Source: a virus. From it: a stretch of DNA of 64,000 bases. Made by a program: the position numbers and the translations under genes. Below the pieces are notes generated by a model. It had not been told where the DNA came from and made no database searches. It saw only the letters and a program-made list of their open reading frames with translations. The stretch lies in the IMG/VR virus record IMGVR_UViG_3300045988_108826. The stretch is one strand, 5' to 3'. Shown one piece after another: positions 1 through 64,000 of the stretch; the stretch's first letter is position 1; each line of letters starts with the position of its first letter.

Positions 1-489
1 GAAAACACTAAGCATACAATAAAAGAAAAAGGACATCCGATGAAGGGTAGAAAGCATACAGAAGAGAGCATAAATAAAATGCGTAAAAATACCCAAAAAA
101 AGTTCGGTAAAGAAAACCCAAATTATGGATGGAAACCATCAAAGGAATTGATTGATAGGCTTTCTGAATTGTCAAAAATGAGAGTTGGAAATAAGAACCC
201 GTTTTTTGGTAAGCACCATACCGAGGAAAATAAACAAAAATATCGAAATTTGTTTGGAAAGAAAGTTGTTCAAATAGATAAATTCACAGATAAGGTAATA
301 TCAATTTATGATTCAGCAAATGAAGCCGCTATTTCTGTATGTGGTAATATAAAAGCTGCGTCAGACATAGGAAAGTGCTGCAATGGATACATAAATAAAA
401 AAGGCGTAAAAATAAAAACAGCTCATGGGTATAAATGGCAATGGTATCAACAATTCGAAGAAAAGGTTCATCGACTATCGAAAGCATAG
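1..489 (+). CDS. Homing endonuclease, C-terminal part (I-TevI/Seg-like linker and DNA-binding domains); N-terminus lies outside the window
   Basis: The frame is open from nt 1 (ENTKHTIKEKGHP precedes the tracked Met). It has NUMOD3-type repeats (GRKHTEESINKM, GWKPSKELIDRL, GKHHTEENKQKY) and an IENR1/NUMOD1-like tail ending AHGYKWQW. Confidence 0.8.
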   Translation, partial: ENTKHTIKEKGHPMKGRKHTEESINKMRKNTQKKFGKENPNYGWKPSKELIDRLSELSKMRVGNKNPFFGKHHTEENKQKYRNLFGKKVVQIDKFTDKVISIYDSANEAAISVCGNIKAASDIGKCCNGYINKKGVKIKTAHGYKWQWYQQFEEKVHRLSKA

Positions 490-632
490 GTTAATCCGAA
501 TAAGCGAGTAGAGTACATTCAAGTGAATGGAAATGGGGAGCACCAAAAAGGTGAAGATATAGTCAAATCTGTATAGAAATATACAGCTGCTTTTAGGCGG
601 GTTAGAATTAACGAATCTAACTGAATATTATG
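1..632 (+). mobile_element. Group I intron (3' part; 5' part lies outside the window) carrying a homing-endonuclease ORF
   Basis: The S-element AAGATATAGTC (554-564) pairs with GACTAT (473-478) to form P7. Hairpins follow at 569-586 and 602-620. The terminal CTGAATATTATG (621-632) parallels the T4 td intron 3' end as I recall it. Confidence 0.65.
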
Positions 633-1064
633 GCTGCTGCTGGTATTGCTTCTTTCTTGGGTATCAACGGTGGTAATATCTTAGGTCGCAGCGGTTGGGG
701 ATGTAACGGTGAAGGTTGTTGCTCTGACAACACAATGGTAAACCGTTACGAACTGAACATGGCACGTGAAGCAGATTCTCTGAAATCAGAAAATGCTTTG
801 CTGCGTTCTCAGGTTTACGTTGACCAAAAGCTGGTTGATGTTGTGAACGACTACACATCTAAGATTAACGCTTTGGGTGTAGAAGTACGTGCCAACAAGG
901 ATGCTCAGACTGCCGTTAACTTGCAGCAAACAGCTTTGAACGCTACTCAGACCGCTACAATTAGCGCAATGAGTGCTCAGATTGCTCAGTTGCAGTCTTT
1001 GTCACAGTTTATTGTACCAAGCAATAAGGTTTGCGACACTTGCTGCTGCGGTTGTGCTCAGTAA
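633..1064 (+). CDS. Predicted 3' exon: Gly-rich N-terminus, coiled coil, C-terminal Cys cluster (tracked as 630..1064)
   Basis: The frame continues in phase after the predicted omega-G at 632. A 60-nt line counted here (661-720) is 48% G+C, and codon use looks like a highly expressed gene. Motifs GCNGEGCC and CDTCCCGC are present. Confidence 0.6.
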   Translation, partial: AAAGIASFLGINGGNILGRSGWGCNGEGCCSDNTMVNRYELNMAREADSLKSENALLRSQVYVDQKLVDVVNDYTSKINALGVEVRANKDAQTAVNLQQTALNATQTATISAMSAQIAQLQSLSQFIVPSNKVCDTCCCGCAQ

Positions 1065-1073
1065 GGATTTTTT

Positions 1074-1100
1074 GGGGCGGTGAAATATCTGCCCCTTAAA
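1074..1100 (+). terminator. Intrinsic terminator
   Basis: Hairpin GGGGCGG-tgaaatat-CTGCCCC, followed by a T-rich run. Confidence 0.55.
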
Positions 1101-1120
1101 CTTTTAAAACACTTTTATAT

Positions 1121-1576
1121 ATGCAATATACAAATTCACAGATTTTAGCAGCAGTATTAAACAAGTGGCTACAGCCAGTGGTGTTACAACTATCTCAGGC
1201 TAAGATGGCTTCTTTCCCTTTTGTTCAGGCAATAGAAAACAAGGTTAAATCCATAGGTTTCGTAAGTCCGAACTGGTCATTGACTCAGGAATTATCTCCA
1301 ATGATTGAACCTATTACAAACAGCATCGTACAGCCTATGCTGAACAAGTACCTGTCAAATGTTCCTGATGAAGCCATTCCTGCTATGGCACACGGAATTA
1401 TAGACAAGGCTTTGGCTAACGGGAAATTGGAACTTATGGAAGGTAAGTTGATATTTGACAAGGATGATTTGACTGAATTAAAGAAGCTGCTTGACTACAA
1501 CCTTCCTTTGGGACAGACGGAGGGATATAGTGTCCGTACTGCTCCCTCCGAAACAAGTACAGAAAAAGTATTATAA
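1121..1576 (+). CDS. Hypothetical protein (possible virion protein)
   Basis: A 151-aa ORF in the GC-richer block, with no competing frame. Confidence 0.7.
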   Translation: MQYTNSQILAAVLNKWLQPVVLQLSQAKMASFPFVQAIENKVKSIGFVSPNWSLTQELSPMIEPITNSIVQPMLNKYLSNVPDEAIPAMAHGIIDKALANGKLELMEGKLIFDKDDLTELKKLLDYNLPLGQTEGYSVRTAPSETSTEKVL

Positions 1577-1644
1577 GATATAATCGAGCCAACGCCCTCG
1601 GCACGATTGTAGAATATTAATAGGGGGCTAATTTTTGTATAACT

Positions 1645-2076
1645 ATGAATTGCAACATGATTCAACCTGCGGTAATTACCGCTACGCTTGCGGCTGGCTC
1701 TACTACATCGCCTTACTATGCACAAGTAAACATCTCACAGCGTTTGTGCTACAAGACATGTGCTGATGTAACTCCAGTATTCAATCCTCAGTTCTCGGTG
1801 GTTTCTTTGGATTCGGTAGGCACTAATCAGTATGTAGCTACTATCCATGTAGAAGGTATCATTTCTTATGTACCTTGTGGCGGTGGATGCTGCACTAAGC
1901 AACAGCCGTTATCGCAGAACTTCACAATTCCTATCTACTCTACAACCGCACTGACAGGCGCAACCGTAGCAGCAGGTAGCGTGGTAAATTCTGTAGCTGC
2001 TTCTGCTTGTCAGAATTGTAGCCGTGCATTTGTCAGCGAAACACCGCTTACAATCACAACAGCCACAGCAGGATAA
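1645..2076 (+). CDS. Hypothetical Thr/Ala/Ser-rich protein with Cys clusters (CGGGCC)
   Basis: A 143-aa ORF with the same composition as its neighbours. Confidence 0.7.
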   Translation: MNCNMIQPAVITATLAAGSTTSPYYAQVNISQRLCYKTCADVTPVFNPQFSVVSLDSVGTNQYVATIHVEGIISYVPCGGGCCTKQQPLSQNFTIPIYSTTALTGATVAAGSVVNSVAASACQNCSRAFVSETPLTITTATAG

Positions 2077-2354
2077 TGGGGTGGTTATTGATTGCTCTAA
2101 TCTGTATGGTGGTGGGTGTGACAGCCCATCACCTCGGATTGACGGAAGAAGCGGCAAAGATGGCGAGCAAGATAGCGAAGTGTCCTAAATGCTGTTCGTT
2201 TTGGCTCTCTCTGCTTGTACTATTATACATTGGCTGCAACCCGTTTGTTTCTGTTGCACTTTCTTTGTTTGTCGCTTATCTTTCTTATTATTTCGGATTG
2301 ATATTGATTCTATTACAAAAACTATATAATTGGTTATGGCAAAAAGTAAATTGA
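2076..2354 (+). CDS. Small membrane protein (2-3 TM segments, CPKCC motif)
   Basis: Hydrophobic segments are present, and the start overlaps the upstream stop (ATAATG). Confidence 0.7.
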   Translation: MGWLLIALICMVVGVTAHHLGLTEEAAKMASKIAKCPKCCSFWLSLLVLLYIGCNPFVSVALSLFVAYLSYYFGLILILLQKLYNWLWQKVN

Positions 2355-2486
2355 AAACAGAAACAGAAGCAAATGTTTCGACAGAAAACGTAAAGCAGGT
2401 GTTTGTACCTATAAACAAGAAATACAAGCCTGTTCCTAAGTTTAACGGGAAATGCCCTAATTGTTAAAAACTAAAACTTATATATT

Positions 2487-3035
2487 ATGATGACAAAAGA
2501 ACAAATGATGGATGAATATGAAATGTATTCTCACAAAATAGTAAAATCTAAGGATGTAAAACACATGGAAGTTCTAGCTGAGGTTTGCGAATGGCTTTTC
2601 TGTCAAGTTGCTACTAAAATGCCTGATGTAGCTGAAAGCGCACTCGCCCGTTTAGCTGCAACAGAATGGAATAATTACCTATCTCCAACCGAAGCCAAAA
2701 ACATCGGCATGAGAATCGTAAATCAGGACGGTATAAAAGGCTTTCATTGGACTTATGACGTGTTTACAAAGGCAGTGGAAAGTCTTGGAGGTGTTGTAGA
2801 AGAAAAGCCTTACTACAACTCATACGCATTATATGTGACTGCGTGCACAATCTATTCAGACCACGCTTTGAGCATTGCTATGGATTTGGGATATAAAGAG
2901 CCGAAAGAAGTGCCTAACGAGAAAATGGCTTTGTCATGCTATCGAAAGGCAGTTGAGAAACTGAAAGACATTGACGGTGGGTTTCAAGTCAGAAAATATT
3001 TCAAAGGAAAGATGTACGCAGATTCACCAATGTGA
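2487..3035 (+). CDS. Hypothetical protein
   Basis: A 182-aa ORF. Confidence 0.7.
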   Translation: MMTKEQMMDEYEMYSHKIVKSKDVKHMEVLAEVCEWLFCQVATKMPDVAESALARLAATEWNNYLSPTEAKNIGMRIVNQDGIKGFHWTYDVFTKAVESLGGVVEEKPYYNSYALYVTACTIYSDHALSIAMDLGYKEPKEVPNEKMALSCYRKAVEKLKDIDGGFQVRKYFKGKMYADSPM

Positions 3036-3130
3036 TTTGAAGCGTATAGAAGATAAGTTAGACTTGATACTTGACAAACTTAACAGTATGAATGGAATAA
3101 AAGGCTTCGGAGTAAACGTATTGGCTAACA

Positions 3131-3337
3131 TTGTCGGAAATAGAATTGACGGACGATAAAAAGGTTATTATTATGTGCAACAATACATCATGCCCTGTAT
3201 ATCGTGAAGAACACGATGAAAGGCTAAACATAGAGGAACGTATCAGAGAACTTTTAGGTGAACTTACAAGAGAGCTACCTATACAAGAGTTCATAATGAT
3301 TAAGAAAGAAATTGAATACTACATTGACAAGTTATAA
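3131..3337 (+). CDS. Small hypothetical protein (ATG start more likely at 3173)
   Basis: The tracked start is TTG. The internal start MCNNTSCPVY... gives 54 aa. Confidence 0.5.
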   Translation: MSEIELTDDKKVIIMCNNTSCPVYREEHDERLNIEERIRELLGELTRELPIQEFIMIKKEIEYYIDKL

Positions 3338-3343
3338 ATAGAA

Positions 3344-3369
3344 AAGGCTACCCGATTGAGAGTAGCCTT
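3344..3369. terminator. Bidirectional hairpin between convergent blocks
   Basis: Hairpin AAGGCTAC-ccgattgaga-GTAGCCTT. Confidence 0.6.
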
Positions 3370-3387
3370 ACTTGTGTTAGTTATGGG

Positions 3388-3600
3388 TTATAATTTAAGA
3401 ATATTCTTAAATGCCCTTGCTGATTTTTTGTTTTGTACAATCAGACTTTCCAGCTTTGAATTTTCTTCGTTAAGGCGGCTTATGGTCTGTGTATTATCGT
3501 TGATTTTATCATTAATATCCTTGTTTAAAGTTTCCAAATCTTCTTTTGCTTTTTGAAATACGCTAAGGATATTGCTTCTTCTTTCTTCAAAATTGCTCAT
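3388..3600 (-). CDS. Small coiled-coil protein
   Basis: A 70-aa ORF that overlaps the upstream gene end. Confidence 0.6.
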   Translation of the reverse strand: MSNFEERRSNILSVFQKAKEDLETLNKDINDKINDNTQTISRLNEENSKLESLIVQNKKSARAFKNILKL

Positions 3601-4051
3601 GGTTTTTTATTTTATAGTTATGCGTTTCGTAAGTAATTGTAATTTCTTCACCTCTTTGGTTTGCAGGAATAAGATACTTTTCCATTAAGCTCATAAACGT
3701 TTGAGTTGAATTAGTAACTTGTCCTTTAACCTTATTTTGACCAACGAGCAAACAACCGCTTGTGTCCTCTGCTGTGTTTCCGACATGAATCAAAACGCCT
3801 TCATAATTAGGCACATCAATCAATCGTGGCAGCTTACCACCATAAGGTTTAGCCCAACTTCTATCCTTAAACTTTGGAGAAACGACATCCATTGTGATTT
3901 TATATGTCCCGCAAGGAATAGCCGTTTTGCCATAAATCTTAGTTTCTCTTACTGCATCTTCCAAAGTGTCACACACGTATTCACCGTTTACATATAAACG
4001 ACCAATAGTGTAATCACTTTTTAACGCTACTCTTTTTACTTTTAATTCCAT
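3587..4051 (-). CDS. DUF5675-like protein
   Basis: Motifs TIGRLYVNGEYVCDTLED, AIPCGTYKI and GVLIHVGNTAEDTSGCLLVG match my memory of DUF5675. Confidence 0.55.
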   Translation of the reverse strand: MELKVKRVALKSDYTIGRLYVNGEYVCDTLEDAVRETKIYGKTAIPCGTYKITMDVVSPKFKDRSWAKPYGGKLPRLIDVPNYEGVLIHVGNTAEDTSGCLLVGQNKVKGQVTNSTQTFMSLMEKYLIPANQRGEEITITYETHNYKIKNHEQF

Positions 4052-4064
4052 ATCTGTTTAATGA

Positions 4065-4589
4065 TTATTTACCTGTACTTCCATAACCACCTTCACCACG
4101 TTCTGTTTCTGACAATTCATCTACTTCTTCAAATTCGATTCTTGGGTAAGGCAATATTATCATTTGTGCTATACGCTCTCCAACTTCATAAAGCAATGGG
4201 TTTGGCGCATCTTTTCTATTTTCCCCCGAAAGGCATACAAAATCATAGTTATCTCTCACTCTTCCTATGCCATTTTCTTCCGTATCGTACTCAAAATCAC
4301 AGAAGCAAGCGGTAGGTTTGAATTTAGCTGTTACTTCCCCCCTAAAACCACTATCCAGCACACCGACTGCATTTGTCAAAGATAAATCTTTTTTACATAT
4401 ACTGCTTCTTGGAAAAATAAGACCTACATACCCTTCAGGAATTTCAAAAGCTAAACCAGTGTGATACACAATGTTCCCATATTCATCGTATTCGCATGAC
4501 ACCGCAGTTAAATCTAGTCCAGCATCTCCTTGCTTTGCATATTTAGGGATAACTGCATCTTTATGTAGTTTCTTAATATTTACTTTCAT
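4065..4589 (-). CDS. dut: dUTP diphosphatase (trimeric type) with a large internal insertion
   Basis: Motifs AGLDL, PRSS, GVLDSGFRGEV, GERIAQ and RGEGGYGSTG are present. Confidence 0.9.
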   Translation of the reverse strand: MKVNIKKLHKDAVIPKYAKQGDAGLDLTAVSCEYDEYGNIVYHTGLAFEIPEGYVGLIFPRSSICKKDLSLTNAVGVLDSGFRGEVTAKFKPTACFCDFEYDTEENGIGRVRDNYDFVCLSGENRKDAPNPLLYEVGERIAQMIILPYPRIEFEEVDELSETERGEGGYGSTGK

Positions 4590-4852
4590 TTCAATTCCTC
4601 CTTCAATTCGTTAGCTGTTCTTATTCCTGCAATACGTTTGATTACTCTGTTTTTCTCAACAACAAGGATAGTAGGCACGTTTCTTACCTGATATTTGCTT
4701 GACATATCTACTCCCCAATCGGATTCACAGTCCACATCAGTAAACTTCATGTTTTCAGACTTCATTTCCTTTGCTACTTCACCGAACACCTGTGCCATCT
4801 TAGGGCAGCTTTTACACCAATAGGCGTGGAAGAACATAACTTCTTTTTTCAT
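4586..4852 (-). CDS. Thioredoxin-like protein
   Basis: Contains a WCKSC (CxxC) active site in an 88-aa thioredoxin-sized protein. Confidence 0.8.
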   Translation of the reverse strand: MKKEVMFFHAYWCKSCPKMAQVFGEVAKEMKSENMKFTDVDCESDWGVDMSSKYQVRNVPTILVVEKNRVIKRIAGIRTANELKEELK

Positions 4853-4863
4853 CTTTTGTAAAT

Positions 4864-5715
4864 TTATTGTTTATAAAAATCCTTTGCCTTAAACAAGGCA
4901 TTGTTAATTATATCTCTGTTTGTTAAAGTCTTGTCAAGGTCACGATATGCTTTCATTACATTGTCGCATTTGTTCAGGTCAAGTTTGCCGCATTTTCTTG
5001 AAACCCAATTACTGAAATTCTCTGCCACACGAAGCATATCAAGCATCTTATACTGACGCAAATGTACGGAATCTTTTTTGAATTTCAAACATTCCTGCAC
5101 TCTATTTTCTACGTTTTTAACAGAATACCCTACTATCGTCCGTACTATCTCGGCTAAAGCTATAAAGTATGAATTTTCTGCACCTATACTGTCTAAAGCT
5201 GACTTCATTTCGTTTATGAACGTATCAAGTTTAGGCTGCACGCTTTCATCCATGTATGAGTTATATTCTGCCAAAAAATCCATATTTTCAGGAAGAATAC
5301 CTGATATAAGACTTTCGTACAGTTTTTGTCTTTTCTCCAAAGCACCGAATATCTTCTGTGTTTCCTTGTCCTGATTCTTGATAAAGTCTTTCATCTGTAT
5401 GATACATGCACAAGCTAGGTCGTTTACATACATGATGTTGTAGATAGAAGTAGTGACTACATAGTTTCCGTCTATCGGGCGTACTTTATAAAACTCACAC
5501 TTGCGGAAAGTGTCTACATAGTGGAATTTTACTTCGGGTGTATCTGCTGACTTCGATTTATAGCTGTTGTATTTAAAGCAATTTTCGCAGTTCTTGCACT
5601 GCTCGTATGTTTTACTTGATTTCTTGTAAAACTGTCCGCTACACACGCTTCTGACATCTAAATTAGCTTCTCTGTAAACGGCTTCCTTTGCTTCTCTTTG
5701 TTTTTCGTTGCTCAT
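4864..5715 (-). CDS. Hypothetical protein
   Basis: A 283-aa ORF with N-terminal CKNCENC. Confidence 0.7.
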   Translation of the reverse strand: MSNEKQREAKEAVYREANLDVRSVCSGQFYKKSSKTYEQCKNCENCFKYNSYKSKSADTPEVKFHYVDTFRKCEFYKVRPIDGNYVVTTSIYNIMYVNDLACACIIQMKDFIKNQDKETQKIFGALEKRQKLYESLISGILPENMDFLAEYNSYMDESVQPKLDTFINEMKSALDSIGAENSYFIALAEIVRTIVGYSVKNVENRVQECLKFKKDSVHLRQYKMLDMLRVAENFSNWVSRKCGKLDLNKCDNVMKAYRDLDKTLTNRDIINNALFKAKDFYKQ

Positions 5716-6170
5716 AACTCTTTTATTTCTAAATCAGACTTTGTGATTAATCTTATCCCGTTCTGTAATTCGTGGAGGTATTGGAAGTCGAAACCACCGA
5801 TTGATTCATATCTATCGTTATCTATGTGGCAATACCAATCTCTATAAATAGAATTTGTTTCTCCTTTTCTAACAGCTATAAAACAATTATTCACAAATGT
5901 TTCATAATCATCGGCTGGGATATATGCTTCTTTGCATTCTCTTCTAAAGCCTATTTTCTTTAAGAGTTTATCATTTACCTCTATCGGCATCATATCTTTA
6001 TCTTTGCACTCGAATACATCACCCTCATTGCCTTCAAAATCCAAATAACAATAATCCTCACCAATATTTACAACTCTCATTGGGAATTTACTTCTTTCGC
6101 TTTCGTAAACCCAATTCCCTATCATTAAATCTTTATAGTGTATCATAGCTTTATTATTTATCTTCAACAA
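5712..6170 (-). CDS. Hypothetical protein
   Basis: A 152-aa ORF with a 4-nt overlap to its neighbour. Confidence 0.7.
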   Translation of the reverse strand: MLKINNKAMIHYKDLMIGNWVYESERSKFPMRVVNIGEDYCYLDFEGNEGDVFECKDKDMMPIEVNDKLLKKIGFRRECKEAYIPADDYETFVNNCFIAVRKGETNSIYRDWYCHIDNDRYESIGGFDFQYLHELQNGIRLITKSDLEIKEL

Positions 6171-6408
6171 CCATTTCTAAATATTTGGTATCAGACCAAA
6201 CCCATTTGCAGTCCGTATTGTAGATGCTGCATAAATTTGCTCTTATTCTTCTTTTATCATATACCAATCTACGTATGTAGTAACATCTATCCCACTTAGT
6301 GTTGTAAACCATAATGTCAGTAACCAAGAAGTCATGCGGCTCTTCGATGTATTCTTCCCAATCTATTTTCTTGGTTTTATACTTTATTCCGTTGTAAATC
6401 CATTTCAT
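6154..6408 (-). CDS. Hypothetical protein
   Basis: An 84-aa ORF packed into the operon. Confidence 0.6.
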   Translation of the reverse strand: MKWIYNGIKYKTKKIDWEEYIEEPHDFLVTDIMVYNTKWDRCYYIRRLVYDKRRIRANLCSIYNTDCKWVWSDTKYLEMVVEDK

Positions 6409-6818
6409 AATAAAATAAGTTTTAGTGCTTCAAGTATTGCGCAATTGAATGCTTTATCATATTCAGAATCATTCATACCTTGATGATAACTCATTTTTAT
6501 TTTACCTTCCGCATCTCTATATGTTATCACTGGGAAATGTGTTATATATGCGCCATCATTTTCCTTGTATAACCATGTTATAGGACTTGATATAATAGTT
6601 ACATAAATACCATGTTCGTTTCTTAACCATTTGGCAGCTTCGTATAAAGTAGGGCGTGATAATCTACTATTTTTCGGAAAAGTGTTATTATGATTCTCTC
6701 TCCATGCATCATTAAATATTGCCCCATTTATGCCATACCACCCATTACAAGGCTCATTAAACCCTTTTTCTTTCAGCAATTTAGCTACTTCAAGGCTTAC
6801 GTAATCTTCTTTGTTCAT
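6405..6818 (-). CDS. Hypothetical protein
   Basis: A 137-aa ORF, with a TATCTTTG-type box on the minus strand at 6848-6855. Confidence 0.7.
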   Translation of the reverse strand: MNKEDYVSLEVAKLLKEKGFNEPCNGWYGINGAIFNDAWRENHNNTFPKNSRLSRPTLYEAAKWLRNEHGIYVTIISSPITWLYKENDGAYITHFPVITYRDAEGKIKMSYHQGMNDSEYDKAFNCAILEALKLILL

Positions 6819-6884
6819 ATTTTAATTGTTTTATTAGTTTCACACCACAAAGATACGTTATAAGTTTTAAACTTACAACTTTTA

Positions 6885-6916
6885 GATAGAAAATAATCGG
6901 GGAATTTTTACCCCGA
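6885..6916 (-). terminator. Intrinsic terminator after the RuvC-like gene
   Basis: Minus-strand hairpin TCGGGG-taaaaatt-CCCCGA, followed by TTATTTT. Confidence 0.6.
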
Positions 6917-6921
6917 CTATC

Positions 6922-7410
6922 TTATAGATTCTTTCTTCGTGCATATTCAGCTATTAATAAGCCATCTCTATCAGGATGTTTTACTTCTTCAAATTGAGGA
7001 AATAGTCTGTTTCCAATATCCAAAGACGCTTTCTTTAATTCTTCACCACTGCAACCTTTTGGAAGCATTGCTTTCTGCCATTCCTTAGAATCTATGAACA
7101 TGTGCTTTATTCCAAGCATTTCAATGATAACCAATTCAGCTTCAAAACATCTTAATGCACAGAAACTTGAATTTAGCCTCAAATTGTTCACCATTGGACG
7201 CTCCATTACAAGTACAATGTCGTTTTTGTTGTACTCACTGAAAATATCCATAAACTTAGAAGCGTCAAGTCTTGTTATGTTCTTCTTGTTTTTTTGGTAA
7301 TTCTGTTCTTTCTTTACAGGGACTTTAAACGTCTTTGGCTCTATGTTATCTCCGACTATTCCTATTGTTGCAGTAGTCCCGTTGTCTAAACCAACATATA
7401 TTTTACTCAT
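6922..7410 (-). CDS. RuvC-like Holliday junction resolvase
   Basis: MSKIYVGLDNGT (Asp), VMERP (Glu) and DRDGLLIAEYA (Asp) match the RuvC-fold pattern. I use the internal Met as the start. Confidence 0.7.
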   Translation of the reverse strand: MSKIYVGLDNGTTATIGIVGDNIEPKTFKVPVKKEQNYQKNKKNITRLDASKFMDIFSEYNKNDIVLVMERPMVNNLRLNSSFCALRCFEAELVIIEMLGIKHMFIDSKEWQKAMLPKGCSGEELKKASLDIGNRLFPQFEEVKHPDRDGLLIAEYARRKNL

Positions 7411-7795
7411 TCTTATTTTCCTCCTTCCCAACTTTAATATGCAAGAAATCAAGACTTGTCATTTGAGGATATACTCCGTACCACTTTTTCAAGAAAGTCC
7501 AAGCATCAAGGTTATAAAGACACTTTATATCTTCTTCAAGTGATACGATACTTTTACTATCCCATTCGAATACTTTTGCGGTTATATTGTCGGCAAATAA
7601 TAAGTATTTGTCGCCTTTAGACAACACGAATCCGCAGTTGTTCTGTATAGCAAGCAAAGGGACAATTACCTCCTGACTGAATCTGTGTGCTATCTTGTAT
7701 GTATTTTCACTATTATTATCCATAGACATATCTGTTATATCGAAAACTCCCAATCTGTTTAACAATCGGATTGCTTCACCTAGCGTTTGTGCCAT
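7403..7795 (-). CDS. Hypothetical protein
   Basis: A 130-aa ORF. Confidence 0.65.
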   Translation of the reverse strand: MAQTLGEAIRLLNRLGVFDITDMSMDNNSENTYKIAHRFSQEVIVPLLAIQNNCGFVLSKGDKYLLFADNITAKVFEWDSKSIVSLEEDIKCLYNLDAWTFLKKWYGVYPQMTSLDFLHIKVGKEENKNE

Positions 7796-8512
7796 TAGAA
7801 ATCCTCTGAATTAAGTTCAACTTTTACATTTTTATCCGCTATAATCGGTCTTATCCCAACTTCTTCAAATACCATCTTCTGAAATAACTTCTCGTCACTT
7901 TGTCCGTCAGATAAATGCACAAGCATCAAAGTCCTAAGTTCGGGATTCATGTTTCGCTTGATAGCCTCTATTGTCTGATTTATTTCCATGTGAAACTCAT
8001 TGTGAGAACGTATTTCCTGATTCCGACATAGATTGTCTATCATTAAATCCTCGCTGTAATTCCCTTCGATAAGCAAATGATTCAGACCTTTTATCTTATA
8101 AGGAAAGCTGACCGCATCCGTGCAAAAGACTAAACTTCCGAACTCTTTATGAGTAATCAAAAAGGAATAATTCTCACAATTATGATGAACAGGCAAAGCC
8201 ATAACAACAAAAACACCAATCTTGTACTGAACTTTTGGCTTCAATACTTTTACTCCTTGATATTTGTCGGCTACTTCTTGGTTTGAGTAAACTGGTATTT
8301 GTGATTTTAGTGCGTTGGGGATGTATTTGGAATGGTCTTGGTGGCTAACAATGGGTGACTAAACAGCCACCCACATTCTCTATTTTATAGTCCAACATTT
8401 CCAATACCTCATTCCACTTGCAACCTAATTCTAATATAAGACTTTCTTTCTCGGTTTGAAGTAAATAGCAGTTTCCTTTGCTACCACTACCCACTACTTT
8501 TAGGGTTGCCAT
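7795..8512 (-). pseudogene. Metallo-beta-lactamase-fold hydrolase gene broken by a 4-nt insertion in the HxHxDH motif
   Basis: From the ATG at 8512 the frame reads MATLKVVGSGSKGNCYLL...GGCLVTHC and hits TAG at 8345-8347. The +1 frame continues IVSHQDHSKYIP... into the tracked ORF 7795..8244. Removing TGTT restores THSHQDH. Confidence 0.7.
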
Positions 8513-8514
8513 AA

Positions 8515-9351
8515 TCAAAATTCAGGTTCGTTCTTCTTTTCTTCGGATGGCTGAATTACCTCGCCAGTTGATAAGTCAATCGTTTCTCCATTGTTTACTG
8601 ATATTTCTTCGTATTCAGCATCCATAGGTTCTTGAGCCTTTGTTTCTTCTTCACCTTTTACTTCTGAGTTAGTTGCCGCATAAGCCAAATCAGGGGTTGA
8701 GTTGATAATCATGTTGCAACCCGAATTGATTATCGTTTTCATTACCATTTTTTCATCGAATTGTTTTGCGGTAGTCTGTTCTCTGCTTGAAGATTTTGAC
8801 CAAGCGGTCAGAATCATGCGCTTACTCATTATATACAAATCTTGACCACCATCGGCAGTTGGTAGATACATATAAGCTCCAACAAATCCCTTATCCAAGT
8901 TTTCCAAGCATTGTGTATGTTTAACAAGTCTCTTGCAACCGTTTTTAGGGTCTATTTCGTAAATAAACTCATCACCTTCACGTATTACAACTGGGTGTGG
9001 GTCAAAGTTAGGGTAGATACGTTTAACTTGAAGCACTTTGCCAAAGTAAGATTCATGCAAGCATAGTTTATCTCCACGCACAATAAAATAACAAGTCTTG
9101 CGAGAAGCATCTAAACCTTTTACGCTCATCTCAAAGAGTGCAGAAGCAATACTATTCTGTGTACACGCTTCTAATGCAGGTTTGCCATTCTTGTCTTTCA
9201 AATCCTGCAATACAAGCATACTTGCTTTTATAGCGTTTACATATTGATAGTCAGCGGGCATTTTAAATCCTACCTCACACAGACTATTTACTCTTGCAAT
9301 AACACTGTCACCTACATTTGTTTTAACTGTTGCTACTTCTTTTGTTGCCAT
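8515..9351 (-). CDS. recT: RecT-family single-strand annealing protein
   Basis: The size, layout and sequence resemble RecT as I recall it. It lies next to nuclease, SSB and resolvase genes. Confidence 0.65.
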   Translation of the reverse strand: MATKEVATVKTNVGDSVIARVNSLCEVGFKMPADYQYVNAIKASMLVLQDLKDKNGKPALEACTQNSIASALFEMSVKGLDASRKTCYFIVRGDKLCLHESYFGKVLQVKRIYPNFDPHPVVIREGDEFIYEIDPKNGCKRLVKHTQCLENLDKGFVGAYMYLPTADGGQDLYIMSKRMILTAWSKSSSREQTTAKQFDEKMVMKTIINSGCNMIINSTPDLAYAATNSEVKGEEETKAQEPMDAEYEEISVNNGETIDLSTGEVIQPSEEKKNEPEF

Positions 9352-9356
9352 AATAC

Positions 9357-10139
9357 TTAATTATTTAATGATTGTTCTTTAAATTTCCAAATAAATCCTC
9401 CTGCATGATTTCTATCACCACGACAGCAAGCTGTTATCTTGTTGATGTTTGTTACTCTTTGAGCCTCCGATGCAGAATGATATTCTCTAATAAAATTACC
9501 ATTAATATCAAACTGAATAACAGGTTTACATAATCTCGTATGTCTCATTTTGTTAATAAGTTCATCCGATTGTTTGTTCCTTAAAAATCTTTCACGATAA
9601 GATTTATCACTCCAAAGTTTTTTCATTTTGTCAGAGTTCTTTTTTATATTCTCTTCTTTGGAATAATACTCCTTCATTATCTTGCTTATTTTACTTCTAA
9701 ATTCTTTTGTTGTATGAACTTTTCGAGATGATTCCCTTTTGTTTTCGATTGCCAACGGAAATGTATCATTCTCATAATGCGTGCATCTGCGGATATTCTC
9801 GACCCGATTGTCATGCCTAATGCCATTAATATGGTCAATAAAATCCTTTCCATCCTCTTTAGGAAGAAAAGATTCAGCCATAAGTCTATGCACTAAAAAT
9901 CTTTTTAGTTTCTTATCCTTGTGCAGATTTACACAAACGTAGCCACCTTGATTAAGGTTAGTTTTCATAATTTTCTCATGAGATGCGTACTGGTTATGAT
10001 TTCCTCCTTTATTTTTAGGCAAAGATTTCACCCTCCCAAGATTTGATACCATATAACTACCTTCGTAGCCTACTACATCTCTCCATTCCTCGTTAGGAAG
10101 GTTTTCTAAACTTAGATTTTTGTAAATTTCTGTTTCCAT
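9357..10139 (-). CDS. HNH homing endonuclease (NUMOD4 + HNH_3 + IENR1-like)
   Basis: Contains WRDVVGYEGSYMVSNLGRVKSL, IDHINGIRHDNRVENIRRCT, and the C-terminal EAQRVTNINKITACCRGDRNHAGGFIWKF. Confidence 0.85.
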   Translation of the reverse strand: METEIYKNLSLENLPNEEWRDVVGYEGSYMVSNLGRVKSLPKNKGGNHNQYASHEKIMKTNLNQGGYVCVNLHKDKKLKRFLVHRLMAESFLPKEDGKDFIDHINGIRHDNRVENIRRCTHYENDTFPLAIENKRESSRKVHTTKEFRSKISKIMKEYYSKEENIKKNSDKMKKLWSDKSYRERFLRNKQSDELINKMRHTRLCKPVIQFDINGNFIREYHSASEAQRVTNINKITACCRGDRNHAGGFIWKFKEQSLNN

Positions 10140-10177
10140 TTTGTTGGTAATATTAAGTTATGTTGGTAAATTGCGAA

Positions 10178-10235
10178 GTAGGGAAAGGCTACCAACATAC
10201 CCTTTTATCGGCTCATGACTTCCGACTATCCCTAC
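10178..10235 (-). promoter_or_regulatory. Y-shaped leader element, copy A
   Basis: Sense strand: GTAGGGA-TAGTCGG..CCGATAA-AAGG..CCTT-TCCCTAC. A TAACTTTG box lies at 10240-10247 (minus strand). Confidence 0.5.
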
Positions 10236-10255
10236 CCCACAAAGTTACAAAATAT

Positions 10256-10657
10256 TTAGATAATCTCCAACAGATTTGTCTGTTTAATCTCACGGAGAGT
10301 TAAGTCCTCCATACCTTGCTTGATGTATTCCTGCATCTTCTTGTTGGCTTCGTTCATGTCGGCAGCAAACAAGGCTACTACCCATGACTTTTCTTTTTCC
10401 TTACCTTTCTCGTCTACATAAGTAGAGATAAGTTTCGCCTTGAAAATAGGAGTATCTTCCTTCTTTTCGTTTACTACTTCAATAACAGAAGAGCGTTTCA
10501 TTGCTACGATATCCGCTTCACTATTATACAATTCCAGCCCACGTTGTTCGACTTCGCTCCACAATTCAGCATTTTCTACCAAGAAGCTTTCTTTTACTTC
10601 CTTGTCCTTGCCTTTGTTATCTTGTTTTGTTACTTTAAGAGTTACTTCGTAATACAT
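10256..10657 (-). CDS. DUF4494-like protein
   Basis: MYYEVTLKVTKQDNKGKDKEVKESFLVENA... resembles the DUF4494 N-terminal pattern as I recall it. Confidence 0.5.
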   Translation of the reverse strand: MYYEVTLKVTKQDNKGKDKEVKESFLVENAELWSEVEQRGLELYNSEADIVAMKRSSVIEVVNEKKEDTPIFKAKLISTYVDEKGKEKEKSWVVALFAADMNEANKKMQEYIKQGMEDLTLREIKQTNLLEII

Positions 10658-10659
10658 AA

Positions 10660-11016
10660 CTATTCCTCCTTATTATCTTCTTCGTTTAACATATATTCGT
10701 CTACAAACTTATCCAATGCCTGAATACATTTGTCGGGTAATTGCTTAGCCGTTTCGTTTGACTTGATGTAGTCAATAGTGCCGCCTACGCCCCAAATCAT
10801 AAATGCATCCTTTGTGCTTGGGGTTAATACAAGTGCTATCATTAAAAACAGACTTACAAAAATGCTAATTACAAAATGTTTAGCTTTTCCGTTTTTAATC
10901 TCTTTATCAACCCATCTTATAAAGCATACAATAACTGCAATAATAGATAGAGCTGAAAGCACAAAAAGAAGTGCTTGTATTGCATCAAGTCTTGTTATCC
11001 AATAAATTTCATTCAT
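10660..11016 (-). CDS. Membrane protein (2 TM segments)
   Basis: Contains two long hydrophobic segments. Confidence 0.7.
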   Translation of the reverse strand: MNEIYWITRLDAIQALLFVLSALSIIAVIVCFIRWVDKEIKNGKAKHFVISIFVSLFLMIALVLTPSTKDAFMIWGVGGTIDYIKSNETAKQLPDKCIQALDKFVDEYMLNEEDNKEE

Positions 11017-11059
11017 AGTTATTTGGCACTAACGTAGCTTCCCACTATTAAGTTATTAC

Positions 11060-11569
11060 TTATTTACTTCTCCCAACTTTCACCGCTTTAATGCGAGGTC
11101 TTTTAGGCTTCTCATATTTTATAAACTTAATTTTGCTGAAACCTTTCATCGGCTTCTGATTCGCTTTAAGCAATACGTTCTGCAACTTTGTAATTACAAA
11201 TTCTTCGCTATCTGTCGAACGGATAAACATCGGATAGAAGTTTTCTTTCATTGACTTAAAGAAAAGATTAGCCTTTGAAACTTCTACTTCATCATTCATG
11301 TCTACTTGACGGATAACCACGTTTGCATCAGGAATAAAGATGTCGGTTGTGATTCTGTGTCTTTGTTTCTTTCCGTGAATAATTTCACAAAGAGTAAACG
11401 GCAATCCCCATTTCTGCAATGTTTCAATTACTGTGTGTGTCTTTTCGTTGAACTTAGCCATGCGTTGAATACGTTTCATCTTATAGGCTTCGTTCTTTGT
11501 TTCTTCAAAGTTTCCTACGTTCTTGTCTTGTGCGTACACAAGTTCTTTTAATTCATTCGGTTCTAACAT
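11060..11569 (-). CDS. Hypothetical protein with a basic C-terminus
   Basis: A 169-aa ORF. Confidence 0.7.
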   Translation of the reverse strand: MLEPNELKELVYAQDKNVGNFEETKNEAYKMKRIQRMAKFNEKTHTVIETLQKWGLPFTLCEIIHGKKQRHRITTDIFIPDANVVIRQVDMNDEVEVSKANLFFKSMKENFYPMFIRSTDSEEFVITKLQNVLLKANQKPMKGFSKIKFIKYEKPKRPRIKAVKVGRSK

Positions 11570-11573
11570 AATC

Positions 11574-12143
11574 TTATTTATTTACGATGTTATATTTCAG
11601 TGACTCTTCAATGTTGTTGGGGTTGAATTTATCCCACGGTATAATACAATTCCAATCAACTTTTCTCGTTTCGTTATGCGATTTCCCTAAATTCCACCAA
11701 GTCTGACCTTTACCTGCATAAAACCTAACAAACCAAGCTAATTGCCCTTGCATAGAACCACTACACATACACGGAGTATCAATCGGCAAATCTTCTTCAA
11801 CTTTCAATGGTTCGATAATCAGTTTTCCTTCATTTTCGCTTATAGATACGCCCAAATTATGCGTTTTAATCACTTCGGCTATATCTTTTATCAGTTCGGT
11901 AGAAATAAGCGGTTTTTCGTCAGATACTAAAACTTCGATAAAATCTTCAAGAAGCCAATGACCATTTGCAAAATAAGTTCCATCTGTATCTGTACATGTA
12001 ATCTGATAGACTTTCCCGCACATTTCAGACATTTCAGCAGTAAATGTGCAGCACGGAAAATCTACATCACCGTATTTATTTTTATTGGAATCATACCACT
12101 CTCTCGACTTAATACGAACCTTATCTCCTACTTTGTATTTCAT
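11574..12143 (-). CDS. Hypothetical protein
   Basis: A 189-aa ORF. Confidence 0.7.
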   Translation of the reverse strand: MKYKVGDKVRIKSREWYDSNKNKYGDVDFPCCTFTAEMSEMCGKVYQITCTDTDGTYFANGHWLLEDFIEVLVSDEKPLISTELIKDIAEVIKTHNLGVSISENEGKLIIEPLKVEEDLPIDTPCMCSGSMQGQLAWFVRFYAGKGQTWWNLGKSHNETRKVDWNCIIPWDKFNPNNIEESLKYNIVNK

Positions 12144-12167
12144 AAGTTATTGATTTTTAGTTATTTA

Positions 12168-12557
12168 TCAAAAAGGAAGTTCGCTTGATATTCCATTGTC
12201 TTGTGCTACTGCTTCACTCGCTTTAGGCACATCACCACTACTTTGTGCAGCTACTTGCGTCTGACCTCCTCCCGAACGCTTGAATACAGACCAAGCACGG
12301 ATAGTATTGTACCAACGTCCTTTAAACTCACGAGCATCGAAGTTATACATAATATCCACCTCGTCATTCATCTGAATGTTGAATTGTTGGATTTTCTCCG
12401 TACCGAAAACTTCAAAGCATACTTTCTGAGGATATGAATCATGTGTTTCAAGCACATATTCCTGAGAAGCCCAAGTGCCTTTCTGTGAAGTTCCCGTTTT
12501 CATTTGCATTACTGCGATGATTCTACCGCTAATTTTCTGTTTGTTTTCTTCTGCCAT
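12168..12557 (-). CDS. DUF3127-type OB-fold ssDNA-binding-like protein
   Basis: Contains ISGRIIAV...QEYVLET...YPQKVCFEVFG...GRWYNTIRAW, with a C-terminal SSELPF tip like an SSB tail. Confidence 0.65.
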   Translation of the reverse strand: MAEENKQKISGRIIAVMQMKTGTSQKGTWASQEYVLETHDSYPQKVCFEVFGTEKIQQFNIQMNDEVDIMYNFDAREFKGRWYNTIRAWSVFKRSGGGQTQVAAQSSGDVPKASEAVAQDNGISSELPF

Positions 12558-12591
12558 ATCTATATGTTTTTAATGGTTTGTTTTCTTGTTA

Positions 12592-12622
12592 CAAAGATAG
12601 CAAATTGGTTTGAAGTTTCAAA
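12592..12622 (-). promoter_or_regulatory. Bacteroides-type promoter for the SSB-like gene
   Basis: On the minus strand, TATCTTTG (12599-12592) and TTTG (12622-12619) are separated by a 19-nt spacer. Confidence 0.5.
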
Positions 12623-12626
12623 GTAT

Positions 12627-12935
12627 TTACTTCCAAAATTCGTACCATTTTTTGCTTTTATATTTTGATAGTTCAGATTCCATTTTAGATATTGTATCTT
12701 TTAAGTTTTGTATCACCTCTTTTGCTTCCGATAATTTTTCTTCACAATCGTTGTACCTATTAGTCCAATATATCGTATTGTTAATAGATGCGTTTCTTGA
12801 TGATTGTAATTCTTCAATTTCCTCTTTTGTATATCCGTATAGTTCTACAAAACATTTGTTTGAATTTTGTATTAATTGGTTATACTCCGAAAGCGGCATC
12901 GTGACCGTCTTAGTGTCTTGTTCCATAACTTCCAA
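12627..12935 (-). CDS. Coiled-coil hypothetical protein (tracked start is TTG; an ATG lies at 12926)
   Basis: A 102-aa ORF. Confidence 0.65.
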   Translation of the reverse strand: MEVMEQDTKTVTMPLSEYNQLIQNSNKCFVELYGYTKEEIEELQSSRNASINNTIYWTNRYNDCEEKLSEAKEVIQNLKDTISKMESELSKYKSKKWYEFWK

Positions 12936-13000
12936 TAACTTTAATCAGTAACTCAATGTTTCTTTCAATTCTCTCGCAAACGATGTCTATTTCCGTCATA

Positions 13001-13207
13001 TCACCAATCCGTACTTAATGCTAACTTGATTGTTTCTTCGCCTAAGATTTCTATGGCTTGCTGAGCTAAATACAATGTCTTAAAATGAACCACTTCGGCA
13101 GCTTTAAACGTATATTCGTCTGTGCAATCATCTGCCTTTCGTCTGATTCCCTGCTATCGCACGCCCTCTTGGAATTTCACCAAGTCTTTCATTGCAGGGT
13201 TATTCAT
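13001..13207 (-). pseudogene. Small ORF interrupted by one in-frame TAG
   Basis: MNNPAMKDLVKFQEGVR-TAG(13154-13156)-QGIRRKADDCTDEYTFKAAEVVHFKTLYLAQQAIEILGEETIKLALSTDW. Confidence 0.3.
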
Positions 13208-13261
13208 CCAACCGAAACGTAACTTCTCCGATAAGGTTTGGATATATTGTTTTGTTAAGGT

Positions 13262-13307
13262 ACAAAAACAAGAAAACCGTAATCAGATTTTGATTATCTG
13301 ACTACGG
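13262..13307 (-). terminator. Strong intrinsic terminator
   Basis: On the minus strand, an 11-bp stem CCGTAGTCAGA/TCTGATTACGG is followed by TTTTCTTGTTTTT. Confidence 0.65.
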
Positions 13308-14158
13308 CTCTCGTATTTGGTGCGCCTTGCAGATAACCTCGTTTCCGAGTTTGAGACGCTTATCTACAATCCTTAGCGCATATAAAAAGTTTTAATATGT
13401 CTACCTTATGCTTCAAATGCGTCTCAATTCATCTGAATACACTGCGAATATAATACATAAATTCCAAACATCCAAATTTATTAACTTTATTTAACTTTAT
13501 GGGAATTAATCACCAAATTGGCGACATTCCCGTAGGCAACATTGATTTGCTGTTTAAGCATCTTCTTACTGCCTTTTCAATTAAATAAAGAACTCTTTTC
13601 ATTGTTATTTGTTTTTGGTTAGTGCATCGGCAGGATTCGATACCTGCAACCGCTTCCGCACTTCTGCGCTGAAACCTTTTTTGTTTAATGTGTGGTTCGG
13701 CTACCACATTACAGTTTTTTTGCGTCTACTTCCGCCACAATGCAAGTTCCTCTCATCATCCACCACCGAGAGGGAGTGCCTACTAACGATTAGGATAAGC
13801 CAACTTTGTGCTTACGTGTTTCGTTCCGCTTTTATTACGTAATTATTATGCGGCTGTTGTAGCGGTATCGGCAGGGTTCACACCTGCATGATAGGAGTTT
13901 TAAGATTTATTATTAACATTGTTTACTCAACGTCTGTGATTAAATCACAATCTTTTTGAACTCGTGGGTGATTTGTCAAGCGTTAATTGTTCTTTTACGG
14001 CTACACCCTATTAAGCTATGCCATTGCCAACCTATCTATAAGAGCTACACTTTAGCGTCTATATTCCGCCACGATACCATTCTCAAATTCAAAAGCATCT
14101 ATTCTCACGAACCAATGCTTTCTAGTTGAAAATATGAGCTATTTTAAATTAAACTATG

Positions 14159-14189
14159 CAAATATACAAACTTATTTTATATCTGCAAA
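14159..14189 (-). promoter_or_regulatory. Bacteroides-type promoter reading into the non-coding locus
   Basis: On the minus strand, TATATTTG (14166-14159) and TTTG (14189-14186) are separated by a 19-nt spacer. Confidence 0.45.
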
Positions 14190-14462
14190 ATTTTCTATCA
14201 TTTTTTTACAAGTTTCTACTTTATCACGCAAATTCTTGTCGTATTTCAGGCGAAATTCCATATTTATAACATGATGTCTTATGTTGGAATGAACAAATCC
14301 GTAAATCTCGCCTAGCTTTATGTATTTCAGGTCTGTATATTGTCTTAAAAGATAAAACAGTGTAGCACGTGCTTCTATGTATTCCATCTTTTTAGTGTTC
14401 CTAAATAAGTCCTCTATTCCGAAAACTTTAGAAACTACATTTTCATAACATTTAAGTTTCAT
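14172..14462 (-). CDS. DnaA domain IV-like helix-turn-helix protein
   Basis: IEARATLFYLLRQYTDLKYIKLGEIYGFVHSNIRHHV parallels DnaA C-terminal ARQIAMYL..LT..SL..IG..FG..DHTTV. Confidence 0.55.
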   Translation of the reverse strand: MKLKCYENVVSKVFGIEDLFRNTKKMEYIEARATLFYLLRQYTDLKYIKLGEIYGFVHSNIRHHVINMEFRLKYDKNLRDKVETCKKMIENFADIK

Positions 14463-14465
14463 ATC

Positions 14466-14849
14466 CTATTCCTCCACACTTAATGCTTCGTCAATACTAT
14501 CTTCTGTCTTAGGCTTGTTGCCCCACCTTCTCTTATAGTTAGACCACGGAAACATGTGACCGATAAACTTTACCTGCTCATAGAATCCGGCTTCCTTTAT
14601 TTTCAGATACTCGTGCTTCACCAACGGATTGAAGCAAAGCGAAAGGTAATGCGTTATATTCTGCGGATTCGGTCGTCTTGGTGTCACATACATTTCCATC
14701 AGCAAGTGTCCTTTGCTTGTAAAGTGCATACCGTTTTCTTTTATCGGTATGCTGATACATTCTACGGTTTCTCCGTTGAAAACCCTTTCGTGAACTTCTG
14801 CACCAATCAGTCGTTCTACTTCCAATACTTGTTTATACTGCTGCGGCAT
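14466..14849 (-). CDS. Hypothetical protein
   Basis: A 127-aa ORF. Confidence 0.7.
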   Translation of the reverse strand: MPQQYKQVLEVERLIGAEVHERVFNGETVECISIPIKENGMHFTSKGHLLMEMYVTPRRPNPQNITHYLSLCFNPLVKHEYLKIKEAGFYEQVKFIGHMFPWSNYKRRWGNKPKTEDSIDEALSVEE

Positions 14850-14851
14850 AG

Positions 14852-15295
14852 CTATTCCTCCTTGTTCGTTTTAATATATCCGTTTTCTATGCACCAACAA
14901 AGCATTTCGTAGGCTGCGTCAATAAGGCTTTCATTTTCCCTAATTACATATATACTATCCTCTATTAACCTATATTGTACAAACCAATACGATTTATCCC
15001 TTTCGCTTACACCAAATTCAAGCCAGTATTCATTAATCTCATCAGTGGTTTCTACCTTTATTGTGCTTGGCAGTAAATCCAAAATATCCTGCAAAGTAAA
15101 TGCACCAAATTTTCCCCTTATGTATGGATTATGCTGCCCTACATCTTCCTCGTGAATATCTTTATTAACAACATCCCAATCAACTATATCACCATAACTA
15201 TTTCTATACACAAGAGCTATACTTGCCTTACTTGTATCAACACCCAACTTCCTCAGGTGCTGCATCTGTGAAATATTTAAACATTGCTTGCTCAT
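14852..15295 (-). CDS. Hypothetical protein
   Basis: A 147-aa ORF. Confidence 0.7.
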   Translation of the reverse strand: MSKQCLNISQMQHLRKLGVDTSKASIALVYRNSYGDIVDWDVVNKDIHEEDVGQHNPYIRGKFGAFTLQDILDLLPSTIKVETTDEINEYWLEFGVSERDKSYWFVQYRLIEDSIYVIRENESLIDAAYEMLCWCIENGYIKTNKEE

Positions 15296-15301
15296 AACTT
15301 T

Positions 15302-16414
15302 TTAATTTTTAAGTTTTCTGTTTAATATTTTATCTATTTCATCTATCTGGTCGTACTTAATTTCTATCAGTTTTATTTTATGTTCTTTACAATATTGACG
15401 CAGCCTTTTGTCTCTATCTACTTGAATAGCAAAATCATCTTCAGTACGATGAAAGAAAGGTATTTTTTTATAGTGTTGCACTCCGTTAAATTCTATAATA
15501 ACATTTAGTCGTGGCAAATAAAAATCAGCCTTAATATTATTCCTCGAAAACATTTGTGGGTCAATATTTATGCTATATTGTCTTATATATTCTATTCCCT
15601 TTAAAGTAAGAAAATATTCTATTTTATTCTCTCCCAATGATGTCTTACATTTCGGACACCCCTGTCCATTCAGATGATTATTTGGTGACTGCCAAAACTC
15701 GTCATGCTCAGGACACACTATGCATACTTTCTTTTTTGCACTTATATATTCCACTCTGGTGTAATCATATTTGCATCCGTGTATTAATTTTGACATTTCA
15801 ATAAAATATTCTGTATTTTTAGTTTGTTTTTCTGCCATTGATTTAAATCCGCAAATAGGACAACCTTTCCCTTGTAAGTGATTGTCAGGAGTTTGCCAAA
15901 ATTCGCCATGTATTGGACATAAAATACAAACTTTTGTATTCATGTCTTTGTACTTCACTTTATCATAGATATATTTATCACCATGAACTTTAACTGCTCG
16001 TGCTATGAAAATTTCAGTGGTTATCTTAATTTTACCCTTACAGGCAGGACATTCTTGACCACTTAAATGGTTGCTTGGTGCTTGCCAGAACTCTCCGTGT
16101 ATCGGGCATATTATACAAACTTTAGTTTTATTATCCTTATAATCAACTTTACTATAATCGTATTTCCCATTGTGGATTTTTCTTGCACATTCTATAAATG
16201 ATGTTGTATCTTTTTTTATTTTTCCACCACAATGTGGACATCCACTCCCTCTTAAATGATTAATAGGAGTCTGCCAAAAACTACCATGTTCTTTACATAT
16301 AATTTCAACCTTTGTCGTGCATTTTTCATACACAACTTTAGTATAATCATACCTATCCCCGTGAACTTCTTTTGCTCTCGCAATAAATTCTTCTGTTGTT
16401 AATCTTTTACTCAT
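15302..16414 (-). CDS. Free-standing homing-endonuclease-like protein: 4 Zn-ribbon repeats plus a Vsr/DUF559-like PD-(D/E)xK domain
   Basis: The repeat HGxKYDYxKVxYxxxxxKVxIxCxxHGxFWQxPxxHLxGxGCPxC occurs four times. It is followed by ADFYLPRLNVIIEFNGVQHY. Confidence 0.75.
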   Translation of the reverse strand: MSKRLTTEEFIARAKEVHGDRYDYTKVVYEKCTTKVEIICKEHGSFWQTPINHLRGSGCPHCGGKIKKDTTSFIECARKIHNGKYDYSKVDYKDNKTKVCIICPIHGEFWQAPSNHLSGQECPACKGKIKITTEIFIARAVKVHGDKYIYDKVKYKDMNTKVCILCPIHGEFWQTPDNHLQGKGCPICGFKSMAEKQTKNTEYFIEMSKLIHGCKYDYTRVEYISAKKKVCIVCPEHDEFWQSPNNHLNGQGCPKCKTSLGENKIEYFLTLKGIEYIRQYSINIDPQMFSRNNIKADFYLPRLNVIIEFNGVQHYKKIPFFHRTEDDFAIQVDRDKRLRQYCKEHKIKLIEIKYDQIDEIDKILNRKLKN

Positions 16415-16450
16415 TTTGCTAACTAATTAAATAATGCTAACGAAAGTAAC

Positions 16451-16512
16451 AATAGGGAAGAGCCGTTAGCTTAACCCTTGTCGTTAGGACATGACCCCTA
16501 ACTATCCCTATT
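16451..16512 (-). promoter_or_regulatory. Y-shaped leader element, copy B
   Basis: Sense strand: AATAGGGA-TAGTTAGG..CCTAACGA-AAGGG..CTCT-TCCCTATT. TAnnTTTG-type boxes lie at 16528-16535 and 16547-16554 (minus strand). Confidence 0.5.
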
Positions 16513-16551
16513 ATTTCGTAAAGTTAGCAAAAATAATTCAATTATGCAAAT

Positions 16552-18495
16552 TTATTTTATATCTACAACAAAATCTTCATCTGTCACAATCATTTTTATT
16601 AACTGATTATTTATTGAAGGTATATTGCTTTCATTGATAAGTTCGCTGTCGTCAATAAACAAAGGTAGATTGATATCATAGAACTTCTGCAATGCTAAAG
16701 CTAAGTCAATACCAATCAACACCTTACTTGCATGGTTTGTAACACTTGCACTTACGCCCATATTGTCTGTGACCTTACAAGTATCAATGACATTTCCCGA
16801 TTTATTTGTTTCAGTCATTTCTACGTGTAGATAATCAAACTTACTATTTACTCTATAAGAAATAATCGAAGCCTTTTCACGCTCATATCTTTCAACCGCA
16901 TTTAGCTTTCCTTCAAGTAAGGCTAATTCAGAAGCACTATCTCTAAGAGATGATTGAAATTCTTTAATCTTATCTATCTGTTTGTCATATTCATCTTTTA
17001 ATCCAAGTTTTTTTGAATTGGCTTCAATATCATTCAAAAGCTCCCTTTTCATATTTTGCAATGCGCTTGTATCTTCACTTGGAATATCCGTTAAATTTGC
17101 CTCATGGTATGCTATAATTCCCAGTTTTTCTTTTCCTTCCTTAGTATCACGATATTTCACAAAATTATTTCGCAAATTATCCAACTCTAAAACAAGCAGT
17201 TCCTTACTCTGCAAAGGTTTTTCTTCATACCCTTTATCTATGATAGCTTGCAATTCTTCTATCTCGGACTTTACTTGCACGATTTTTTCGTTGTTTGATT
17301 TACCTGTTGCCACTATTGATTTGTGTTTTGCTTCGCGCTGTTCAAAGAATCTCTGTTTTGCTTCTTCAAGTTTTTCTCCTTGTAACGGTTGCCCGCAATA
17401 GCTGCAAACTTCACCCTCAAACTGCATTGACTTGACATTTTCGTTTTCTTTGAGAAGAACTTTCCTACATTCCTCGTAAGCTCTCAGTCTTTCTTTCGCT
17501 AATTTTATCTCTTTTTCAGCGTCTTCTAAAACTTGTTTATTTTTTCTATTATCACGTTCTATCTGTGCATTATTACTATCCACATCAGCTATCTGTGTTT
17601 TTATTTTATTGGCTTCGTATATTGGCTTTGTATTGTATTTGTTTTCAGCTTCCGCGTATTCTTGTTTCAACTTGTTTATCTCAGCCAATTCAGCATCTCT
17701 TTTTTTAATATATACTTTTGCTTGCTCGTTACTTCCCAATATTAATTTATCTATACTCTCAATTTGTTTCTTTGCATCTTCTATTTCCTCTCTAATTACA
17801 TCAAGCCCGCTTATGTCAGGTAACGATGATTGAAGAGCATTAATAGTAATTGGTAAACTTTCAATATTCTGTTTAATAGGTTTCATTTGACCTTTAATAC
17901 TTTCCTTGATTTTTTCGGGAGGATATTTATCAAGTTCGTTTTTAATGATTGAATAGTCTCCTTCAAAATCATCATCTTTAATTTCTCCTACTAAATGTTC
18001 AAAAATACCTCTAAGGTATCTCCAATCCATACCTAAGAAATAATTAATATTTAGCATTAATTTTAATTTAGGGAAAGGCGCAAATGTTTCTTCTATAAAC
18101 GATTTATAATCTCCTGCACTTCTCTCAATGCAGTCTATATAAAACTTGTAATCGTCAGTAGCTTTCTTTTCGTATTCCTCACGACCTTTCTTTCTCGTCC
18201 AACCTTGCTTTGCGGTCTTTTTCAGCGTGTATTCTACTCCGTCAATATCCAACACGGCTTCGGCAGATGCAAGTTTTGAGTTTTCGTAAGTAAGCGGCAA
18301 GGTATCATCGAACAATTTGTAGTTGATTCTGTCTTGTTCGTCTGCACCAGTAAGCAACCAAAGCCACGCATTGAAGCAGCTTGACTTACCTGATTTGTTT
18401 CTTCCTTTGATTTCTGTATTGTGACCGAAGTTTATAACTTTGTTCTGTCCTCGCCAATCCTGCAAGGTGAGTTTTTTAAGAGTTATTGTTTTCAT
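16552..18495 (-). CDS. SbcC/Rad50-like (T4 gp46-like) recombination ATPase
   Basis: Has an N-terminal Walker A (GRNKSGKSS), a long coiled coil with a central CSYC zinc-hook-like CxxC, and a C-terminal LPLFIDDSE. Confidence 0.8.
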   Translation of the reverse strand: MKTITLKKLTLQDWRGQNKVINFGHNTEIKGRNKSGKSSCFNAWLWLLTGADEQDRINYKLFDDTLPLTYENSKLASAEAVLDIDGVEYTLKKTAKQGWTRKKGREEYEKKATDDYKFYIDCIERSAGDYKSFIEETFAPFPKLKLMLNINYFLGMDWRYLRGIFEHLVGEIKDDDFEGDYSIIKNELDKYPPEKIKESIKGQMKPIKQNIESLPITINALQSSLPDISGLDVIREEIEDAKKQIESIDKLILGSNEQAKVYIKKRDAELAEINKLKQEYAEAENKYNTKPIYEANKIKTQIADVDSNNAQIERDNRKNKQVLEDAEKEIKLAKERLRAYEECRKVLLKENENVKSMQFEGEVCSYCGQPLQGEKLEEAKQRFFEQREAKHKSIVATGKSNNEKIVQVKSEIEELQAIIDKGYEEKPLQSKELLVLELDNLRNNFVKYRDTKEGKEKLGIIAYHEANLTDIPSEDTSALQNMKRELLNDIEANSKKLGLKDEYDKQIDKIKEFQSSLRDSASELALLEGKLNAVERYEREKASIISYRVNSKFDYLHVEMTETNKSGNVIDTCKVTDNMGVSASVTNHASKVLIGIDLALALQKFYDINLPLFIDDSELINESNIPSINNQLIKMIVTDEDFVVDIK

Positions 18496-18497
18496 AA

Positions 18498-19463
18498 TTA
18501 TTTCATTTCACTGATTAATGCATTTCCACAAGTAATTCTATCACTATCTTCTTCTTTTGAAGGAACAAATACGATGACATCCCATCCTTCTTCTAGCAGC
18601 GGCTGTTCGAATTTGCGGTACACATCATAATCAGCATATCCAGTTACTTCAAAACCATTTTCAATAGCTGAATTTGTTTCATGAATTGGGGTAATTTTTA
18701 CAATAAACTTATTCTTGTCAAATAACTCAGAGAGTTTCTTTGCATCAAGAATAGTCTGTGCAGTTACAGGAAAATTCAAAGTATATTTTCTACCTTTGGG
18801 CATTGGTAAATCTTCAGCTAATTCTGATATTTCAGTTAAAGATAAACTTTTTCTATCAAATAACTGATTTCTTTGTTCGTCATCAGTTGAATTGATAGAG
18901 AACTGAAGTCCTGCTTCACCATTGTAAAAATCATTTTTTATTTCGCACCAAGTAAGAATATACTGTTTCAATTTCTTATTTGCTTTTGGTAGCATAGTAG
19001 ATACTACTGGATGAACAGTCTTTGCTTTTAATCCACAAGTCTTTACAAGTTCTTTCAGCATCATAGAAAAAGCCAGCACATTTTCATTCCAAGTTGGTTC
19101 TCCCATTCTTGCAAAGTGAACATTAAATCGTTCAGTTTCTCTTACATCTTCATTTTTGATAATCATTTTAATTTGATAAGCAAGTTCATTTACTGAAACA
19201 TTACCAAAGAAGCCAAATTTAGGAACATCACAGAATTTACATTTCATCGGGCAACCTTTCTGTGTAGAGATAGTAGCAACCCATTTATTACGCAAATCTA
19301 CTTCTGTGTTAGCTACTCCGTTGATTTCTTTTGTCAGACCGAGAAAGTCAGCCTTGATGTTATTTTCTTTTCCGTAATCACCTACTGTAAGAAATTCAAG
19401 TTTCTTTTCGGTATCTACATAAATCTTTCCTGTGTGAGTTTTAATTGTTTTCATATTATACAT
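18498..19463 (-). CDS. Radical SAM enzyme, RlmN/Cfr-like core
   Basis: Contains CPMKCKFC (CxxxCxxC), then RMGEP, VVSTM, LQFSINS, IVKITPIHE and a C-terminal DRITCGNAL, in the same order as RlmN/Cfr motifs as I recall them. Confidence 0.7.
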   Translation of the reverse strand: MYNMKTIKTHTGKIYVDTEKKLEFLTVGDYGKENNIKADFLGLTKEINGVANTEVDLRNKWVATISTQKGCPMKCKFCDVPKFGFFGNVSVNELAYQIKMIIKNEDVRETERFNVHFARMGEPTWNENVLAFSMMLKELVKTCGLKAKTVHPVVSTMLPKANKKLKQYILTWCEIKNDFYNGEAGLQFSINSTDDEQRNQLFDRKSLSLTEISELAEDLPMPKGRKYTLNFPVTAQTILDAKKLSELFDKNKFIVKITPIHETNSAIENGFEVTGYADYDVYRKFEQPLLEEGWDVIVFVPSKEEDSDRITCGNALISEMK

Positions 19464-19482
19464 TTATTATTTTACGAATGAT

Positions 19483-19689
19483 TTATTCTTCTGTCTTTAT
19501 GATTATCTGATTTGCATATCTCGGATTTACGATTAAATTTCCAATGCTTGAAGTAATCTCAATTTCTCCAAACGGATTTACGTTAATTACGTATTTGTTG
19601 TCTTTCCCATCGTAAATTTCAAGACCGTAGTCTATTTCTTTTACTTCTGTATCGTCTTTAAAATCTCTTTCCTTGTATTTCATATTCAT
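19483..19689 (-). CDS. Small hypothetical protein
   Basis: A 68-aa ORF with a 4-nt overlap to the HTH gene. Confidence 0.6.
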   Translation of the reverse strand: MNMKYKERDFKDDTEVKEIDYGLEIYDGKDNKYVINVNPFGEIEITSSIGNLIVNPRYANQIIIKTEE

Positions 19690-19892
19690 ACCAATTTAAT
19701 ATTTACTCGTTTAACTTCAAGTGCTTTCAAAATTCTATCCAAAGAATCAATGGTAGTATTTCTACCTGCTTCGATATTTCGGAACTGATTTAATGTGATA
19801 CCTGCTCTTTTTGCAAGTTCACTTTTGCTTAATTTCTTCTTTGTTCGTTCTTCGTTTATCAGATTTACTAAAAATTCTTTCATATAATTCAC
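19686..19892 (-). CDS. XRE/Cro-type HTH regulator
   Basis: LSKSELAKRAGITLNQFRNIEAGRNTTIDSL. Confidence 0.8.
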   Translation of the reverse strand: MNYMKEFLVNLINEERTKKKLSKSELAKRAGITLNQFRNIEAGRNTTIDSLDRILKALEVKRVNIKLV

Positions 19893-19947
19893 AATTTTAT
19901 TTGTTACAAATCTACAAATATATTTATTATGAATTGCAAATATATTG

Positions 19948-20307
19948 TTATTTATTGTTAATTGGGTTCTTTTTAAGTTCTGCTATTAGTGCATCGGCAA
20001 TATCAACAGACCATTCGACCACATTTGGGACATAGCATCCACAATCAATTCTACCTCTCTCGTGTTGCAGGTTTATGAAGACCTTAGAGTATTCTTTCGC
20101 CAATTCATATCTTCTCGCTTCCCAATCAACTTTATCTTTATCTAACTCTAATTCTTTTCTGATTTGATTAAATTCTTTAAACTCTTTTTCAACACGTCTG
20201 TTTTCTCTCGTCATTTCAGCCACACATTCCTTACATCTTTTCTTATAAGACTTGCTAAATTCTGATAACGGTTTTTCTTTTCCGCATATTTCGCATACCT
20301 TTTTCAT
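19948..20307 (-). CDS. Zinc-ribbon protein
   Basis: N-terminal CEICGK...CKEC. Confidence 0.65.
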   Translation of the reverse strand: MKKVCEICGKEKPLSEFSKSYKKRCKECVAEMTRENRRVEKEFKEFNQIRKELELDKDKVDWEARRYELAKEYSKVFINLQHERGRIDCGCYVPNVVEWSVDIADALIAELKKNPINNK

Positions 20308-20471
20308 TTTATATCCTTCATATAGTATTTTATCAGTTCAATTTTATCTTTATCACTCATATCCGATTTACAGATATTGTTTATATAGTTCACAATTTTG
20401 TTTACATCAGCAATCGGTACGACTACCGAACGTGGGTCTAATTCGCAAGCCTTGTATTTTCGGAGTTTCAT
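20304..20471 (-). CDS. Small ORF (55 aa, below the ORF-track cutoff)
   Basis: Reads MKLRKYKACELDPRS...YYMKDIK, with an ATGA overlap to the next gene. Confidence 0.45.
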   Translation of the reverse strand: MKLRKYKACELDPRSVVVPIADVNKIVNYINNICKSDMSDKDKIELIKYYMKDIK

Positions 20472-20546
20472 AAATCATCTATCAAAATAAATTCTACCGT
20501 TGTCAACTTTGAATACAACTGAAAATAAGGCACTCTTTAGCATATC

Positions 20547-20747
20547 TCATTCCTCCACTTTTACAAAAACTACATTTTGCTTATCTTCTCTTATGCTAGA
20601 CATACAATTCCCTGCTATATCAGAACATTGCCAACATTCTCCTAGAAAACATTGGTTGCATTGTTTGTATGTATCGTCAGCTTTTACACACTTCAATCTT
20701 AACAGACCTAGTGGAAAAACTTCTCCTATTTGAAATTCCTTTTTCAT
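20547..20747 (-). CDS. Small Cys-rich protein, paralog of 31287..31499
   Basis: KEFQIGEVF..GL..LKC...C..C......C.D.AG.C....REDK..V.FVKVE is shared with the other copy. Confidence 0.65.
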   Translation of the reverse strand: MKKEFQIGEVFPLGLLRLKCVKADDTYKQCNQCFLGECWQCSDIAGNCMSSIREDKQNVVFVKVEE

Positions 20748-20779
20748 ATTAAAGTAGCTTTAATTCGTTAGACATATAT

Positions 20780-21490
20780 TTAATTGATTTTTAATTTTCC
20801 GTTTTCAAGTCGTTCAGCAAATCCTTTTCTATACAGCCTATTCAGCATATTTGTTACTGCTATTTTAGTTGTATGAAATTCTTCTGCTAATTTATATTTA
20901 AAGGTATCAATAGTACCACCGAAATATTCACTTTTATGTTTAAGATAGGAATAAAAGATAAGCAACTCACCTTTCAATCCACTTTCAAGAAGTAAAGGAA
21001 AATATTTTAAATTTTCTACCTTAAAAAGAATTGTGTTTGATTTGTCTAAATATCCGTAAGACCTTAAAAGATAAATACTTAATTCGTAAGACTTTAATGA
21101 TATTCCAATTACTTTTGCTCTTTCTCTGTAAGATGATTTTTGGCCGATTAAATGAATATACATTAAATCACATAATACTATTTTACTATTAGGAGTTAAT
21201 CTCTTATCCCTTAATACATCATAATAAACAACAAACTTATTTACTGATTTATTAGTTAGATTTGCTTTATACTTCCCATGTATCTTTTGATGGCAATTTT
21301 CACAAACAGTCATTAGCAGTTCGTCAGGATAATCCCAATAGTCCTTGCCTTTGATGTAACGAATGTGATGTACGTTTAGTTTGGTATGACTTTTACCACA
21401 TAATTGACACGTGAAATCATCACGCTTCATAATTTCACGACTTCTCTCAACCCATCTTGGGTCGTTCATTTGCTCTTTGTAATCTATCAT
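20780..21490 (-). CDS. HNH nuclease domain plus C-terminal winged-helix-like domain
   Basis: Contains DPRWVERSREIMKRDDFTCQLCGK..LNVHHIRY...VCENCHQKIH. Confidence 0.75.
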   Translation of the reverse strand: MIDYKEQMNDPRWVERSREIMKRDDFTCQLCGKSHTKLNVHHIRYIKGKDYWDYPDELLMTVCENCHQKIHGKYKANLTNKSVNKFVVYYDVLRDKRLTPNSKIVLCDLMYIHLIGQKSSYRERAKVIGISLKSYELSIYLLRSYGYLDKSNTILFKVENLKYFPLLLESGLKGELLIFYSYLKHKSEYFGGTIDTFKYKLAEEFHTTKIAVTNMLNRLYRKGFAERLENGKLKIN

Positions 21491-21530
21491 AATACAACCA
21501 AATTTAATGCAACCAGTTAATAAAACAAAT

Positions 21531-21586
21531 ATAGGAAGAGTGGTTGCTGCTCTTATCGGACAGATAGCTAATAAGTCCTATCCTAT
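21531..21586 (-). promoter_or_regulatory. Y-shaped leader element, copy C
   Basis: Sense strand: ATAGGA-TAGGAC..GTCCGA-AAGAG..CTCT-TCCTAT. Confidence 0.45.
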
Positions 21587-21675
21587 ATTCGGTTGTAAAT
21601 ATAATAAATTACTTTGATATATGCAAATTGTTTTTAAACTTTTAAGCCAAATGGCAAGAAAGATAATTTAAGTTT

Positions 21676-22140
21676 TTATTCCATTAGGTCATACATAAAC
21701 TCGTAGAAATCCTGATATACTTTCGGAGTTTCATTTATTTGCAGTTCATGGTCTTGAATTGTAATAATAAAACCATCGTCTATGGCATAATAACTAACTA
21801 CCTTTTTTCTTCCGTTCTTGTCAAGTCTTACCTTTAACTCGTATGTAACCGTAGAAGTCTTGTCATTTTCAAGTCTAGTCTTTATGTTATTCAGTTTCTC
21901 CTTTTGACTATCAAGCATAATATCTTTCAATGATTCAATTCTGCCTATTATATCCAGTGCATCTTTGTTGCATAACGTATCAATAGGCTCTATGCTTGTT
22001 ATACTTTCAAATTCAGAAGGATTGTCAAAGTCCGTTCTCACATAGTTCATAAACTCGTCCTTTACATAATCTTCTGCCGTTTTTTCTGCACATGACATCA
22101 AGGCAAATACGGCAAATGCTGATAAAAATATCTTTTTCAT
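21676..22140 (-). CDS. Lipoprotein (possible spanin or exclusion protein)
   Basis: The signal peptide MKKIFLSAFAVFALMSC has a lipobox Cys. The gene lies just downstream of the endolysin. Confidence 0.7.
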   Translation of the reverse strand: MKKIFLSAFAVFALMSCAEKTAEDYVKDEFMNYVRTDFDNPSEFESITSIEPIDTLCNKDALDIIGRIESLKDIMLDSQKEKLNNIKTRLENDKTSTVTYELKVRLDKNGRKKVVSYYAIDDGFIITIQDHELQINETPKVYQDFYEFMYDLME

Positions 22141-22144
22141 AATT

Positions 22145-22588
22145 CTACTTATTAATTAATTCCTTATACTTCTTTTCAATATCCCTATGATAGCTATAAT
22201 TCGCTCTAGGATTGTGTAGCTTAATTGCTAGATGTAAGTCTTTCTCAGGATTGAAATATGACTGATACAAGTTAAACATTTCAATAGACTTACTTCTGCT
22301 ATATCGGTCGGATAGCTTGTACTTCTCATGTCCGGCAATCTTATTGCATTGCTTCAAGTAAATAGGGGTTATCTGCAAGCATCCTACTGCATTGCTTTTG
22401 TGGTTTACAGAATTATCATTTCCTCTGCTCTCTCTCCAAATTATAGCTTCTATTAATTTGTTCCAATCCACGGTTTGTTTTTCTATCCTTACAACCTCTA
22501 TACAATCCTTTTCTTCAGGAATAGTTTTTGCCCAAATAAACGATGTTATTAGGCATGATATTAATGCGGTTATTATGGTATCTTTCAT
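22145..22588 (-). CDS. Lytic transglycosylase (SLT-domain) endolysin with an N-terminal signal-anchor
   Basis: The IIWRESRGNDNSVNHKSNAVGCLQITP motif is present, preceded by a hydrophobic N-terminus. Confidence 0.8.
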   Translation of the reverse strand: MKDTIITALISCLITSFIWAKTIPEEKDCIEVVRIEKQTVDWNKLIEAIIWRESRGNDNSVNHKSNAVGCLQITPIYLKQCNKIAGHEKYKLSDRYSRSKSIEMFNLYQSYFNPEKDLHLAIKLHNPRANYSYHRDIEKKYKELINK

Positions 22589-22598
22589 AACTTAATCC

Positions 22599-22979
22599 TT
22601 AATATTTATTCTCACTCTCTTTATTTCTCTCATACCAAGACATCTTCTTTCCGAACTCTTCGTCATATTCGTACTTTTCGTTCAAGTTACTCATGTTAAA
22701 TCGCTTCGACTTATTCAGCAAATACAAGCATCTTTGCGTGTGTTTCTTGTCGTATTCTTCCTTATTCCCTTTCTTGTGGTGGAATGATTCAAGCACACAA
22801 GTTTCCGCTTCGATAAGCTGGTTTAATCTGTCCTCTTTAATGCTATTAAGATATTCGACATAGCAAGCGTTCAAATCAATAAAATCTATCTTGTCTTTCA
22901 GCATCAAAGCAAGTAAGCCGTATTTAATTTCCTGCTTTGGCTTTTTACATAACTCTTCCAATAGTTCAAATGTGCTCAT
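22599..22979 (-). CDS. Hypothetical protein
   Basis: A 126-aa ORF. Confidence 0.65.
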   Translation of the reverse strand: MSTFELLEELCKKPKQEIKYGLLALMLKDKIDFIDLNACYVEYLNSIKEDRLNQLIEAETCVLESFHHKKGNKEEYDKKHTQRCLYLLNKSKRFNMSNLNEKYEYDEEFGKKMSWYERNKESENKY

Positions 22980-22982
22980 AAT

Positions 22983-23330
22983 TCAATCCTTTATAATTTC
23001 TATTATTTTTGAATGCCCTTTGTTACAAGTATATCCGAATCCTTGCTTATATCTTAACAATACCTTATCACCTAATTTAGGCATATTCTTCTGATTGAAG
23101 CCGATATTACCTAACAATGTGGCTTTATATCTACCTTCTTTATCCTCAACGATAAAGACAAATCTATTAGAAACTGCTCCCCATGAGTTAGAACTTCTGT
23201 GAACAACCACACCGCGCCAAAATACATAAGGCTTTTTCTTTTCCCTATCCAATGATTCGGCAACCTTATTTAATTGCCTTCTCTTTAACTCTTCTATTAA
23301 TTGGCTATCGGTACATTCTGACAAATCCAT
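22983..23330 (-). CDS. Hypothetical protein
   Basis: A 115-aa ORF. Confidence 0.65.
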   Translation of the reverse strand: MDLSECTDSQLIEELKRRQLNKVAESLDREKKKPYVFWRGVVVHRSSNSWGAVSNRFVFIVEDKEGRYKATLLGNIGFNQKNMPKLGDKVLLRYKQGFGYTCNKGHSKIIEIIKD

Positions 23331-23711
23331 AATACTCTAAATTTACTATCTTATTTGCTCTAATTTCAATTATCTCTACTTATACTATATAATTACACTA
23401 TTAATAAAAGAAAGTCGCTAAAATAGGCTTATATAAAATTATCTGTTGGGCTTGCAAGCTGAATTAACACTTTCACCTAAAATTGCCAAAAACATAAGTA
23501 CGATAAATAACATGGTTCAGTCCTCCCAATTCTTTAAGTTTTCCATTAATTCGATTAATTCATCCTCTCCGACATTCTTATTGTCTATTGCGTCAATTAT
23601 CTTTTCGGTTTCTTCACCTGTATAATTCAAGTAGTTCAGCAATTAATATTTTATTTTTACCGTTATTTACTATTGCATAAAATTTAACATTCATAATTCA
23701 ATCTCCTATAA

Positions 23712-24461
23712 TTAAAGTTCATAAATATTTCTTAAACTATTATACATAGCACGTGCTCTCTTTTTATCAAAAGGTAGTCCGCTTGAAGTAACTTTGCCAC
23801 GTTTATTCAGTTCGTCTGCAATAGGTTGGAAGTTCGTATTTGCGGTTATCTTTCCGTGAATCATTTGATAGTCCGTTATAAACTCCCAAAAAGCCTTATT
23901 TGCCGGATTCATACGAGCTTTTTCTCGTCTAATCTGTGCTGATGCTTGGGAAGCTTCACTAATTGCCTTAGTTCGGTCTGTATTTCCTTTTTTGCTCCCC
24001 CAAAGGTTATTTGTACCGCCTATCTCTTTATGGTTTGCTTTTCTTGCATCCAAACCCGCTTTAGTTCGTTGCCTGATGTTATTCAATTCAATTTCAGCAG
24101 CAAGCGACAAGGCAAACAATAACGCTTTCCCTCCGATAGATTTATTCTCTATAATTGTACCGTCTTTAGCCTGAACGATAGTTATTTCTCTTTCGCTTGC
24201 CTCTGTAATAATCTGAAATAGGTCAGACATATTTCTCCCCAAACGTGATAATTCACTGATATAAATTGTACTACCTTTGTCACATTGCTTTAATAGTTCA
24301 TTCAGCTTTCTTTCTGTATGCTTTACAGACCCGCTAACCTTTTCAACAACTTGCAATAGTTCGGCTGTTTCATTTATACGGCTTAAATAGTCCGTGATAC
24401 ATTGCATTTGCTGGGTGAAGTCTTGTGCTTCTGAACTTACACGAAGATATAGATATTTCAT
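23712..24461 (-). CDS. Small serine recombinase (resolvase/invertase family)
   Basis: Contains MKYLYLRVSSEAQD (catalytic Ser), ISELSRLGRN and IRQRTKAGL. Confidence 0.85.
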   Translation of the reverse strand: MKYLYLRVSSEAQDFTQQMQCITDYLSRINETAELLQVVEKVSGSVKHTERKLNELLKQCDKGSTIYISELSRLGRNMSDLFQIITEASEREITIVQAKDGTIIENKSIGGKALLFALSLAAEIELNNIRQRTKAGLDARKANHKEIGGTNNLWGSKKGNTDRTKAISEASQASAQIRREKARMNPANKAFWEFITDYQMIHGKITANTNFQPIADELNKRGKVTSSGLPFDKKRARAMYNSLRNIYEL

Positions 24462-24468
24462 AATTCAA

Positions 24469-24666
24469 TCAATCTAATTTTGTCAATAACTCATTTATTT
24501 GCTTTTGAATGTCGCTTATTGCATCCCTTATTTCCGCTTTCTTTTTTGAATGAAGCGTACTAAAGTTGTAACCGTTTAGTGCGGTCAATGTATCGTGAAA
24601 CATTTCCATTTCACACATGTAGCCGAACAAAATAGTTCGTTTTATCTGCTTTTCTTTGTCGGACAT
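24469..24666 (-). CDS. Small hypothetical protein
   Basis: A 65-aa ORF. Confidence 0.6.
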   Translation of the reverse strand: MSDKEKQIKRTILFGYMCEMEMFHDTLTALNGYNFSTLHSKKKAEIRDAISDIQKQINELLTKLD

Positions 24667-24669
24667 GGT

Positions 24670-24963
24670 TTAATACAAATTATCGTATAGTTCACTCATA
24701 TATTCAATAAATTCACTCTTTGTCTTGTATGATTCAAAACCTAAAGCAGAAAGAAATTTACGCTTACTTTGTACACTTGATAAATCGGCGTTCTCATTGC
24801 AAAAATCCTGAACACTTCCGCTATTGTCATATAGCCACAGTTCAAACAAAGAATCATTCTTGTCTGGAATAGACTTAAATAGTTCACTAAATAATTCTTT
24901 CTTTTGCTTTTCTTTTAGCTTTTCTAAACTATCGAGTAGCTCGTTAAATAATTCCTTTTCCAT
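24670..24963 (-). CDS. Small acidic hypothetical protein
   Basis: A 97-aa ORF. Confidence 0.65.
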   Translation of the reverse strand: MEKELFNELLDSLEKLKEKQKKELFSELFKSIPDKNDSLFELWLYDNSGSVQDFCNENADLSSVQSKRKFLSALGFESYKTKSEFIEYMSELYDNLY

Positions 24964-25083
24964 AAATTCAGTAAAATAAATTTACCAACACGCCGTTTAA
25001 ATCTCTGTTTCGCTTGTATATTCCTCTAGTGATATGTATTTTTATATCTGAATATCCGCAAACATCTTTGAAAGAAAGCACTT

Positions 25084-25263
25084 TTATAAACCATCTTTTT
25101 CGTTTGCATAACATTTTAAATGACTCGTATTTTTACATTCATTTATCAAGTCATTCAGAAAATAATTTGATAAATCAGGCGAAAAGAACTGTTTCACTTC
25201 GTTTGTGTTTCTTTTAAATTCACTATCTAATATTGAATTTAAAAAAGATTTTAGTTTTTCCAT
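25084..25263 (-). CDS. Small ORF (59 aa, below the ORF-track cutoff)
   Basis: MEKLKSFLNSILDSEF... is co-oriented with the block. The tracked plus-strand ORF 25014..25217 is probably its shadow. Confidence 0.4.
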   Translation of the reverse strand: MEKLKSFLNSILDSEFKRNTNEVKQFFSPDLSNYFLNDLINECKNTSHLKCYANEKDGL

Positions 25264-25344
25264 ATAGTTCAGTGATTAAAATTTCGTGCCCGCTTTCAGA
25301 CCTCACACTGACGGGAAGGTTTCAAACCTTTGCGGGCTATATTG

Positions 25345-25575
25345 TTACACTCTGTTTCCGTATAAATTCAACTTTGCGTTGTTAATTTCACGTACCGTTA
25401 TTTCATTGCCTAAAGAATCGTACTTTATGTATTTGTAGTGACAATTTCTAAGGTTGTGAAATACTTTCGCTTTCTTTGCGCTTGCAAACGTTTCATTAAC
25501 CTGATATTTGCGCCAAATTGCAGCCGTGAATCTAGGTGCAACGTTTTTCAATTCGGATATAATTATAATTTCCAT
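25345..25575 (-). CDS. Small hypothetical protein
   Basis: A 76-aa ORF. Confidence 0.6.
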   Translation of the reverse strand: MEIIIISELKNVAPRFTAAIWRKYQVNETFASAKKAKVFHNLRNCHYKYIKYDSLGNEITVREINNAKLNLYGNRV

Positions 25576-25873
25576 ATATCAATACAATTTAAATCGTTTA
25601 TTTACTTTTTTATTTACGTTTTAAGCCACTTTCATACGTAAATAGTATAAATATATCACAAACGTATGAAAGTTGAAATTTGTGGTTTATTTTAAGCCTA
25701 CAATATCAATAATAATATCTTTATAAATTTTTGCCCAATGATATGCTAATTTGCTTGCATATTCTAAAGTAAGTTTAGCAGATGGAGTTTTAACTTATAT
25801 TTTGTACCATCTTGTAAGGTTAACTCAAAGTATTTATATTTTTCTGTTTTCATATATATAGTTGTTTGTATTA

Positions 25874-26263
25874 TTAATAAATCTTATAAGGCGTATAATC
25901 AATATTATTTGCTTTTGCTATTTCTTCAGTTTTTCCCTCGATAGCTTTATAAGATATTGCAATAATAAAGTATATTCTTTCGTTATGTTCTTGCAATCTG
26001 TTCACGTTGAAATTAAAGTTTTCAAAATTTAGTTTATCAGCATACAAACCGTATTTTTGCACATATAACAGTTTATTATTTGCCCAATTTTCCATAACTT
26101 TAATATAGTTATTGTTTGCGTTCTTCTTTAAAGCCCAAACGCAAAAACCGTCTTGAATACTTTTGTATGCTTCTTTTCTTGTTAGCAAATTATATTTTTT
26201 AGATGCTTTTTCGTTTAATAATATATTTGTAGCTTCTAGTTTAATCTGATATAAATCTTTCAT
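25874..26263 (-). CDS. Hypothetical protein
   Basis: A 129-aa ORF. Confidence 0.65.
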   Translation of the reverse strand: MKDLYQIKLEATNILLNEKASKKYNLLTRKEAYKSIQDGFCVWALKKNANNNYIKVMENWANNKLLYVQKYGLYADKLNFENFNFNVNRLQEHNERIYFIIAISYKAIEGKTEEIAKANNIDYTPYKIY

Positions 26264-26420
26264 AATAGTATTTTTTTTAGGTTATTTATAAATTATTTTA
26301 GCCTTGTATTCAGGTTCATATCATCTATTTATCAGAAAAGCATTTAAGCCTGAAATATTATATCCTTTGGCTTTTTTCGTGCATTCTCTTAAATAGTTTG
26401 CATCCGCTTCAAAGTGCATA

Positions 26421-26759
26421 TTATCTTAAGTAGTACACAATAATATTATGAACACTTTCTCCGTCTGCATCGGGGGATATTTCATACATATATATCACAT
26501 TTTCAGTTAGTCTATAGTACGACTTTTCCCCTTTTTGGTCAAAGTATAACCATGAATCATTAGAGAACCTCAGCGCATTTGTCTGTACTTTTGTGACTTT
26601 TCTAAATTCCATTTGCGAAAAATCAGGCTTAAATATTTCAATAGCTTCACTGGTTTTAGTGTGAAGTTCCTGCTTCGAAAAACATGCACCGATTAAAGCC
26701 GATTCTTTCGATGTCAATAAAGAAATAAATTCCTTTTTAGTGATTTTTGTAGCTTTCAT
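26421..26759 (-). CDS. Hypothetical protein
   Basis: A 112-aa ORF. Confidence 0.65.
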   Translation of the reverse strand: MKATKITKKEFISLLTSKESALIGACFSKQELHTKTSEAIEIFKPDFSQMEFRKVTKVQTNALRFSNDSWLYFDQKGEKSYYRLTENVIYMYEISPDADGESVHNIIVYYLR

Positions 26760-26848
26760 AAGTCAATAATTTTGTAAGTTAAAAAATTGTGCGCACCCTG
26801 ATAAATTGAATCAGGTTAAAAAGCCTATCTTTGTGCGCTAACCGTGTG

Positions 26849-27235
26849 TTACTCTTCTTCTGTTTCTTCTTCCGGTAGTTTTTCTTCCAGTTCATCTAAC
26901 ACTTCCGAAATAGATTGATTCAGCAGATAGCATCGTATTGTGACGTCACAACTTTCCGCACTTTCAATAATATCGGCTAAATCTGTGTTGAACTCGTTAC
27001 AAGCTTCTTTTAATAAATCCATGTTGTGACAAATATTTTCTTCCGCTTGCCACGCGTTAAAAGTATAGCTACCTGAAGCGTTGCCCGTTACCGAATCATT
27101 TACCCAAAGTTCGTCGTATAATCTTTGTTCGAACTCTTCTCTATCATTTTTCAACTCTTCGATATAGTTATATTCGTTAACAACTACATTTTTAACATCT
27201 TCTTTGACTGCTGAATAATAATCGTATCTTTCCAT
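26849..27235 (-). CDS. Highly acidic small protein
   Basis: I counted 35 Asp/Glu in 128 aa, and the C-terminus is EEETEEE. Confidence 0.65.
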   Translation of the reverse strand: MERYDYYSAVKEDVKNVVVNEYNYIEELKNDREEFEQRLYDELWVNDSVTGNASGSYTFNAWQAEENICHNMDLLKEACNEFNTDLADIIESAESCDVTIRCYLLNQSISEVLDELEEKLPEEETEEE

Positions 27236-27267
27236 AATATAATATTGTTAATTGTTAGTAACTTTCT

Positions 27268-27486
27268 TTATTTGTTGATTCTTTCTTTAGTTGTAAAGAA
27301 CTTTAAAACCGAAAATGCGCCGTCACTGTATAGTGCAATAGACTTTATTTTTGCGCTTGAATACAATAGCTTAAAAGCAGATTCAGGCAAAGCAACAGAG
27401 CACACAAGAAAACTTTTTCCGTTCTCTTTAATTTCAGTAAAACCACCTTTTTTGGTAAAAGTCTTAACTACATATACATTTGTCAT
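27268..27486 (-). CDS. Small hypothetical protein
   Basis: A 72-aa ORF. Confidence 0.6.
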   Translation of the reverse strand: MTNVYVVKTFTKKGGFTEIKENGKSFLVCSVALPESAFKLLYSSAKIKSIALYSDGAFSVLKFFTTKERINK

Positions 27487-27632
27487 GATTGAAGCTTTTT
27501 ATAGTTAACAGATAACAACACACTTGCAATAACCAGTAAAGACAAGCATACAAGTAATGTAACTTTGTCTTTCGACATACAGCCGACAACTGGTAAGAAT
27601 ATAGCGGATAGCATTAATATGTGAGTTCTCAT
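27483..27632 (-). CDS. Small membrane or lipoprotein-like ORF (49 aa, below the ORF-track cutoff)
   Basis: MRTHILMLSAIFLPVVGC is followed by a second hydrophobic segment. There is an ATGA overlap with the next gene. Confidence 0.45.
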   Translation of the reverse strand: MRTHILMLSAIFLPVVGCMSKDKVTLLVCLSLLVIASVLLSVNYKKLQS

Positions 27633-27636
27633 AGGG

Positions 27637-27873
27637 CTATTTATTTAATTTGTTCAAACATTCTACAGCATCCCAACTTTCAAGCATAAAATCACAACCG
27701 TTCCATGTGTTAGAATTAATATCCTTGTACAAATTACTACATTTCACACGAACAACACAACCAGCGTTGAATACTGATACATGAAAGTAAATGTACTCTT
27801 TACTTGTATTCTTAATTCTCTTAATCTGCTTTTCTGAAAGTTCAGAAAGAACTTCTTTTACCATATCTTTCAT
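27637..27873 (-). CDS. Small hypothetical protein
   Basis: A 78-aa ORF. Confidence 0.6.
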   Translation of the reverse strand: MKDMVKEVLSELSEKQIKRIKNTSKEYIYFHVSVFNAGCVVRVKCSNLYKDINSNTWNGCDFMLESWDAVECLNKLNK

Positions 27874-28015
27874 AAGACTAATATTTAATTGTGAATACTC
27901 TTTTGTTTACTCTGCATTTTCACGGGCTTGTAACCGCCTAATAGGCTGCATTAAACAACAACAAAGAATTAATATAAATATCATACTACATTAACTCTTT
28001 GTTGCACAATATATA

Positions 28016-28219
28016 TTAATCCGTTATTTTCTCAAAGAAAATAGGATTTTCTCGCGTAACGAAATTATTTGTAATTAATATTTCGCTTTCTTCTGTTTCG
28101 GTTCTTTCCTTAACATAGACGTTTGTAGCTATATTGTTAGAATAGTTATTATTTCCGAATAGTATAATAGCGTCATCGTCTACATTTTCAAGAATCTCAA
28201 TTAATTCTCTTTTTGTCAT
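28016..28219 (-). CDS. Small hypothetical protein (first gene of the leftward block)
   Basis: A 67-aa ORF. Confidence 0.6.
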   Translation of the reverse strand: MTKRELIEILENVDDDAIILFGNNNYSNNIATNVYVKERTETEESEILITNNFVTRENPIFFEKITD

Positions 28220-28436
28220 ATACTTTGCATTTAATACGTGAATAACTAAGAAAAAGGTTTAATTTTAAACGCAAATACTATTCATATTTGCCGCGCTCAC
28301 TTTGCGCCTGCCTACCTTACCCGCTGACATTGCGACGGCTTTATACGTTTTCGAAACGTTGGCGTTAATTAATCATAACGCTTAGCAATCTTAACTTTGT
28401 CACTTACTCGAAGCATCTCCGTTTTTGATTACACTA

Positions 28437-28467
28437 CAAAGGTACGAATAATATTTATATCTACAAA
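28437..28467 (-). promoter_or_regulatory. Leftward Bacteroides-type promoter
   Basis: On the minus strand, TACCTTTG (28444-28437) and TTTG (28467-28464) are separated by a 19-nt spacer. The -33 box lies inside the palindrome TACAAATATATTTGTA (28462-28477). Confidence 0.55.
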
Positions 28468-28880
28468 TATATTTGTAAAATATTTCTCAGAGATCTGTGT
28501 TTTTAACATTTGTTTAAAGAGGACTTGTATAATATACTGTGGAATGTAATGTAATAGTATATTATATTAGTATAATAAGTATGTATGTAGGAATATCCTT
28601 TATATATGTATATTGTTTGTATTTTTACGAACAAAGAAATATTAGTTAAATGTTTGACTATTGTATAAACAACTAAAATAAATATAAAAACAAAGTTGTA
28701 ATTATTACAAGTTTACAAAAATAGGAATATATAAAACGTTGTTTGTGAAATTAAATAAGAAATGAGTAAAGTATAAAATTGTAATGAATACAAAAAGTAA
28801 AATATATCAATAATAAATAATTTATAAAAGTATAAAAAGTAAATACTTGTATTAATACTTAATACTTAATAAATACAAAC
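28445..28880. other. Extremely AT-rich spacer between the divergent blocks (candidate origin or control region)
   Basis: There are no ORFs here. The stretch contains short palindromes (TTGTAATTATTACAA) and AATACTT-type reiterations. Confidence 0.3.
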
Positions 28881-28957
28881 AGCGAAAAAGCGAAATGAAC
28901 GAAGAACCGGCAACTGAATAATGATTCGGAACTTTGCGAATTTTCTTTACACAAGCG

Positions 28958-29045
28958 CTTTCTATTGGAAAATATTTCTTGTGTAAACTTTTTATCAGGC
29001 TTGAAACTTTATGTTGACAAATTACTTTCCATTGGAAAATATCTG
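28958..29045 (+). repeat. Two copies of a 21-nt direct repeat, CTTTCyATTGGAAAATATyT
   Basis: The copies lie at 28958-28978 and 29025-29045. Confidence 0.6.
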
Positions 29046-29383
29046 CAAGCAAACGATACGTTCGTATTGTTTATTTGCAGCCAATGTTAGACGTGTTCTT
29101 TCTTCGTGCTGATATATTGTATCACTTTGTTTGCGTTCGTTGAATCTAGCGCAAATAAACATGTTTAGACGGGGTATTCCTTTGTACCCTTGAATCGTAC
29201 CCGAAAGATACCCCCTAGCGGGGCGGGTGCTGATTTTTACCCTCAGAGCGGGAGTTAGGGAATCCGAAAATTTTTATTATAAAAAAATATACACTTTTCC
29301 TATAAATTCTAAAAATATAGATTCTGAAAAAATTTTTTTCCCAAAATTTACCCTATAAACATTGGTTTTCTCAATTTTCTCAC

Positions 29384-29391
29384 TATCTTTG
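29384..29391 (+). promoter_or_regulatory. TATCTTTG -7 box (rightward promoter)
   Basis: Matches TAnnTTTG perfectly, with ATTG 19 nt upstream. Confidence 0.45.
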
Positions 29392-29411
29392 CATCAAGAA
29401 TAAGGCTATAC

Positions 29412-29520
29412 TTCTAAAATTTGCTTTCTTATAAGCCGATTTTTCCGATTTTCTTTTGAAATTGGTACAAGTTATAGTCTTATCCTCTAAAAATTGAAAA
29501 TTTACGTTTCACTAAAATTA
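29412..29520 (+). repeat. Duplicated leader region, copy 1
   Basis: ATAAGCcGATTTTTCCGATTTTCTTTTGAA...ACGTTTCACTAAAATTA aligns with 30652-30756. Confidence 0.6.
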
Positions 29521-29526
29521 ATTTGT

Positions 29527-30144
29527 ATGGAATTTAAGAATGTTATTTTTAACGAAGACTGTCTTCTTACCATGAAAAGAATGAAAGAAGAGGGTGTAAA
29601 TGTTGATTTGATAGTTACAAGTCCTCCGTATAACACAGGTAGGAACTTGAAAAGCGAAAGGGCGAGAAATAATCACGAAGGGAGGTATGATGAGTATTCT
29701 GAATCAAAGACAAATGATGAATATGATTCTTTTACCGTTGATTTATTTAACGGATATGATGGGATATTAAAGGAAAATGGAGTTGTTTTGTATAATATTA
29801 GCTATGGCACTGAAAATCCTACACAGATGTGGACTTGTATAGCTGATGTTTGCAGAAAGACTAACTTTATGATAGCTGATTGTATTGTATGGAAGAAAAG
29901 CTCTGCTTTACCCAACAATGTTAGTCCTAACAAGCTGACAAGGATTTGCGAGTTTGTGTTTGTCTTGTGTAAAAAGACAGATTACATGAGTTATTTTATG
30001 AACAAACAAATTTCATCTTTGAGAGAAGATACTGGGCAGCGTTTGTATAAAAACGTATTCAATTACATAGAAGCTGCAAACAATGATGGGGTAAATCCTC
30101 TTAACAAGGCACAAGAAGTACATTGCTGTCAACCCTATAAGTGA
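29527..30144 (+). CDS. N4/N6 DNA methyltransferase, N-terminal part only (no AdoMet motif I)
   Basis: Contains DLIVTSPPYNTG (motif IV) and IVWKK. The ORF stops after NPLNKAQEV, and no FxGxG motif appears in any downstream frame. The tracked start at 29494 is TTG. Confidence 0.7.
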   Translation: MEFKNVIFNEDCLLTMKRMKEEGVNVDLIVTSPPYNTGRNLKSERARNNHEGRYDEYSESKTNDEYDSFTVDLFNGYDGILKENGVVLYNISYGTENPTQMWTCIADVCRKTNFMIADCIVWKKSSALPNNVSPNKLTRICEFVFVLCKKTDYMSYFMNKQISSLREDTGQRLYKNVFNYIEAANNDGVNPLNKAQEVHCCQPYK

Positions 30145-30163
30145 TATTCCCGAAGAAAACGGA

Positions 30164-30346
30164 ATGTTCTGTCCTCCTAACTGTGATATTTACCGAATGA
30201 CTACGGGTGAATTTATAAAAACCGTGGATTATCCGAAAGAAAAAGTCTTTGCTATCTGCAATTATGTACCGAATTGGCATGGTGAGAATAGCATGGAGAT
30301 TGTGAGAAAGAATTTTAAGAATTGTTACACATTTTATCCTGATTGA
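30164..30346 (+). CDS. Small ORF downstream of the methyltransferase break
   Basis: A 60-aa ORF. Its frame is open from 30095. Confidence 0.4.
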   Translation: MFCPPNCDIYRMTTGEFIKTVDYPKEKVFAICNYVPNWHGENSMEIVRKNFKNCYTFYPD

Positions 30347-30349
30347 TTT

Positions 30350-30646
30350 ATGAAAATCCGAGAATTAGAGAAAGAGTTTGTAAAGAAGGGTGTAAAGTAC
30401 ACTCAGATTGAGAAGAACGATGTTTATATTTTGTACAGATGCGAATGTTTGGAATACCACGATGTCTACTATGAAGTATTCAGACTGAAGTTAGTTCCTC
30501 CTCATCCATACGATACAGGTGGCTATGACATGGTTGAGGCTTATCCGTCAAATGAGAACTTCGGATGCAATTCTTGGTGCTGTTCTGACATAGATTCCTT
30601 GAAAAAGGTTATGAAGAAGCAGTTTGATATAGATTATAAGGCTTAA
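30350..30646 (+). CDS. Hypothetical protein
   Basis: A 98-aa ORF. Confidence 0.65.
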   Translation: MKIRELEKEFVKKGVKYTQIEKNDVYILYRCECLEYHDVYYEVFRLKLVPPHPYDTGGYDMVEAYPSNENFGCNSWCCSDIDSLKKVMKKQFDIDYKA

Positions 30647-30651
30647 TTTCT

Positions 30652-30756
30652 TAAATTTACTGTTAGATAAGCGTGATTTTTCGATTTTCTTTCTTTGAAT
30701 GATAACTTGTATAGATTAGTCGGAGAAAGTTCATAAATTGCGTTTATCTAAAATTA
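30652..30756 (+). repeat. Duplicated leader region, copy 2
   Basis: ATAAGCGTGATTTTTCGATTTTCTTTCTTTGAA...GCGTTTATCTAAAATTA. Confidence 0.6.
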
Positions 30757-30790
30757 TTATAATTTAGTTGTAGATTTGAAACTTTATACT

Positions 30791-30798
30791 TAAATTTG
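30791..30798 (+). promoter_or_regulatory. TAAATTTG -7 box
   Basis: Lies 27 nt upstream of the ATG at 30825. Confidence 0.45.
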
Positions 30799-30824
30799 TG
30801 GTGTTAAATTAAAAACATAGAATT

Positions 30825-31100
30825 ATGAAATATTCAGAAACAGGTAATTTTACAAAAGAACAAATTCGACTTGCTAAGAATATAGCAAGAAACATTAAGA
30901 AACTAAGTGATACTGGTTGCGTTATATTTGGTAAACAAAATACCTTGTTGGTATATCTTGATGAAGATTTTGAACATGCAACCACAGAAATAACCCAATC
31001 AGACGGTTATAGGTTGAATAATTTAGAATGTGGCGACTTGCATGATAGCGGAGCGGACGATGAAGAGTTTTTTGAAGAAGGATATATTACGGAGGACTAA
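30825..31100 (+). CDS. Small acidic hypothetical protein
   Basis: A 91-aa ORF. Confidence 0.65.
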   Translation: MKYSETGNFTKEQIRLAKNIARNIKKLSDTGCVIFGKQNTLLVYLDEDFEHATTEITQSDGYRLNNLECGDLHDSGADDEEFFEEGYITED

Positions 31101-31102
31101 CT

Positions 31103-31306
31103 ATGCTTAGGGGAAGAACAATGCACGTTTATAGCCGTGACGGAGATATTTACTATGGCAATGTAATGTTTCGGAATATAAAGCCAATGACAGAAGAAGA
31201 ATATGACAAGTTTATAAAGGAAACTTTAGAAGAGCATTTTCCTAATTTAAAAGAAAAACGATATTGTATAATATGGAGGGATAATTATGGCAAAGAAAGA
31301 ATTTAA
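31103..31306 (+). CDS. Small hypothetical protein
   Basis: A 67-aa ORF. Confidence 0.6.
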   Translation: MLRGRTMHVYSRDGDIYYGNVMFRNIKPMTEEEYDKFIKETLEEHFPNLKEKRYCIIWRDNYGKERI

Positions 31307-31499
31307 AATAGGAGAAGTGTTTCAGTGCGGATTGGTGAAGCTGAAATGTGAGAAATACAAAATAAATGGAAAAGGGATTTCTTGTAATGATTGTTACTTC
31401 GAATGGGAATGCAAGGATATGGCAGGAGAATGTAGCGCAGGAAGCCGTGAAGATAAAACAGATGTTATTTTTGTAAAAGTGGAGGATACAGAAGAATAA
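31287..31499 (+). CDS. Small Cys-rich protein, paralog of 20547..20747
   Basis: KEFKIGEVFQCGLVKLKC...CNDC...CKDMAGECSAGSREDKTDVIFVKVE. Confidence 0.65.
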   Translation: MAKKEFKIGEVFQCGLVKLKCEKYKINGKGISCNDCYFEWECKDMAGECSAGSREDKTDVIFVKVEDTEE

Positions 31500-31504
31500 A
31501 ATAT

Positions 31505-31705
31505 ATGGTAGTAGAAACAGAAAGACTGGTTAGTGTAAGAGAGTATGCCGACTACAAGGGAGTTTCCCTGACGGCAGTCTACAAGTGGATTGACAAAGGA
31601 GAAGTAAGAGGTGTCAAGATTGGAATTTTTAACTTTGTAATGCTTGAATTGGATGAGGCAAAGAAGATTAAGGAAAGGAAAGTATCAGCCTGTTTCAAAG
31701 GTTGA
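31505..31705 (+). CDS. Excisionase/MerR-like HTH DNA-binding protein
   Basis: VSVREYADYKGVSLTAVYKWIDKGEVRGVKIG. Confidence 0.6.
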   Translation: MVVETERLVSVREYADYKGVSLTAVYKWIDKGEVRGVKIGIFNFVMLELDEAKKIKERKVSACFKG

Positions 31706-31774
31706 ATACGTTGTTCAGGATTGTCCTATTTTGGGAAAGAAAATTGTTGTACATTATTTAGATAACGAAAAGAA

Positions 31775-32878
31775 ATGAATATCAGAGTTAATAAGTCGGA
31801 ATTTGTAAAAGGTCTTTTAGTAGGAGGCTCTTTTGCTGGCAGAACAAAGTTTTTGCCTATTTTAGATTGTGTAAAGATTAAGGTTAAGAACGGAAGCATG
31901 GTTATTGTTTCTTCTGACAATGAAAATGCTATCAGCAAGCGTATATTCGGTGTAGAATCGGACGGTGAGGTTTCATTCTGTGCAGGTTATAAAAGCCTTC
32001 TGTCTTACGTGAAGCTTATAAAGAGTGAATTTATAGACTTGGTGGTTGACGATGAGGTCAAGAATTTGGAGGTCAAGCATGATAAGGGAAGTGTAAGTTT
32101 GCCTCTTTCTGATGCTTCTGAATTTCCTTCGATGCAGCCTGATGAAAATGCGGTATGTATCAGCATGGATAGTGCTTTGCTGAACAACTGGATTGTAGAC
32201 GGTCAGGTATTTGTTGGCAATGATGAGTTACATCCAGTAATGGGGGCTATCTATTTCTATTGCGACAAGGGAGAATTGGGAGTATGTTCTTCTGACGGTC
32301 ACTACATGTTTACGGATTTTGTAAGTTCGGAACTTGAAGATTTCAACTTTATGCTTAACAAGGGAGCATTTAAAGCCGTATGTGACGTATGTAAGGACTC
32401 TGATATTGTGAAAGTAAGTATTGGTACTAAGAACATCAAGTTTTCTTCGGACGATTGTTCTGTTTTGGTGAGAACCATTGAATCAAAATATCCAAATTTC
32501 AAGTCCGTTTTCCCGAAAAACAATCCTATAAACGCAAAATTGTTGAAAAAAGACCTTGTTGATGCAATTAACAGATGCAAACTTGGTGCAAGTCAGACTA
32601 CTTGTCTTGTCAAACTGAATATTTCAGGCATGAACTTGGAAGTCAGTGCGCAGGATTTGGATTTCAACATCAAATCTGTTGAAAATATGCTTGTTGAGGC
32701 TAACGGAAGCATTGTTATCGGCTTCCATGCAGAGAAATTGCTTGCAGTATTGGGTTGTATAGGCACGGAATACGTAAATATTGAGCTTTCCGAATCTTCA
32801 AGGGCGGGATTGTTCAAGGAAGATGATGAAAACAGTCATAAACTGTTGCTTCTGATGCCTATGCTTCTGAACGATTAA
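31775..32878 (+). CDS. dnaN: DNA polymerase III beta sliding clamp
   Basis: At 367 aa it has the right size, and the N-terminus (MNIRVNKSEFVKGLLVGGSFAGRTKFLPILDCVKIKVKNGSMVIVSSDNENAI) follows the clamp pattern. Confidence 0.8.
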   Translation: MNIRVNKSEFVKGLLVGGSFAGRTKFLPILDCVKIKVKNGSMVIVSSDNENAISKRIFGVESDGEVSFCAGYKSLLSYVKLIKSEFIDLVVDDEVKNLEVKHDKGSVSLPLSDASEFPSMQPDENAVCISMDSALLNNWIVDGQVFVGNDELHPVMGAIYFYCDKGELGVCSSDGHYMFTDFVSSELEDFNFMLNKGAFKAVCDVCKDSDIVKVSIGTKNIKFSSDDCSVLVRTIESKYPNFKSVFPKNNPINAKLLKKDLVDAINRCKLGASQTTCLVKLNISGMNLEVSAQDLDFNIKSVENMLVEANGSIVIGFHAEKLLAVLGCIGTEYVNIELSESSRAGLFKEDDENSHKLLLLMPMLLND

Positions 32879-32896
32879 AAATATTTTGGTATTTTA

Positions 32897-32927
32897 TTTG
32901 TTTTTACTTTATAAATACCTATATTTG
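32897..32927 (+). promoter_or_regulatory. Bacteroides-type promoter
   Basis: TTTG (32897-32900), a 19-nt spacer, then TATATTTG (32920-32927). Confidence 0.55.
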
Positions 32928-33022
32928 CAGTGTAGAATTGCTTTGTTAATAACAAATCCTTGTCGGTTGGATGGTTAAACCGTCATTTTTATTGAAAATT
33001 GGTTTAAACATTTAAACTTTGT

Positions 33023-33823
33023 ATGATTATGGAACAGAAATTAGTAAAAGTGCCGTTTGAGGTAGAAATGGCAAAGAAAATTACAAACGGTGAGATAGAA
33101 GGTAGAATATTTGATGATTATTATAAATGCTCTGTAAGAATAGTGGATTTTAATTTTCTTAGCAGTAAAGGGAAATTCAATGTCGCTATTTCAGAGAGGG
33201 GGGAAGGAAAAGAGGTTTATTCAGTATTTAACGATGAGGGTATTATCTATTTAGACAGAGAAGATAAATTAGATAAAAACCCTGTATTTATGCTTGAAAT
33301 CCCCGAATACATGACTTTTAAAGATGGGGATGTTGTAGCGTGCGGATGGGAAGAACATAACGAAAGCAGTAGTTGGATAAGTATTATAAAATCTGTAAAT
33401 ACTTCTGCTGATGGTGTACGTACAAGTGACTATGTAATATTAATAACAAAAAGCAATAGCAATACAGATGGGGTTATAAAGTATGACAGTTATACTACTT
33501 CGGGAGAATGGATAAGAAAAGCTACCGAAGAAGAAAAACAAACACTCATTGATGCACTTAAAGAAAGTAAAGAACCTAAAGCCAAAGAATACTTGAAGCA
33601 TTTCTTTAATATTGAAGTAAAGCCGGAATGTAAATTTAAAGCAGGACAACCTGTAATTGGGATTGACGGAAGAGGTGAATGGAGATACGATTTATTTAGC
33701 CATTATAAACCTGAATATCGTAACGGGAATTATGTATGTTCTGCAAGAAGTTATAGCACGTGTTTACCTTACAACGAAAATACCGCCCATCTAATAGGCA
33801 CAACAGGAGGATGGGAGGAATGA
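33023..33823 (+). CDS. Hypothetical protein
   Basis: A 266-aa ORF. Confidence 0.7.
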   Translation: MIMEQKLVKVPFEVEMAKKITNGEIEGRIFDDYYKCSVRIVDFNFLSSKGKFNVAISERGEGKEVYSVFNDEGIIYLDREDKLDKNPVFMLEIPEYMTFKDGDVVACGWEEHNESSSWISIIKSVNTSADGVRTSDYVILITKSNSNTDGVIKYDSYTTSGEWIRKATEEEKQTLIDALKESKEPKAKEYLKHFFNIEVKPECKFKAGQPVIGIDGRGEWRYDLFSHYKPEYRNGNYVCSARSYSTCLPYNENTAHLIGTTGGWEE

Positions 33824-33824
33824 T

Positions 33825-34331
33825 ATGGGAACAAATTATTACAGAATGAAAACTATCTCAAAAGAGGATAGAGAAAAATTGCACAAGAAACTTGATGAAG
33901 TTTTGGATGTTAGAGGCGGGGATTATATACTTACGGAAGAACTTGAAGAGATTAAAAACAAAAGTGAAGTGCATATCTGTAAATCCTCTTGTGGATGGCA
34001 AGTAAACTTCGACCATAACTGGGGAAAGTATTATCAGCCGAACAGAAAATCACTTGAAGCATTTTTATCCGAACCAAACACATGGATTGAGGATGAGTAC
34101 GCAGAGAAAATATCCTATGATGATTTTTGGAAGTTTGTAAAGGAGCATAATGAACATCCTCGGAATAGATGGACTTCAAAGAGTTATAGAGAGGAAAGCG
34201 GATACGATGACTCTTGTTATTGTAAAAAAGATATTTTAAGATGCAAGGAGTTATTCGGTATAGATGCTGGCAAAGAAACTGACTTTGAAGTAGACAGTCT
34301 TAGGTTTGCGGTGTTTAGTGATTTTATTTAA
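33825..34331 (+). CDS. Hypothetical protein
   Basis: A 168-aa ORF. Confidence 0.7.
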   Translation: MGTNYYRMKTISKEDREKLHKKLDEVLDVRGGDYILTEELEEIKNKSEVHICKSSCGWQVNFDHNWGKYYQPNRKSLEAFLSEPNTWIEDEYAEKISYDDFWKFVKEHNEHPRNRWTSKSYREESGYDDSCYCKKDILRCKELFGIDAGKETDFEVDSLRFAVFSDFI

Positions 34332-34342
34332 AGATGTAAGTT

Positions 34343-34516
34343 ATGAGCATACATTGTGGCAAAGGAGAAGTAGTAAAACATATAGCAATCCAGCAGATAG
34401 ACGATGTAACTTACGAGATAACAACTTGTCAGCATCTGTCAAACTATATGTATATAAACGTGAAAGACTTAAAAGAGCTGAAAGAGGAAGTTGAAAAGGT
34501 ACTTAAAAGTTTGTAA
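34343..34516 (+). CDS. Small ORF (57 aa, below the ORF-track cutoff)
   Basis: MSIHCGKGEVVKHIAIQQ... is followed by a terminator. The tracked 34306..34494 frame looks spurious. Confidence 0.4.
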   Translation: MSIHCGKGEVVKHIAIQQIDDVTYEITTCQHLSNYMYINVKDLKELKEEVEKVLKSL

Positions 34517-34521
34517 TTAGG

Positions 34522-34550
34522 ATAGGCGGTAGAAATATCGCCTATTTTAA
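34522..34550 (+). terminator. Intrinsic terminator
   Basis: Hairpin ATAGGCG-gtagaaatat-CGCCTAT, followed by TTTAAT. Confidence 0.6.
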
Positions 34551-34569
34551 TGTTATTTAACGTAATAAG

Positions 34570-34601
34570 TTTGTATTATAACTATAAAACACTTACATTT
34601 G
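34570..34601 (+). promoter_or_regulatory. Bacteroides-type promoter
   Basis: TTTG (34570-34573), a 20-nt spacer, then TACATTTG (34594-34601). Confidence 0.55.
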
Positions 34602-34624
34602 TATTGTAATTAAAACATAAAGCT

Positions 34625-34804
34625 ATGACAGAAGAAGTAAAACAGTATTTGAGCCGATTAAAGTCTATTAAAGACAAGGCTTTTGAGGAAAGAGTAGTTA
34701 CTAAGACTATTTACGACCGAATTAAGAAAGGAATGTATGAAACCGTAGAAATTGGCGGTATGATGTTTATTGTAGAACCTAAAAAAGAGGAGGGAAAAGA
34801 ATGA
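34625..34804 (+). CDS. Small HTH-like ORF (59 aa, below the ORF-track cutoff)
   Basis: Contains TIYDRIKKGMYETVEIGGMMFI, with an ATGA overlap to the Rha gene. Confidence 0.5.
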   Translation: MTEEVKQYLSRLKSIKDKAFEERVVTKTIYDRIKKGMYETVEIGGMMFIVEPKKEEGKE

Positions 34805-35490
34805 ACGAATTAGTATCAAAAGAAACAATAACAAGTAAAGAGATTGCAGAGATTACAGGTAAGCAACATGCACATGTGATGCGTGATATTAGAGGACTGC
34901 TTGAACAAGGTGTAAACGAATCCAATTTTGGATTGGTTGAATACAAAGACGCTAAAGGAGAAAACAGACCAATGTATGTGCTTACAAAGAAAGGATGCCT
35001 TATCCTTGCAAGTGGATATGACGCAGTTCTTCGTGAAAAAATTATCAATCGTTGGGAAGAGCTAGAAATGAAAGAGAAGCAAAAACTCCAAGTTCCAACA
35101 ACCTTTGCCGAAGCGTTAAGGCTAGCAGCCGAACAACAAGAAAAGATTGAAGAGCAACAGAAACTTATTGAGGTGCAAAGACCTAAAGCTGAATTTTATG
35201 ATGATGTAGTGGATAGCAAAGATGCTATTGATATGCAAGCTGTAGCAAAGGTTATCAATATGGGTATGGGTAGAAACAAGCTATTTGAGTTTTTAAGGAA
35301 CAACAAAGTGCTTATGCAGAATAATCAGCCGTATCAGTCATACGTTGATATGGGATGGTTCAGGATTATCGAAAGCAAATACACTAAACCAAGCGGGGAT
35401 ATTTGTATAAACCTAAAGACGGTTGTGTTCCAAAAAGGAGTTGATGGCATTAGGAAGTTGATTAAACAAAGAAGAAAGGAAACAAAATGA
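34801..35490 (+). CDS. Rha-family regulator with a KilAC (antirepressor) C-terminal domain
   Basis: The N-terminus has ITSKEIAEITGKQHAHVMRDIRGLL. The C-terminus has DAIDMQAVAKVINMGMGRNKLFEFLR...GWF. Confidence 0.8.
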   Translation: MNELVSKETITSKEIAEITGKQHAHVMRDIRGLLEQGVNESNFGLVEYKDAKGENRPMYVLTKKGCLILASGYDAVLREKIINRWEELEMKEKQKLQVPTTFAEALRLAAEQQEKIEEQQKLIEVQRPKAEFYDDVVDSKDAIDMQAVAKVINMGMGRNKLFEFLRNNKVLMQNNQPYQSYVDMGWFRIIESKYTKPSGDICINLKTVVFQKGVDGIRKLIKQRRKETK

Positions 35491-35690
35491 TTCCTATAAA
35501 GAAAATATTAATAGCGATAGTTTTTATTATATTTGTTGAAGCTGTTATATACTTCTTCTTTGCTTTTTGTAATTGGGAAGTTAATTGGATTCCAAATGTA
35601 GAAAGATTTACTAGATTTGTATATGCCTTCTTAGCGTTTTTCGGATGTATGTCTGCTGTCGGATTTGTTTTAAGTGAAATGGAGGATTGA
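35487..35690 (+). CDS. Small membrane protein (2 TM segments)
   Basis: A hydrophobic 67-aa ORF. Confidence 0.65.
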   Translation: MIPIKKILIAIVFIIFVEAVIYFFFAFCNWEVNWIPNVERFTRFVYAFLAFFGCMSAVGFVLSEMED

Positions 35691-36181
35691 TTATGAAAAT
35701 ATTTGCCAAACAAAATACAGAACTTGAATCTGTCTTGAAAGGATTTTACGAGCAGATGGAACGTGAGAAAACAGAAGTAATAGAAATGGTTGAGAAGTTT
35801 ACTTATGCTAAACCTATAAACTTCGGATATTATTGGTACTTCGGAATAACTTGTGTATGGGCAGAAGATACTATACGTTTTGCAGATATAACAAGTCTTA
35901 AAAATGTTACTCCATATAGGGCATACGGACATACATACTTTAAACCAAACAAGAGGACTAAAGCCGGAAAGAAATTTGTAAAGCAATGGAAAGAAAAGTT
36001 CAAAGGACTTGACGGAAAGGTTTTATCTGATTATGGAATACCTGTTTATCACGAAAATAGCGGAGTTTACTATAATTGGTTGCCGATAAAAGACGGTGAA
36101 AGATATGGCATTGAAGTAGCTTCATCAATCATTGATAAAATGGATAAAAGGGATGAAAAACAATTCGATATAGATGTTTGA
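35687..36181 (+). CDS. Hypothetical protein
   Basis: A 164-aa ORF. Confidence 0.7.
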   Translation: MIMKIFAKQNTELESVLKGFYEQMEREKTEVIEMVEKFTYAKPINFGYYWYFGITCVWAEDTIRFADITSLKNVTPYRAYGHTYFKPNKRTKAGKKFVKQWKEKFKGLDGKVLSDYGIPVYHENSGVYYNWLPIKDGERYGIEVASSIIDKMDKRDEKQFDIDV

Positions 36182-36207
36182 TTTCTCAAAAATATTCATT
36201 ATATTTG
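36177..36207 (+). promoter_or_regulatory. Bacteroides-type promoter
   Basis: TTTG (36177-36180), a 19-nt spacer, then TATATTTG (36200-36207). Confidence 0.55.
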
Positions 36208-36222
36208 CGGTAATGTTTAAAG

Positions 36223-36290
36223 TAGTGCGGTAGTGGGAGTAATTAACCCACGAATGAGGGGTTTATCTTGTTCCTTCCCCTTCCGCACTA
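36223..36290 (+). promoter_or_regulatory. Y-shaped leader element, copy D
   Basis: TAGTGCGG-TAGTGGG..CCCACGA-AGGGG..CCCCT-CCGCACTA. Confidence 0.45.
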
Positions 36291-36328
36291 TTTATTTTAA
36301 AGGAACAGGAAATAAATAAGGAACAAGT

Positions 36329-36577
36329 ATGAAAAAAGAAAAGTTAACCTACGCAGAAATGCTAAAAGACCCGAGGTGGCAAAAGAAAAGACTTGAAGTA
36401 ATGCAACGTGACGGATTCAGATGTCAGCATTGTCTTAGAGAAGACAAGGAATTGCAGGTGCACCATTTGTTATATAGAAAAGGAGCTAAACCTTGGGAAT
36501 ATAAAAATGAAGAACTTGTTACTTTATGTAAAAGATGTCACGAATTTGAAGGAGATGCAAAAAAAAGAAACCTATGA
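36329..36577 (+). CDS. Small HNH nuclease
   Basis: Contains DPRWQKKRLEVMQRDGFRCQHC...LQVHHLLY...LCKRCHEFE. It is a paralog of the N-terminus of 20780..21490. Confidence 0.75.
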   Translation: MKKEKLTYAEMLKDPRWQKKRLEVMQRDGFRCQHCLREDKELQVHHLLYRKGAKPWEYKNEELVTLCKRCHEFEGDAKKRNL

Positions 36578-36869
36578 AATCTTTAATGAATTAAAAAACA
36601 CCTTTGCAGAAGAAGGATATTCAAGGGAATTACTTAATTCTTTATTATCTAAACTAACACAAGTTGCAAAATCAGGAACGATGGATGTGGATTTTGATGA
36701 TAAATCTGCTGTTGATTTCTTAAAAGAAGGAATATATGGAGTTCAATACTTTAGTGATATTTTATCAGCTTCACGTCACCGTGTAGATGTACGTGATTTA
36801 GTTGAGCATAATTTCCATAATATGTTAGAAAAATACGATAAGGAGGTTGAATATGGAGAGGCAGACTAA
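36555..36869 (+). CDS. Hypothetical protein
   Basis: The ATG at 36555 lies within the tracked ORF 36408..36869 and overlaps the end of the HNH gene. Confidence 0.55.
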   Translation: MQKKETYEIFNELKNTFAEEGYSRELLNSLLSKLTQVAKSGTMDVDFDDKSAVDFLKEGIYGVQYFSDILSASRHRVDVRDLVEHNFHNMLEKYDKEVEYGEAD

Positions 36870-37794
36870 AGGAATTTGGATTCCTATCGAAATATGGGAA
36901 AGCAAAGAATTGACATGGAATGAGAAAATCTTATTTTTAGAAATAGACAGCTTTACTTCAAAGGAAAAAGATTGCTATTTCTCAAACGAATATATAGCGA
37001 AGCTGCTTGGAGTTACAGAAAATTCTGCAAATAGAATATTATCTTCTCTAATCAGTAAGGGGTATGTTATTAAAACTTCATTTGACGGAAGAAGACGTTT
37101 CATTAAAACAGCATTTTCTTATGATAAGTCAGACTATTCACAAAAGAATAAGCAGGATAATCAAGAAAGAATAAACAGCTTGAACGAAGATGAATACATA
37201 CTTAATAAATGTAATAATACAAGTAACAATAAAGAAGAAAAAGATAAATCTTTTTCTAAGAAAGATGCAACTAAGGAAATTATTCAGTTTTGGAATACGC
37301 AGACTTCTGATTTTTCTAAAGTTAGAAAACAAACAGCTGACATTGAGGATAAACTTGCAAAACTTATAAAAAAAGGGTATTCTTTGGAAGATGTTAAAAA
37401 AGTAATACTTTTGTGTAATTCATTACCTGACTTTTATAAGGGTAGGGAAAAAGGTAAGACTTGGAAAGCAAGTCTTTCATGGTTGTTAGCAAATACTAAG
37501 GATAAGTTTAATATGATTTATAACGGTGATTTGCATACTACATTTGAGCAACAAAAGATTTATGAAAGTATTATGAATGGTGATACTGATGATATGAAGA
37601 TGGAATATAGACCGCAGTTAGATGGTTTTAATCTACATTGGAACGAACAAGTTAAATGTTACATCTCAATGTATGATATTGACATGCTTTTTGATGGGTA
37701 CACTGCCGAAAACAGACCGTCCTCTGCTATGGTAATGAAAGGTGGTATAAGATACAAATGGAATACGCAAACAAAGAAATGGGAGGTGCAATAA
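36853..37794 (+). CDS. Replisome-organiser-like protein with an N-terminal HTH (DnaD/HTH_36-like)
   Basis: Contains KGIWIPIEIWESKELTWNEKILFLEIDSF...YFSNEYIAKLLGVTENSANRILSSLISKGYV. Confidence 0.6.
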   Translation: MERQTKGIWIPIEIWESKELTWNEKILFLEIDSFTSKEKDCYFSNEYIAKLLGVTENSANRILSSLISKGYVIKTSFDGRRRFIKTAFSYDKSDYSQKNKQDNQERINSLNEDEYILNKCNNTSNNKEEKDKSFSKKDATKEIIQFWNTQTSDFSKVRKQTADIEDKLAKLIKKGYSLEDVKKVILLCNSLPDFYKGREKGKTWKASLSWLLANTKDKFNMIYNGDLHTTFEQQKIYESIMNGDTDDMKMEYRPQLDGFNLHWNEQVKCYISMYDIDMLFDGYTAENRPSSAMVMKGGIRYKWNTQTKKWEVQ

Positions 37795-38397
37795 ATGGAA
37801 GAGATTTGGAAAGATGTGGTAGGATGGGAAGGAATTTATAAAGTATCTAATTTAGGAAGAGTACGTTCTTTGGATAGACATGTCAAAGGTAAGATGAGGA
37901 ACGGAAAGAATATCAAAGGAAAAATACTTTTTCAAAGGTATGATAAAGATGGATATTTAACTGTACACTTAAGAGATGCCGACAGTGAAAAGAATAAGCT
38001 GTGTAAGGTTCATAGGATAGTAGCAGAAGCATTTATCCCTAAAATAGAAGGGAAAGATAGTATAGACCATATAAATTCCATACGAGATGATAACCGAGTA
38101 GAGAATTTAAGATGGTGTACAGTTAAAGAAAACGCAAGTTTTCCTATGGCTAAAGAGAACAAAAGCATAGCTACTAAAAATAGCTATGATAAATATCCCA
38201 AATTAAGAAGAATGAGGTCTGATACCTTATCTAAAAATAAGAAGATTAAGATTAAGGTTTATAAGGGAAATGAGTTTTTAGGGTTTTTCGATTCTATTTT
38301 AGATTTTTCTAATAAATACAACTTAATAGCAAGTTCGGTATATGGTTCTTTTAGGAGGAATAGAGATTATAAAGGTTACATATTAGAAAGAGTGTAG
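37795..38397 (+). CDS. HNH homing endonuclease (NUMOD4 + HNH_3)
   Basis: Contains WKDVVGWEGIYKVSNLGRVRSL and IDHINSIRDDNRVENLRWCT. Confidence 0.85.
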   Translation: MEEIWKDVVGWEGIYKVSNLGRVRSLDRHVKGKMRNGKNIKGKILFQRYDKDGYLTVHLRDADSEKNKLCKVHRIVAEAFIPKIEGKDSIDHINSIRDDNRVENLRWCTVKENASFPMAKENKSIATKNSYDKYPKLRRMRSDTLSKNKKIKIKVYKGNEFLGFFDSILDFSNKYNLIASSVYGSFRRNRDYKGYILERV

Positions 38398-38400
38398 TGT

Positions 38401-40518
38401 ATGGATTTAGATGAGATAAGAAAATGGCATAGATTATTCAAACCAAACAATGAGTTGTTTGAGATACGAATACTTTCAAAGCCTACTATAAGCGGATATT
38501 TTTATGATATTGAGGAAGCTATTAAAACACTTCCTCAGTATGACAAATACCAAATTTACTTTACGGTTAATCAAGTAAAAGATGCTTGTTCAAGTAGAGT
38601 GCAATTTAATAGATTTCAACAAGTACAAGGTAGTGCTACTTCGGGAAACGATATTTCTCATAGATGGTGGCTACCGATAGATATTGATGTTGAAAGACCG
38701 ACAGACGTAAGTTCCTCCGATGAAGAGAAACAATATGCTCATAAAAAAGCTGGTGAAGTATATAAATTCCTACAAAAAGCAGGATTCCCAACACCCATAG
38801 TATGTGATTCATCTTCGGGGTATCATATATACTATCCACTTGATGCTGACAACACACAAGAAGTAAAGGCTGTTATAGAAAAGTTTTATGCAGTATTGGG
38901 AGATTATTTTACAGATGAAAGGGTAAAGATTGATAAGGTTGTAGGTGATGCTAATAGAATTATGCGTCTGTATGGTACTTTTGGTAGAAAGGGTAGGAAC
39001 TCAGAAGAAAGACCACACAGAATGTCTAAAATTTTATCTTTCCCCGATTCCTTTGATAGAATGGGTATTGAAAAGGTTTCTGAATTTAACTCTAAATATG
39101 AGATAAGGCATGAAAGGCAGTATAAATTTAAGAAAACATATAACAATAATGCGAATGAACAATTTGATTTAAGAAAGTTTATCCAAGAACATAATATAGA
39201 AATTGCTAAAGAGTTACCTTATGGCAATGGTGGTACAAAGTTTATTCTTAAAGAGTGCCCTTTTGATTCTTCTCATAAAGCCCCAGATAGTGCTTTATTT
39301 CTCAGCTCTGACGGAGCGATAGGTTTTAAGTGCCTCCACAATAGCTGTTCCTCTTATGATTGGAAGGCTTTTAGACTGCATTATGACCCGCACGCATACG
39401 ATTATGAGAATAGACCACCACAACAATATATGCAGCCGCAAGGCAGGTATATGCAGCCTCAAAAGAAAAAATATGAAATAAAAGAGGAAAGCCCTGAATT
39501 GGGTAAGAAGTGGTTTAGCATGTCTGATATTAAGAAGGTGGATTTATCAAGTCTTATGCACATAAAGACAGGATATACTGAACTTGATAAGAAGATTGTA
39601 GGTCTTTATGAGGGAGAAATAACAATTATATCGGGCAGTAACTCTTCGGGGAAATCTTCATGGATAAACAATCTTATCTTGAATGTTATACAGCAGAATT
39701 TCAAGGTAGCTTTATGGAGTGGTGAGTTAAGACCTGATGTATTAAAGACTTGGATTTCTTTAAGCGCAGCAGGGAATAAATATATTCAACCGAGTAAAAA
39801 AGATGAGGGTAAATATTATGTTCCTGAATATGTTTCTCAAAAGATAGACTATTGGATGGATGGAAAGTTTTTTCTTTACAATAATGAATACACGAATAAA
39901 TGGGAACAGATATTTAATGATATGAAGGAGCTTGTCAAGTTAGGGGTCAAGTTGTTTATTCTTGATAACTTATTTTCTTTGGATATTGATATATTTGAGG
40001 GGGATAAGAATAACAAGCAGAAAGAATTAATTCTCCAACTTTGTGACTTTGTAAAAAAGAATAAAATCCACATCATGCTTGTCGCTCACCCAAGAAAGGT
40101 TACTACTTTTTTGAGAAAAACAGATATTAGTGGAAGTTCCGATTTAACCAATGCCGCTTCCAATGTGTTTATCGTACACAGAGTAAATAACGACTTTTTA
40201 AAGACAGGTGGAGAGTTCTTGGGTAATACGGTTGTCCAGCAATATTCAATGTTTGGCAACTGCATAGAAATTTGCAAAAACAGATTGTACGGAGTTGTGG
40301 ATTGTCTTGTTGGAATGTACTATGAAATACCTACAAGAAGATTTAAAAATACAGAAAGTGAGGATATTCACTACGGTTGGGAAGAAGAGCCAGTCCAGCA
40401 TTCACTGACCTACGAGCAGCCGCAGTCTGACTTAGAGAAATTCCAACAACAGTTTGACAATGCAAGTAGTAATTTACCTTTTGGTTATACGATAGAAAAA
40501 GGAGAAATACCATTTTAG
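38401..40518 (+). CDS. Bifunctional primase-polymerase (AEP) / DnaB-RecA-like helicase
   Basis: Contains LPIDIDVERP (DxD), SSSGYHIYYPL, a central Cys/His cluster, Walker A GSNSSGKSS and Walker B LFILDN. Confidence 0.8.
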   Translation: MDLDEIRKWHRLFKPNNELFEIRILSKPTISGYFYDIEEAIKTLPQYDKYQIYFTVNQVKDACSSRVQFNRFQQVQGSATSGNDISHRWWLPIDIDVERPTDVSSSDEEKQYAHKKAGEVYKFLQKAGFPTPIVCDSSSGYHIYYPLDADNTQEVKAVIEKFYAVLGDYFTDERVKIDKVVGDANRIMRLYGTFGRKGRNSEERPHRMSKILSFPDSFDRMGIEKVSEFNSKYEIRHERQYKFKKTYNNNANEQFDLRKFIQEHNIEIAKELPYGNGGTKFILKECPFDSSHKAPDSALFLSSDGAIGFKCLHNSCSSYDWKAFRLHYDPHAYDYENRPPQQYMQPQGRYMQPQKKKYEIKEESPELGKKWFSMSDIKKVDLSSLMHIKTGYTELDKKIVGLYEGEITIISGSNSSGKSSWINNLILNVIQQNFKVALWSGELRPDVLKTWISLSAAGNKYIQPSKKDEGKYYVPEYVSQKIDYWMDGKFFLYNNEYTNKWEQIFNDMKELVKLGVKLFILDNLFSLDIDIFEGDKNNKQKELILQLCDFVKKNKIHIMLVAHPRKVTTFLRKTDISGSSDLTNAASNVFIVHRVNNDFLKTGGEFLGNTVVQQYSMFGNCIEICKNRLYGVVDCLVGMYYEIPTRRFKNTESEDIHYGWEEEPVQHSLTYEQPQSDLEKFQQQFDNASSNLPFGYTIEKGEIPF

Positions 40519-40519
40519 T

Positions 40520-40660
40520 ATGAAAGAAAGTTATGTAAAATTTGGAAAGATTACATGTCCTTACTATGAGAAGGGGAAATGTATCAAGGGAAAGAAAAGT
40601 TGTGACGGAGAATGTCAGGAGTTAATTGATTTTTTAAAAAGCTTGAAGTTATGCCAGTAA
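40520..40660 (+). CDS. Small Cys-rich ORF (46 aa)
   Basis: MKESYVKFGKITCPYYEKGKCIKGKKSCDGEC... Confidence 0.4.
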   Translation: MKESYVKFGKITCPYYEKGKCIKGKKSCDGECQELIDFLKSLKLCQ

Positions 40661-40782
40661 GAAAAGTAAAAGGTGGTTACAAGTGGGGCAAATCGGGAAA
40701 GGTTTATCCCACTAAAAAGCAGGCTGAAAAGCAAGGTCGTGCTATTTATGCGAGTGGATATAAAGGAAGTAGTAAAAAGTAA
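40651..40782 (+). CDS. Small basic ORF (43 aa)
   Basis: MPVRKVKGGYKWGKSGKVYPTKKQAEKQGRAIYASG... Confidence 0.45.
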   Translation: MPVRKVKGGYKWGKSGKVYPTKKQAEKQGRAIYASGYKGSSKK

Positions 40783-40793
40783 AAATCAGAATT

Positions 40794-41000
40794 ATGCGAA
40801 AGTATTATTATTACGTTTACAGAGTTGATGGTATGGTTAGTGGTAGATTTGGCAACGGAATATGCTATTCAGATAGCGGTGAGTTTGAGTTATTAGGAAT
40901 GATGGAGGTATTGAAAGACCAAAATGAGGCAGATTGTGTTATTACCTTTTGGCACGAAATATCTTCAAGTCAATACCAAAAACTATTTGAAATGTTTTGA
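40794..41000 (+). CDS. Small hypothetical protein
   Basis: A 68-aa ORF. Confidence 0.6.
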   Translation: MRKYYYYVYRVDGMVSGRFGNGICYSDSGEFELLGMMEVLKDQNEADCVITFWHEISSSQYQKLFEMF

Positions 41001-41026
41001 TTTTCAAAACAAATAGCTTATCTTTG
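40996..41026 (+). promoter_or_regulatory. Bacteroides-type promoter
   Basis: TTTG (40996-40999), a 19-nt spacer, then TATCTTTG (41019-41026). Confidence 0.55.
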
Positions 41027-41046
41027 TAAAAGTAAACTTTATTTTT

Positions 41047-41550
41047 ATGGAAATAGATTTAAAGAAATACAGAGAAAACGCAAGGATTCACAATCTTTGT
41101 TCCGAGTATTCGGAGGTTTGGGACAGATGTAAAAGTGACAAGCAGATTATGGATATGGCTTTAGGTTCTAAAGGTCTTGACTATATCTGTGATACAATAG
41201 CAAAAGGATGGGGCATAAGTCCCGATATTATATGCAGCAGATTTGCACGATTTATCAACGGTGGATATGTTGCTAGTCTTAACGGATATAATTCAAAATT
41301 GTACTGTCACTACAACGGAGAAATAGAAGCTGACACTACTATCATGGGAATCATTGAATCAGATGTTGCTATCAATGTTTCTTCTTTCAAGATTTGCGAT
41401 GTATATGTGACTGGCAAATGTCATATAAATGTAAAAGGCGAAGGCTCTATGGTTCTCGTATGCTATGGAAATCCCGAAGATATAACTGTGAGTGGGAATT
41501 GCGGAAATTTGAAACGTATCAATAAGAAAGAAAGGGACAGATATGAATGA
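41047..41550 (+). CDS. Hypothetical protein
   Basis: A 167-aa ORF. Confidence 0.7.
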   Translation: MEIDLKKYRENARIHNLCSEYSEVWDRCKSDKQIMDMALGSKGLDYICDTIAKGWGISPDIICSRFARFINGGYVASLNGYNSKLYCHYNGEIEADTTIMGIIESDVAINVSSFKICDVYVTGKCHINVKGEGSMVLVCYGNPEDITVSGNCGNLKRINKKERDRYE

Positions 41551-42001
41551 GGACTATAAGTTTTATATGTCAAGATACATAAATGACGAAGAAGGATGGG
41601 AAGCGGAAGTAGAACTTACCGAAAAGTTTAAGGGACTTATATTTTGTCAGGTTGAAGGATTGAGCAGCTACGGAGAGGTAAAAAATATATACACAGAATC
41701 ATTTGCTGAATCAGACATGTTGAGAGTGTATTTGCCTGAAAAGGTAACAAGAGAAAGCACGGATATAAAGCTGACGGTTGTATTCTCTGACAAAGATAGA
41801 CGAGATGTGTACGACAGCTTTGTTGAGTTTATCAGCGGCAAGATTATCAAGTATTGGGACAACGTGAGAAACCGAGAAGTTGAAATGATACAGACTGACA
41901 AAATAAAGGTAGACGAGGATATTATTTACGGAAGTGCGCCATATATTGCGGTTGAATTTCCGTTCAAGAACATTAAAGGTCAAACAAGTAAACATGTATA
42001 A
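41543..42001 (+). CDS. Hypothetical protein
   Basis: A 152-aa ORF. Confidence 0.7.
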   Translation: MNEDYKFYMSRYINDEEGWEAEVELTEKFKGLIFCQVEGLSSYGEVKNIYTESFAESDMLRVYLPEKVTRESTDIKLTVVFSDKDRRDVYDSFVEFISGKIIKYWDNVRNREVEMIQTDKIKVDEDIIYGSAPYIAVEFPFKNIKGQTSKHV

Positions 42002-42004
42002 TTT

Positions 42005-42403
42005 ATGAAACCACAAGTAGATTTTTTTATTCCAAGTTATGAAAACGAAGATGAAGGTATGGTACTCCACTTCACAAGTGTAAATGAAATTGATTCAGTA
42101 ATTGAAAGTCTGAATGAGGCACGTGCAGAGTTGGAACATCAGATTGAAATGAAGCGTATCAAGAACAAGGAAAGACGGAAGAGAAGAAAGGAAAGAATTG
42201 AATTAGACAAGACTATTGTAAGGGATAGATTTGAAGAATTGTATAAAGATTTAAGTATTCCTAAAATGAGCGAGGATTTGTCGAAAGAGTACGAAAAAGT
42301 TTTCAACTTGTACAACAGCCTACCCGAATGTAAATTGAAGTCAGACTTGAAACCTTACGTTGAGCTATCAAAGGCTTTAATTGATGCAATGAAGAATGAC
42401 TAA
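42005..42403 (+). CDS. Hypothetical coiled-coil protein
   Basis: A 132-aa ORF. Confidence 0.7.
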   Translation: MKPQVDFFIPSYENEDEGMVLHFTSVNEIDSVIESLNEARAELEHQIEMKRIKNKERRKRRKERIELDKTIVRDRFEELYKDLSIPKMSEDLSKEYEKVFNLYNSLPECKLKSDLKPYVELSKALIDAMKND

Positions 42404-42929
42404 ATACGTTCCATACATAGTGATAGCCGTATTGTTGGTGTCTTTGTTAGTTTCATTAACCAACAGAAAGGAGGTGGTAATAGAGAAGATTACCAGCGAT
42501 ACGGTTTATTCCGTAAAATTAGATACGTATAAGGTCAAAACACCGATTTTTATTACGGAAAGGATAGTTGATACCATTTACGTAAAAAGTGACGAAAATG
42601 GCAATATACTATTGCCGATTACACAGAAGTATTACAAGGACAGTCTTTATGAAGCATGGGTAAGTGGATTTAAACCAAGTTTGGATAGTATTAATATTTA
42701 CAACAATACTAAATTTGTAACTATTACAAATACTGTAACGAGGGAGATATATCCTAAACGAACTGATTTTTATTTAGATGCAGGCGTATTGTATATGAAT
42801 GAGAAGTTTGCTCCTAATATCGGTGCTAGTATAAAGTTCAGAAATGACATGACATTGAGAGGCGGTATAGGTTACTACGACAAGAATTTGTACTATATGT
42901 TTAACGTAGGATTTAAATTGAATAAATAA
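42396..42929 (+). CDS. Membrane-anchored, beta-rich protein (outer-membrane beta-barrel-like C-terminus)
   Basis: Has an N-terminal TM segment, and alternating-pattern strands end in GGIGYYDKNLYYMFNVGFKLNK. Confidence 0.55.
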   Translation: MTKYVPYIVIAVLLVSLLVSLTNRKEVVIEKITSDTVYSVKLDTYKVKTPIFITERIVDTIYVKSDENGNILLPITQKYYKDSLYEAWVSGFKPSLDSINIYNNTKFVTITNTVTREIYPKRTDFYLDAGVLYMNEKFAPNIGASIKFRNDMTLRGGIGYYDKNLYYMFNVGFKLNK

Positions 42930-42939
42930 ACGTATTTTT

Positions 42940-43479
42940 ATGCAGTTAAATATTGAAAAAGAATCGCTGGTTAAGGTTTTGAATGAATGTTACCAGCATG
43001 AATTACCTGAACCTTTGAAAGAGGGTGACAACAGAATTTGGGTGAAGGCAGTCGCTAAGGTTTGGAAATGTGACGGAAGTACAAACTATTGCGTGGTTGC
43101 AAATGACGGAAGCAACAACCCAGTAGTTATGAAAGACTTCGGCAATCCTGCTACTATTATGAAGTATGATGAAATTTATCCTACTTTGTTTTTAAAAGAC
43201 GGATATATGCCTGACTTGCGCAAGCAGTCTGACTGTATCGAATATCTTGCAAAGCATGAATACAAAGCTGATGAAGTTGCCGCTTATCTTTCTTCTAAGG
43301 ATGAAAACGGAGAAGCAAAGACTGACGAACGGAAGAAATCAGACCGTGACAAGGTTAAGAAATGTATTATCAAGTGTGCGATAAGAGATTACCTTAATTA
43401 TTTGGAAGAAAGAAAATACGAAAGAAACTTTACTAAAGATTTTGAATATGGAAAAGAAGGAACTGAAAACGAAAATTGA
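42940..43479 (+). CDS. Hypothetical protein
   Basis: A 179-aa ORF. Confidence 0.7.
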   Translation: MQLNIEKESLVKVLNECYQHELPEPLKEGDNRIWVKAVAKVWKCDGSTNYCVVANDGSNNPVVMKDFGNPATIMKYDEIYPTLFLKDGYMPDLRKQSDCIEYLAKHEYKADEVAAYLSSKDENGEAKTDERKKSDRDKVKKCIIKCAIRDYLNYLEERKYERNFTKDFEYGKEGTENEN

Positions 43480-44038
43480 TGAAGTAGTAAATCAGATTAA
43501 GACAAACAGCAAGGACGCTAAGTTTGCGGCTTCTCTTATTGACAAATTACTGTCTTTGAAAGGTCAGTTGGATGTAGAGCCTATGCGCTTCTGTATTCCT
43601 GAAAAAGACGTGATTAAGGAATATGACAACGATTCAATCAGATTTGTGAGATGTAAGGGCTATATTGCTTTTCAAGCGAAAGGTGGATTTTCTCTGTTTG
43701 TCAGTCCTAGAATGTCGGGACTTTATCAGCACCTTGAAGGTCTTTTGGATATGAAAGACAACTTTGACAACTTGACAGAAGAACAGAAAGAAGGCTATGC
43801 TACATCATACCTTTACACGACAATTTTAATGCAGTATGTACTTTTTGCAGTATCTGATGCTAAGATGTTTGCTGACTTGGCAAACGATGTCATGAAGCGT
43901 TACGGAGAGTTTTTGGATAGATGTAAGAACATTCCTTTGCAGGAAGAAACTCATAAAGAGAACGCAGAATTTGAGAACAACATAGAATTGGCGAATCAAG
44001 TTTTGCTCGGAGATAAGAATGACAGAACGGTTGGATAA
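43448..44038 (+). CDS. Hypothetical protein (tracked TTG start at 43442)
   Basis: A 196-aa ORF from the ATG. Confidence 0.7.
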   Translation: MEKKELKTKIDEVVNQIKTNSKDAKFAASLIDKLLSLKGQLDVEPMRFCIPEKDVIKEYDNDSIRFVRCKGYIAFQAKGGFSLFVSPRMSGLYQHLEGLLDMKDNFDNLTEEQKEGYATSYLYTTILMQYVLFAVSDAKMFADLANDVMKRYGEFLDRCKNIPLQEETHKENAEFENNIELANQVLLGDKNDRTVG

Positions 44039-44054
44039 TTAAATATGGGAACAG

Positions 44055-44729
44055 ATGCTAGAATTTTCTAACGTAAAAGTATATGACCTTAAAGAGAGCG
44101 TCATAGCAAGTAGAAATGCAATGAGATTGGAAATGCCTGAATACACGGATGAAGAGTTTGAAGAAAGCCTGAAACGTGCTATCAAGCTGGCTAAATGTGG
44201 CGGTGGTACTGGGCATAGCAACTTTAGGAAAGGTATTAGAGTGTCTTTTGATATGAAATACACTCAGTATATTACTAAGCAATTTCAAAGATATGGATTT
44301 TTTGATTATGTTTCTTCAAGTTCTCTTATGCACAGAATCACTAAAATGGATTTTGACAAATGCTGCAATAAGTATGTAATGCAACCGATGGTTGAATATA
44401 TGGATGGCTTAGTCAATACATACAACATTATGGCAAGTAAAGAGGAAGAGGATTGGAGTTATGAGTTTAAATTGAGAAACGGAGAAGTAATTGAAGCTAA
44501 GACTAAATCAGATTGCTTGTACCATCAGTTTATGCGTATAATTTCTAACTGTCCTATGGGAGCGGAATTGTTCGTTCGTGTTTCTACGAACTATGAGCAG
44601 TTGGCTACGATATACAAACAACGGAAGAACCACAAGTTAAAGGAGGACTGGGGAAATTTCAATAAATTTGTTGAATCTTTACCATATGCTCACGAACTTA
44701 TTATATGTGATAAGGAGGTACAAGTATGA
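44055..44729 (+). CDS. ThyX-fold-like protein lacking the canonical RHR-x-x-S motif (tentative)
   Basis: GHSNFRKGIRVSFDMKYTQYITKQFQRYGFFDYVSSSS parallels ThyX GHExxxEHxxFTFxIxxxxxxxxQxxRHRxxSxxxxSxRY. The later ISNCPMGAELFVRVSTNYEQL parallels the LPxxxxTxxxxxxNxRxL region. Confidence 0.45.
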   Translation: MLEFSNVKVYDLKESVIASRNAMRLEMPEYTDEEFEESLKRAIKLAKCGGGTGHSNFRKGIRVSFDMKYTQYITKQFQRYGFFDYVSSSSLMHRITKMDFDKCCNKYVMQPMVEYMDGLVNTYNIMASKEEEDWSYEFKLRNGEVIEAKTKSDCLYHQFMRIISNCPMGAELFVRVSTNYEQLATIYKQRKNHKLKEDWGNFNKFVESLPYAHELIICDKEVQV

Positions 44730-44989
44730 CAAAAGAAGAAAAATTCTCACAGATAACAAGTGAATTGCTTGAAACGTACAAGGCAAAAAATAAGGACTAC
44801 GGAGATAGTTTTGCCAAGTTGTTTGAGGAATACGGAATGACCTATTCTATCATTCATTTGCAGGAAAAGATTAACCGAATCAAGTCTTTGCAGAAGAAAA
44901 GCAATGAAGTAAAAGGTGAAACATACGTTGATTCTTTAAAAGATTTAGCTAATTATGCAATTTTAACACTTATAGAGTTGGAATCTTAA
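44726..44989 (+). CDS. DUF1599-like protein
   Basis: KAKNKDYGDSF...IHLQEKINRIKSLQ matches the DUF1599 pattern (K..DYG.s....l.DK..Ri..L) as I recall it. Confidence 0.6.
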   Translation: MTKEEKFSQITSELLETYKAKNKDYGDSFAKLFEEYGMTYSIIHLQEKINRIKSLQKKSNEVKGETYVDSLKDLANYAILTLIELES

Positions 44990-44999
44990 AAAGAATTAT

Positions 45000-45007
45000 T
45001 ACATTTG
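45000..45007 (+). promoter_or_regulatory. TACATTTG -7 box
   Basis: Matches TAnnTTTG, with GTTG 19 nt upstream. Confidence 0.4.
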
Positions 45008-45052
45008 TAATGTACTTCATAGAATTAAAGAGTTGATAATTGTTAGTATTAG

Positions 45053-45090
45053 CCTAGATGGTCTGTGAAGATAGTCTAGGTTTTCTTTGA
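45053..45090 (+). terminator. Hairpin plus T-run
   Basis: Hairpin CCTAGA-tggtctgtgaagatag-TCTAGG, followed by TTTTCTTT. Confidence 0.45.
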
Positions 45091-45095
45091 AATTC

Positions 45096-45169
45096 GGGCA
45101 AAATGGGTGAGTGATTTAGCCAACACTCTGCAAAAGTGTTTTACAGCGGTTTGAATCCGCTTTTGCCCT
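45096..45169 (+). tRNA. tRNA-Cys: tRNA-Cys (anticodon GCA), 74 nt, with some non-canonical positions
   Basis: Acceptor stem GGGCAAA/TTTGCCC; anticodon arm ACACT-CTGCAAA-AGTGT; T arm AGCGG-TTTGAAT-CCGCT; discriminator U73. Against it, position 8 is A and the D-stem has one mismatch. A19/U56 may covary. Confidence 0.65.
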
Positions 45170-45255
45170 CTATGTTTTCATAGATGTTGTTTTTCACCAT
45201 GAGCAGGATTTGTGTTCTCATATTATTACAGTTTAAATTTTTACGCAAAAGGGTT

Positions 45256-45300
45256 AGCGATAGGTTTTTCATGGTGGCTTATCGCTGGCTCTTTTTTTTA
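45256..45300 (+). terminator. Intrinsic terminator
   Basis: Hairpin AGCGATA-ggtttttcatggtggct-TATCGCT, followed by GGCTCTTTTTTTT. Confidence 0.6.
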
Positions 45301-45314
45301 TAGGAGGTTAATTT

Positions 45315-45452
45315 ATGGCGAATAGCAAAGGGAAAGTAAAGGTTAAGGTGGAAGCGAAGAAGGCGGTTAAGCCTAAGATGGGTAAAGGTACTGGAGGCTT
45401 TATTACAGCAAGAGTTATAGCTAAAGTAAATAAAGATAGAGCAAATGGATAA
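45315..45452 (+). CDS. Small basic ORF (45 aa)
   Basis: AGGAGG lies 8 nt upstream. The ORF reads MANSKGKVKVKVEAKKAVKPKMGKG... Confidence 0.4.
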   Translation: MANSKGKVKVKVEAKKAVKPKMGKGTGGFITARVIAKVNKDRANG

Positions 45453-45843
45453 GTTTGTAGTTAGATTTTGCATATTTGGTTTGAATACATATATGCTGAT
45501 AGTTTTGATTTACGCATTAAATGGAGTAGATATATCTGAATATGACTACCTATTTACAAATTCATTGCTATTTGGAGTGTTGCTTACTATTTTGTCACAT
45601 ACACAAGGGAAATATCATTGTAGGTGGGCAAGATTTCTTTGCTATAATCTCGTTTTAGTCCCAATTGTTAATTACATTGATTGTAAATACTCTATATTTG
45701 ATACAGCAGAAGAATACATATATTTTGCTTGCGGAACACTTATGTTTGCTACAATATCTACTATTATACTAGCTATTAACCATTCCAGAAGAGCAAGAAA
45801 AGTTAAGAAATCAAGATACAAGGAGTATGGAATTAAGCGATAA
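45445..45843 (+). CDS. Membrane protein (about 4 TM segments)
   Basis: Contains several hydrophobic segments. Confidence 0.7.
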   Translation: MDKFVVRFCIFGLNTYMLIVLIYALNGVDISEYDYLFTNSLLFGVLLTILSHTQGKYHCRWARFLCYNLVLVPIVNYIDCKYSIFDTAEEYIYFACGTLMFATISTIILAINHSRRARKVKKSRYKEYGIKR

Positions 45844-46279
45844 AACTAAAGAAAAGATAGATAAATTACCTATCGTATTGAGAATGGCAGTCAACTACTT
45901 ACTTGACATGGTTGACAAGATTATAAACGGTGAATGTAACGAAGATACGGTAGCTTCTACTATTGCTACACTGAACAACAATGCAAGCGGAAGAGTATGC
46001 AAGGACGATGTGCTTAACTACGACAAGGCAGGTGAAATACTAGGATTCGGTGCTACAAACAGAAGCGGTCTTAAAGTCGTACTTGACAAATACGGAATAA
46101 AGCAGGTAGTAATAAACAATCAGCGTTGCGGTTTCTTACGTTCCGATATTATGGCACTTCGTGATAAGCTGAATGAGGATATACGTAAACGTGAAGCTAA
46201 GAGAAAACGTAAGGAAGAAAAGGAATTACAAAAGTCTAGGCTTAAAGAAAACAGATTGAGAAAACTATTTAAAAGATAA
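45827..46279 (+). CDS. Hypothetical protein with an HTH-like centre and a basic coiled-coil tail
   Basis: A 150-aa ORF. Confidence 0.7.
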   Translation: MELSDKTKEKIDKLPIVLRMAVNYLLDMVDKIINGECNEDTVASTIATLNNNASGRVCKDDVLNYDKAGEILGFGATNRSGLKVVLDKYGIKQVVINNQRCGFLRSDIMALRDKLNEDIRKREAKRKRKEEKELQKSRLKENRLRKLFKR

Positions 46280-46280
46280 A

Positions 46281-46315
46281 GGGGAGCTATTAAAACTCCC
46301 CTTATTTATTTTATT
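46281..46315. terminator. Hairpin at a convergent block boundary
   Basis: Hairpin GGGGAG-ctattaaaa-CTCCCC, followed by TTATTTATTTT. Confidence 0.65.
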
Positions 46316-46483
46316 CCCCTACTTGTTCAACGTAAATGCCTACAAGTTCAGATAAGTTCTGATAAACTGCTTGTTCGTCTGCCAGCATCAATCAACGCCT
46401 TTGCTTCTTCTTTCAATTCTTCTTTCACAATTCAAAACATTTAGTTAAACATTAATTTATCGTCACAAATATACGTTAATCTT

Positions 46484-46798
46484 TTAAATATACTTCATCC
46501 AGGAATATTTTTTTCTGTTACTCAGGTAAAACATGTCACTTTCATTGCTGTATGCCTCCTTCTCAAGTGATATGTTTTTGTAAGCATTTCCTTTATAAAA
46601 AAGCCTTACAATCCATTCTACAATATACCACAAGTAGAAGAATATATATAACATTTCTTTCATTTGTGCTGTATGTATTTCCTCGTGATTAATTGTTTTA
46701 GCGTCTATATTTGCTCTTTCTCTTACAAACAATACACCGAATATGTTTATTGCCTTAAACCCATTAAAAGGGATTATTTTATTTCTTATTATCTTCAT
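46484..46798 (-). CDS. Small HExxH (zincin-like) motif protein with a hydrophobic segment
   Basis: Contains INHEEIHTAQ. Confidence 0.55.
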   Translation of the reverse strand: MKIIRNKIIPFNGFKAINIFGVLFVRERANIDAKTINHEEIHTAQMKEMLYIFFYLWYIVEWIVRLFYKGNAYKNISLEKEAYSNESDMFYLSNRKKYSWMKYI

Positions 46799-46810
46799 AT
46801 ATCTTACTGT

Positions 46811-47290
46811 TTACTCTGTTGCTTTATCTGTTATAGGCGAATAACTTGCTACTGTAATTTCGGGTGTTTCTTCTGCTGATACGTTTTCAACTGCTTCTGT
46901 CGCCTTGTATAATACATTATTGTAGTTTGTCTTAAAATCTTTAGGTATTGACTGGTTAATAAAATTACTCCAGTTCGGGAACAGCTCCTTAACCTGCAAT
47001 GCTTGTTCGTCCGTAAGATTCATAGTGTTTATACTTGATTCAAACAGCTTAGACATAACATCTACCTTTTCTTTTAATAATTCTATGCTTTCGCTCGAAG
47101 TGCTCTTAATAGAACGTATTCTTTCCGCTTCCGCTTCGTCTATCTCAGCAAATTGGTCTAGCCCTTCCCATGAAGGAATTGTAATAGTGGTTAAGATAGG
47201 CTTGTACTTGTCCTCTACTTCTGTTAATGTAATGTAGTGCTGGTATGCAGCACTGATAACCTTGCCATAAGATTGATTTTTAATATCCAT
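46811..47290 (-). CDS. Hypothetical protein
   Basis: A 159-aa ORF downstream of the fibre gene. Confidence 0.7.
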   Translation of the reverse strand: MDIKNQSYGKVISAAYQHYITLTEVEDKYKPILTTITIPSWEGLDQFAEIDEAEAERIRSIKSTSSESIELLKEKVDVMSKLFESSINTMNLTDEQALQVKELFPNWSNFINQSIPKDFKTNYNNVLYKATEAVENVSAEETPEITVASYSPITDKATE

Positions 47291-47299
47291 AATTATTTT

Positions 47300-47578
47300 T
47301 TATAAAGGTTGAACTTCTTGAACATCCGAAACCATTTCTTCAAAGGCTTTCTTTACAAACGCCTTATATCCGCTGTCGATGTACTTTCGGATGATTTCTA
47401 TTTCACTCTCATTTGCTTCTACTTCTCCGTCTTTATAGATTCTCTGTGCAAGGTCTAATTCTCCCAAGTCAGAAGTTTCACGATAGATGTAATTCCCCAG
47501 TTCTTTCGAGATGTCACGAGGTTCCAAGTTACCTTCAATGTCCCTTGTCGGGACAGCTTTAAAATTAAGTTTTTTCAT
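47300..47578 (-). CDS. Hypothetical protein
   Basis: A 92-aa ORF. Confidence 0.65.
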   Translation of the reverse strand: MKKLNFKAVPTRDIEGNLEPRDISKELGNYIYRETSDLGELDLAQRIYKDGEVEANESEIEIIRKYIDSGYKAFVKKAFEEMVSDVQEVQPL

Positions 47579-47607
47579 AATTAAACAGTTTTTATAGAAA
47601 GTTTTAT

Positions 47608-50600
47608 TTAAAATGTTCCAAGTTTGGGTGATTCGTAATAAACAGCTATAAATACTTTTGCATCCATAAGAGACCAGTTGTTATAGTTACTTGTCGTACT
47701 ATATTCAAAGTATGTACTATAAATGTTTTCAATTATTGCAACAGTTAATTTTCCATTAGATAAAGCTGTTATCTGAACATGATAAAGTGTATTCCCTATA
47801 TTATGTTTAACCCTATAGCGTCCTGTTGCATATTTTGATACAGAAAATGTAATAGGATTTCCTGAGCTGTTTGGAATATTAGTTCCCATTTTATCAATGA
47901 CACTTCCGGAACTTGATATATAAGCAGAATATATACATTTAACATAATGAACTGGAAGTCCTAATTCGTCTTTATTTTTACTGTATGTTAGAGTAATGCC
48001 AGTTTTATGGATGTGAATACCTGTCTGAGATTCATCCAATATTTTAAGTTCTCCAAATGAAAGTCTTGTTTCACTTCTAAGTATTTCTGCACCAGAACCA
48101 TCATAGGTATACAGTTCTATTCCTGACGGAGTTATTCCTATTGCTTCACTTCTTCTATCATTTTTTTTATCATAACTATACATATTAATAACTCCATAGT
48201 TAACAGGACCGAAGTTACCAAAGTATATATTTAAAAGTGAATTATTGCTTTTGGATATATTCATACCGTCTTTATCTACTAAAGTACTTATACCATCGGC
48301 ATTTGTTGCATTAAGTGTTTTTACTACAAGAGCATCCGCTTCAATCAGACTTGTACGAATATGCCCTCCCTCAATGATTGTATTTCCGGCTGTTGCTGCT
48401 GAAACCATATCAGCATAGCTGGCATATCCTAACTTTTTAGCCATATCCTCTTTAGAGGAGTTTATGTCAGAAGTGACATCGCCTGAGTCAGCTTTATTAT
48501 TGATTGTGCTCTGCAAACTACTATTAAGAGAACTGAATGTAATCTTTCCTTGTAAAGATACATCTTTTCCGAAAATACTTATGGCGTTCTCTTTAACGGT
48601 AATTCCTGTCTTAATTTGTTCTGTTGTGGAATAATCGCTAGGTGCAGCACTCCACGGTGTTGACCTTTCTCCTTTTTCGACTTTGAGATTCCAAACACGG
48701 AAGTAACCTATTGGTTTATTGTCTTGTAACACAGAAGAAATGTAATAAAAAACCATTTCAATATTAGAATCTTTGATATTTGTATCACTACCACCTAAAG
48801 TTAAGGGAGGAGTAATAATTTTACCTGTACCATTAGATTTTAAATTAGGAATACTATAAGCAGTCCAACCAAATTTATCGTCAAACTGAACCCTAAAATA
48901 TGAGTTCTCCGTTGCGTTCCAAATAAGATTTCTTGCTTCGTATTCAAATGAAATGGTTACTATATCTCCTTTTTTTAAACCTGACGTTTTGTATAATGTA
49001 TTTCTTTGATTTGCTACATTATTAAAAGTAGTCAATCTTTTTTCGTTGCTTGTCAATAAAGCATAGTTTTGATTAACAGATTCATCTACTTTGTAGGCAT
49101 AAACTTTTGTAAAGTAAGCTTCGCCTAAATTAGATGTCCCTTTAATACTGAAACATATACTTGCAGAAATAGAATCTGTTGGTATTGTTATATATCCTGA
49201 CAAGGTATTCCATCCTTTTGTTTTGGATTCTATTGCATCAAGCTCTATGTATTTGTATGTTTCATTTTTCAGTTTTATTCTAAGACCTACTGTTACTTTA
49301 TAATTACACTTCTCCGCATTAACTAAGGCAGTTACATAATATTTTTCTCCTACATTAACATTAACGTATGACTTAGCATAAATCGTACCAACTGTACTTT
49401 TCATACAATAACTTGTAGGACAACTATTGTTGGCAGTTGCCGCGCTAACTCGTGAACCTCCGGTATAAAGCAAGCTATAATTAGCATCATCGAAGCAACT
49501 GTCAGGAACAATGTTGGTTATCTTGCTCACACTTGTAACCTTAGAAGAAATACCAATCCAAATGTTATCAGGTTGTAACGCGACTTCTGCTTTGCTTACA
49601 CGTGTAGTCAGCGCTGACAAATTGTTATTAGTCTGATTCAGGTTGTTCTGAACGGTAGTTACTTCTGTCTTTTCGGCTTTTAGCAATAATTTTTCTGAGT
49701 GCTGTTCTATGACTGTCTGCATAGATTTTACAGTCGTAATCGTTGCGTACTTCTTGTCTGCATTTTGTCCGGCTGTTGTTATAGCATCATTCTTAGCCTT
49801 ATTTGCCTTGTTGGTAGCATCTGTAGCAGCAGTAGATATAGCGTCCTGCTTTGCCTTATTTGCCTTGGAAGTTGCGTCAGCAGAGGCAGTACTTATTGCT
49901 GAAGTCTTTGCATCATTCGCCTTTTTGGTTGCATCGCTCGCAGCAGTATTAATTATTTCCTGCTTAATAGTAGTAATTTCAGTAGAAGAAACCTTACTAT
50001 TAATTTCACCTTCTAATACACTGAATTGTGATGTTACCTCTTTTTTATATTCAGTCAAAGCGTTTTCCGAATCTTCGGGAGCAGGTGACCAATCAGTTGC
50101 TTTATTGCCTATTTCTCCCTTTAAAAGACAGATGTATATCTTCTTATTTAAAGAACTATCTGATATAGTAAAAAAAATCAAACAACCTTCTCTATTTGTT
50201 GTTTTATCAATAGGAAATGTATATTGATACTTTACCCAATTATCTGATAACTCACTTATCCTCAAAGTCTTTGATGATATATTTCCATTATATTTATTTT
50301 GAATTTGTATTGACATTGGGGTTTTTATATTCTCTTGGCATTTAGCATAAAATGAAATTGTGACATTTTTGTTTTCTAACTCCGCATAAGGTATATTAGA
50401 GTAAGAAGTTGATGCCATTTTTATATCTCCAGTTCCTGCCTGAGTTTTCAAGGAAACAGTAACTTCATCTAACGGTATTCCTCCTACATTTTCAGATACT
50501 TGTTCTTTTGAAACAGAATATTTTCCTGTACCCCAATTATTAGCATACCAGTCACCACCATATTTAGTATTTCTAAATAAATTTCTACCTCCAATCTGAA

Positions 50601-53600
50601 TATTATTAATAGCATTATTGGTGTATTCTTTAGAAGAAGTTACAGCAGCAGTAATACTGTTGTTGGTCTGCTCAAACTGTGAACTTACCGTTTTCTTATA
50701 AGAACTTAAATCGTTGGCTATACCTTGCGCATAATCACGTGCCGCATTTGAGATAGCGGTTAAAGCATTTGTTCTCTGTGTATAATACGTTGTCTGCTTT
50801 GTAGCAAAATCAGAAGGAATAGCAATTGTTTCAGGAGATGAAGCCGTAAGAGTTACCAACACAGCACGATAAGTCGTGTGTGCATTGTTGTAATTTGTAG
50901 GAGTACCTAGATTGTACTTACTATATCCGTTTGCAATCTGTGTCTTGTCTGCGTCAATTCTAGCTATTTCTTCTTTCAATGACTGCTTTTCTGTTGGAGA
51001 AATAGAACCGTCAGAAGCCCAACTATCTAATCGGCTCTTAGCTTCATCAGCATCACTTTGTGCATTGTTTGCTGCCGCTTTTGCGTTGGCAGCATCCTTT
51101 ATTGCCTGATTAGCCTTTTCTTGTGCCGCATCTGCGGTTTGTCGTGCAGCATCTGCAAGGGATTTAGCCTTTGCTGATATAGCGTTCAATAAATCGGTGC
51201 GAGCATCGTAGTAATCCTTAAACTTGCTTCTGAATGCAGCTCCTGATATATTACTTGTTGTTGAAAGACTTGAAAGCAACGGTGTTATATAAGCACTTAG
51301 CGTATTATAAGCCGTATCGTAAGCAGTCCTGCTTACTCCGTACTTGTCAGCACTTGCATTGTTTTTAGGCTTTTCAGAAACAATAATATCCCATTCTTTT
51401 TTTGTTTCCTGCTTTTCCTGAGCAGTCAGCTTGTTGTCATTTGCTATATCAGACAATAAGGCGTTTGCAGTTGCCGCGCTTTGAACGGCGTTATTGGCTG
51501 TCTGCTGTGCACTATCAGCTGCTTGTTTAGCTGCATCTGCCGCAGCCTGAGCCTGATTTGCCTTAGTATCATCCGTATACTTAGAAGCAAGTTCCCAGTG
51601 CTCAATAGAAAACTGAGCATTTGCTTGTTTGGCAGTCTTGCATCGAAGCAAATCATTCTTGTAGCTTCCGTATGTAGCATTAACCCACAAATCTCCAATA
51701 TCATACACCGAGGCATTAGACGGGGTAGTCACAAATACCCTTCTCTTTCCATCTGCCGTGTCCTGCGCTTTTTTAGCGTCAGCCAAAGCTTTTGTGATAT
51801 CAGAATCGGTTATTACCTGCCATGTATACTTACTACCACTCACTTGAAAGCGATACGCTTTTCCATTACCATCATAATACAAGTCGCCTAAATGTACGTT
51901 CTTGTCTTCGTTTGTAGTCCAATTTACAGCAGGCTCGTTACTTAATGTAGGAACTGGTTCATAAAACCATGTTTCAATAGCACCGTCTATTTGGTTTTTA
52001 ACAGCTTCTAAATCCTTAGATAACTGATTTACAAATGAAATGTTTTCAGATAAATCAGATATAGCATCGTCTACTTTTGTATTGACTTCCCCTACTGCGT
52101 TGTCGATATAGTCCTTTACGCTTTCTCCCGAACTGAATCTTATTGCATCGGCAATAATCATTACTTCCGAACGAGAAAATGAAACAAATTCTTTTCCGTC
52201 CAATGAGTAAGAATTAATTCCACGATACAATTTAAAATACGGTGCATCATTGCCGTATGCAGACAAGATAATAGCTGCCTGACGTGTAGCATCAGACTTA
52301 TTACCCAACTGTACGATATCATCGCCAGCCTTAGGTTCAGTAGAACCTGTATCGCAATCGGTTTTAGAAAGGTCTATATAGTTATCTCCTGTGCCTACAA
52401 CAGCACGCCAATAGTAGGTATTAGTGACGTTCTCATTAACACCTTCCTTAACGTTAAAAGTCTGTGCCCTTGCCAAGTCACCGACAACAAATTCCTGCTC
52501 TATTGTTCTTTCTCCGTCCGTGTTCTCAAAATAGCAACGATAGAAATCTCCTTTATCCTCTACTTTGGCACAAGACATCGAAGCAGGAGTAAGGATAATC
52601 TGACCTCCAACATGCTTAATCTGCTGTATAAGTAGTTGAATAAATGTAGCTACCTTTCTTACAAGCATACGGTCTACCTCCAGATAACTGTCACCGTTTT
52701 CGTCTTTTTTAAGGCAAAATCCAGCTCCTAAAGCACCAGTAGAGAAATTAGCTGATTCTATTCCGCTTCTAACGAGAATAGAAAGCAAATCTGCAACACC
52801 CTGCTCGTCTATTTTAGCACCTTTCAGTCCTTTCTTGTAGTCGCCTATCGTCAAAGCACCTCTAAGCAACAAGTTAAGCAACTCTGCTGCTCCGTCTGCT
52901 GAAATCTTAGCACCTGACTTTTTGCTTAGATATGTACCTATTTCTAAACCGTCAATCAGCTTCACAAGGTCGTTGAATGTCTTTTCTCCCTTTGCGCTGT
53001 CGGCTACATCCTTTCTAAGAAAGTATTTGTTTCCCTGACTTAGTATGTCACCGCTTCCTATATTGGAAAGTACGTCCTGCTTAACACCGTCAAGCATTGT
53101 TTGTAATGAGTTCTGACCGATAGAAAGCGTATCTACCAAGTTTACTTCTATTTCAGGCAATGGCGAATCTGAACTCATTGTATATGTAAAGTTGTCTACA
53201 TAGAAAGTATACTGTACCTTGTTGTATTCTACTATAAGCCGTGAATTTTCGTTCAACTGTTCAAGAATATCAGGATGTTCTGCAAAGAATATACGGCTGA
53301 ACTTTATGGAGAAGTTAAACTTCTCGCTGTTGTTTTCTGCCATATACTGAATGAGGTATTCTTTAAGGTCGTTTTCGGCTTTGTATATGTACGAATCGGG
53401 CATGTTTATGTTCAGTATGACAAATGTATCACCTGCTTTCGGTTTGAGGTTTTTTGATACATTAGGCATGACGTTTGTATAGGTTGTATCGTCTTTCTTT
53501 AGTGCAACCCATACTTCATAATTTACCGTATCGTTCTGTCTGTCCTGCGGTGTTTCTTTCTGCAATCCGTCACGACCGCATCTTACGTTTCCGTTCTCGT

Positions 53601-55509
53601 CACGTAACAGATTTCCGCTATCGTCTATCTGAACCAAATTCTTTTGTGTTTCATCTCCTGCTCCTACTTCAAATGTGCAAGAGCCGCACATACCGCTTGT
53701 AAACGAAAACTCCATATTTCCGCTTTCAGAGGCTTGGTTGAAAAGATTGAATCCGTATTCTCCGTTGAACTTTCTAAGCTTTCCGAAGAAGTAAGGATGA
53801 ACGTATTCGTTTTTCTCGCCGTCAAACTCATCACTGTCATTTTCGTCATACGCAAATTCGGTGAACATGTCTATTCTAAGTCCTTCCGCATTTGTCATTC
53901 CCTTGATAGACGGTTTAATATCTTCTGCGGTAACTTTGCCCTCTAAAGGATTGCCCTCTGAATATACGTTCTCAAATGTGTAGTATTCGTCTGAATCAGG
54001 CTTCTGATATGTGTCGTTCAGCGCATTGTAGAATCTTTGCCCGCCTTCCGTTTCTCTGTATATAGGCGGCATAAGTTCCGTACAATAAGGTATCTGCTTG
54101 CCTATATTCTGTGTAAAGTAGTCACCTACTACTAGTTTAGGGCTTCCGTTAAGACTTATACCTATTTCTTCAAGCTTGACTTCCTTTCCGTTCAAGTCCC
54201 AATATTCATAGTATGAACTAGGGAATGAAGCCTCAAAGTAGAATTTGGCACTTGTCACAGAATCACTTACAATGCCAGTGTAGGAAACCTTGAATACAAC
54301 CTTGATTGTGTAGTCACCTGCTGCTACCTTATCTCCGTTGTTCAGGACTTTGTACTGTGTATCTTCTTCGCCATATCCCTTAATCGTAAATGACGGTGAA
54401 CTTAAAGCACCCAAGCTGAAATTAATAGGCATAAAGGCGGTATTGACCGTAATGCTTGCATCATGCAGTATCGTTACGTTTACAAGGAATGTAGCCGTAC
54501 TTTTATAAGCACTGCCTTCTTTTCTTACTGGTATTGATATTTCAGAATTTGCTTCGTAGTCGACAAATGTTGACGAATTGTAAAACTCGTAGGAATTTAT
54601 GACAACGACATTTTCGCCACTTTTCTTTGAGTAGATACATTTGTCAGTCGAACCTACTTTCTCGGCAAATTTGACCGCATCTGCAAGCAATAAATCGGAT
54701 TGTGTCAGACCTTGATTGCCTGAATATACATTTATCGAAACTTCACCTTTTGGTGTCTTGTTCGGATAGTAGTAAGGAATGTTGTCGCTGCTTCCTACAC
54801 CAGTGATTCTGTTTACAAGGTTGTAGTTTGCGTTCTCTTTTGATACGGAAAGCAAAGCACCGTCAATGCCGTACTTCATCACCGTAGGTATTGCGTTCTG
54901 CTCATATCCTACGTGTATGGTCTTTCCGACAAAATAGTAAGGCAGCTTATATACATTGTATATTTCCTGCAAAGCTTCAAGAATGTATTTATCCTCAAAA
55001 GATACAAGCTGGCTTTCAGAAGTTATGCCCTCGTCAATTACGGCTGTATAGTCTATCTTTGAGTAGGACATGGAAGCATTAAGTCTAGCGACAAATTGTG
55101 TTATGTCACCCATGAACTGTACTTTCAGACTGTTTGAAACAACACCGTCAATCGTGCTGTCACCCTGAACCGCATCTATGAAATAGGTATGGTTGAGGAC
55201 TTCACGTTCGGATTTGAGCGTAACCGAATGTTCGTATCTTTCATCCTCGTTGCTTTTAGACGATGAGGGCGTATCTTTTACATAGAACTTTTCTCCGTCA
55301 AATGAAGCATATATCTTGTCCGTCCAAAGCTTGTCGAGGCAAAGTCTGTGCTTTACGGTAGCCTCTATTGTGGGTACACCGCCCATTCTTCCGTTTGCAT
55401 CGTATTTGAAATCGCCTATGACAATCTGTTCCGTCTTGTTTGGGAACGGTGTATCCTCGATTCCGTCTACGAATGTGTATAACTTTAAAATCTTCTCCAT
55501 TGTGCACAT
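47608..55509 (-). CDS. Giant tail fibre / host-specificity protein (2633 aa)
   Basis: One uninterrupted ORF. It has Ala/Gln/Asn-rich coiled coils, beta-rich lectin-like modules, and a tail-tip-like N-terminal domain. The start could be the Met 4 codons further in. Confidence 0.8.
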   Translation of the reverse strand: MCTMEKILKLYTFVDGIEDTPFPNKTEQIVIGDFKYDANGRMGGVPTIEATVKHRLCLDKLWTDKIYASFDGEKFYVKDTPSSSKSNEDERYEHSVTLKSEREVLNHTYFIDAVQGDSTIDGVVSNSLKVQFMGDITQFVARLNASMSYSKIDYTAVIDEGITSESQLVSFEDKYILEALQEIYNVYKLPYYFVGKTIHVGYEQNAIPTVMKYGIDGALLSVSKENANYNLVNRITGVGSSDNIPYYYPNKTPKGEVSINVYSGNQGLTQSDLLLADAVKFAEKVGSTDKCIYSKKSGENVVVINSYEFYNSSTFVDYEANSEISIPVRKEGSAYKSTATFLVNVTILHDASITVNTAFMPINFSLGALSSPSFTIKGYGEEDTQYKVLNNGDKVAAGDYTIKVVFKVSYTGIVSDSVTSAKFYFEASFPSSYYEYWDLNGKEVKLEEIGISLNGSPKLVVGDYFTQNIGKQIPYCTELMPPIYRETEGGQRFYNALNDTYQKPDSDEYYTFENVYSEGNPLEGKVTAEDIKPSIKGMTNAEGLRIDMFTEFAYDENDSDEFDGEKNEYVHPYFFGKLRKFNGEYGFNLFNQASESGNMEFSFTSGMCGSCTFEVGAGDETQKNLVQIDDSGNLLRDENGNVRCGRDGLQKETPQDRQNDTVNYEVWVALKKDDTTYTNVMPNVSKNLKPKAGDTFVILNINMPDSYIYKAENDLKEYLIQYMAENNSEKFNFSIKFSRIFFAEHPDILEQLNENSRLIVEYNKVQYTFYVDNFTYTMSSDSPLPEIEVNLVDTLSIGQNSLQTMLDGVKQDVLSNIGSGDILSQGNKYFLRKDVADSAKGEKTFNDLVKLIDGLEIGTYLSKKSGAKISADGAAELLNLLLRGALTIGDYKKGLKGAKIDEQGVADLLSILVRSGIESANFSTGALGAGFCLKKDENGDSYLEVDRMLVRKVATFIQLLIQQIKHVGGQIILTPASMSCAKVEDKGDFYRCYFENTDGERTIEQEFVVGDLARAQTFNVKEGVNENVTNTYYWRAVVGTGDNYIDLSKTDCDTGSTEPKAGDDIVQLGNKSDATRQAAIILSAYGNDAPYFKLYRGINSYSLDGKEFVSFSRSEVMIIADAIRFSSGESVKDYIDNAVGEVNTKVDDAISDLSENISFVNQLSKDLEAVKNQIDGAIETWFYEPVPTLSNEPAVNWTTNEDKNVHLGDLYYDGNGKAYRFQVSGSKYTWQVITDSDITKALADAKKAQDTADGKRRVFVTTPSNASVYDIGDLWVNATYGSYKNDLLRCKTAKQANAQFSIEHWELASKYTDDTKANQAQAAADAAKQAADSAQQTANNAVQSAATANALLSDIANDNKLTAQEKQETKKEWDIIVSEKPKNNASADKYGVSRTAYDTAYNTLSAYITPLLSSLSTTSNISGAAFRSKFKDYYDARTDLLNAISAKAKSLADAARQTADAAQEKANQAIKDAANAKAAANNAQSDADEAKSRLDSWASDGSISPTEKQSLKEEIARIDADKTQIANGYSKYNLGTPTNYNNAHTTYRAVLVTLTASSPETIAIPSDFATKQTTYYTQRTNALTAISNAARDYAQGIANDLSSYKKTVSSQFEQTNNSITAAVTSSKEYTNNAINNIQIGGRNLFRNTKYGGDWYANNWGTGKYSVSKEQVSENVGGIPLDEVTVSLKTQAGTGDIKMASTSYSNIPYAELENKNVTISFYAKCQENIKTPMSIQIQNKYNGNISSKTLRISELSDNWVKYQYTFPIDKTTNREGCLIFFTISDSSLNKKIYICLLKGEIGNKATDWSPAPEDSENALTEYKKEVTSQFSVLEGEINSKVSSTEITTIKQEIINTAASDATKKANDAKTSAISTASADATSKANKAKQDAISTAATDATNKANKAKNDAITTAGQNADKKYATITTVKSMQTVIEQHSEKLLLKAEKTEVTTVQNNLNQTNNNLSALTTRVSKAEVALQPDNIWIGISSKVTSVSKITNIVPDSCFDDANYSLLYTGGSRVSAATANNSCPTSYCMKSTVGTIYAKSYVNVNVGEKYYVTALVNAEKCNYKVTVGLRIKLKNETYKYIELDAIESKTKGWNTLSGYITIPTDSISASICFSIKGTSNLGEAYFTKVYAYKVDESVNQNYALLTSNEKRLTTFNNVANQRNTLYKTSGLKKGDIVTISFEYEARNLIWNATENSYFRVQFDDKFGWTAYSIPNLKSNGTGKIITPPLTLGGSDTNIKDSNIEMVFYYISSVLQDNKPIGYFRVWNLKVEKGERSTPWSAAPSDYSTTEQIKTGITVKENAISIFGKDVSLQGKITFSSLNSSLQSTINNKADSGDVTSDINSSKEDMAKKLGYASYADMVSAATAGNTIIEGGHIRTSLIEADALVVKTLNATNADGISTLVDKDGMNISKSNNSLLNIYFGNFGPVNYGVINMYSYDKKNDRRSEAIGITPSGIELYTYDGSGAEILRSETRLSFGELKILDESQTGIHIHKTGITLTYSKNKDELGLPVHYVKCIYSAYISSSGSVIDKMGTNIPNSSGNPITFSVSKYATGRYRVKHNIGNTLYHVQITALSNGKLTVAIIENIYSTYFEYSTTSNYNNWSLMDAKVFIAVYYESPKLGTF
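49765..49935 (-). repeat. Three in-frame 57-nt tandem repeats inside the fibre gene
   Basis: They encode DATKKANDAKTSAISTASA / DATSKANKAKQDAISTAAT / DATNKANKAKNDAITTAGQ. Confidence 0.8.
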
Positions 55510-55578
55510 ATATTTAGCACAAATATACTACATTTTTGTACTTATTACAATTATGCAAAGTTAAACTATGTTAATTTG

Positions 55579-55609
55579 TTTGCAGATTGAAAATTAATGA
55601 TTATATTTG
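55579..55609 (+). promoter_or_regulatory. Bacteroides-type promoter
   Basis: TTTG (55579-55582), a 19-nt spacer, then TATATTTG (55602-55609). Confidence 0.55.
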
Positions 55610-55622
55610 CTTCGTATTTGAT

Positions 55623-55727
55623 AAATGTACCGTGCGAAAATTGTAGAAAGTTCTTTTTAATAAGATATACTATAAAGAAGGCATTGGGACTACACACGGT
55701 ACATTTCCAATGCTTTCTTTTTTTTTT
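55623..55727 (+). promoter_or_regulatory. Leader with two mutually exclusive helices plus an intrinsic terminator (attenuator or short sRNA)
   Basis: 55623-55636 pairs with 55693-55706 (13 of 14 positions; a 12-bp perfect run, then one C-A mismatch, then one more pair). The terminator stem GCATTGG (55681-55687) / CCAATGC (55707-55713) is followed by a U-tract at 55714-55727. Confidence 0.5.
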
Positions 55728-55740
55728 ATATACTTTATGT

Positions 55741-55990
55741 TGTATCGGCTAGAAACCTCGGACATAAAGTTAAACGCTTAGAGTAAAGCCCATGCTTAGG
55801 CGAACTGGGGAGTTAATGAACGGTAGCATGGATGCGGCATACACGCATAGGTTCTAAAAGTTGTTTCATGTATGCAGGTAAACAACCACGACTGATGGGG
55901 TGCGATGTGACGACTTGTTACATTAAAAATCCAAAAGAGTGTAACCTAAAAAGAGGATTGTACCTCTAAAGGGGAATTTACACTCTTTCC
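55741..55990 (+). ncRNA. Candidate structured RNA (GC-enriched, multi-hairpin, no credible ORF)
   Basis: Helices: 55790-55796/55825-55831; 55837-55843/55869-55875; 55934-55944/55978-55988, with an inner helix 55952-55956/55963-55967. Confidence 0.4.
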
Positions 55991-56036
55991 AAAATGCTCA
56001 GTTCAAACTTATTACCCTGAATAGCTAATGTATATA

Positions 56037-56095
56037 ATAGGAATATTATAGTAAGTATATATTACTAATTAGGTTATTAGTTAATTTATTCCTAT
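56037..56095 (+). promoter_or_regulatory. Y-shaped leader element, copy E (AT-rich version)
   Basis: ATAGGAAT..TAGTAA-gtatata-TTACTA AATTA-ggttattagt-TAATT..ATTCCTAT. Confidence 0.35.
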
Positions 56096-56135
56096 ATAAA
56101 ATATTTATTCATGTCAATTTTTAATTTAGTAAAAA

Positions 56136-57170
56136 ATGTCTAAAAAATCAACAACAGAAGAATTTATCGAAAAAGCAAGAGCTGTACACGGTGACAAGTA
56201 CGATTACAGCAAAGTTGAATATAAAGGAAACAAAATTAAGGTATGTATAATTTGTCCTATACATGGAGAATTTTGGCAGAGACCAAATGACCATTTAAGT
56301 GGTTATGGATGTAAACTTTGTGCTAACTTTGAGAATGGGGAAAGGTGTAAGAGTAATATTGATGAATTTATTAAAAAAGCCGAACAAATTCATACGGGTA
56401 AATATGATTATTCCAAAGTTGAGTATATAAATAATCATACGAAAGTATGTATTATATGCCCGATTCACGGAGAGTTCTGGCAAATTCCAAATTCACACTT
56501 ATTAGGTCACGGATGCCCATATTGCGCTAACTGTAAAAAGATAGATGAGAATGCGTTTTTAGAAAGGGCTAAAGCTGTTCATGGCGCGAAATACGATTAT
56601 TCTCAGGTTGAATTTGTCGACAGTAAAACGTATGTTAATATAATTTGTTCAAAACATGGTAGTTTTTGGCAAACACCTGAAAGTCATTTAAGAGGAGCAG
56701 GATGTCCTCGTTGTTCTTCTTCTAGGGGAGAGAAGGAGATAGAACGTTTTCTAAATATTTTGGGCGTTAACTTTCAACCTCAATACCAAATAAATCTTGA
56801 ACAAAAAATGTTTTCAAGAAACAACATAAGGGTTGATTTTTATCTACCAAAGTATAGCACTATAATAGAGTTCAATGGGAAGCAGCATTATGAGTATAAT
56901 TCATTTTTCTATAAAAATAGAGATGACTTTGATATACAAGTTGAACGAGATAAAAGATTAAAAGAGTATTGCAAGAACAACAAGATAAATCTTATTATAA
57001 TTAAATATAAAGATATAGATAAAATAGAAAAAATACTTGAAAAAAACATAATTAAGTTAATAAAAGCTAAATGTTTGGATGCTTTTGTTGAAGTTGCCAA
57101 AGATTATGTACCTTTACAACACTATGATAGTTTTATAAAAGATATTAATTTAAAGTTTAAAGACCTATGA
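56136..57170 (+). CDS. Homing-endonuclease-like protein: 3 Zn-ribbon repeats plus a Vsr/DUF559-like nuclease domain (paralog of 15302..16414)
   Basis: It has the same repeat unit as its paralog, followed by VDFYLPKYSTIIEFNGKQHY. Confidence 0.75.
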   Translation: MSKKSTTEEFIEKARAVHGDKYDYSKVEYKGNKIKVCIICPIHGEFWQRPNDHLSGYGCKLCANFENGERCKSNIDEFIKKAEQIHTGKYDYSKVEYINNHTKVCIICPIHGEFWQIPNSHLLGHGCPYCANCKKIDENAFLERAKAVHGAKYDYSQVEFVDSKTYVNIICSKHGSFWQTPESHLRGAGCPRCSSSRGEKEIERFLNILGVNFQPQYQINLEQKMFSRNNIRVDFYLPKYSTIIEFNGKQHYEYNSFFYKNRDDFDIQVERDKRLKEYCKNNKINLIIIKYKDIDKIEKILEKNIIKLIKAKCLDAFVEVAKDYVPLQHYDSFIKDINLKFKDL

Positions 57171-57418
57171 AAATTCTATTTATCATTGCACTTTGCATTT
57201 TTGTTGCGCTCTCTTTCTACAAGTACAAATGTACTTCAATCAGCAAGTATATCAATTTCGTTGACAAGGAACTGATGAATATCGAAACCATGAAGCGTGA
57301 CCTTGAAGATTTAAGTCCTAAGGCATGTACGTTTACTTATTGGTTTGGTTATATCACCTCCCTTCTTGTGAAGCTTTCAATCGTATATCTTTCATGTTTA
57401 GGAATTTCAACACTATGA
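57167..57418 (+). CDS. Small membrane protein
   Basis: An 83-aa ORF with hydrophobic ends. Confidence 0.6.
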   Translation: MKILFIIALCIFVALSFYKYKCTSISKYINFVDKELMNIETMKRDLEDLSPKACTFTYWFGYITSLLVKLSIVYLSCLGISTL

Positions 57419-57681
57419 CAAACAAGGGAAAGATTGATTTTATAGACAGTGTTCTAGTATATAGTTTCCAATGGGAAATAAATTTTAAGAACATACTTTT
57501 GTCTATGATAAAGAAAGCTATGCCCGAAGCGTTAGATGTAAGTATATGTGACGATTCTTTCGACAATTATTACGTATGCGTAATTTATAAGGATGAAACA
57601 ATTCACAGCCTTTACGAAATACAAGACGGACTAGTTATTGACATGCTTTATGATTTGTGTCTGTTTATTAAGGAGGATTGA
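57415..57681 (+). CDS. Small hypothetical protein (ATG within the tracked ORF 57325..57681)
   Basis: Has an ATGA overlap with the upstream stop. Confidence 0.55.
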   Translation: MTNKGKIDFIDSVLVYSFQWEINFKNILLSMIKKAMPEALDVSICDDSFDNYYVCVIYKDETIHSLYEIQDGLVIDMLYDLCLFIKED

Positions 57682-57683
57682 CT

Positions 57684-57824
57684 ATGGAAATATATTACAC
57701 TGAAGAAGAAATCAGGAATTTCCCAAGATGTGCCTTATGTGGAAGAATAATATTTCCTGACGAACCTATTTATGGCAATTTTGTATACTATTGTGAATAT
57801 TGTTGGTTTAATCATGTAAATTGA
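57684..57824 (+). CDS. Small zinc-ribbon ORF (46 aa)
   Basis: AAGGAGG lies upstream. The ORF contains CALCGR...CEYC. Confidence 0.45.
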   Translation: MEIYYTEEEIRNFPRCALCGRIIFPDEPIYGNFVYYCEYCWFNHVN

Positions 57825-57900
57825 GCCTATGGATTTCGGACAAGATTACCCAAGTGACGAAGAATACGATGATTTTGACAATTATAATGATGAGTAATTT

Positions 57901-58119
57901 ATGCAAAGAAACTATGTGATAAACAGAGGCAATTTTGAAATAAGAATTGACTTTGGAAAAGAAAACTCAAAAGACTATACCACAATGGTAAAGTCTGAGA
58001 TAAGAAACGGGAAGGCAAAAGTTGTCGAAGCAACTACTTTAGGTAAAGCCTACAAATGGGATAAGGATAGGATAAATTCATATCTCATGGAATTATACGG
58101 ATTGGAGGATAAAGAATGA
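57901..58119 (+). CDS. Small hypothetical protein
   Basis: A 72-aa ORF. Confidence 0.6.
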   Translation: MQRNYVINRGNFEIRIDFGKENSKDYTTMVKSEIRNGKAKVVEATTLGKAYKWDKDRINSYLMELYGLEDKE

Positions 58120-58270
58120 AGGAATTTTAATGTTTTATATTGTATTTAATTATTTGTGGCGTTCCAATAGAACTGATATTAAGATATTTCAATTACACCC
58201 CTAACATAATGGAAAGTCTTATCCTAGGTGCTTGCTTTTGTATCTTATACGAAATTAACAATAAAAAGAA

Positions 58271-58315
58271 ATCCCCACCTGCTGAATGAGTAAGTGGGGA
58301 TGTTTATTGTATTTA
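58271..58315. terminator. Hairpin at a convergent block boundary
   Basis: Hairpin ATCCCCAC-ctgctgaatgagtaa-GTGGGGAT, followed by a T-rich run. Confidence 0.65.
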
Positions 58316-58655
58316 AACTAATTCTACATATAAACCTACTAGCGCACTTAAATCGTGGCTTAATGGAATGCCGCTGTCACGTGTACATCTGTATAACACG
58401 CCATCCTGGGTATAGTATTTATTGGCAAATATTTCCATAGGAGGCGTATATGGAATAGCATCATCTATTGTACCCTCATGTTCTTCATCAACTACTTTCC
58501 ACAATGATGCAGTTTCAAGACCTGGCTTCCCAAAGCAAATCGTCACACTGATATTTTTCTCCTTTCTTCACCGACAAGTCATCCGCTGACCACATCGGGA
58601 AAAGCGACTTTCTTTCGAGTGCCTGATTATTCGTAATAGGAATAGCGTGATACAT
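58313..58655 (-). pseudogene. Frameshifted gene (about 114 codons)
   Basis: MYHAIPITNNQALERKSLFPMWSADDLSVKKGEKYQCDDLLWEA (58655..58515) continues in another frame as KPGLETASLWKVVDEEHEG... (the tracked ORF 58313..58546, which has a GTG start). Confidence 0.5.
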
Positions 58656-58873
58656 TCAGGTATAACATAAGCCTTGTATGAGTATTCGTCTATCTTATCA
58701 AGCGAATCAATATCTTTCACCGCTTCATCGTGCTTCATTATTCCGTTGGCTTCTTCTTCCGTCACTTCAATGTAGTTGTCTTAACTTACATTCTCTCCTT
58801 TCACAGACTTATAAAAAAACATCTTGTCCTTATCCGACAAGTAATATCCTTCTTTTGCTTTTATCTCTTTCAT
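58568..58873 (-). pseudogene. ORF interrupted by an in-frame TAA
   Basis: MKEIKAKEGYYLSDKDKMFFYKSVKGENVS-TAA(58781-58783)-DNYIEVTEEEANGIMKHDEAV..., all in the same frame. Confidence 0.4.
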
Positions 58874-58887
58874 AATTACTCCTTTCG

Positions 58888-59808
58888 TTATGCGGATGCA
58901 AGTGAAACATTTGGTTGTGCTTCAAGTGCTGCTACTACATCAGGGTCAGCATTATACTTATTATAACAATAAGCCGAAAGTGTAATTGTAATTTTTTTTG
59001 TTGGTGCTGCGTTGTTAATGATGTAAAGTAGGCTGTCTTTGGCAAATAATGATGAGCTGGTTATATTTAACGATGTATTAAGTTTTGATATGTTTGCAAA
59101 TTGCATAGACACACAATTAGTAAACATATAATCAATATCCACATCATTACTTGCATCAAACTGTAGTGTATAAATTAGAGAATAGCAATCAGTAAACATA
59201 TAACTCATATCTATAGCACTGCTTGTATCAAACTGTGGCACAGAAGTTATAGAATAACAGTTAAAAAACATGTGATTTATAAACGCAGCGTTGCTTGTAT
59301 CAAATTTTGGAACATAAATTAAAGAAGAACAACCAGCAAACATATAATTCATATCTACAGCACTGCTTGTATCAATCATAGGAATGAATATTAGCGAACT
59401 ACAATCTTTAAACAATTTGCTTAAACTTGCCCTTTTGCTTGTATCAATCTTAGGAAGATAAACAATTCTATCTTTATATTCCTGAATATTATCAATAGTC
59501 AACACACCATACAGGTCAATATTATCCTGCGGTACTTTATGATAAACATCATCTTCTTCATTCCAATTAACACCGTGCGTCTGATAGTATTCTATATCTT
59601 CATCAGTCCAACCAATAGCTTTCAACCCCTCTACGTCTGCATGACCTGTAAAACCACTACTTCCACCACCGCTTTGAATACTTGCAATCTTATCGGGGTA
59701 GTTAGCCAACACATCTCCCACATCACTAACGCCTTTCGCTTCGATAGCAGCCTTAATCTTTGCTTTGCTATCTAATATTTTATTTAATTTCTCTGCCGTT
59801 GTTCCCAT
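58888..59808 (-). CDS. DUF285/BspA-type 26-residue-repeat protein (likely receptor-binding or fibre accessory)
   Basis: About five repeats of DTSxxxxMxxMFxxCxSLxxxPxF. Confidence 0.75.
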   Translation of the reverse strand: MGTTAEKLNKILDSKAKIKAAIEAKGVSDVGDVLANYPDKIASIQSGGGSSGFTGHADVEGLKAIGWTDEDIEYYQTHGVNWNEEDDVYHKVPQDNIDLYGVLTIDNIQEYKDRIVYLPKIDTSKRASLSKLFKDCSSLIFIPMIDTSSAVDMNYMFAGCSSLIYVPKFDTSNAAFINHMFFNCYSITSVPQFDTSSAIDMSYMFTDCYSLIYTLQFDASNDVDIDYMFTNCVSMQFANISKLNTSLNITSSSLFAKDSLLYIINNAAPTKKITITLSAYCYNKYNADPDVVAALEAQPNVSLASA

Positions 59809-59809
59809 A

Positions 59810-60340
59810 TCAAATCACCTCCTTAAACCATTTATAACCATAAGCGGTTTTTAATTTACCGTTCAAAGCTGACGAGATATTGCAACCTTTTACGTTTAAA
59901 CTTTTAGCCGCCTCACATACTCCATTATAATGAATAATATTTCCGTTTTTATCTATAGAATATATTCTTTTCCTTTGGGTAATACCTGCAATTATATGCC
60001 TTCCATTATAGGTGTTATTGTATTTTATATCACACCATTCAAGATTTCCTTTTCTATTATCACTTTTATTCTCGTTTTTATGATTAATAAACTTATAATT
60101 TTCTTTATTATCAATAAATGCTTCTGCTACAAGTCTATGCACTTTACACATCTTTACATGACCTTTTTCGTTTCTAAACATAACGGTAGAATATCCATCT
60201 TTATCTTTGTACAAACGAAGTTCTTTTTCTTTATATAAAACTGTTCTACCCATTGAATCTACCTGCTCATATCTATTCCTTTTTACTTTCCCATTATCAC
60301 TAATACTATATTTAGGGAAATTATCTATAACTTTCCACAT
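59810..60340 (-). CDS. HNH homing endonuclease (NUMOD4 + HNH_3 + IENR1-like)
   Basis: Contains WKVIDNFPKYSISDNGKVK, INHKNENKSDNRKGNLEW and the tail KTAYGYKWFK. Starting at the internal Met avoids overlapping the upstream gene. Confidence 0.8.
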   Translation of the reverse strand: MWKVIDNFPKYSISDNGKVKRNRYEQVDSMGRTVLYKEKELRLYKDKDGYSTVMFRNEKGHVKMCKVHRLVAEAFIDNKENYKFINHKNENKSDNRKGNLEWCDIKYNNTYNGRHIIAGITQRKRIYSIDKNGNIIHYNGVCEAAKSLNVKGCNISSALNGKLKTAYGYKWFKEVI

Positions 60341-60353
60341 ATTTATTACTATA

Positions 60354-60608
60354 TTACACACTTTCACCATTTATTGAATCCAAAATAGCATCAATGTTTC
60401 CGATTTGCTCTAATGTAGCATACTTTCCGTCTGCCTGAGTAGATGTGATAAAACCGCTTACATCAGGTATATCACTTGGTTTAGCCAACTGATTTGTTTC
60501 AATATATTTAGGTACACCACTTCCATCAGAAACATATATTCTTTCTGTACCTTGTATATCACTTACTTTATCCGTAAGTTCACTTAGTTTCTTTCCGTTT
60601 ACTGCCAT
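60354..60608 (-). CDS. Small structural-module protein
   Basis: An 84-aa ORF. Confidence 0.6.
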   Translation of the reverse strand: MAVNGKKLSELTDKVSDIQGTERIYVSDGSGVPKYIETNQLAKPSDIPDVSGFITSTQADGKYATLEQIGNIDAILDSINGESV

Positions 60609-60610
60609 AA

Positions 60611-60925
60611 TTATTTATTGTTTGTAAAGTGCCAATAATTTTTATCTACCTTCTTGGAGGTAGCCGTATTTTTGCTTGTAGTAGAACGTGTTTTTCTTGT
60701 TTTCGTAGTCGTATTGGTATCATTTACCTGATTAACACTGAAAGTCTGTAAAACCGCACTATCTTCAAGTATAAAATAGCTTCCATCTTCCATAAGAAAC
60801 AAACTTCCGTCCTCCATCAGCAAAGCATCCGTTATATCAGGCTCAGGAGGATTTACGTTTGCATTTCCCAATTTAGGTGCAGGGTATCTTAACCCTACAC
60901 CAATTCCTATATTGAATCCACCCAT
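60611..60925 (-). CDS. Small protein with a repeated LxMEDGS motif and a basic Thr/Lys tail
   Basis: LLMEDGSLFLMEDGSYFILED. Confidence 0.6.
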   Translation of the reverse strand: MGGFNIGIGVGLRYPAPKLGNANVNPPEPDITDALLMEDGSLFLMEDGSYFILEDSAVLQTFSVNQVNDTNTTTKTRKTRSTTSKNTATSKKVDKNYWHFTNNK

Positions 60926-60927
60926 AG

Positions 60928-61194
60928 CTATTCCATACCGTAAAAAATTCTGTAACTTGTCAAATCTTCCGGCTTTACGTTAAGCTTCGTACATACGACA
61001 GGATTCCACGTACTTGACATGAATGGGAAATCCACAAGCCCAGTATTATCTGCAAGCTGTACGTTTATTACGTATACCGAAGCCGCATCGGTGGATTTAG
61101 GTACAAGCATGATATAGAAAGAATCAACCTTGTTAAATTCTCCCTGACTTGTTATCTCTCCACCGTTTCTTATCTTGTCACTCATAAAAGACAT
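60928..61194 (-). CDS. Small structural-module protein
   Basis: An 88-aa ORF. Confidence 0.6.
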   Translation of the reverse strand: MSFMSDKIRNGGEITSQGEFNKVDSFYIMLVPKSTDAASVYVINVQLADNTGLVDFPFMSSTWNPVVCTKLNVKPEDLTSYRIFYGME

Positions 61195-61214
61195 ATTTAC
61201 CTCCTTTTTAAAAA

Positions 61215-61589
61215 TTAGTTATTGTTTATACCACACTGTTGACATTTCTCTTTGAAAGTCTGCATAACAATACAATCTTCTGCTTTCTTTACGAACTTGC
61301 ATCCGCTTGAAGCGTAGATAGCTTCGTGTTTTATATCAACCCTCAAAGACAATTCCCTTACCTCTTTTTTTAAAGCGTTTATTTCTTCGGTAGTAGTCTT
61401 TCGGTATTCTTTACTGCTTTCCGTGTTTTGCTTGATAACATCTTGCAACTCGTCAATCACAGTACGCATATTCTCAATCTCAATGCTGTTTTTCTTTGGT
61501 TTTGCATTGTAGAAATTGAGAATCCATCCACCGCCAAGAAATGCTCCAACTGGGACTAATACATTCTGTACTATTTCCGACCACTCCAT
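61215..61589 (-). CDS. Membrane-anchored coiled-coil protein
   Basis: Has an N-terminal TM segment (VLVPVGAFLGGGWIL) and a C-terminal CQQC. Confidence 0.6.
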   Translation of the reverse strand: MEWSEIVQNVLVPVGAFLGGGWILNFYNAKPKKNSIEIENMRTVIDELQDVIKQNTESSKEYRKTTTEEINALKKEVRELSLRVDIKHEAIYASSGCKFVKKAEDCIVMQTFKEKCQQCGINNN

Positions 61590-63164
61590 TTACTCTTTAC
61601 TTGCGCCTCCTACGCCATTTTGATTTGAATCAACATTACTGTTTCCACCATCTCCGTTATTATTGTTCCCGTATTGCAAGGACATTTCTTTTTCTTTAAG
61701 CTTAAACTCTTCCTCTTTCTGCTTTTTCATTCTAATCTTTTCGTCAGGTGAACTTTCAGTATTCTTGTCAATCAGCGTTTCTTCCGAAATGCCACCTGCG
61801 CCTTTAAGAGAAATAAGCATGTTGTTGTATTCTGTATCGTTCTGCGGTCGCCATACCTTGAACTTCGCATTAATGTCTATGCTTTCAAAATCAGTCACAG
61901 CCGTAAGATTCTTGCCGTTATTGACAAGTTCCTTTGCAAGTCCTTCCTTAAACAACCGGCACATCTTATCCGCAAAATTCTGCCAGTCAATAACACCCTG
62001 CAGGGCTGTTTCAATATCCAAAGACTGTGTAAGCATGATAGCCTGAGCCGAAATATCACCTGAACTTTTTACATCTTTAGGCAGAAGGAAAGTAGCACCG
62101 CATCCTTTCTGAATGGTTTCTTCCATAAGACCAAGCGTATCAATCATATTCTGCGGACTAGGCGGTGTCTTGAAATCTGCACTACCGTTGCCTTCCATAG
62201 AAGTGTCATTCAGAATGACCGCACCTGCGACCTTTTCAGACAAAGCCTTGAAGTTACCTTTTACATACAAGATACCCCAACCGTGCCGCTTCTGAATAAC
62301 CAAGAACACGTTGTATATAACCTCGTAAACTTCGATTATGCTCTGTACGTTATCCCAAGCTACACGACCTCTCTTAGTCACCAAAGGTATCTCACTGAAT
62401 CCGTGCGGCACTGGCTTTTCCATTATCCAGCTATAAGGATTTACGCTGTCGTCATTCCATTCGCATACATATCTGTACATATACGTATCGTCATAGCTGT
62501 CAATGTACTGCGTATCTCCTACTGAATAATACACCGATTCAAGTATTCTGTCACCGTTCTCGTCATTGTGAGGGCAAAGAATATATCCATCTTCGTAGCT
62601 TAATAGTCTAGCCTTGATTCTTCCCTTGTAGTCAAAGTAAAACAAAAGACCTGCATCTCCGTAAGACTTCTGCGCACTTACAGCCTTTGTACGCATACCG
62701 TCCATATTTCTCAAATTCCAATACTGCTTGAAATCAATGAACGCCTTGTTCTGTTTTTCGTCAGGCTCTGTATTCATCAACGTGAACTGCATAGGATTTC
62801 CGCACAAGTGAAGAACGTGCTTGTCCCTGATTAATCTCTGATAAGGAACAGCCATTTTCTTGTATTCTATCTCATACATCTGCCCTTTCTTGTTCTTCAT
62901 AGTAATGGACGGTATATTCTCGTCAAACAGTACCTTGTGGCTCATAGGGTCTAGTTCTCTGACAAACTCGTCTTGACTTACTACGTTTCTCTTGATATTA
63001 GACAGCGTAGCCTGAATCTTGCCGTTTATGGAAACTTCCTTATCCAAGAAACCATAGTGGCAGTTATTACCAGCGACAGTGCCCCTCGTGAAAGGCTTCT
63101 TCTCCAAAAGCTTTTCAGGGTCTGCCAACAATTCATCAATAAGTTTTCTAGTCTTACTATTCAT
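61590..63164 (-). CDS. Portal protein (SPP1 gp6-like; tentative)
   Basis: About 525 aa, at the head of the structural block, and the general layout matches portals as I recall them. The tracked start at 63209 overlaps the upstream ORF by 53 nt; the Met at 63164 overlaps by only 8 nt. Confidence 0.55.
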   Translation of the reverse strand: MNSKTRKLIDELLADPEKLLEKKPFTRGTVAGNNCHYGFLDKEVSINGKIQATLSNIKRNVVSQDEFVRELDPMSHKVLFDENIPSITMKNKKGQMYEIEYKKMAVPYQRLIRDKHVLHLCGNPMQFTLMNTEPDEKQNKAFIDFKQYWNLRNMDGMRTKAVSAQKSYGDAGLLFYFDYKGRIKARLLSYEDGYILCPHNDENGDRILESVYYSVGDTQYIDSYDDTYMYRYVCEWNDDSVNPYSWIMEKPVPHGFSEIPLVTKRGRVAWDNVQSIIEVYEVIYNVFLVIQKRHGWGILYVKGNFKALSEKVAGAVILNDTSMEGNGSADFKTPPSPQNMIDTLGLMEETIQKGCGATFLLPKDVKSSGDISAQAIMLTQSLDIETALQGVIDWQNFADKMCRLFKEGLAKELVNNGKNLTAVTDFESIDINAKFKVWRPQNDTEYNNMLISLKGAGGISEETLIDKNTESSPDEKIRMKKQKEEEFKLKEKEMSLQYGNNNNGDGGNSNVDSNQNGVGGASKE

Positions 63165-63756
63165 CTCCGTTCTCGTTTTCGTGTTCTTTAATACTATTCG
63201 GGTTCTCAATCAAATTCCAATGCTGCATCGCATATTCCTTTGTCTGCACCCAACACTCCCTATGTGTATGAGGACATATCGTGTTGAACTTGGTTTCTAC
63301 GATTATCCTCTGCTCGTCCTGCTTCTCCGATACAGCAAACTTGTCGTTCAGCTTTGTACGGATTTCAATATCAAGCTTGATAAAATCCTTAGCGTCAAGT
63401 TCACCGTTCTCGTTCATCTCCTTAATCTTTGCAAGGTTCTTAATCAACTGTTCCTTGTTTTCTTCAAAGGTAATATCATCGTACTTTACCTTGCAGCTAG
63501 TTGCCGTGTTTACATCTCCCTTATCCGCATAATTGGACTTCATGTATTTTCTCAAATACCGCATCTTCTGACTTTTGTCGTACTTGTCAAGTACATCAGA
63601 AGTAAAGTCCTTACCGAAAAGACCTGCATAGACAATGTTCTTGTCCTTGAAGCTTCTGCAAAGAATAACGTAGAATATATCTCTGACGCTTATCTCATGC
63701 TTCATCTTCTTGCCATCGTCTATAATCTTCGTAATGTCCTCTATCGCTATCGCCAT
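63157..63756 (-). CDS. Hypothetical protein upstream of the portal
   Basis: A 199-aa ORF. Confidence 0.65.
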   Translation of the reverse strand: MAIAIEDITKIIDDGKKMKHEISVRDIFYVILCRSFKDKNIVYAGLFGKDFTSDVLDKYDKSQKMRYLRKYMKSNYADKGDVNTATSCKVKYDDITFEENKEQLIKNLAKIKEMNENGELDAKDFIKLDIEIRTKLNDKFAVSEKQDEQRIIVETKFNTICPHTHRECWVQTKEYAMQHWNLIENPNSIKEHENENGDE

Positions 63757-63779
63757 ATATATCTCTTATATTTAAAATA

Positions 63780-64000
63780 CTAACTCCAAAAACTATCGTC
63801 AAATACGTTTGCCTTATCCAATCCTAAATCGTTATCCTCTTCCAACGCCACTTCCGAAGCTATAAGTTCCTGACCGTATTCATATTTCAACAGAGGAAGC
63901 ATCCTCATTGCAATAGGGTCTAGCAAGTCCATAGACCTGTTCTTTCCCAACATCTGATTCATTTCCTTCTTGTTGAAAAGCGTCTTTTTGCCACTGGGCA
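63780..64000 (-). CDS. C-terminal part of a longer ORF that continues beyond the window
   Basis: The frame stays open upstream of the tracked Met (..PSGKKTLFNKKE-MNQMLGK..). Confidence 0.55.
   Translation of the reverse strand, partial: PSGKKTLFNKKEMNQMLGKNRSMDLLDPIAMRMLPLLKYEYGQELIASEVALEEDNDLGLDKANVFDDSFWS

Follow-up and report, generated by a model that had tools for sequence, protein, structure and literature searches.

An RlmN/Cfr-clade radical SAM gene and an SbcC-like ATPase gene, probably made adjacent in a phage genome by the absence of an intervening flavoprotein gene

The window (64 kb of an 81.9-kb viral contig) carries two genes, 2 nt apart and both on the minus strand, as are all features located below. 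The first (18498..19463) encodes a 321-aa radical SAM (rSAM) protein (phrog_24834, E 2e-109) and the second (16552..18495) a 647-aa Rad50/SbcC/LmuB-like coiled-coil ATPase (phrog_77, E 2e-33). Both ORFs, and all the motifs listed for them by a first-pass annotation, were recovered from the ORF listing and by motif location. The rSAM protein has a CxxxCxxC motif (CPMKCKFC, aa 71-78; 19230..19253) in which C71, C75 and C78 make up the [4Fe-4S]/SAM site, followed by RMGEP (aa 119-123), VVSTM (aa 153-157), LQFSINS (aa 186-192), KITPIHE (aa 256-262) and, close to the C-terminus, TCGN (aa 311-314; 18522..18533). In the ATPase, Walker A (GRNKSGKS) was located at aa 31-38 (18382-18405), a CSYC hook at aa 364-367 (17395-17406) and Walker B (LFIDD) at aa 612-616 (16648-16662). 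An HTH transcriptional regulator (19686..19892; phrog_3 and phrog_8, E ~2e-8) lies upstream in the same strand block, and its gene order is the same in the related viral loci L008-L010. No near-identical DNA match was found among GenBank phages.

The rSAM protein belongs to the RlmN/Cfr clade of radical SAM enzymes, with a single mechanistic Cys and without the N-terminal domain. Residue conservation was counted in an alignment of 37 family members (A1); the genome scan used a second alignment (A2) as its profile, A1 being too diverse for this. When the 37-member profile was searched against the PDB, RlmN and Cfr were the sole strong matches (6fz6, E 8e-21; 5hr6 and 3rf9, ~2e-19; Cfr 9p0p, 4e-19), the next match had an E value of 1e-3, and the alignment spanned the entire core (profile positions 14-307) with the family CGQ placed on the CGQ of RlmN. 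The AF2 model (pLDDT 92.6) returned RlmN for the top 10 Foldseek matches (TM 0.53-0.66) and RlmN/Cfr for the top 11, and its best viral structural match was a COG0820 protein. The likeness to RlmN/Cfr is thus far beyond chance, and the clade proposed in the first-pass annotation was upheld by both the profile and the structure searches. Scores to the curated family models fell far short: TIGR00048 (RlmN) gave 43.1 bits against a curated NCBIfam cut-off of 290, and the Cfr models of NCBIfam 28-32 bits against cut-offs of 468-550. The JGI automatic annotation names the protein RlmN. The pipeline labels '23S rRNA methyltransferase' and, in some phages, 'prohibitin' are probably both wrong.

Within A1, C71 and C78 were invariant and C75 was Cys in 36 of the 37 members. 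C312 of the TCGN motif, the equivalent of the methyl-carrier Cys C355 of RlmN, was likewise conserved (Cys in 33/37, with the following Gly in 35/37), in agreement with the C-terminal mechanistic Cys that had been claimed. The other mechanistic Cys is indeed absent, as had also been noted, but the residue that takes its place is T64 (19272..19274) and not A63, since the HMMER alignment to 3rf9 puts T64 in the column of the resolving Cys C118 of RlmN. Across the family this column held I, T, N, M, A or V and never a conserved Cys, and no further conserved non-cluster Cys besides C312 was found in the 37 sequences. The reported lack of an N-terminal RNA-binding extension was borne out as well: homology begins at about RlmN residue 89, and the model has a different, beta-rich N-terminus of 58 residues. 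RlmN C118 mutants stay trapped as covalent RNA adducts (cf. the titles of PDB 5hr6 and 5hr7). With neither a resolving Cys nor an RNA-binding N-terminal domain, the rSAM protein cannot turn over exactly as RlmN and Cfr do.

The position of the gene had been read as that of a missing SbcD/Mre11 partner, with rSAM replacing the phosphoesterase beside the SbcC/Rad50-like ATPase and nucleic-acid modification coupled to end processing or counter-defence. Points consistent with such a replacement are the shared strand and 2-nt spacing, the SbcC-like character of the ATPase, and the lack of SbcD/Metallophos matches among the scanned ORFs of the window, namely 30 minus-strand ORFs at 3.6-26.3 kb (PHROGs) and every other ORF of 250 aa or more (Pfam), a scan that covered the smaller plus-strand ORFs in part; the observation that no Mre11-like gene is seen thus stands within this scope. 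The nearest relatives argue against it. In the closest of them (93% identity) a translationally coupled FMN_red gene lies between rSAM and the ATPase. By blastn, window positions 19700-18508 correspond to L008 5758-6956 and window positions 18498-16973 to L008 7552-9077, and L008 6957-7551, which is the FMN_red gene, has no counterpart in the window. The gap in the window is clean, 595 bp long and confined to that gene, and the junction at which relatives carry the 197-aa FMN_red gene maps to 18496..18507. Nor was the adjacency conserved more widely, as an ATPase homolog lay within 5 kb of the rSAM homolog in only 4/172 other rSAM loci, and in Bacteroides phage Versailles the two genes are 7.7 kb apart. 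The adjacency of rSAM and ATPase is therefore a coincidence, an accident of gene loss, and a functional pairing in place of SbcD is highly unlikely.

One further phage lineage (L004-7 and L102-107) has a different ABC/SMC-type ATPase of 452 aa immediately upstream of rSAM. This protein was considered as a homolog of the 647-aa ATPase and rejected, the P-loop being all that the two have in common. Because a second lineage also has an ABC/SMC-type ATPase upstream, a loose association of rSAM with the ATPases of recombination modules keeps a small chance.

The ATPase itself belongs in another setting. The phrog_77 'SbcC-like' match covers its full length, which supports the Rad50/SbcC-like assignment, and the CxxC is also kept in the L008 homolog. 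The expectation that this ATPase family pairs with SbcD did not hold: SbcD never followed the ATPase homologs in the Listeria, Aeribacillus, Porphyromonas and Bacteroides phages examined, and the ATPase homologs had no conserved upstream partner. Instead, the ATPase gene is contiguous with genes for a RecT/Bet annealase and an MBL-fold hydrolase downstream in Listeria phage B054, Aeribacillus phage AP45, Porphyromonas phage005b and Bacteroides phage Versailles, a context which also counts against the replacement of SbcD by rSAM. In the window, a RecT-like ssDNA annealing protein (8515..9351; phrog_148, E 2e-35) and an MBL-fold metal-dependent hydrolase (7795..8503; phrog_392, E 3e-30; Lactamase_B_2) are encoded in the strand block of the ATPase, 7-10 kb downstream and not adjacent to it. 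The frame of the MBL gene is broken near 8347, and tblastn with the Versailles and AP45 MBL proteins gave matches split over two frames; the broken frame and the distance of RecT and MBL from the ATPase speak against the module reading. Between the ATPase and RecT lie about 7 kb of inserts, which hold two homing/HNH endonucleases, a single-strand DNA-binding protein (12168..12557; phrog_4932, E 9e-18), several ORFs without a PHROG match and two others that matched unnamed PHROGs. One of the two, a homing endonuclease with repeated zinc-ribbon units (15302..16414; phrog_559, E 3e-79; phrog_681, E 7e-65), lies just downstream of the ATPase and is missing at the same position in L008-L010. A Holliday junction resolvase is also encoded (6922..7452; phrog_1770, E 5e-8). 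RecT is likely the working partner of the ATPase, and the MBL-fold hydrolase is likely the nuclease of the module.

Since the PADLOC LmuB model PDLC03859 matched the ATPase over its full length (E 7e-17), a Lamassu-like two-gene system of phage defence or anti-defence was also weighed, in which the ATPase would be an LmuB-type SMC protein and rSAM a novel effector in the LmuA role. In Lamassu the effector gene lies upstream of LmuB, as rSAM does of the ATPase here. However, the ATPase fits phrog_77 better and has RecT and MBL as its conserved context, rSAM had no PADLOC match, and rSAM travels without the ATPase, so that we give this reading a very slight chance. In the search for Lamassu or other defence systems, PADLOC gave the weak LmuB match for the ATPase and nothing for rSAM, and the candidate was set aside.

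Taken together, the locus probably represents two unrelated modules juxtaposed by an indel, a mobile stand-alone rSAM gene and the ATPase of an ATPase-RecT-MBL module. The 647-aa ATPase would be the first gene of this conserved phage recombination module, the other members of which lie 7-10 kb downstream within the same operon, set apart from it by homing endonucleases and other inserts. The 321-aa gene would be a horizontally mobile, stand-alone auxiliary phage gene. Its family comprises >7,000 protein clusters and >500 viral contigs and is widespread in samples from gut and rumen. Identities of 70-93% were seen in no fewer than 11 unrelated phage settings and in MAGs of many phyla, and the gene moves from one unrelated phage to another at 70-90% identity.

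The usual partner of rSAM is a small, probably electron-donating, flavoprotein. An FMN_red gene overlapped the 3' end of rSAM in L008-10, L055-56, L108, L114, L127 and 6 further viral loci, and the two co-diverged (identities of 87% for rSAM with 62% for FMN_red, and of 65% with 45%). In the bacterial branch a TrxR-like Pyr_redox_2 protein was coupled to rSAM (L095, L096) or fused to it (P0258). FMN_red would be the real partner and electron donor in the phage relatives, with the TrxR-like protein filling the donor role in the bacterial branch; in the window, from which FMN_red was lost, rSAM presumably draws on host flavodoxin. The [4Fe-4S] cluster on C71, C75 and C78 is predicted to cleave SAM reductively, and C312 may carry a methyl or methylene group or, alternatively, donate a hydrogen atom.

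Recurring neighbors and fusion partners were the reductases (FMN_red, TrxR-like), MetK and MtnN. Fusion proteins combined a QueT-like ECF S-component, rSAM and an MtnN nucleosidase, and fusions of rSAM with isochorismatase were also found. Moreover, rSAM occurred within chromosomal pncB/pncA/nadE/nadD/nrtR operons in three arrangements, these cases making up 8/80 genome loci. When such NAD operons were compared, PncB was 33% and NadE 26% identical whereas rSAM was 72-76% identical, which indicates at least two independent, recent insertions into NAD-salvage operons. Because of the S-component-MtnN and isochorismatase fusions and the NAD-operon insertions, we lean towards a small molecule, and our preferred, still tentative, reading is that rSAM acts on a small metabolite, N-heterocyclic or of nucleotide type, that is linked to NAD salvage. 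The PNP_UDP_1 domain, tried as a substrate clue, proved to be an ordinary MTA/SAH nucleosidase; such a domain suits by-product removal for any SAM-consuming radical enzyme and is uninformative on substrate. A phmmer search of the PDB, made to learn what the fused S-component is specific for, gave no match, and a homolog search gave only 2. No NAD, MetK, RNA ligase or RlaP genes were present in the window; the lack of NAD genes and the count of 8/80 speak against the preferred reading. A more specific and rather speculative version would make phrog_24834 a flavoprotein-dependent radical SAM enzyme of NAD metabolism. Its substrate would be a precursor or derivative of NAD that contains a pyridine or an adenine, and bacteria would have recruited it repeatedly to NrtR-regulated pncB/pncA/nadE operons. 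If this were true, rSAM would serve gut and rumen phages by the hundreds to sustain, during infection, either NAD itself or an NAD-dependent process such as RNA repair, for example against NAD-depleting defences.

The main alternative substrate is an adenine in tRNA or rRNA, which we judge possible and rather unlikely. Here rSAM would be a true RNA adenine C-methyltransferase, a minimal RlmN/Cfr on tRNA A37 or 23S A2503, with which phages would tune translation, or keep tRNA protected from, or repaired after, attack by host anticodon nucleases; we give this about the same low probability. RlmN and Cfr, both acting on RNA, are the sole strong homologs of known function, and the automatic annotation points the same way. 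In four viral loci rSAM stood beside RNA-repair genes: genes for RNA ligase and RlaP flank it in L153-155, and one for RNA ligase lies near it in L158. More distant phage homologs that possess both Cys residues lie inside tRNA gene arrays (e.g., Stenotrophomonas phage BUCTxx99). Against this stand the missing resolving Cys and N-terminal domain, given the covalent adducts formed by RlmN C118 mutants, the RlmN model score far below its cut-off, and the membrane S-component fusions and NAD-operon insertions, which are hard to square with an RNA substrate. Published work on RlmN-like enzymes of phages, or on links between rSAM and RlaP, was searched for, and nothing relevant was found.

The fusions of a QueT-like S-component, rSAM and a nucleosidase also mirror the queK-qrtT-queL operon of C. 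difficile, the queuine lyase system used here for comparison (PMC11477304, PMC11130926), and a replacement for the missing QueL has been discussed for streptococci (PMC12632869). A non-orthologous analogue of queuine lyase (QueL) that salvages preQ1 from gut queuine or queuosine would suit the spread of the family in gut and rumen samples. The solved QueL (6p78) was a remote superfamily match (Foldseek rank 19, E 6e-4, TM 0.39) and was absent from the phmmer and profile PDB matches; a preQ1 riboswitch was looked for upstream of the S-component fusion genes and none was found, and the scanned window ORFs held no TGT/DpdA. The fused nucleosidase is of the ordinary MTA/SAH type, and the NAD-operon context would be left unexplained. 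An analogous role is consequently improbable, and identity with QueL was ruled out on the remote fold match, the lack of sequence and profile matches and the lack of a riboswitch.

A pairing of rSAM with the ATPase in place of Mre11 would, if true, have amounted to a machine of a new type acting on DNA ends; as the adjacency is an accident of gene loss, the idea can be dropped. What retains value is a phage gene of very high abundance, strong conservation and high mobility with its own reductase, a member of the RlmN/Cfr clade without the residue which RlmN and Cfr need for product release. Were its substrate identified, a well-studied enzyme class would gain a new reaction, and gut phages a new auxiliary function.

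Compared with known systems, rSAM is homologous over the whole core to RlmN and Cfr (class A radical SAM methyl synthases, COG0820) and shares with them CxxxCxxC, RMGEP and the C-terminal CG[QN] Cys at the position of RlmN C355. It differs in having no Cys at the C118 position, in a 58-aa beta-rich N-terminus that replaces the HhH-type N-terminal domain, in the flavoprotein partners of its family and the fusions to ECF S-components, MtnN and isochorismatase, and in its occurrence within NAD-salvage operons. QueL (6p78) is also a radical SAM enzyme, is likewise associated with an S-component of the QueT/QrtT type and with a nucleosidase, and occurs commonly in gut organisms, but it has 230 aa and belongs to another radical SAM subgroup. 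The ATPase shares Walker A and B, the long coiled coil and the central CxxC hook with SbcCD, Mre11-Rad50 and T4 gp46-gp47, whereas no SbcD/Mre11 phosphoesterase stands beside it, here or in any relative examined, and its 647 aa fall short of the ~1,050 aa of SbcC. It resembles Lamassu LmuB over its full length, more weakly than phrog_77, but its context in the window is one of recombination with no LmuA- or LmuC-like partner. A further counterpart is the phage ATPase-RecT/Bet-MBL module (B054 gp49-gp51, AP45 gp13-gp15, Versailles), with whose ATPases that of the window is homologous over its full length (25-28% identity) and for which RecT-like and MBL genes are present on the same strand and in the same early operon; unlike the contiguous modules, the three genes of the window lie apart and the MBL frame is broken.

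The 321-aa radical SAM protein (rSAM; 18498-19463, minus strand) and the 647-aa Rad50/SbcC-like ATPase (16552-18495, minus strand) were both recovered as open reading frames separated by 2 nt, and every motif quoted in the first-pass annotation was located in its stated order. They belong to a long early operon on the minus strand of an A+T-rich phage genome, the window being 64 kb of an 81.9-kb viral contig (IMGVR_UViG_3300045988_110372). The phage also encodes a serine recombinase/invertase (23712-24461, minus strand), a DNA polymerase III beta sliding clamp (31775-32878, plus strand) and a 705-aa DnaB-like helicase protein (38401-40518, plus strand). A single tRNA gene (45097-45168, plus strand) was the sole Rfam match above gathering score in the window, and a 2,633-aa ORF (47608-55509, minus strand) gave a marginal alanine-zipper match and otherwise no significant Pfam domain.

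Conservation of the rSAM-ATPase adjacency was assessed across relatives. In the closest of these (L008-L010; contigs of 80-84 kb, syntenic with the window, P0001 being 93% identical to the rSAM), a 197-aa PF03358 FMN_red gene (6962-7555 in L008) overlaps the rSAM stop and sits between rSAM and a 648-aa ATPase. Using blastn, the window aligned with L008 on both sides, and exactly L008 6957-7551, the FMN_red gene, was missing from it; the juxtaposition reflects the absence of this gene from the window relative to its closest relatives. In the 92 loci drawn from GenBank, Logan/ENA and GTDB genomes, an ATPase homolog was found within 5 kb of rSAM only in L008-L010 and L047, and among the best 80 of >522 IMG/VR relatives only on the window's own contig. 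Those 80 loci represented at least 11 unrelated contexts, with C5 DNA methylase, GroEL, MetK, and RNA ligase with RlaP among the rSAM neighbors, and in some the gene lay amid runs of tiny ORFs on contigs of 105-280 kb. Bacteroides phage Versailles, which carries the closest homolog among GenBank phage records (54.5% identical), has it 7.7 kb away from the SbcC-like gene. With FMN_red intervening in the closest relatives and adjacency rare elsewhere, the functional pairing suggested earlier was unsupported, and the finding as originally framed is of modest interest.

The ATPase matched phrog_77 ('SbcC-like', E = 2e-33) and, more weakly, the Lamassu LmuB model (E = 7e-17), and 119 GenBank phage records hold a full-length homolog. 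In all four phages examined (Listeria B054 gp49-51, Aeribacillus AP45 gp13-15, Porphyromonas phage005b and Bacteroides Versailles), the next two genes encode a RecT/Bet annealase and an MBL-fold metal-dependent hydrolase, SbcD was absent beside the ATPase homolog, and no conserved upstream gene was found. The premise that an SbcD/Mre11 partner is expected upstream, in the slot that rSAM was said to occupy, is therefore invalid for this family. A RecT-like gene (8515-9351) and an MBL-fold hydrolase gene (7795-8503, minus strand) lie further down the window operon, as do Holliday junction resolvase and SSB genes; a homing endonuclease, an HNH endonuclease and unannotated ORFs separate the ATPase from these genes, and no Metallophos/SbcD match was obtained among the scanned window ORFs.

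Several features of these genes were recorded in addition. Homolog residues 3-54 and 54-240 match the MBL gene in different frames, with a break near 8347 that may reflect a frameshift, pseudogenization or an error in assembly. The homing endonuclease (370 aa, 15302-16414, minus strand) directly follows the ATPase, carries four repeated zinc-ribbon units and is missing from that position in L008-L010; a related DUF723/DUF4379 zinc-finger protein is encoded at 56136-57170 (plus strand). The ATPase is mosaic relative to its L008 homolog (7555-9501), with ~140 N-terminal residues nearly identical and the rest diverged (63% identity overall, against 93% for the adjoining rSAM). In phages of ~45 kb (L004-L007 and L102-L107), a 452-aa AAA_15/AAA_23 ATPase precedes an rSAM called as 436 aa, whose N-terminal extension of ~110 aa has no Pfam match; L004-L006 carry another radical SAM gene (277 aa, unrelated to the first) downstream, after an SSB gene.

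As a single sequence, the rSAM gave only a sub-threshold Pfam Radical_SAM match and matched the RlmN/Cfr NCBIfam models weakly and in part (43 bits, cut-off 290), and it belongs to phrog_24834 (no annotated function, E = 2e-109). A profile built from 37 diverse members of the family had strong PDB matches to RlmN and Cfr alone, covering the whole core (6fz6, E = 8e-21; 5hr6 and 3rf9, ~2e-19; Cfr 9p0p, 4e-19; next match, 1e-3). The AlphaFold model (pLDDT 92.6, pTM 0.91) retrieved RlmN as the ten best PDB structures by Foldseek (TM 0.53-0.66), then Cfr, and its best viral structural matches were a 'COG0820' phage protein and a radical SAM protein of Pseudomonas phage 201phi2-1. The RlmN/Cfr-like identity was thus upheld, with qualifications. 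As proposed, a C-terminal cysteine is present: C312 (TCGN) aligns with the methyl-carrying CGQ of RlmN and is Cys in 33 of the 37 sequences. Absence of the second cysteine was borne out, with its position corrected from A63 to T64, which faces RlmN C118 in a column that is never a conserved Cys; no conserved Cys beyond the cluster and C312 was found across the 37 sequences. The N-terminal extension is also missing, as homology starts near RlmN residue 89 and residues 1-58 are modeled as a small beta-rich unit in place of the RlmN N-domain. The rSAM is related to the RlmN/Cfr family but lacks two of the features that define it, the second Cys and the N-domain.

RlmN and Cfr use C355 as the methyl carrier and C118 to resolve the covalent intermediate formed between enzyme and substrate; RlmN C118 mutants remain cross-linked to RNA (PDB entries 5hr6 and 5hr7). 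For a one-Cys enzyme, an external thiol or partner might resolve the intermediate in place of C118, the substrate might form an adduct that resolves in another way, or C312 might donate a hydrogen atom in a reaction other than methylation. FMN_red is the recurring neighbor, overlapping the 3' end of rSAM in three lineages and co-diverging with it (rSAM 87%, FMN_red 62%; rSAM 65%, FMN_red 45%). In a bacterial branch of ~30% identity, a gene for a TrxR-like Pyr_redox_2 flavoprotein lies upstream and overlaps rSAM, and homolog P0258 is a Pyr_redox_2-rSAM fusion. MetK lies near rSAM in two phage groups, and a bona fide MTA/SAH nucleosidase (224 bits, cut-off 169) is fused to it; both associations serve SAM chemistry. 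Together, these associations indicate that the radical SAM enzyme is active and has a dedicated source of electrons, and a net reductive cycle would account for a gene that brings its own reductase.

In several chromosomal bacterial proteins, a QueT-like ECF S-component, rSAM and a nucleosidase are fused, which argues for an imported small molecule, and two proteins fuse rSAM to an isochorismatase-type amidohydrolase. At 8 of 80 genome loci (L024, L025, L029, L031, L033, L037, L045 and L065; rSAM at ~5001-5975 in each), proteins 68-73% identical to the window protein are encoded inside chromosomal NAD salvage operons flanked by housekeeping genes, in the arrangements pncB-pncA-rSAM-nadE-HD-nrtR, pncB-nadE-rSAM-nadD-like-x-nrtR and pncB-Nudix-rSAM-nadE-nadD-like. 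Between two operon types, PncB was 33% and NadE 26% identical, against 72-76% for the rSAMs, which implies that a mobile rSAM entered NAD operons independently, at least twice. From the fusions and these operons, we tentatively prefer an NAD-linked small metabolite of N-heterocyclic or nucleotide type as the substrate. Two contexts speak against this choice and would instead suit an RNA adenine, ranked second and considered rather unlikely: RNA ligase and RlaP adjoin rSAM at four viral loci, and more distant phage homologs with both RlmN cysteines intact are found within tRNA gene arrays. Such two-Cys proteins (VICCSTQ / GGCGQLW) are encoded in Stenotrophomonas phage BUCTxx99 (L098 3378-4337) and Salmonella phage Arash (L099 3393-4322); the BUCTxx99 gene, within a phage tRNA gene array, carries the label 'prohibitin family protein', apparently a mis-annotation.

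A scan of genome contigs placed rSAM, at 44-84% identity, in L013-L092, from the guts of humans, rodents, ruminants and horses, in bins of Clostridia, Bacilli, Alphaproteobacteria, Bacteroidales, Akkermansia, Treponema, Elusimicrobia, Saccharibacteria, Patescibacteria and Methanobrevibacter. Either the gene has been transferred horizontally on an unusually broad scale, or these are phage contigs that were mis-binned into MAGs. In Pectobacterium phage Arno18 (Ounavirinae), the crAss-like Kehishuvirus and Vibrio phage D479 (L002 5938-6813, L003 5953-6741 and L100 3339-4184), the homologs stop before the C-terminal CGQ motif, each followed by a small ORF, and may represent split or truncated versions; in Kehishuvirus, an SPFH/band-7 gene lies two genes upstream of the homolog. 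The family, abundant and mobile, is an uncharacterised variant within a known class of enzymes and is worth biochemical attention.

The S-component fusions recall the queK-qrtT-queL operon of C. difficile (PMC11130926, PMC11477304). Membership in QueL was rejected: the solved structure 6p78 was only a distant Foldseek match, ranked 19 (TM 0.39), it never matched the rSAM in sequence or profile searches, and no preQ1 riboswitch was found upstream of the fusion genes. A non-orthologous analogue of QueL is a minor possibility.
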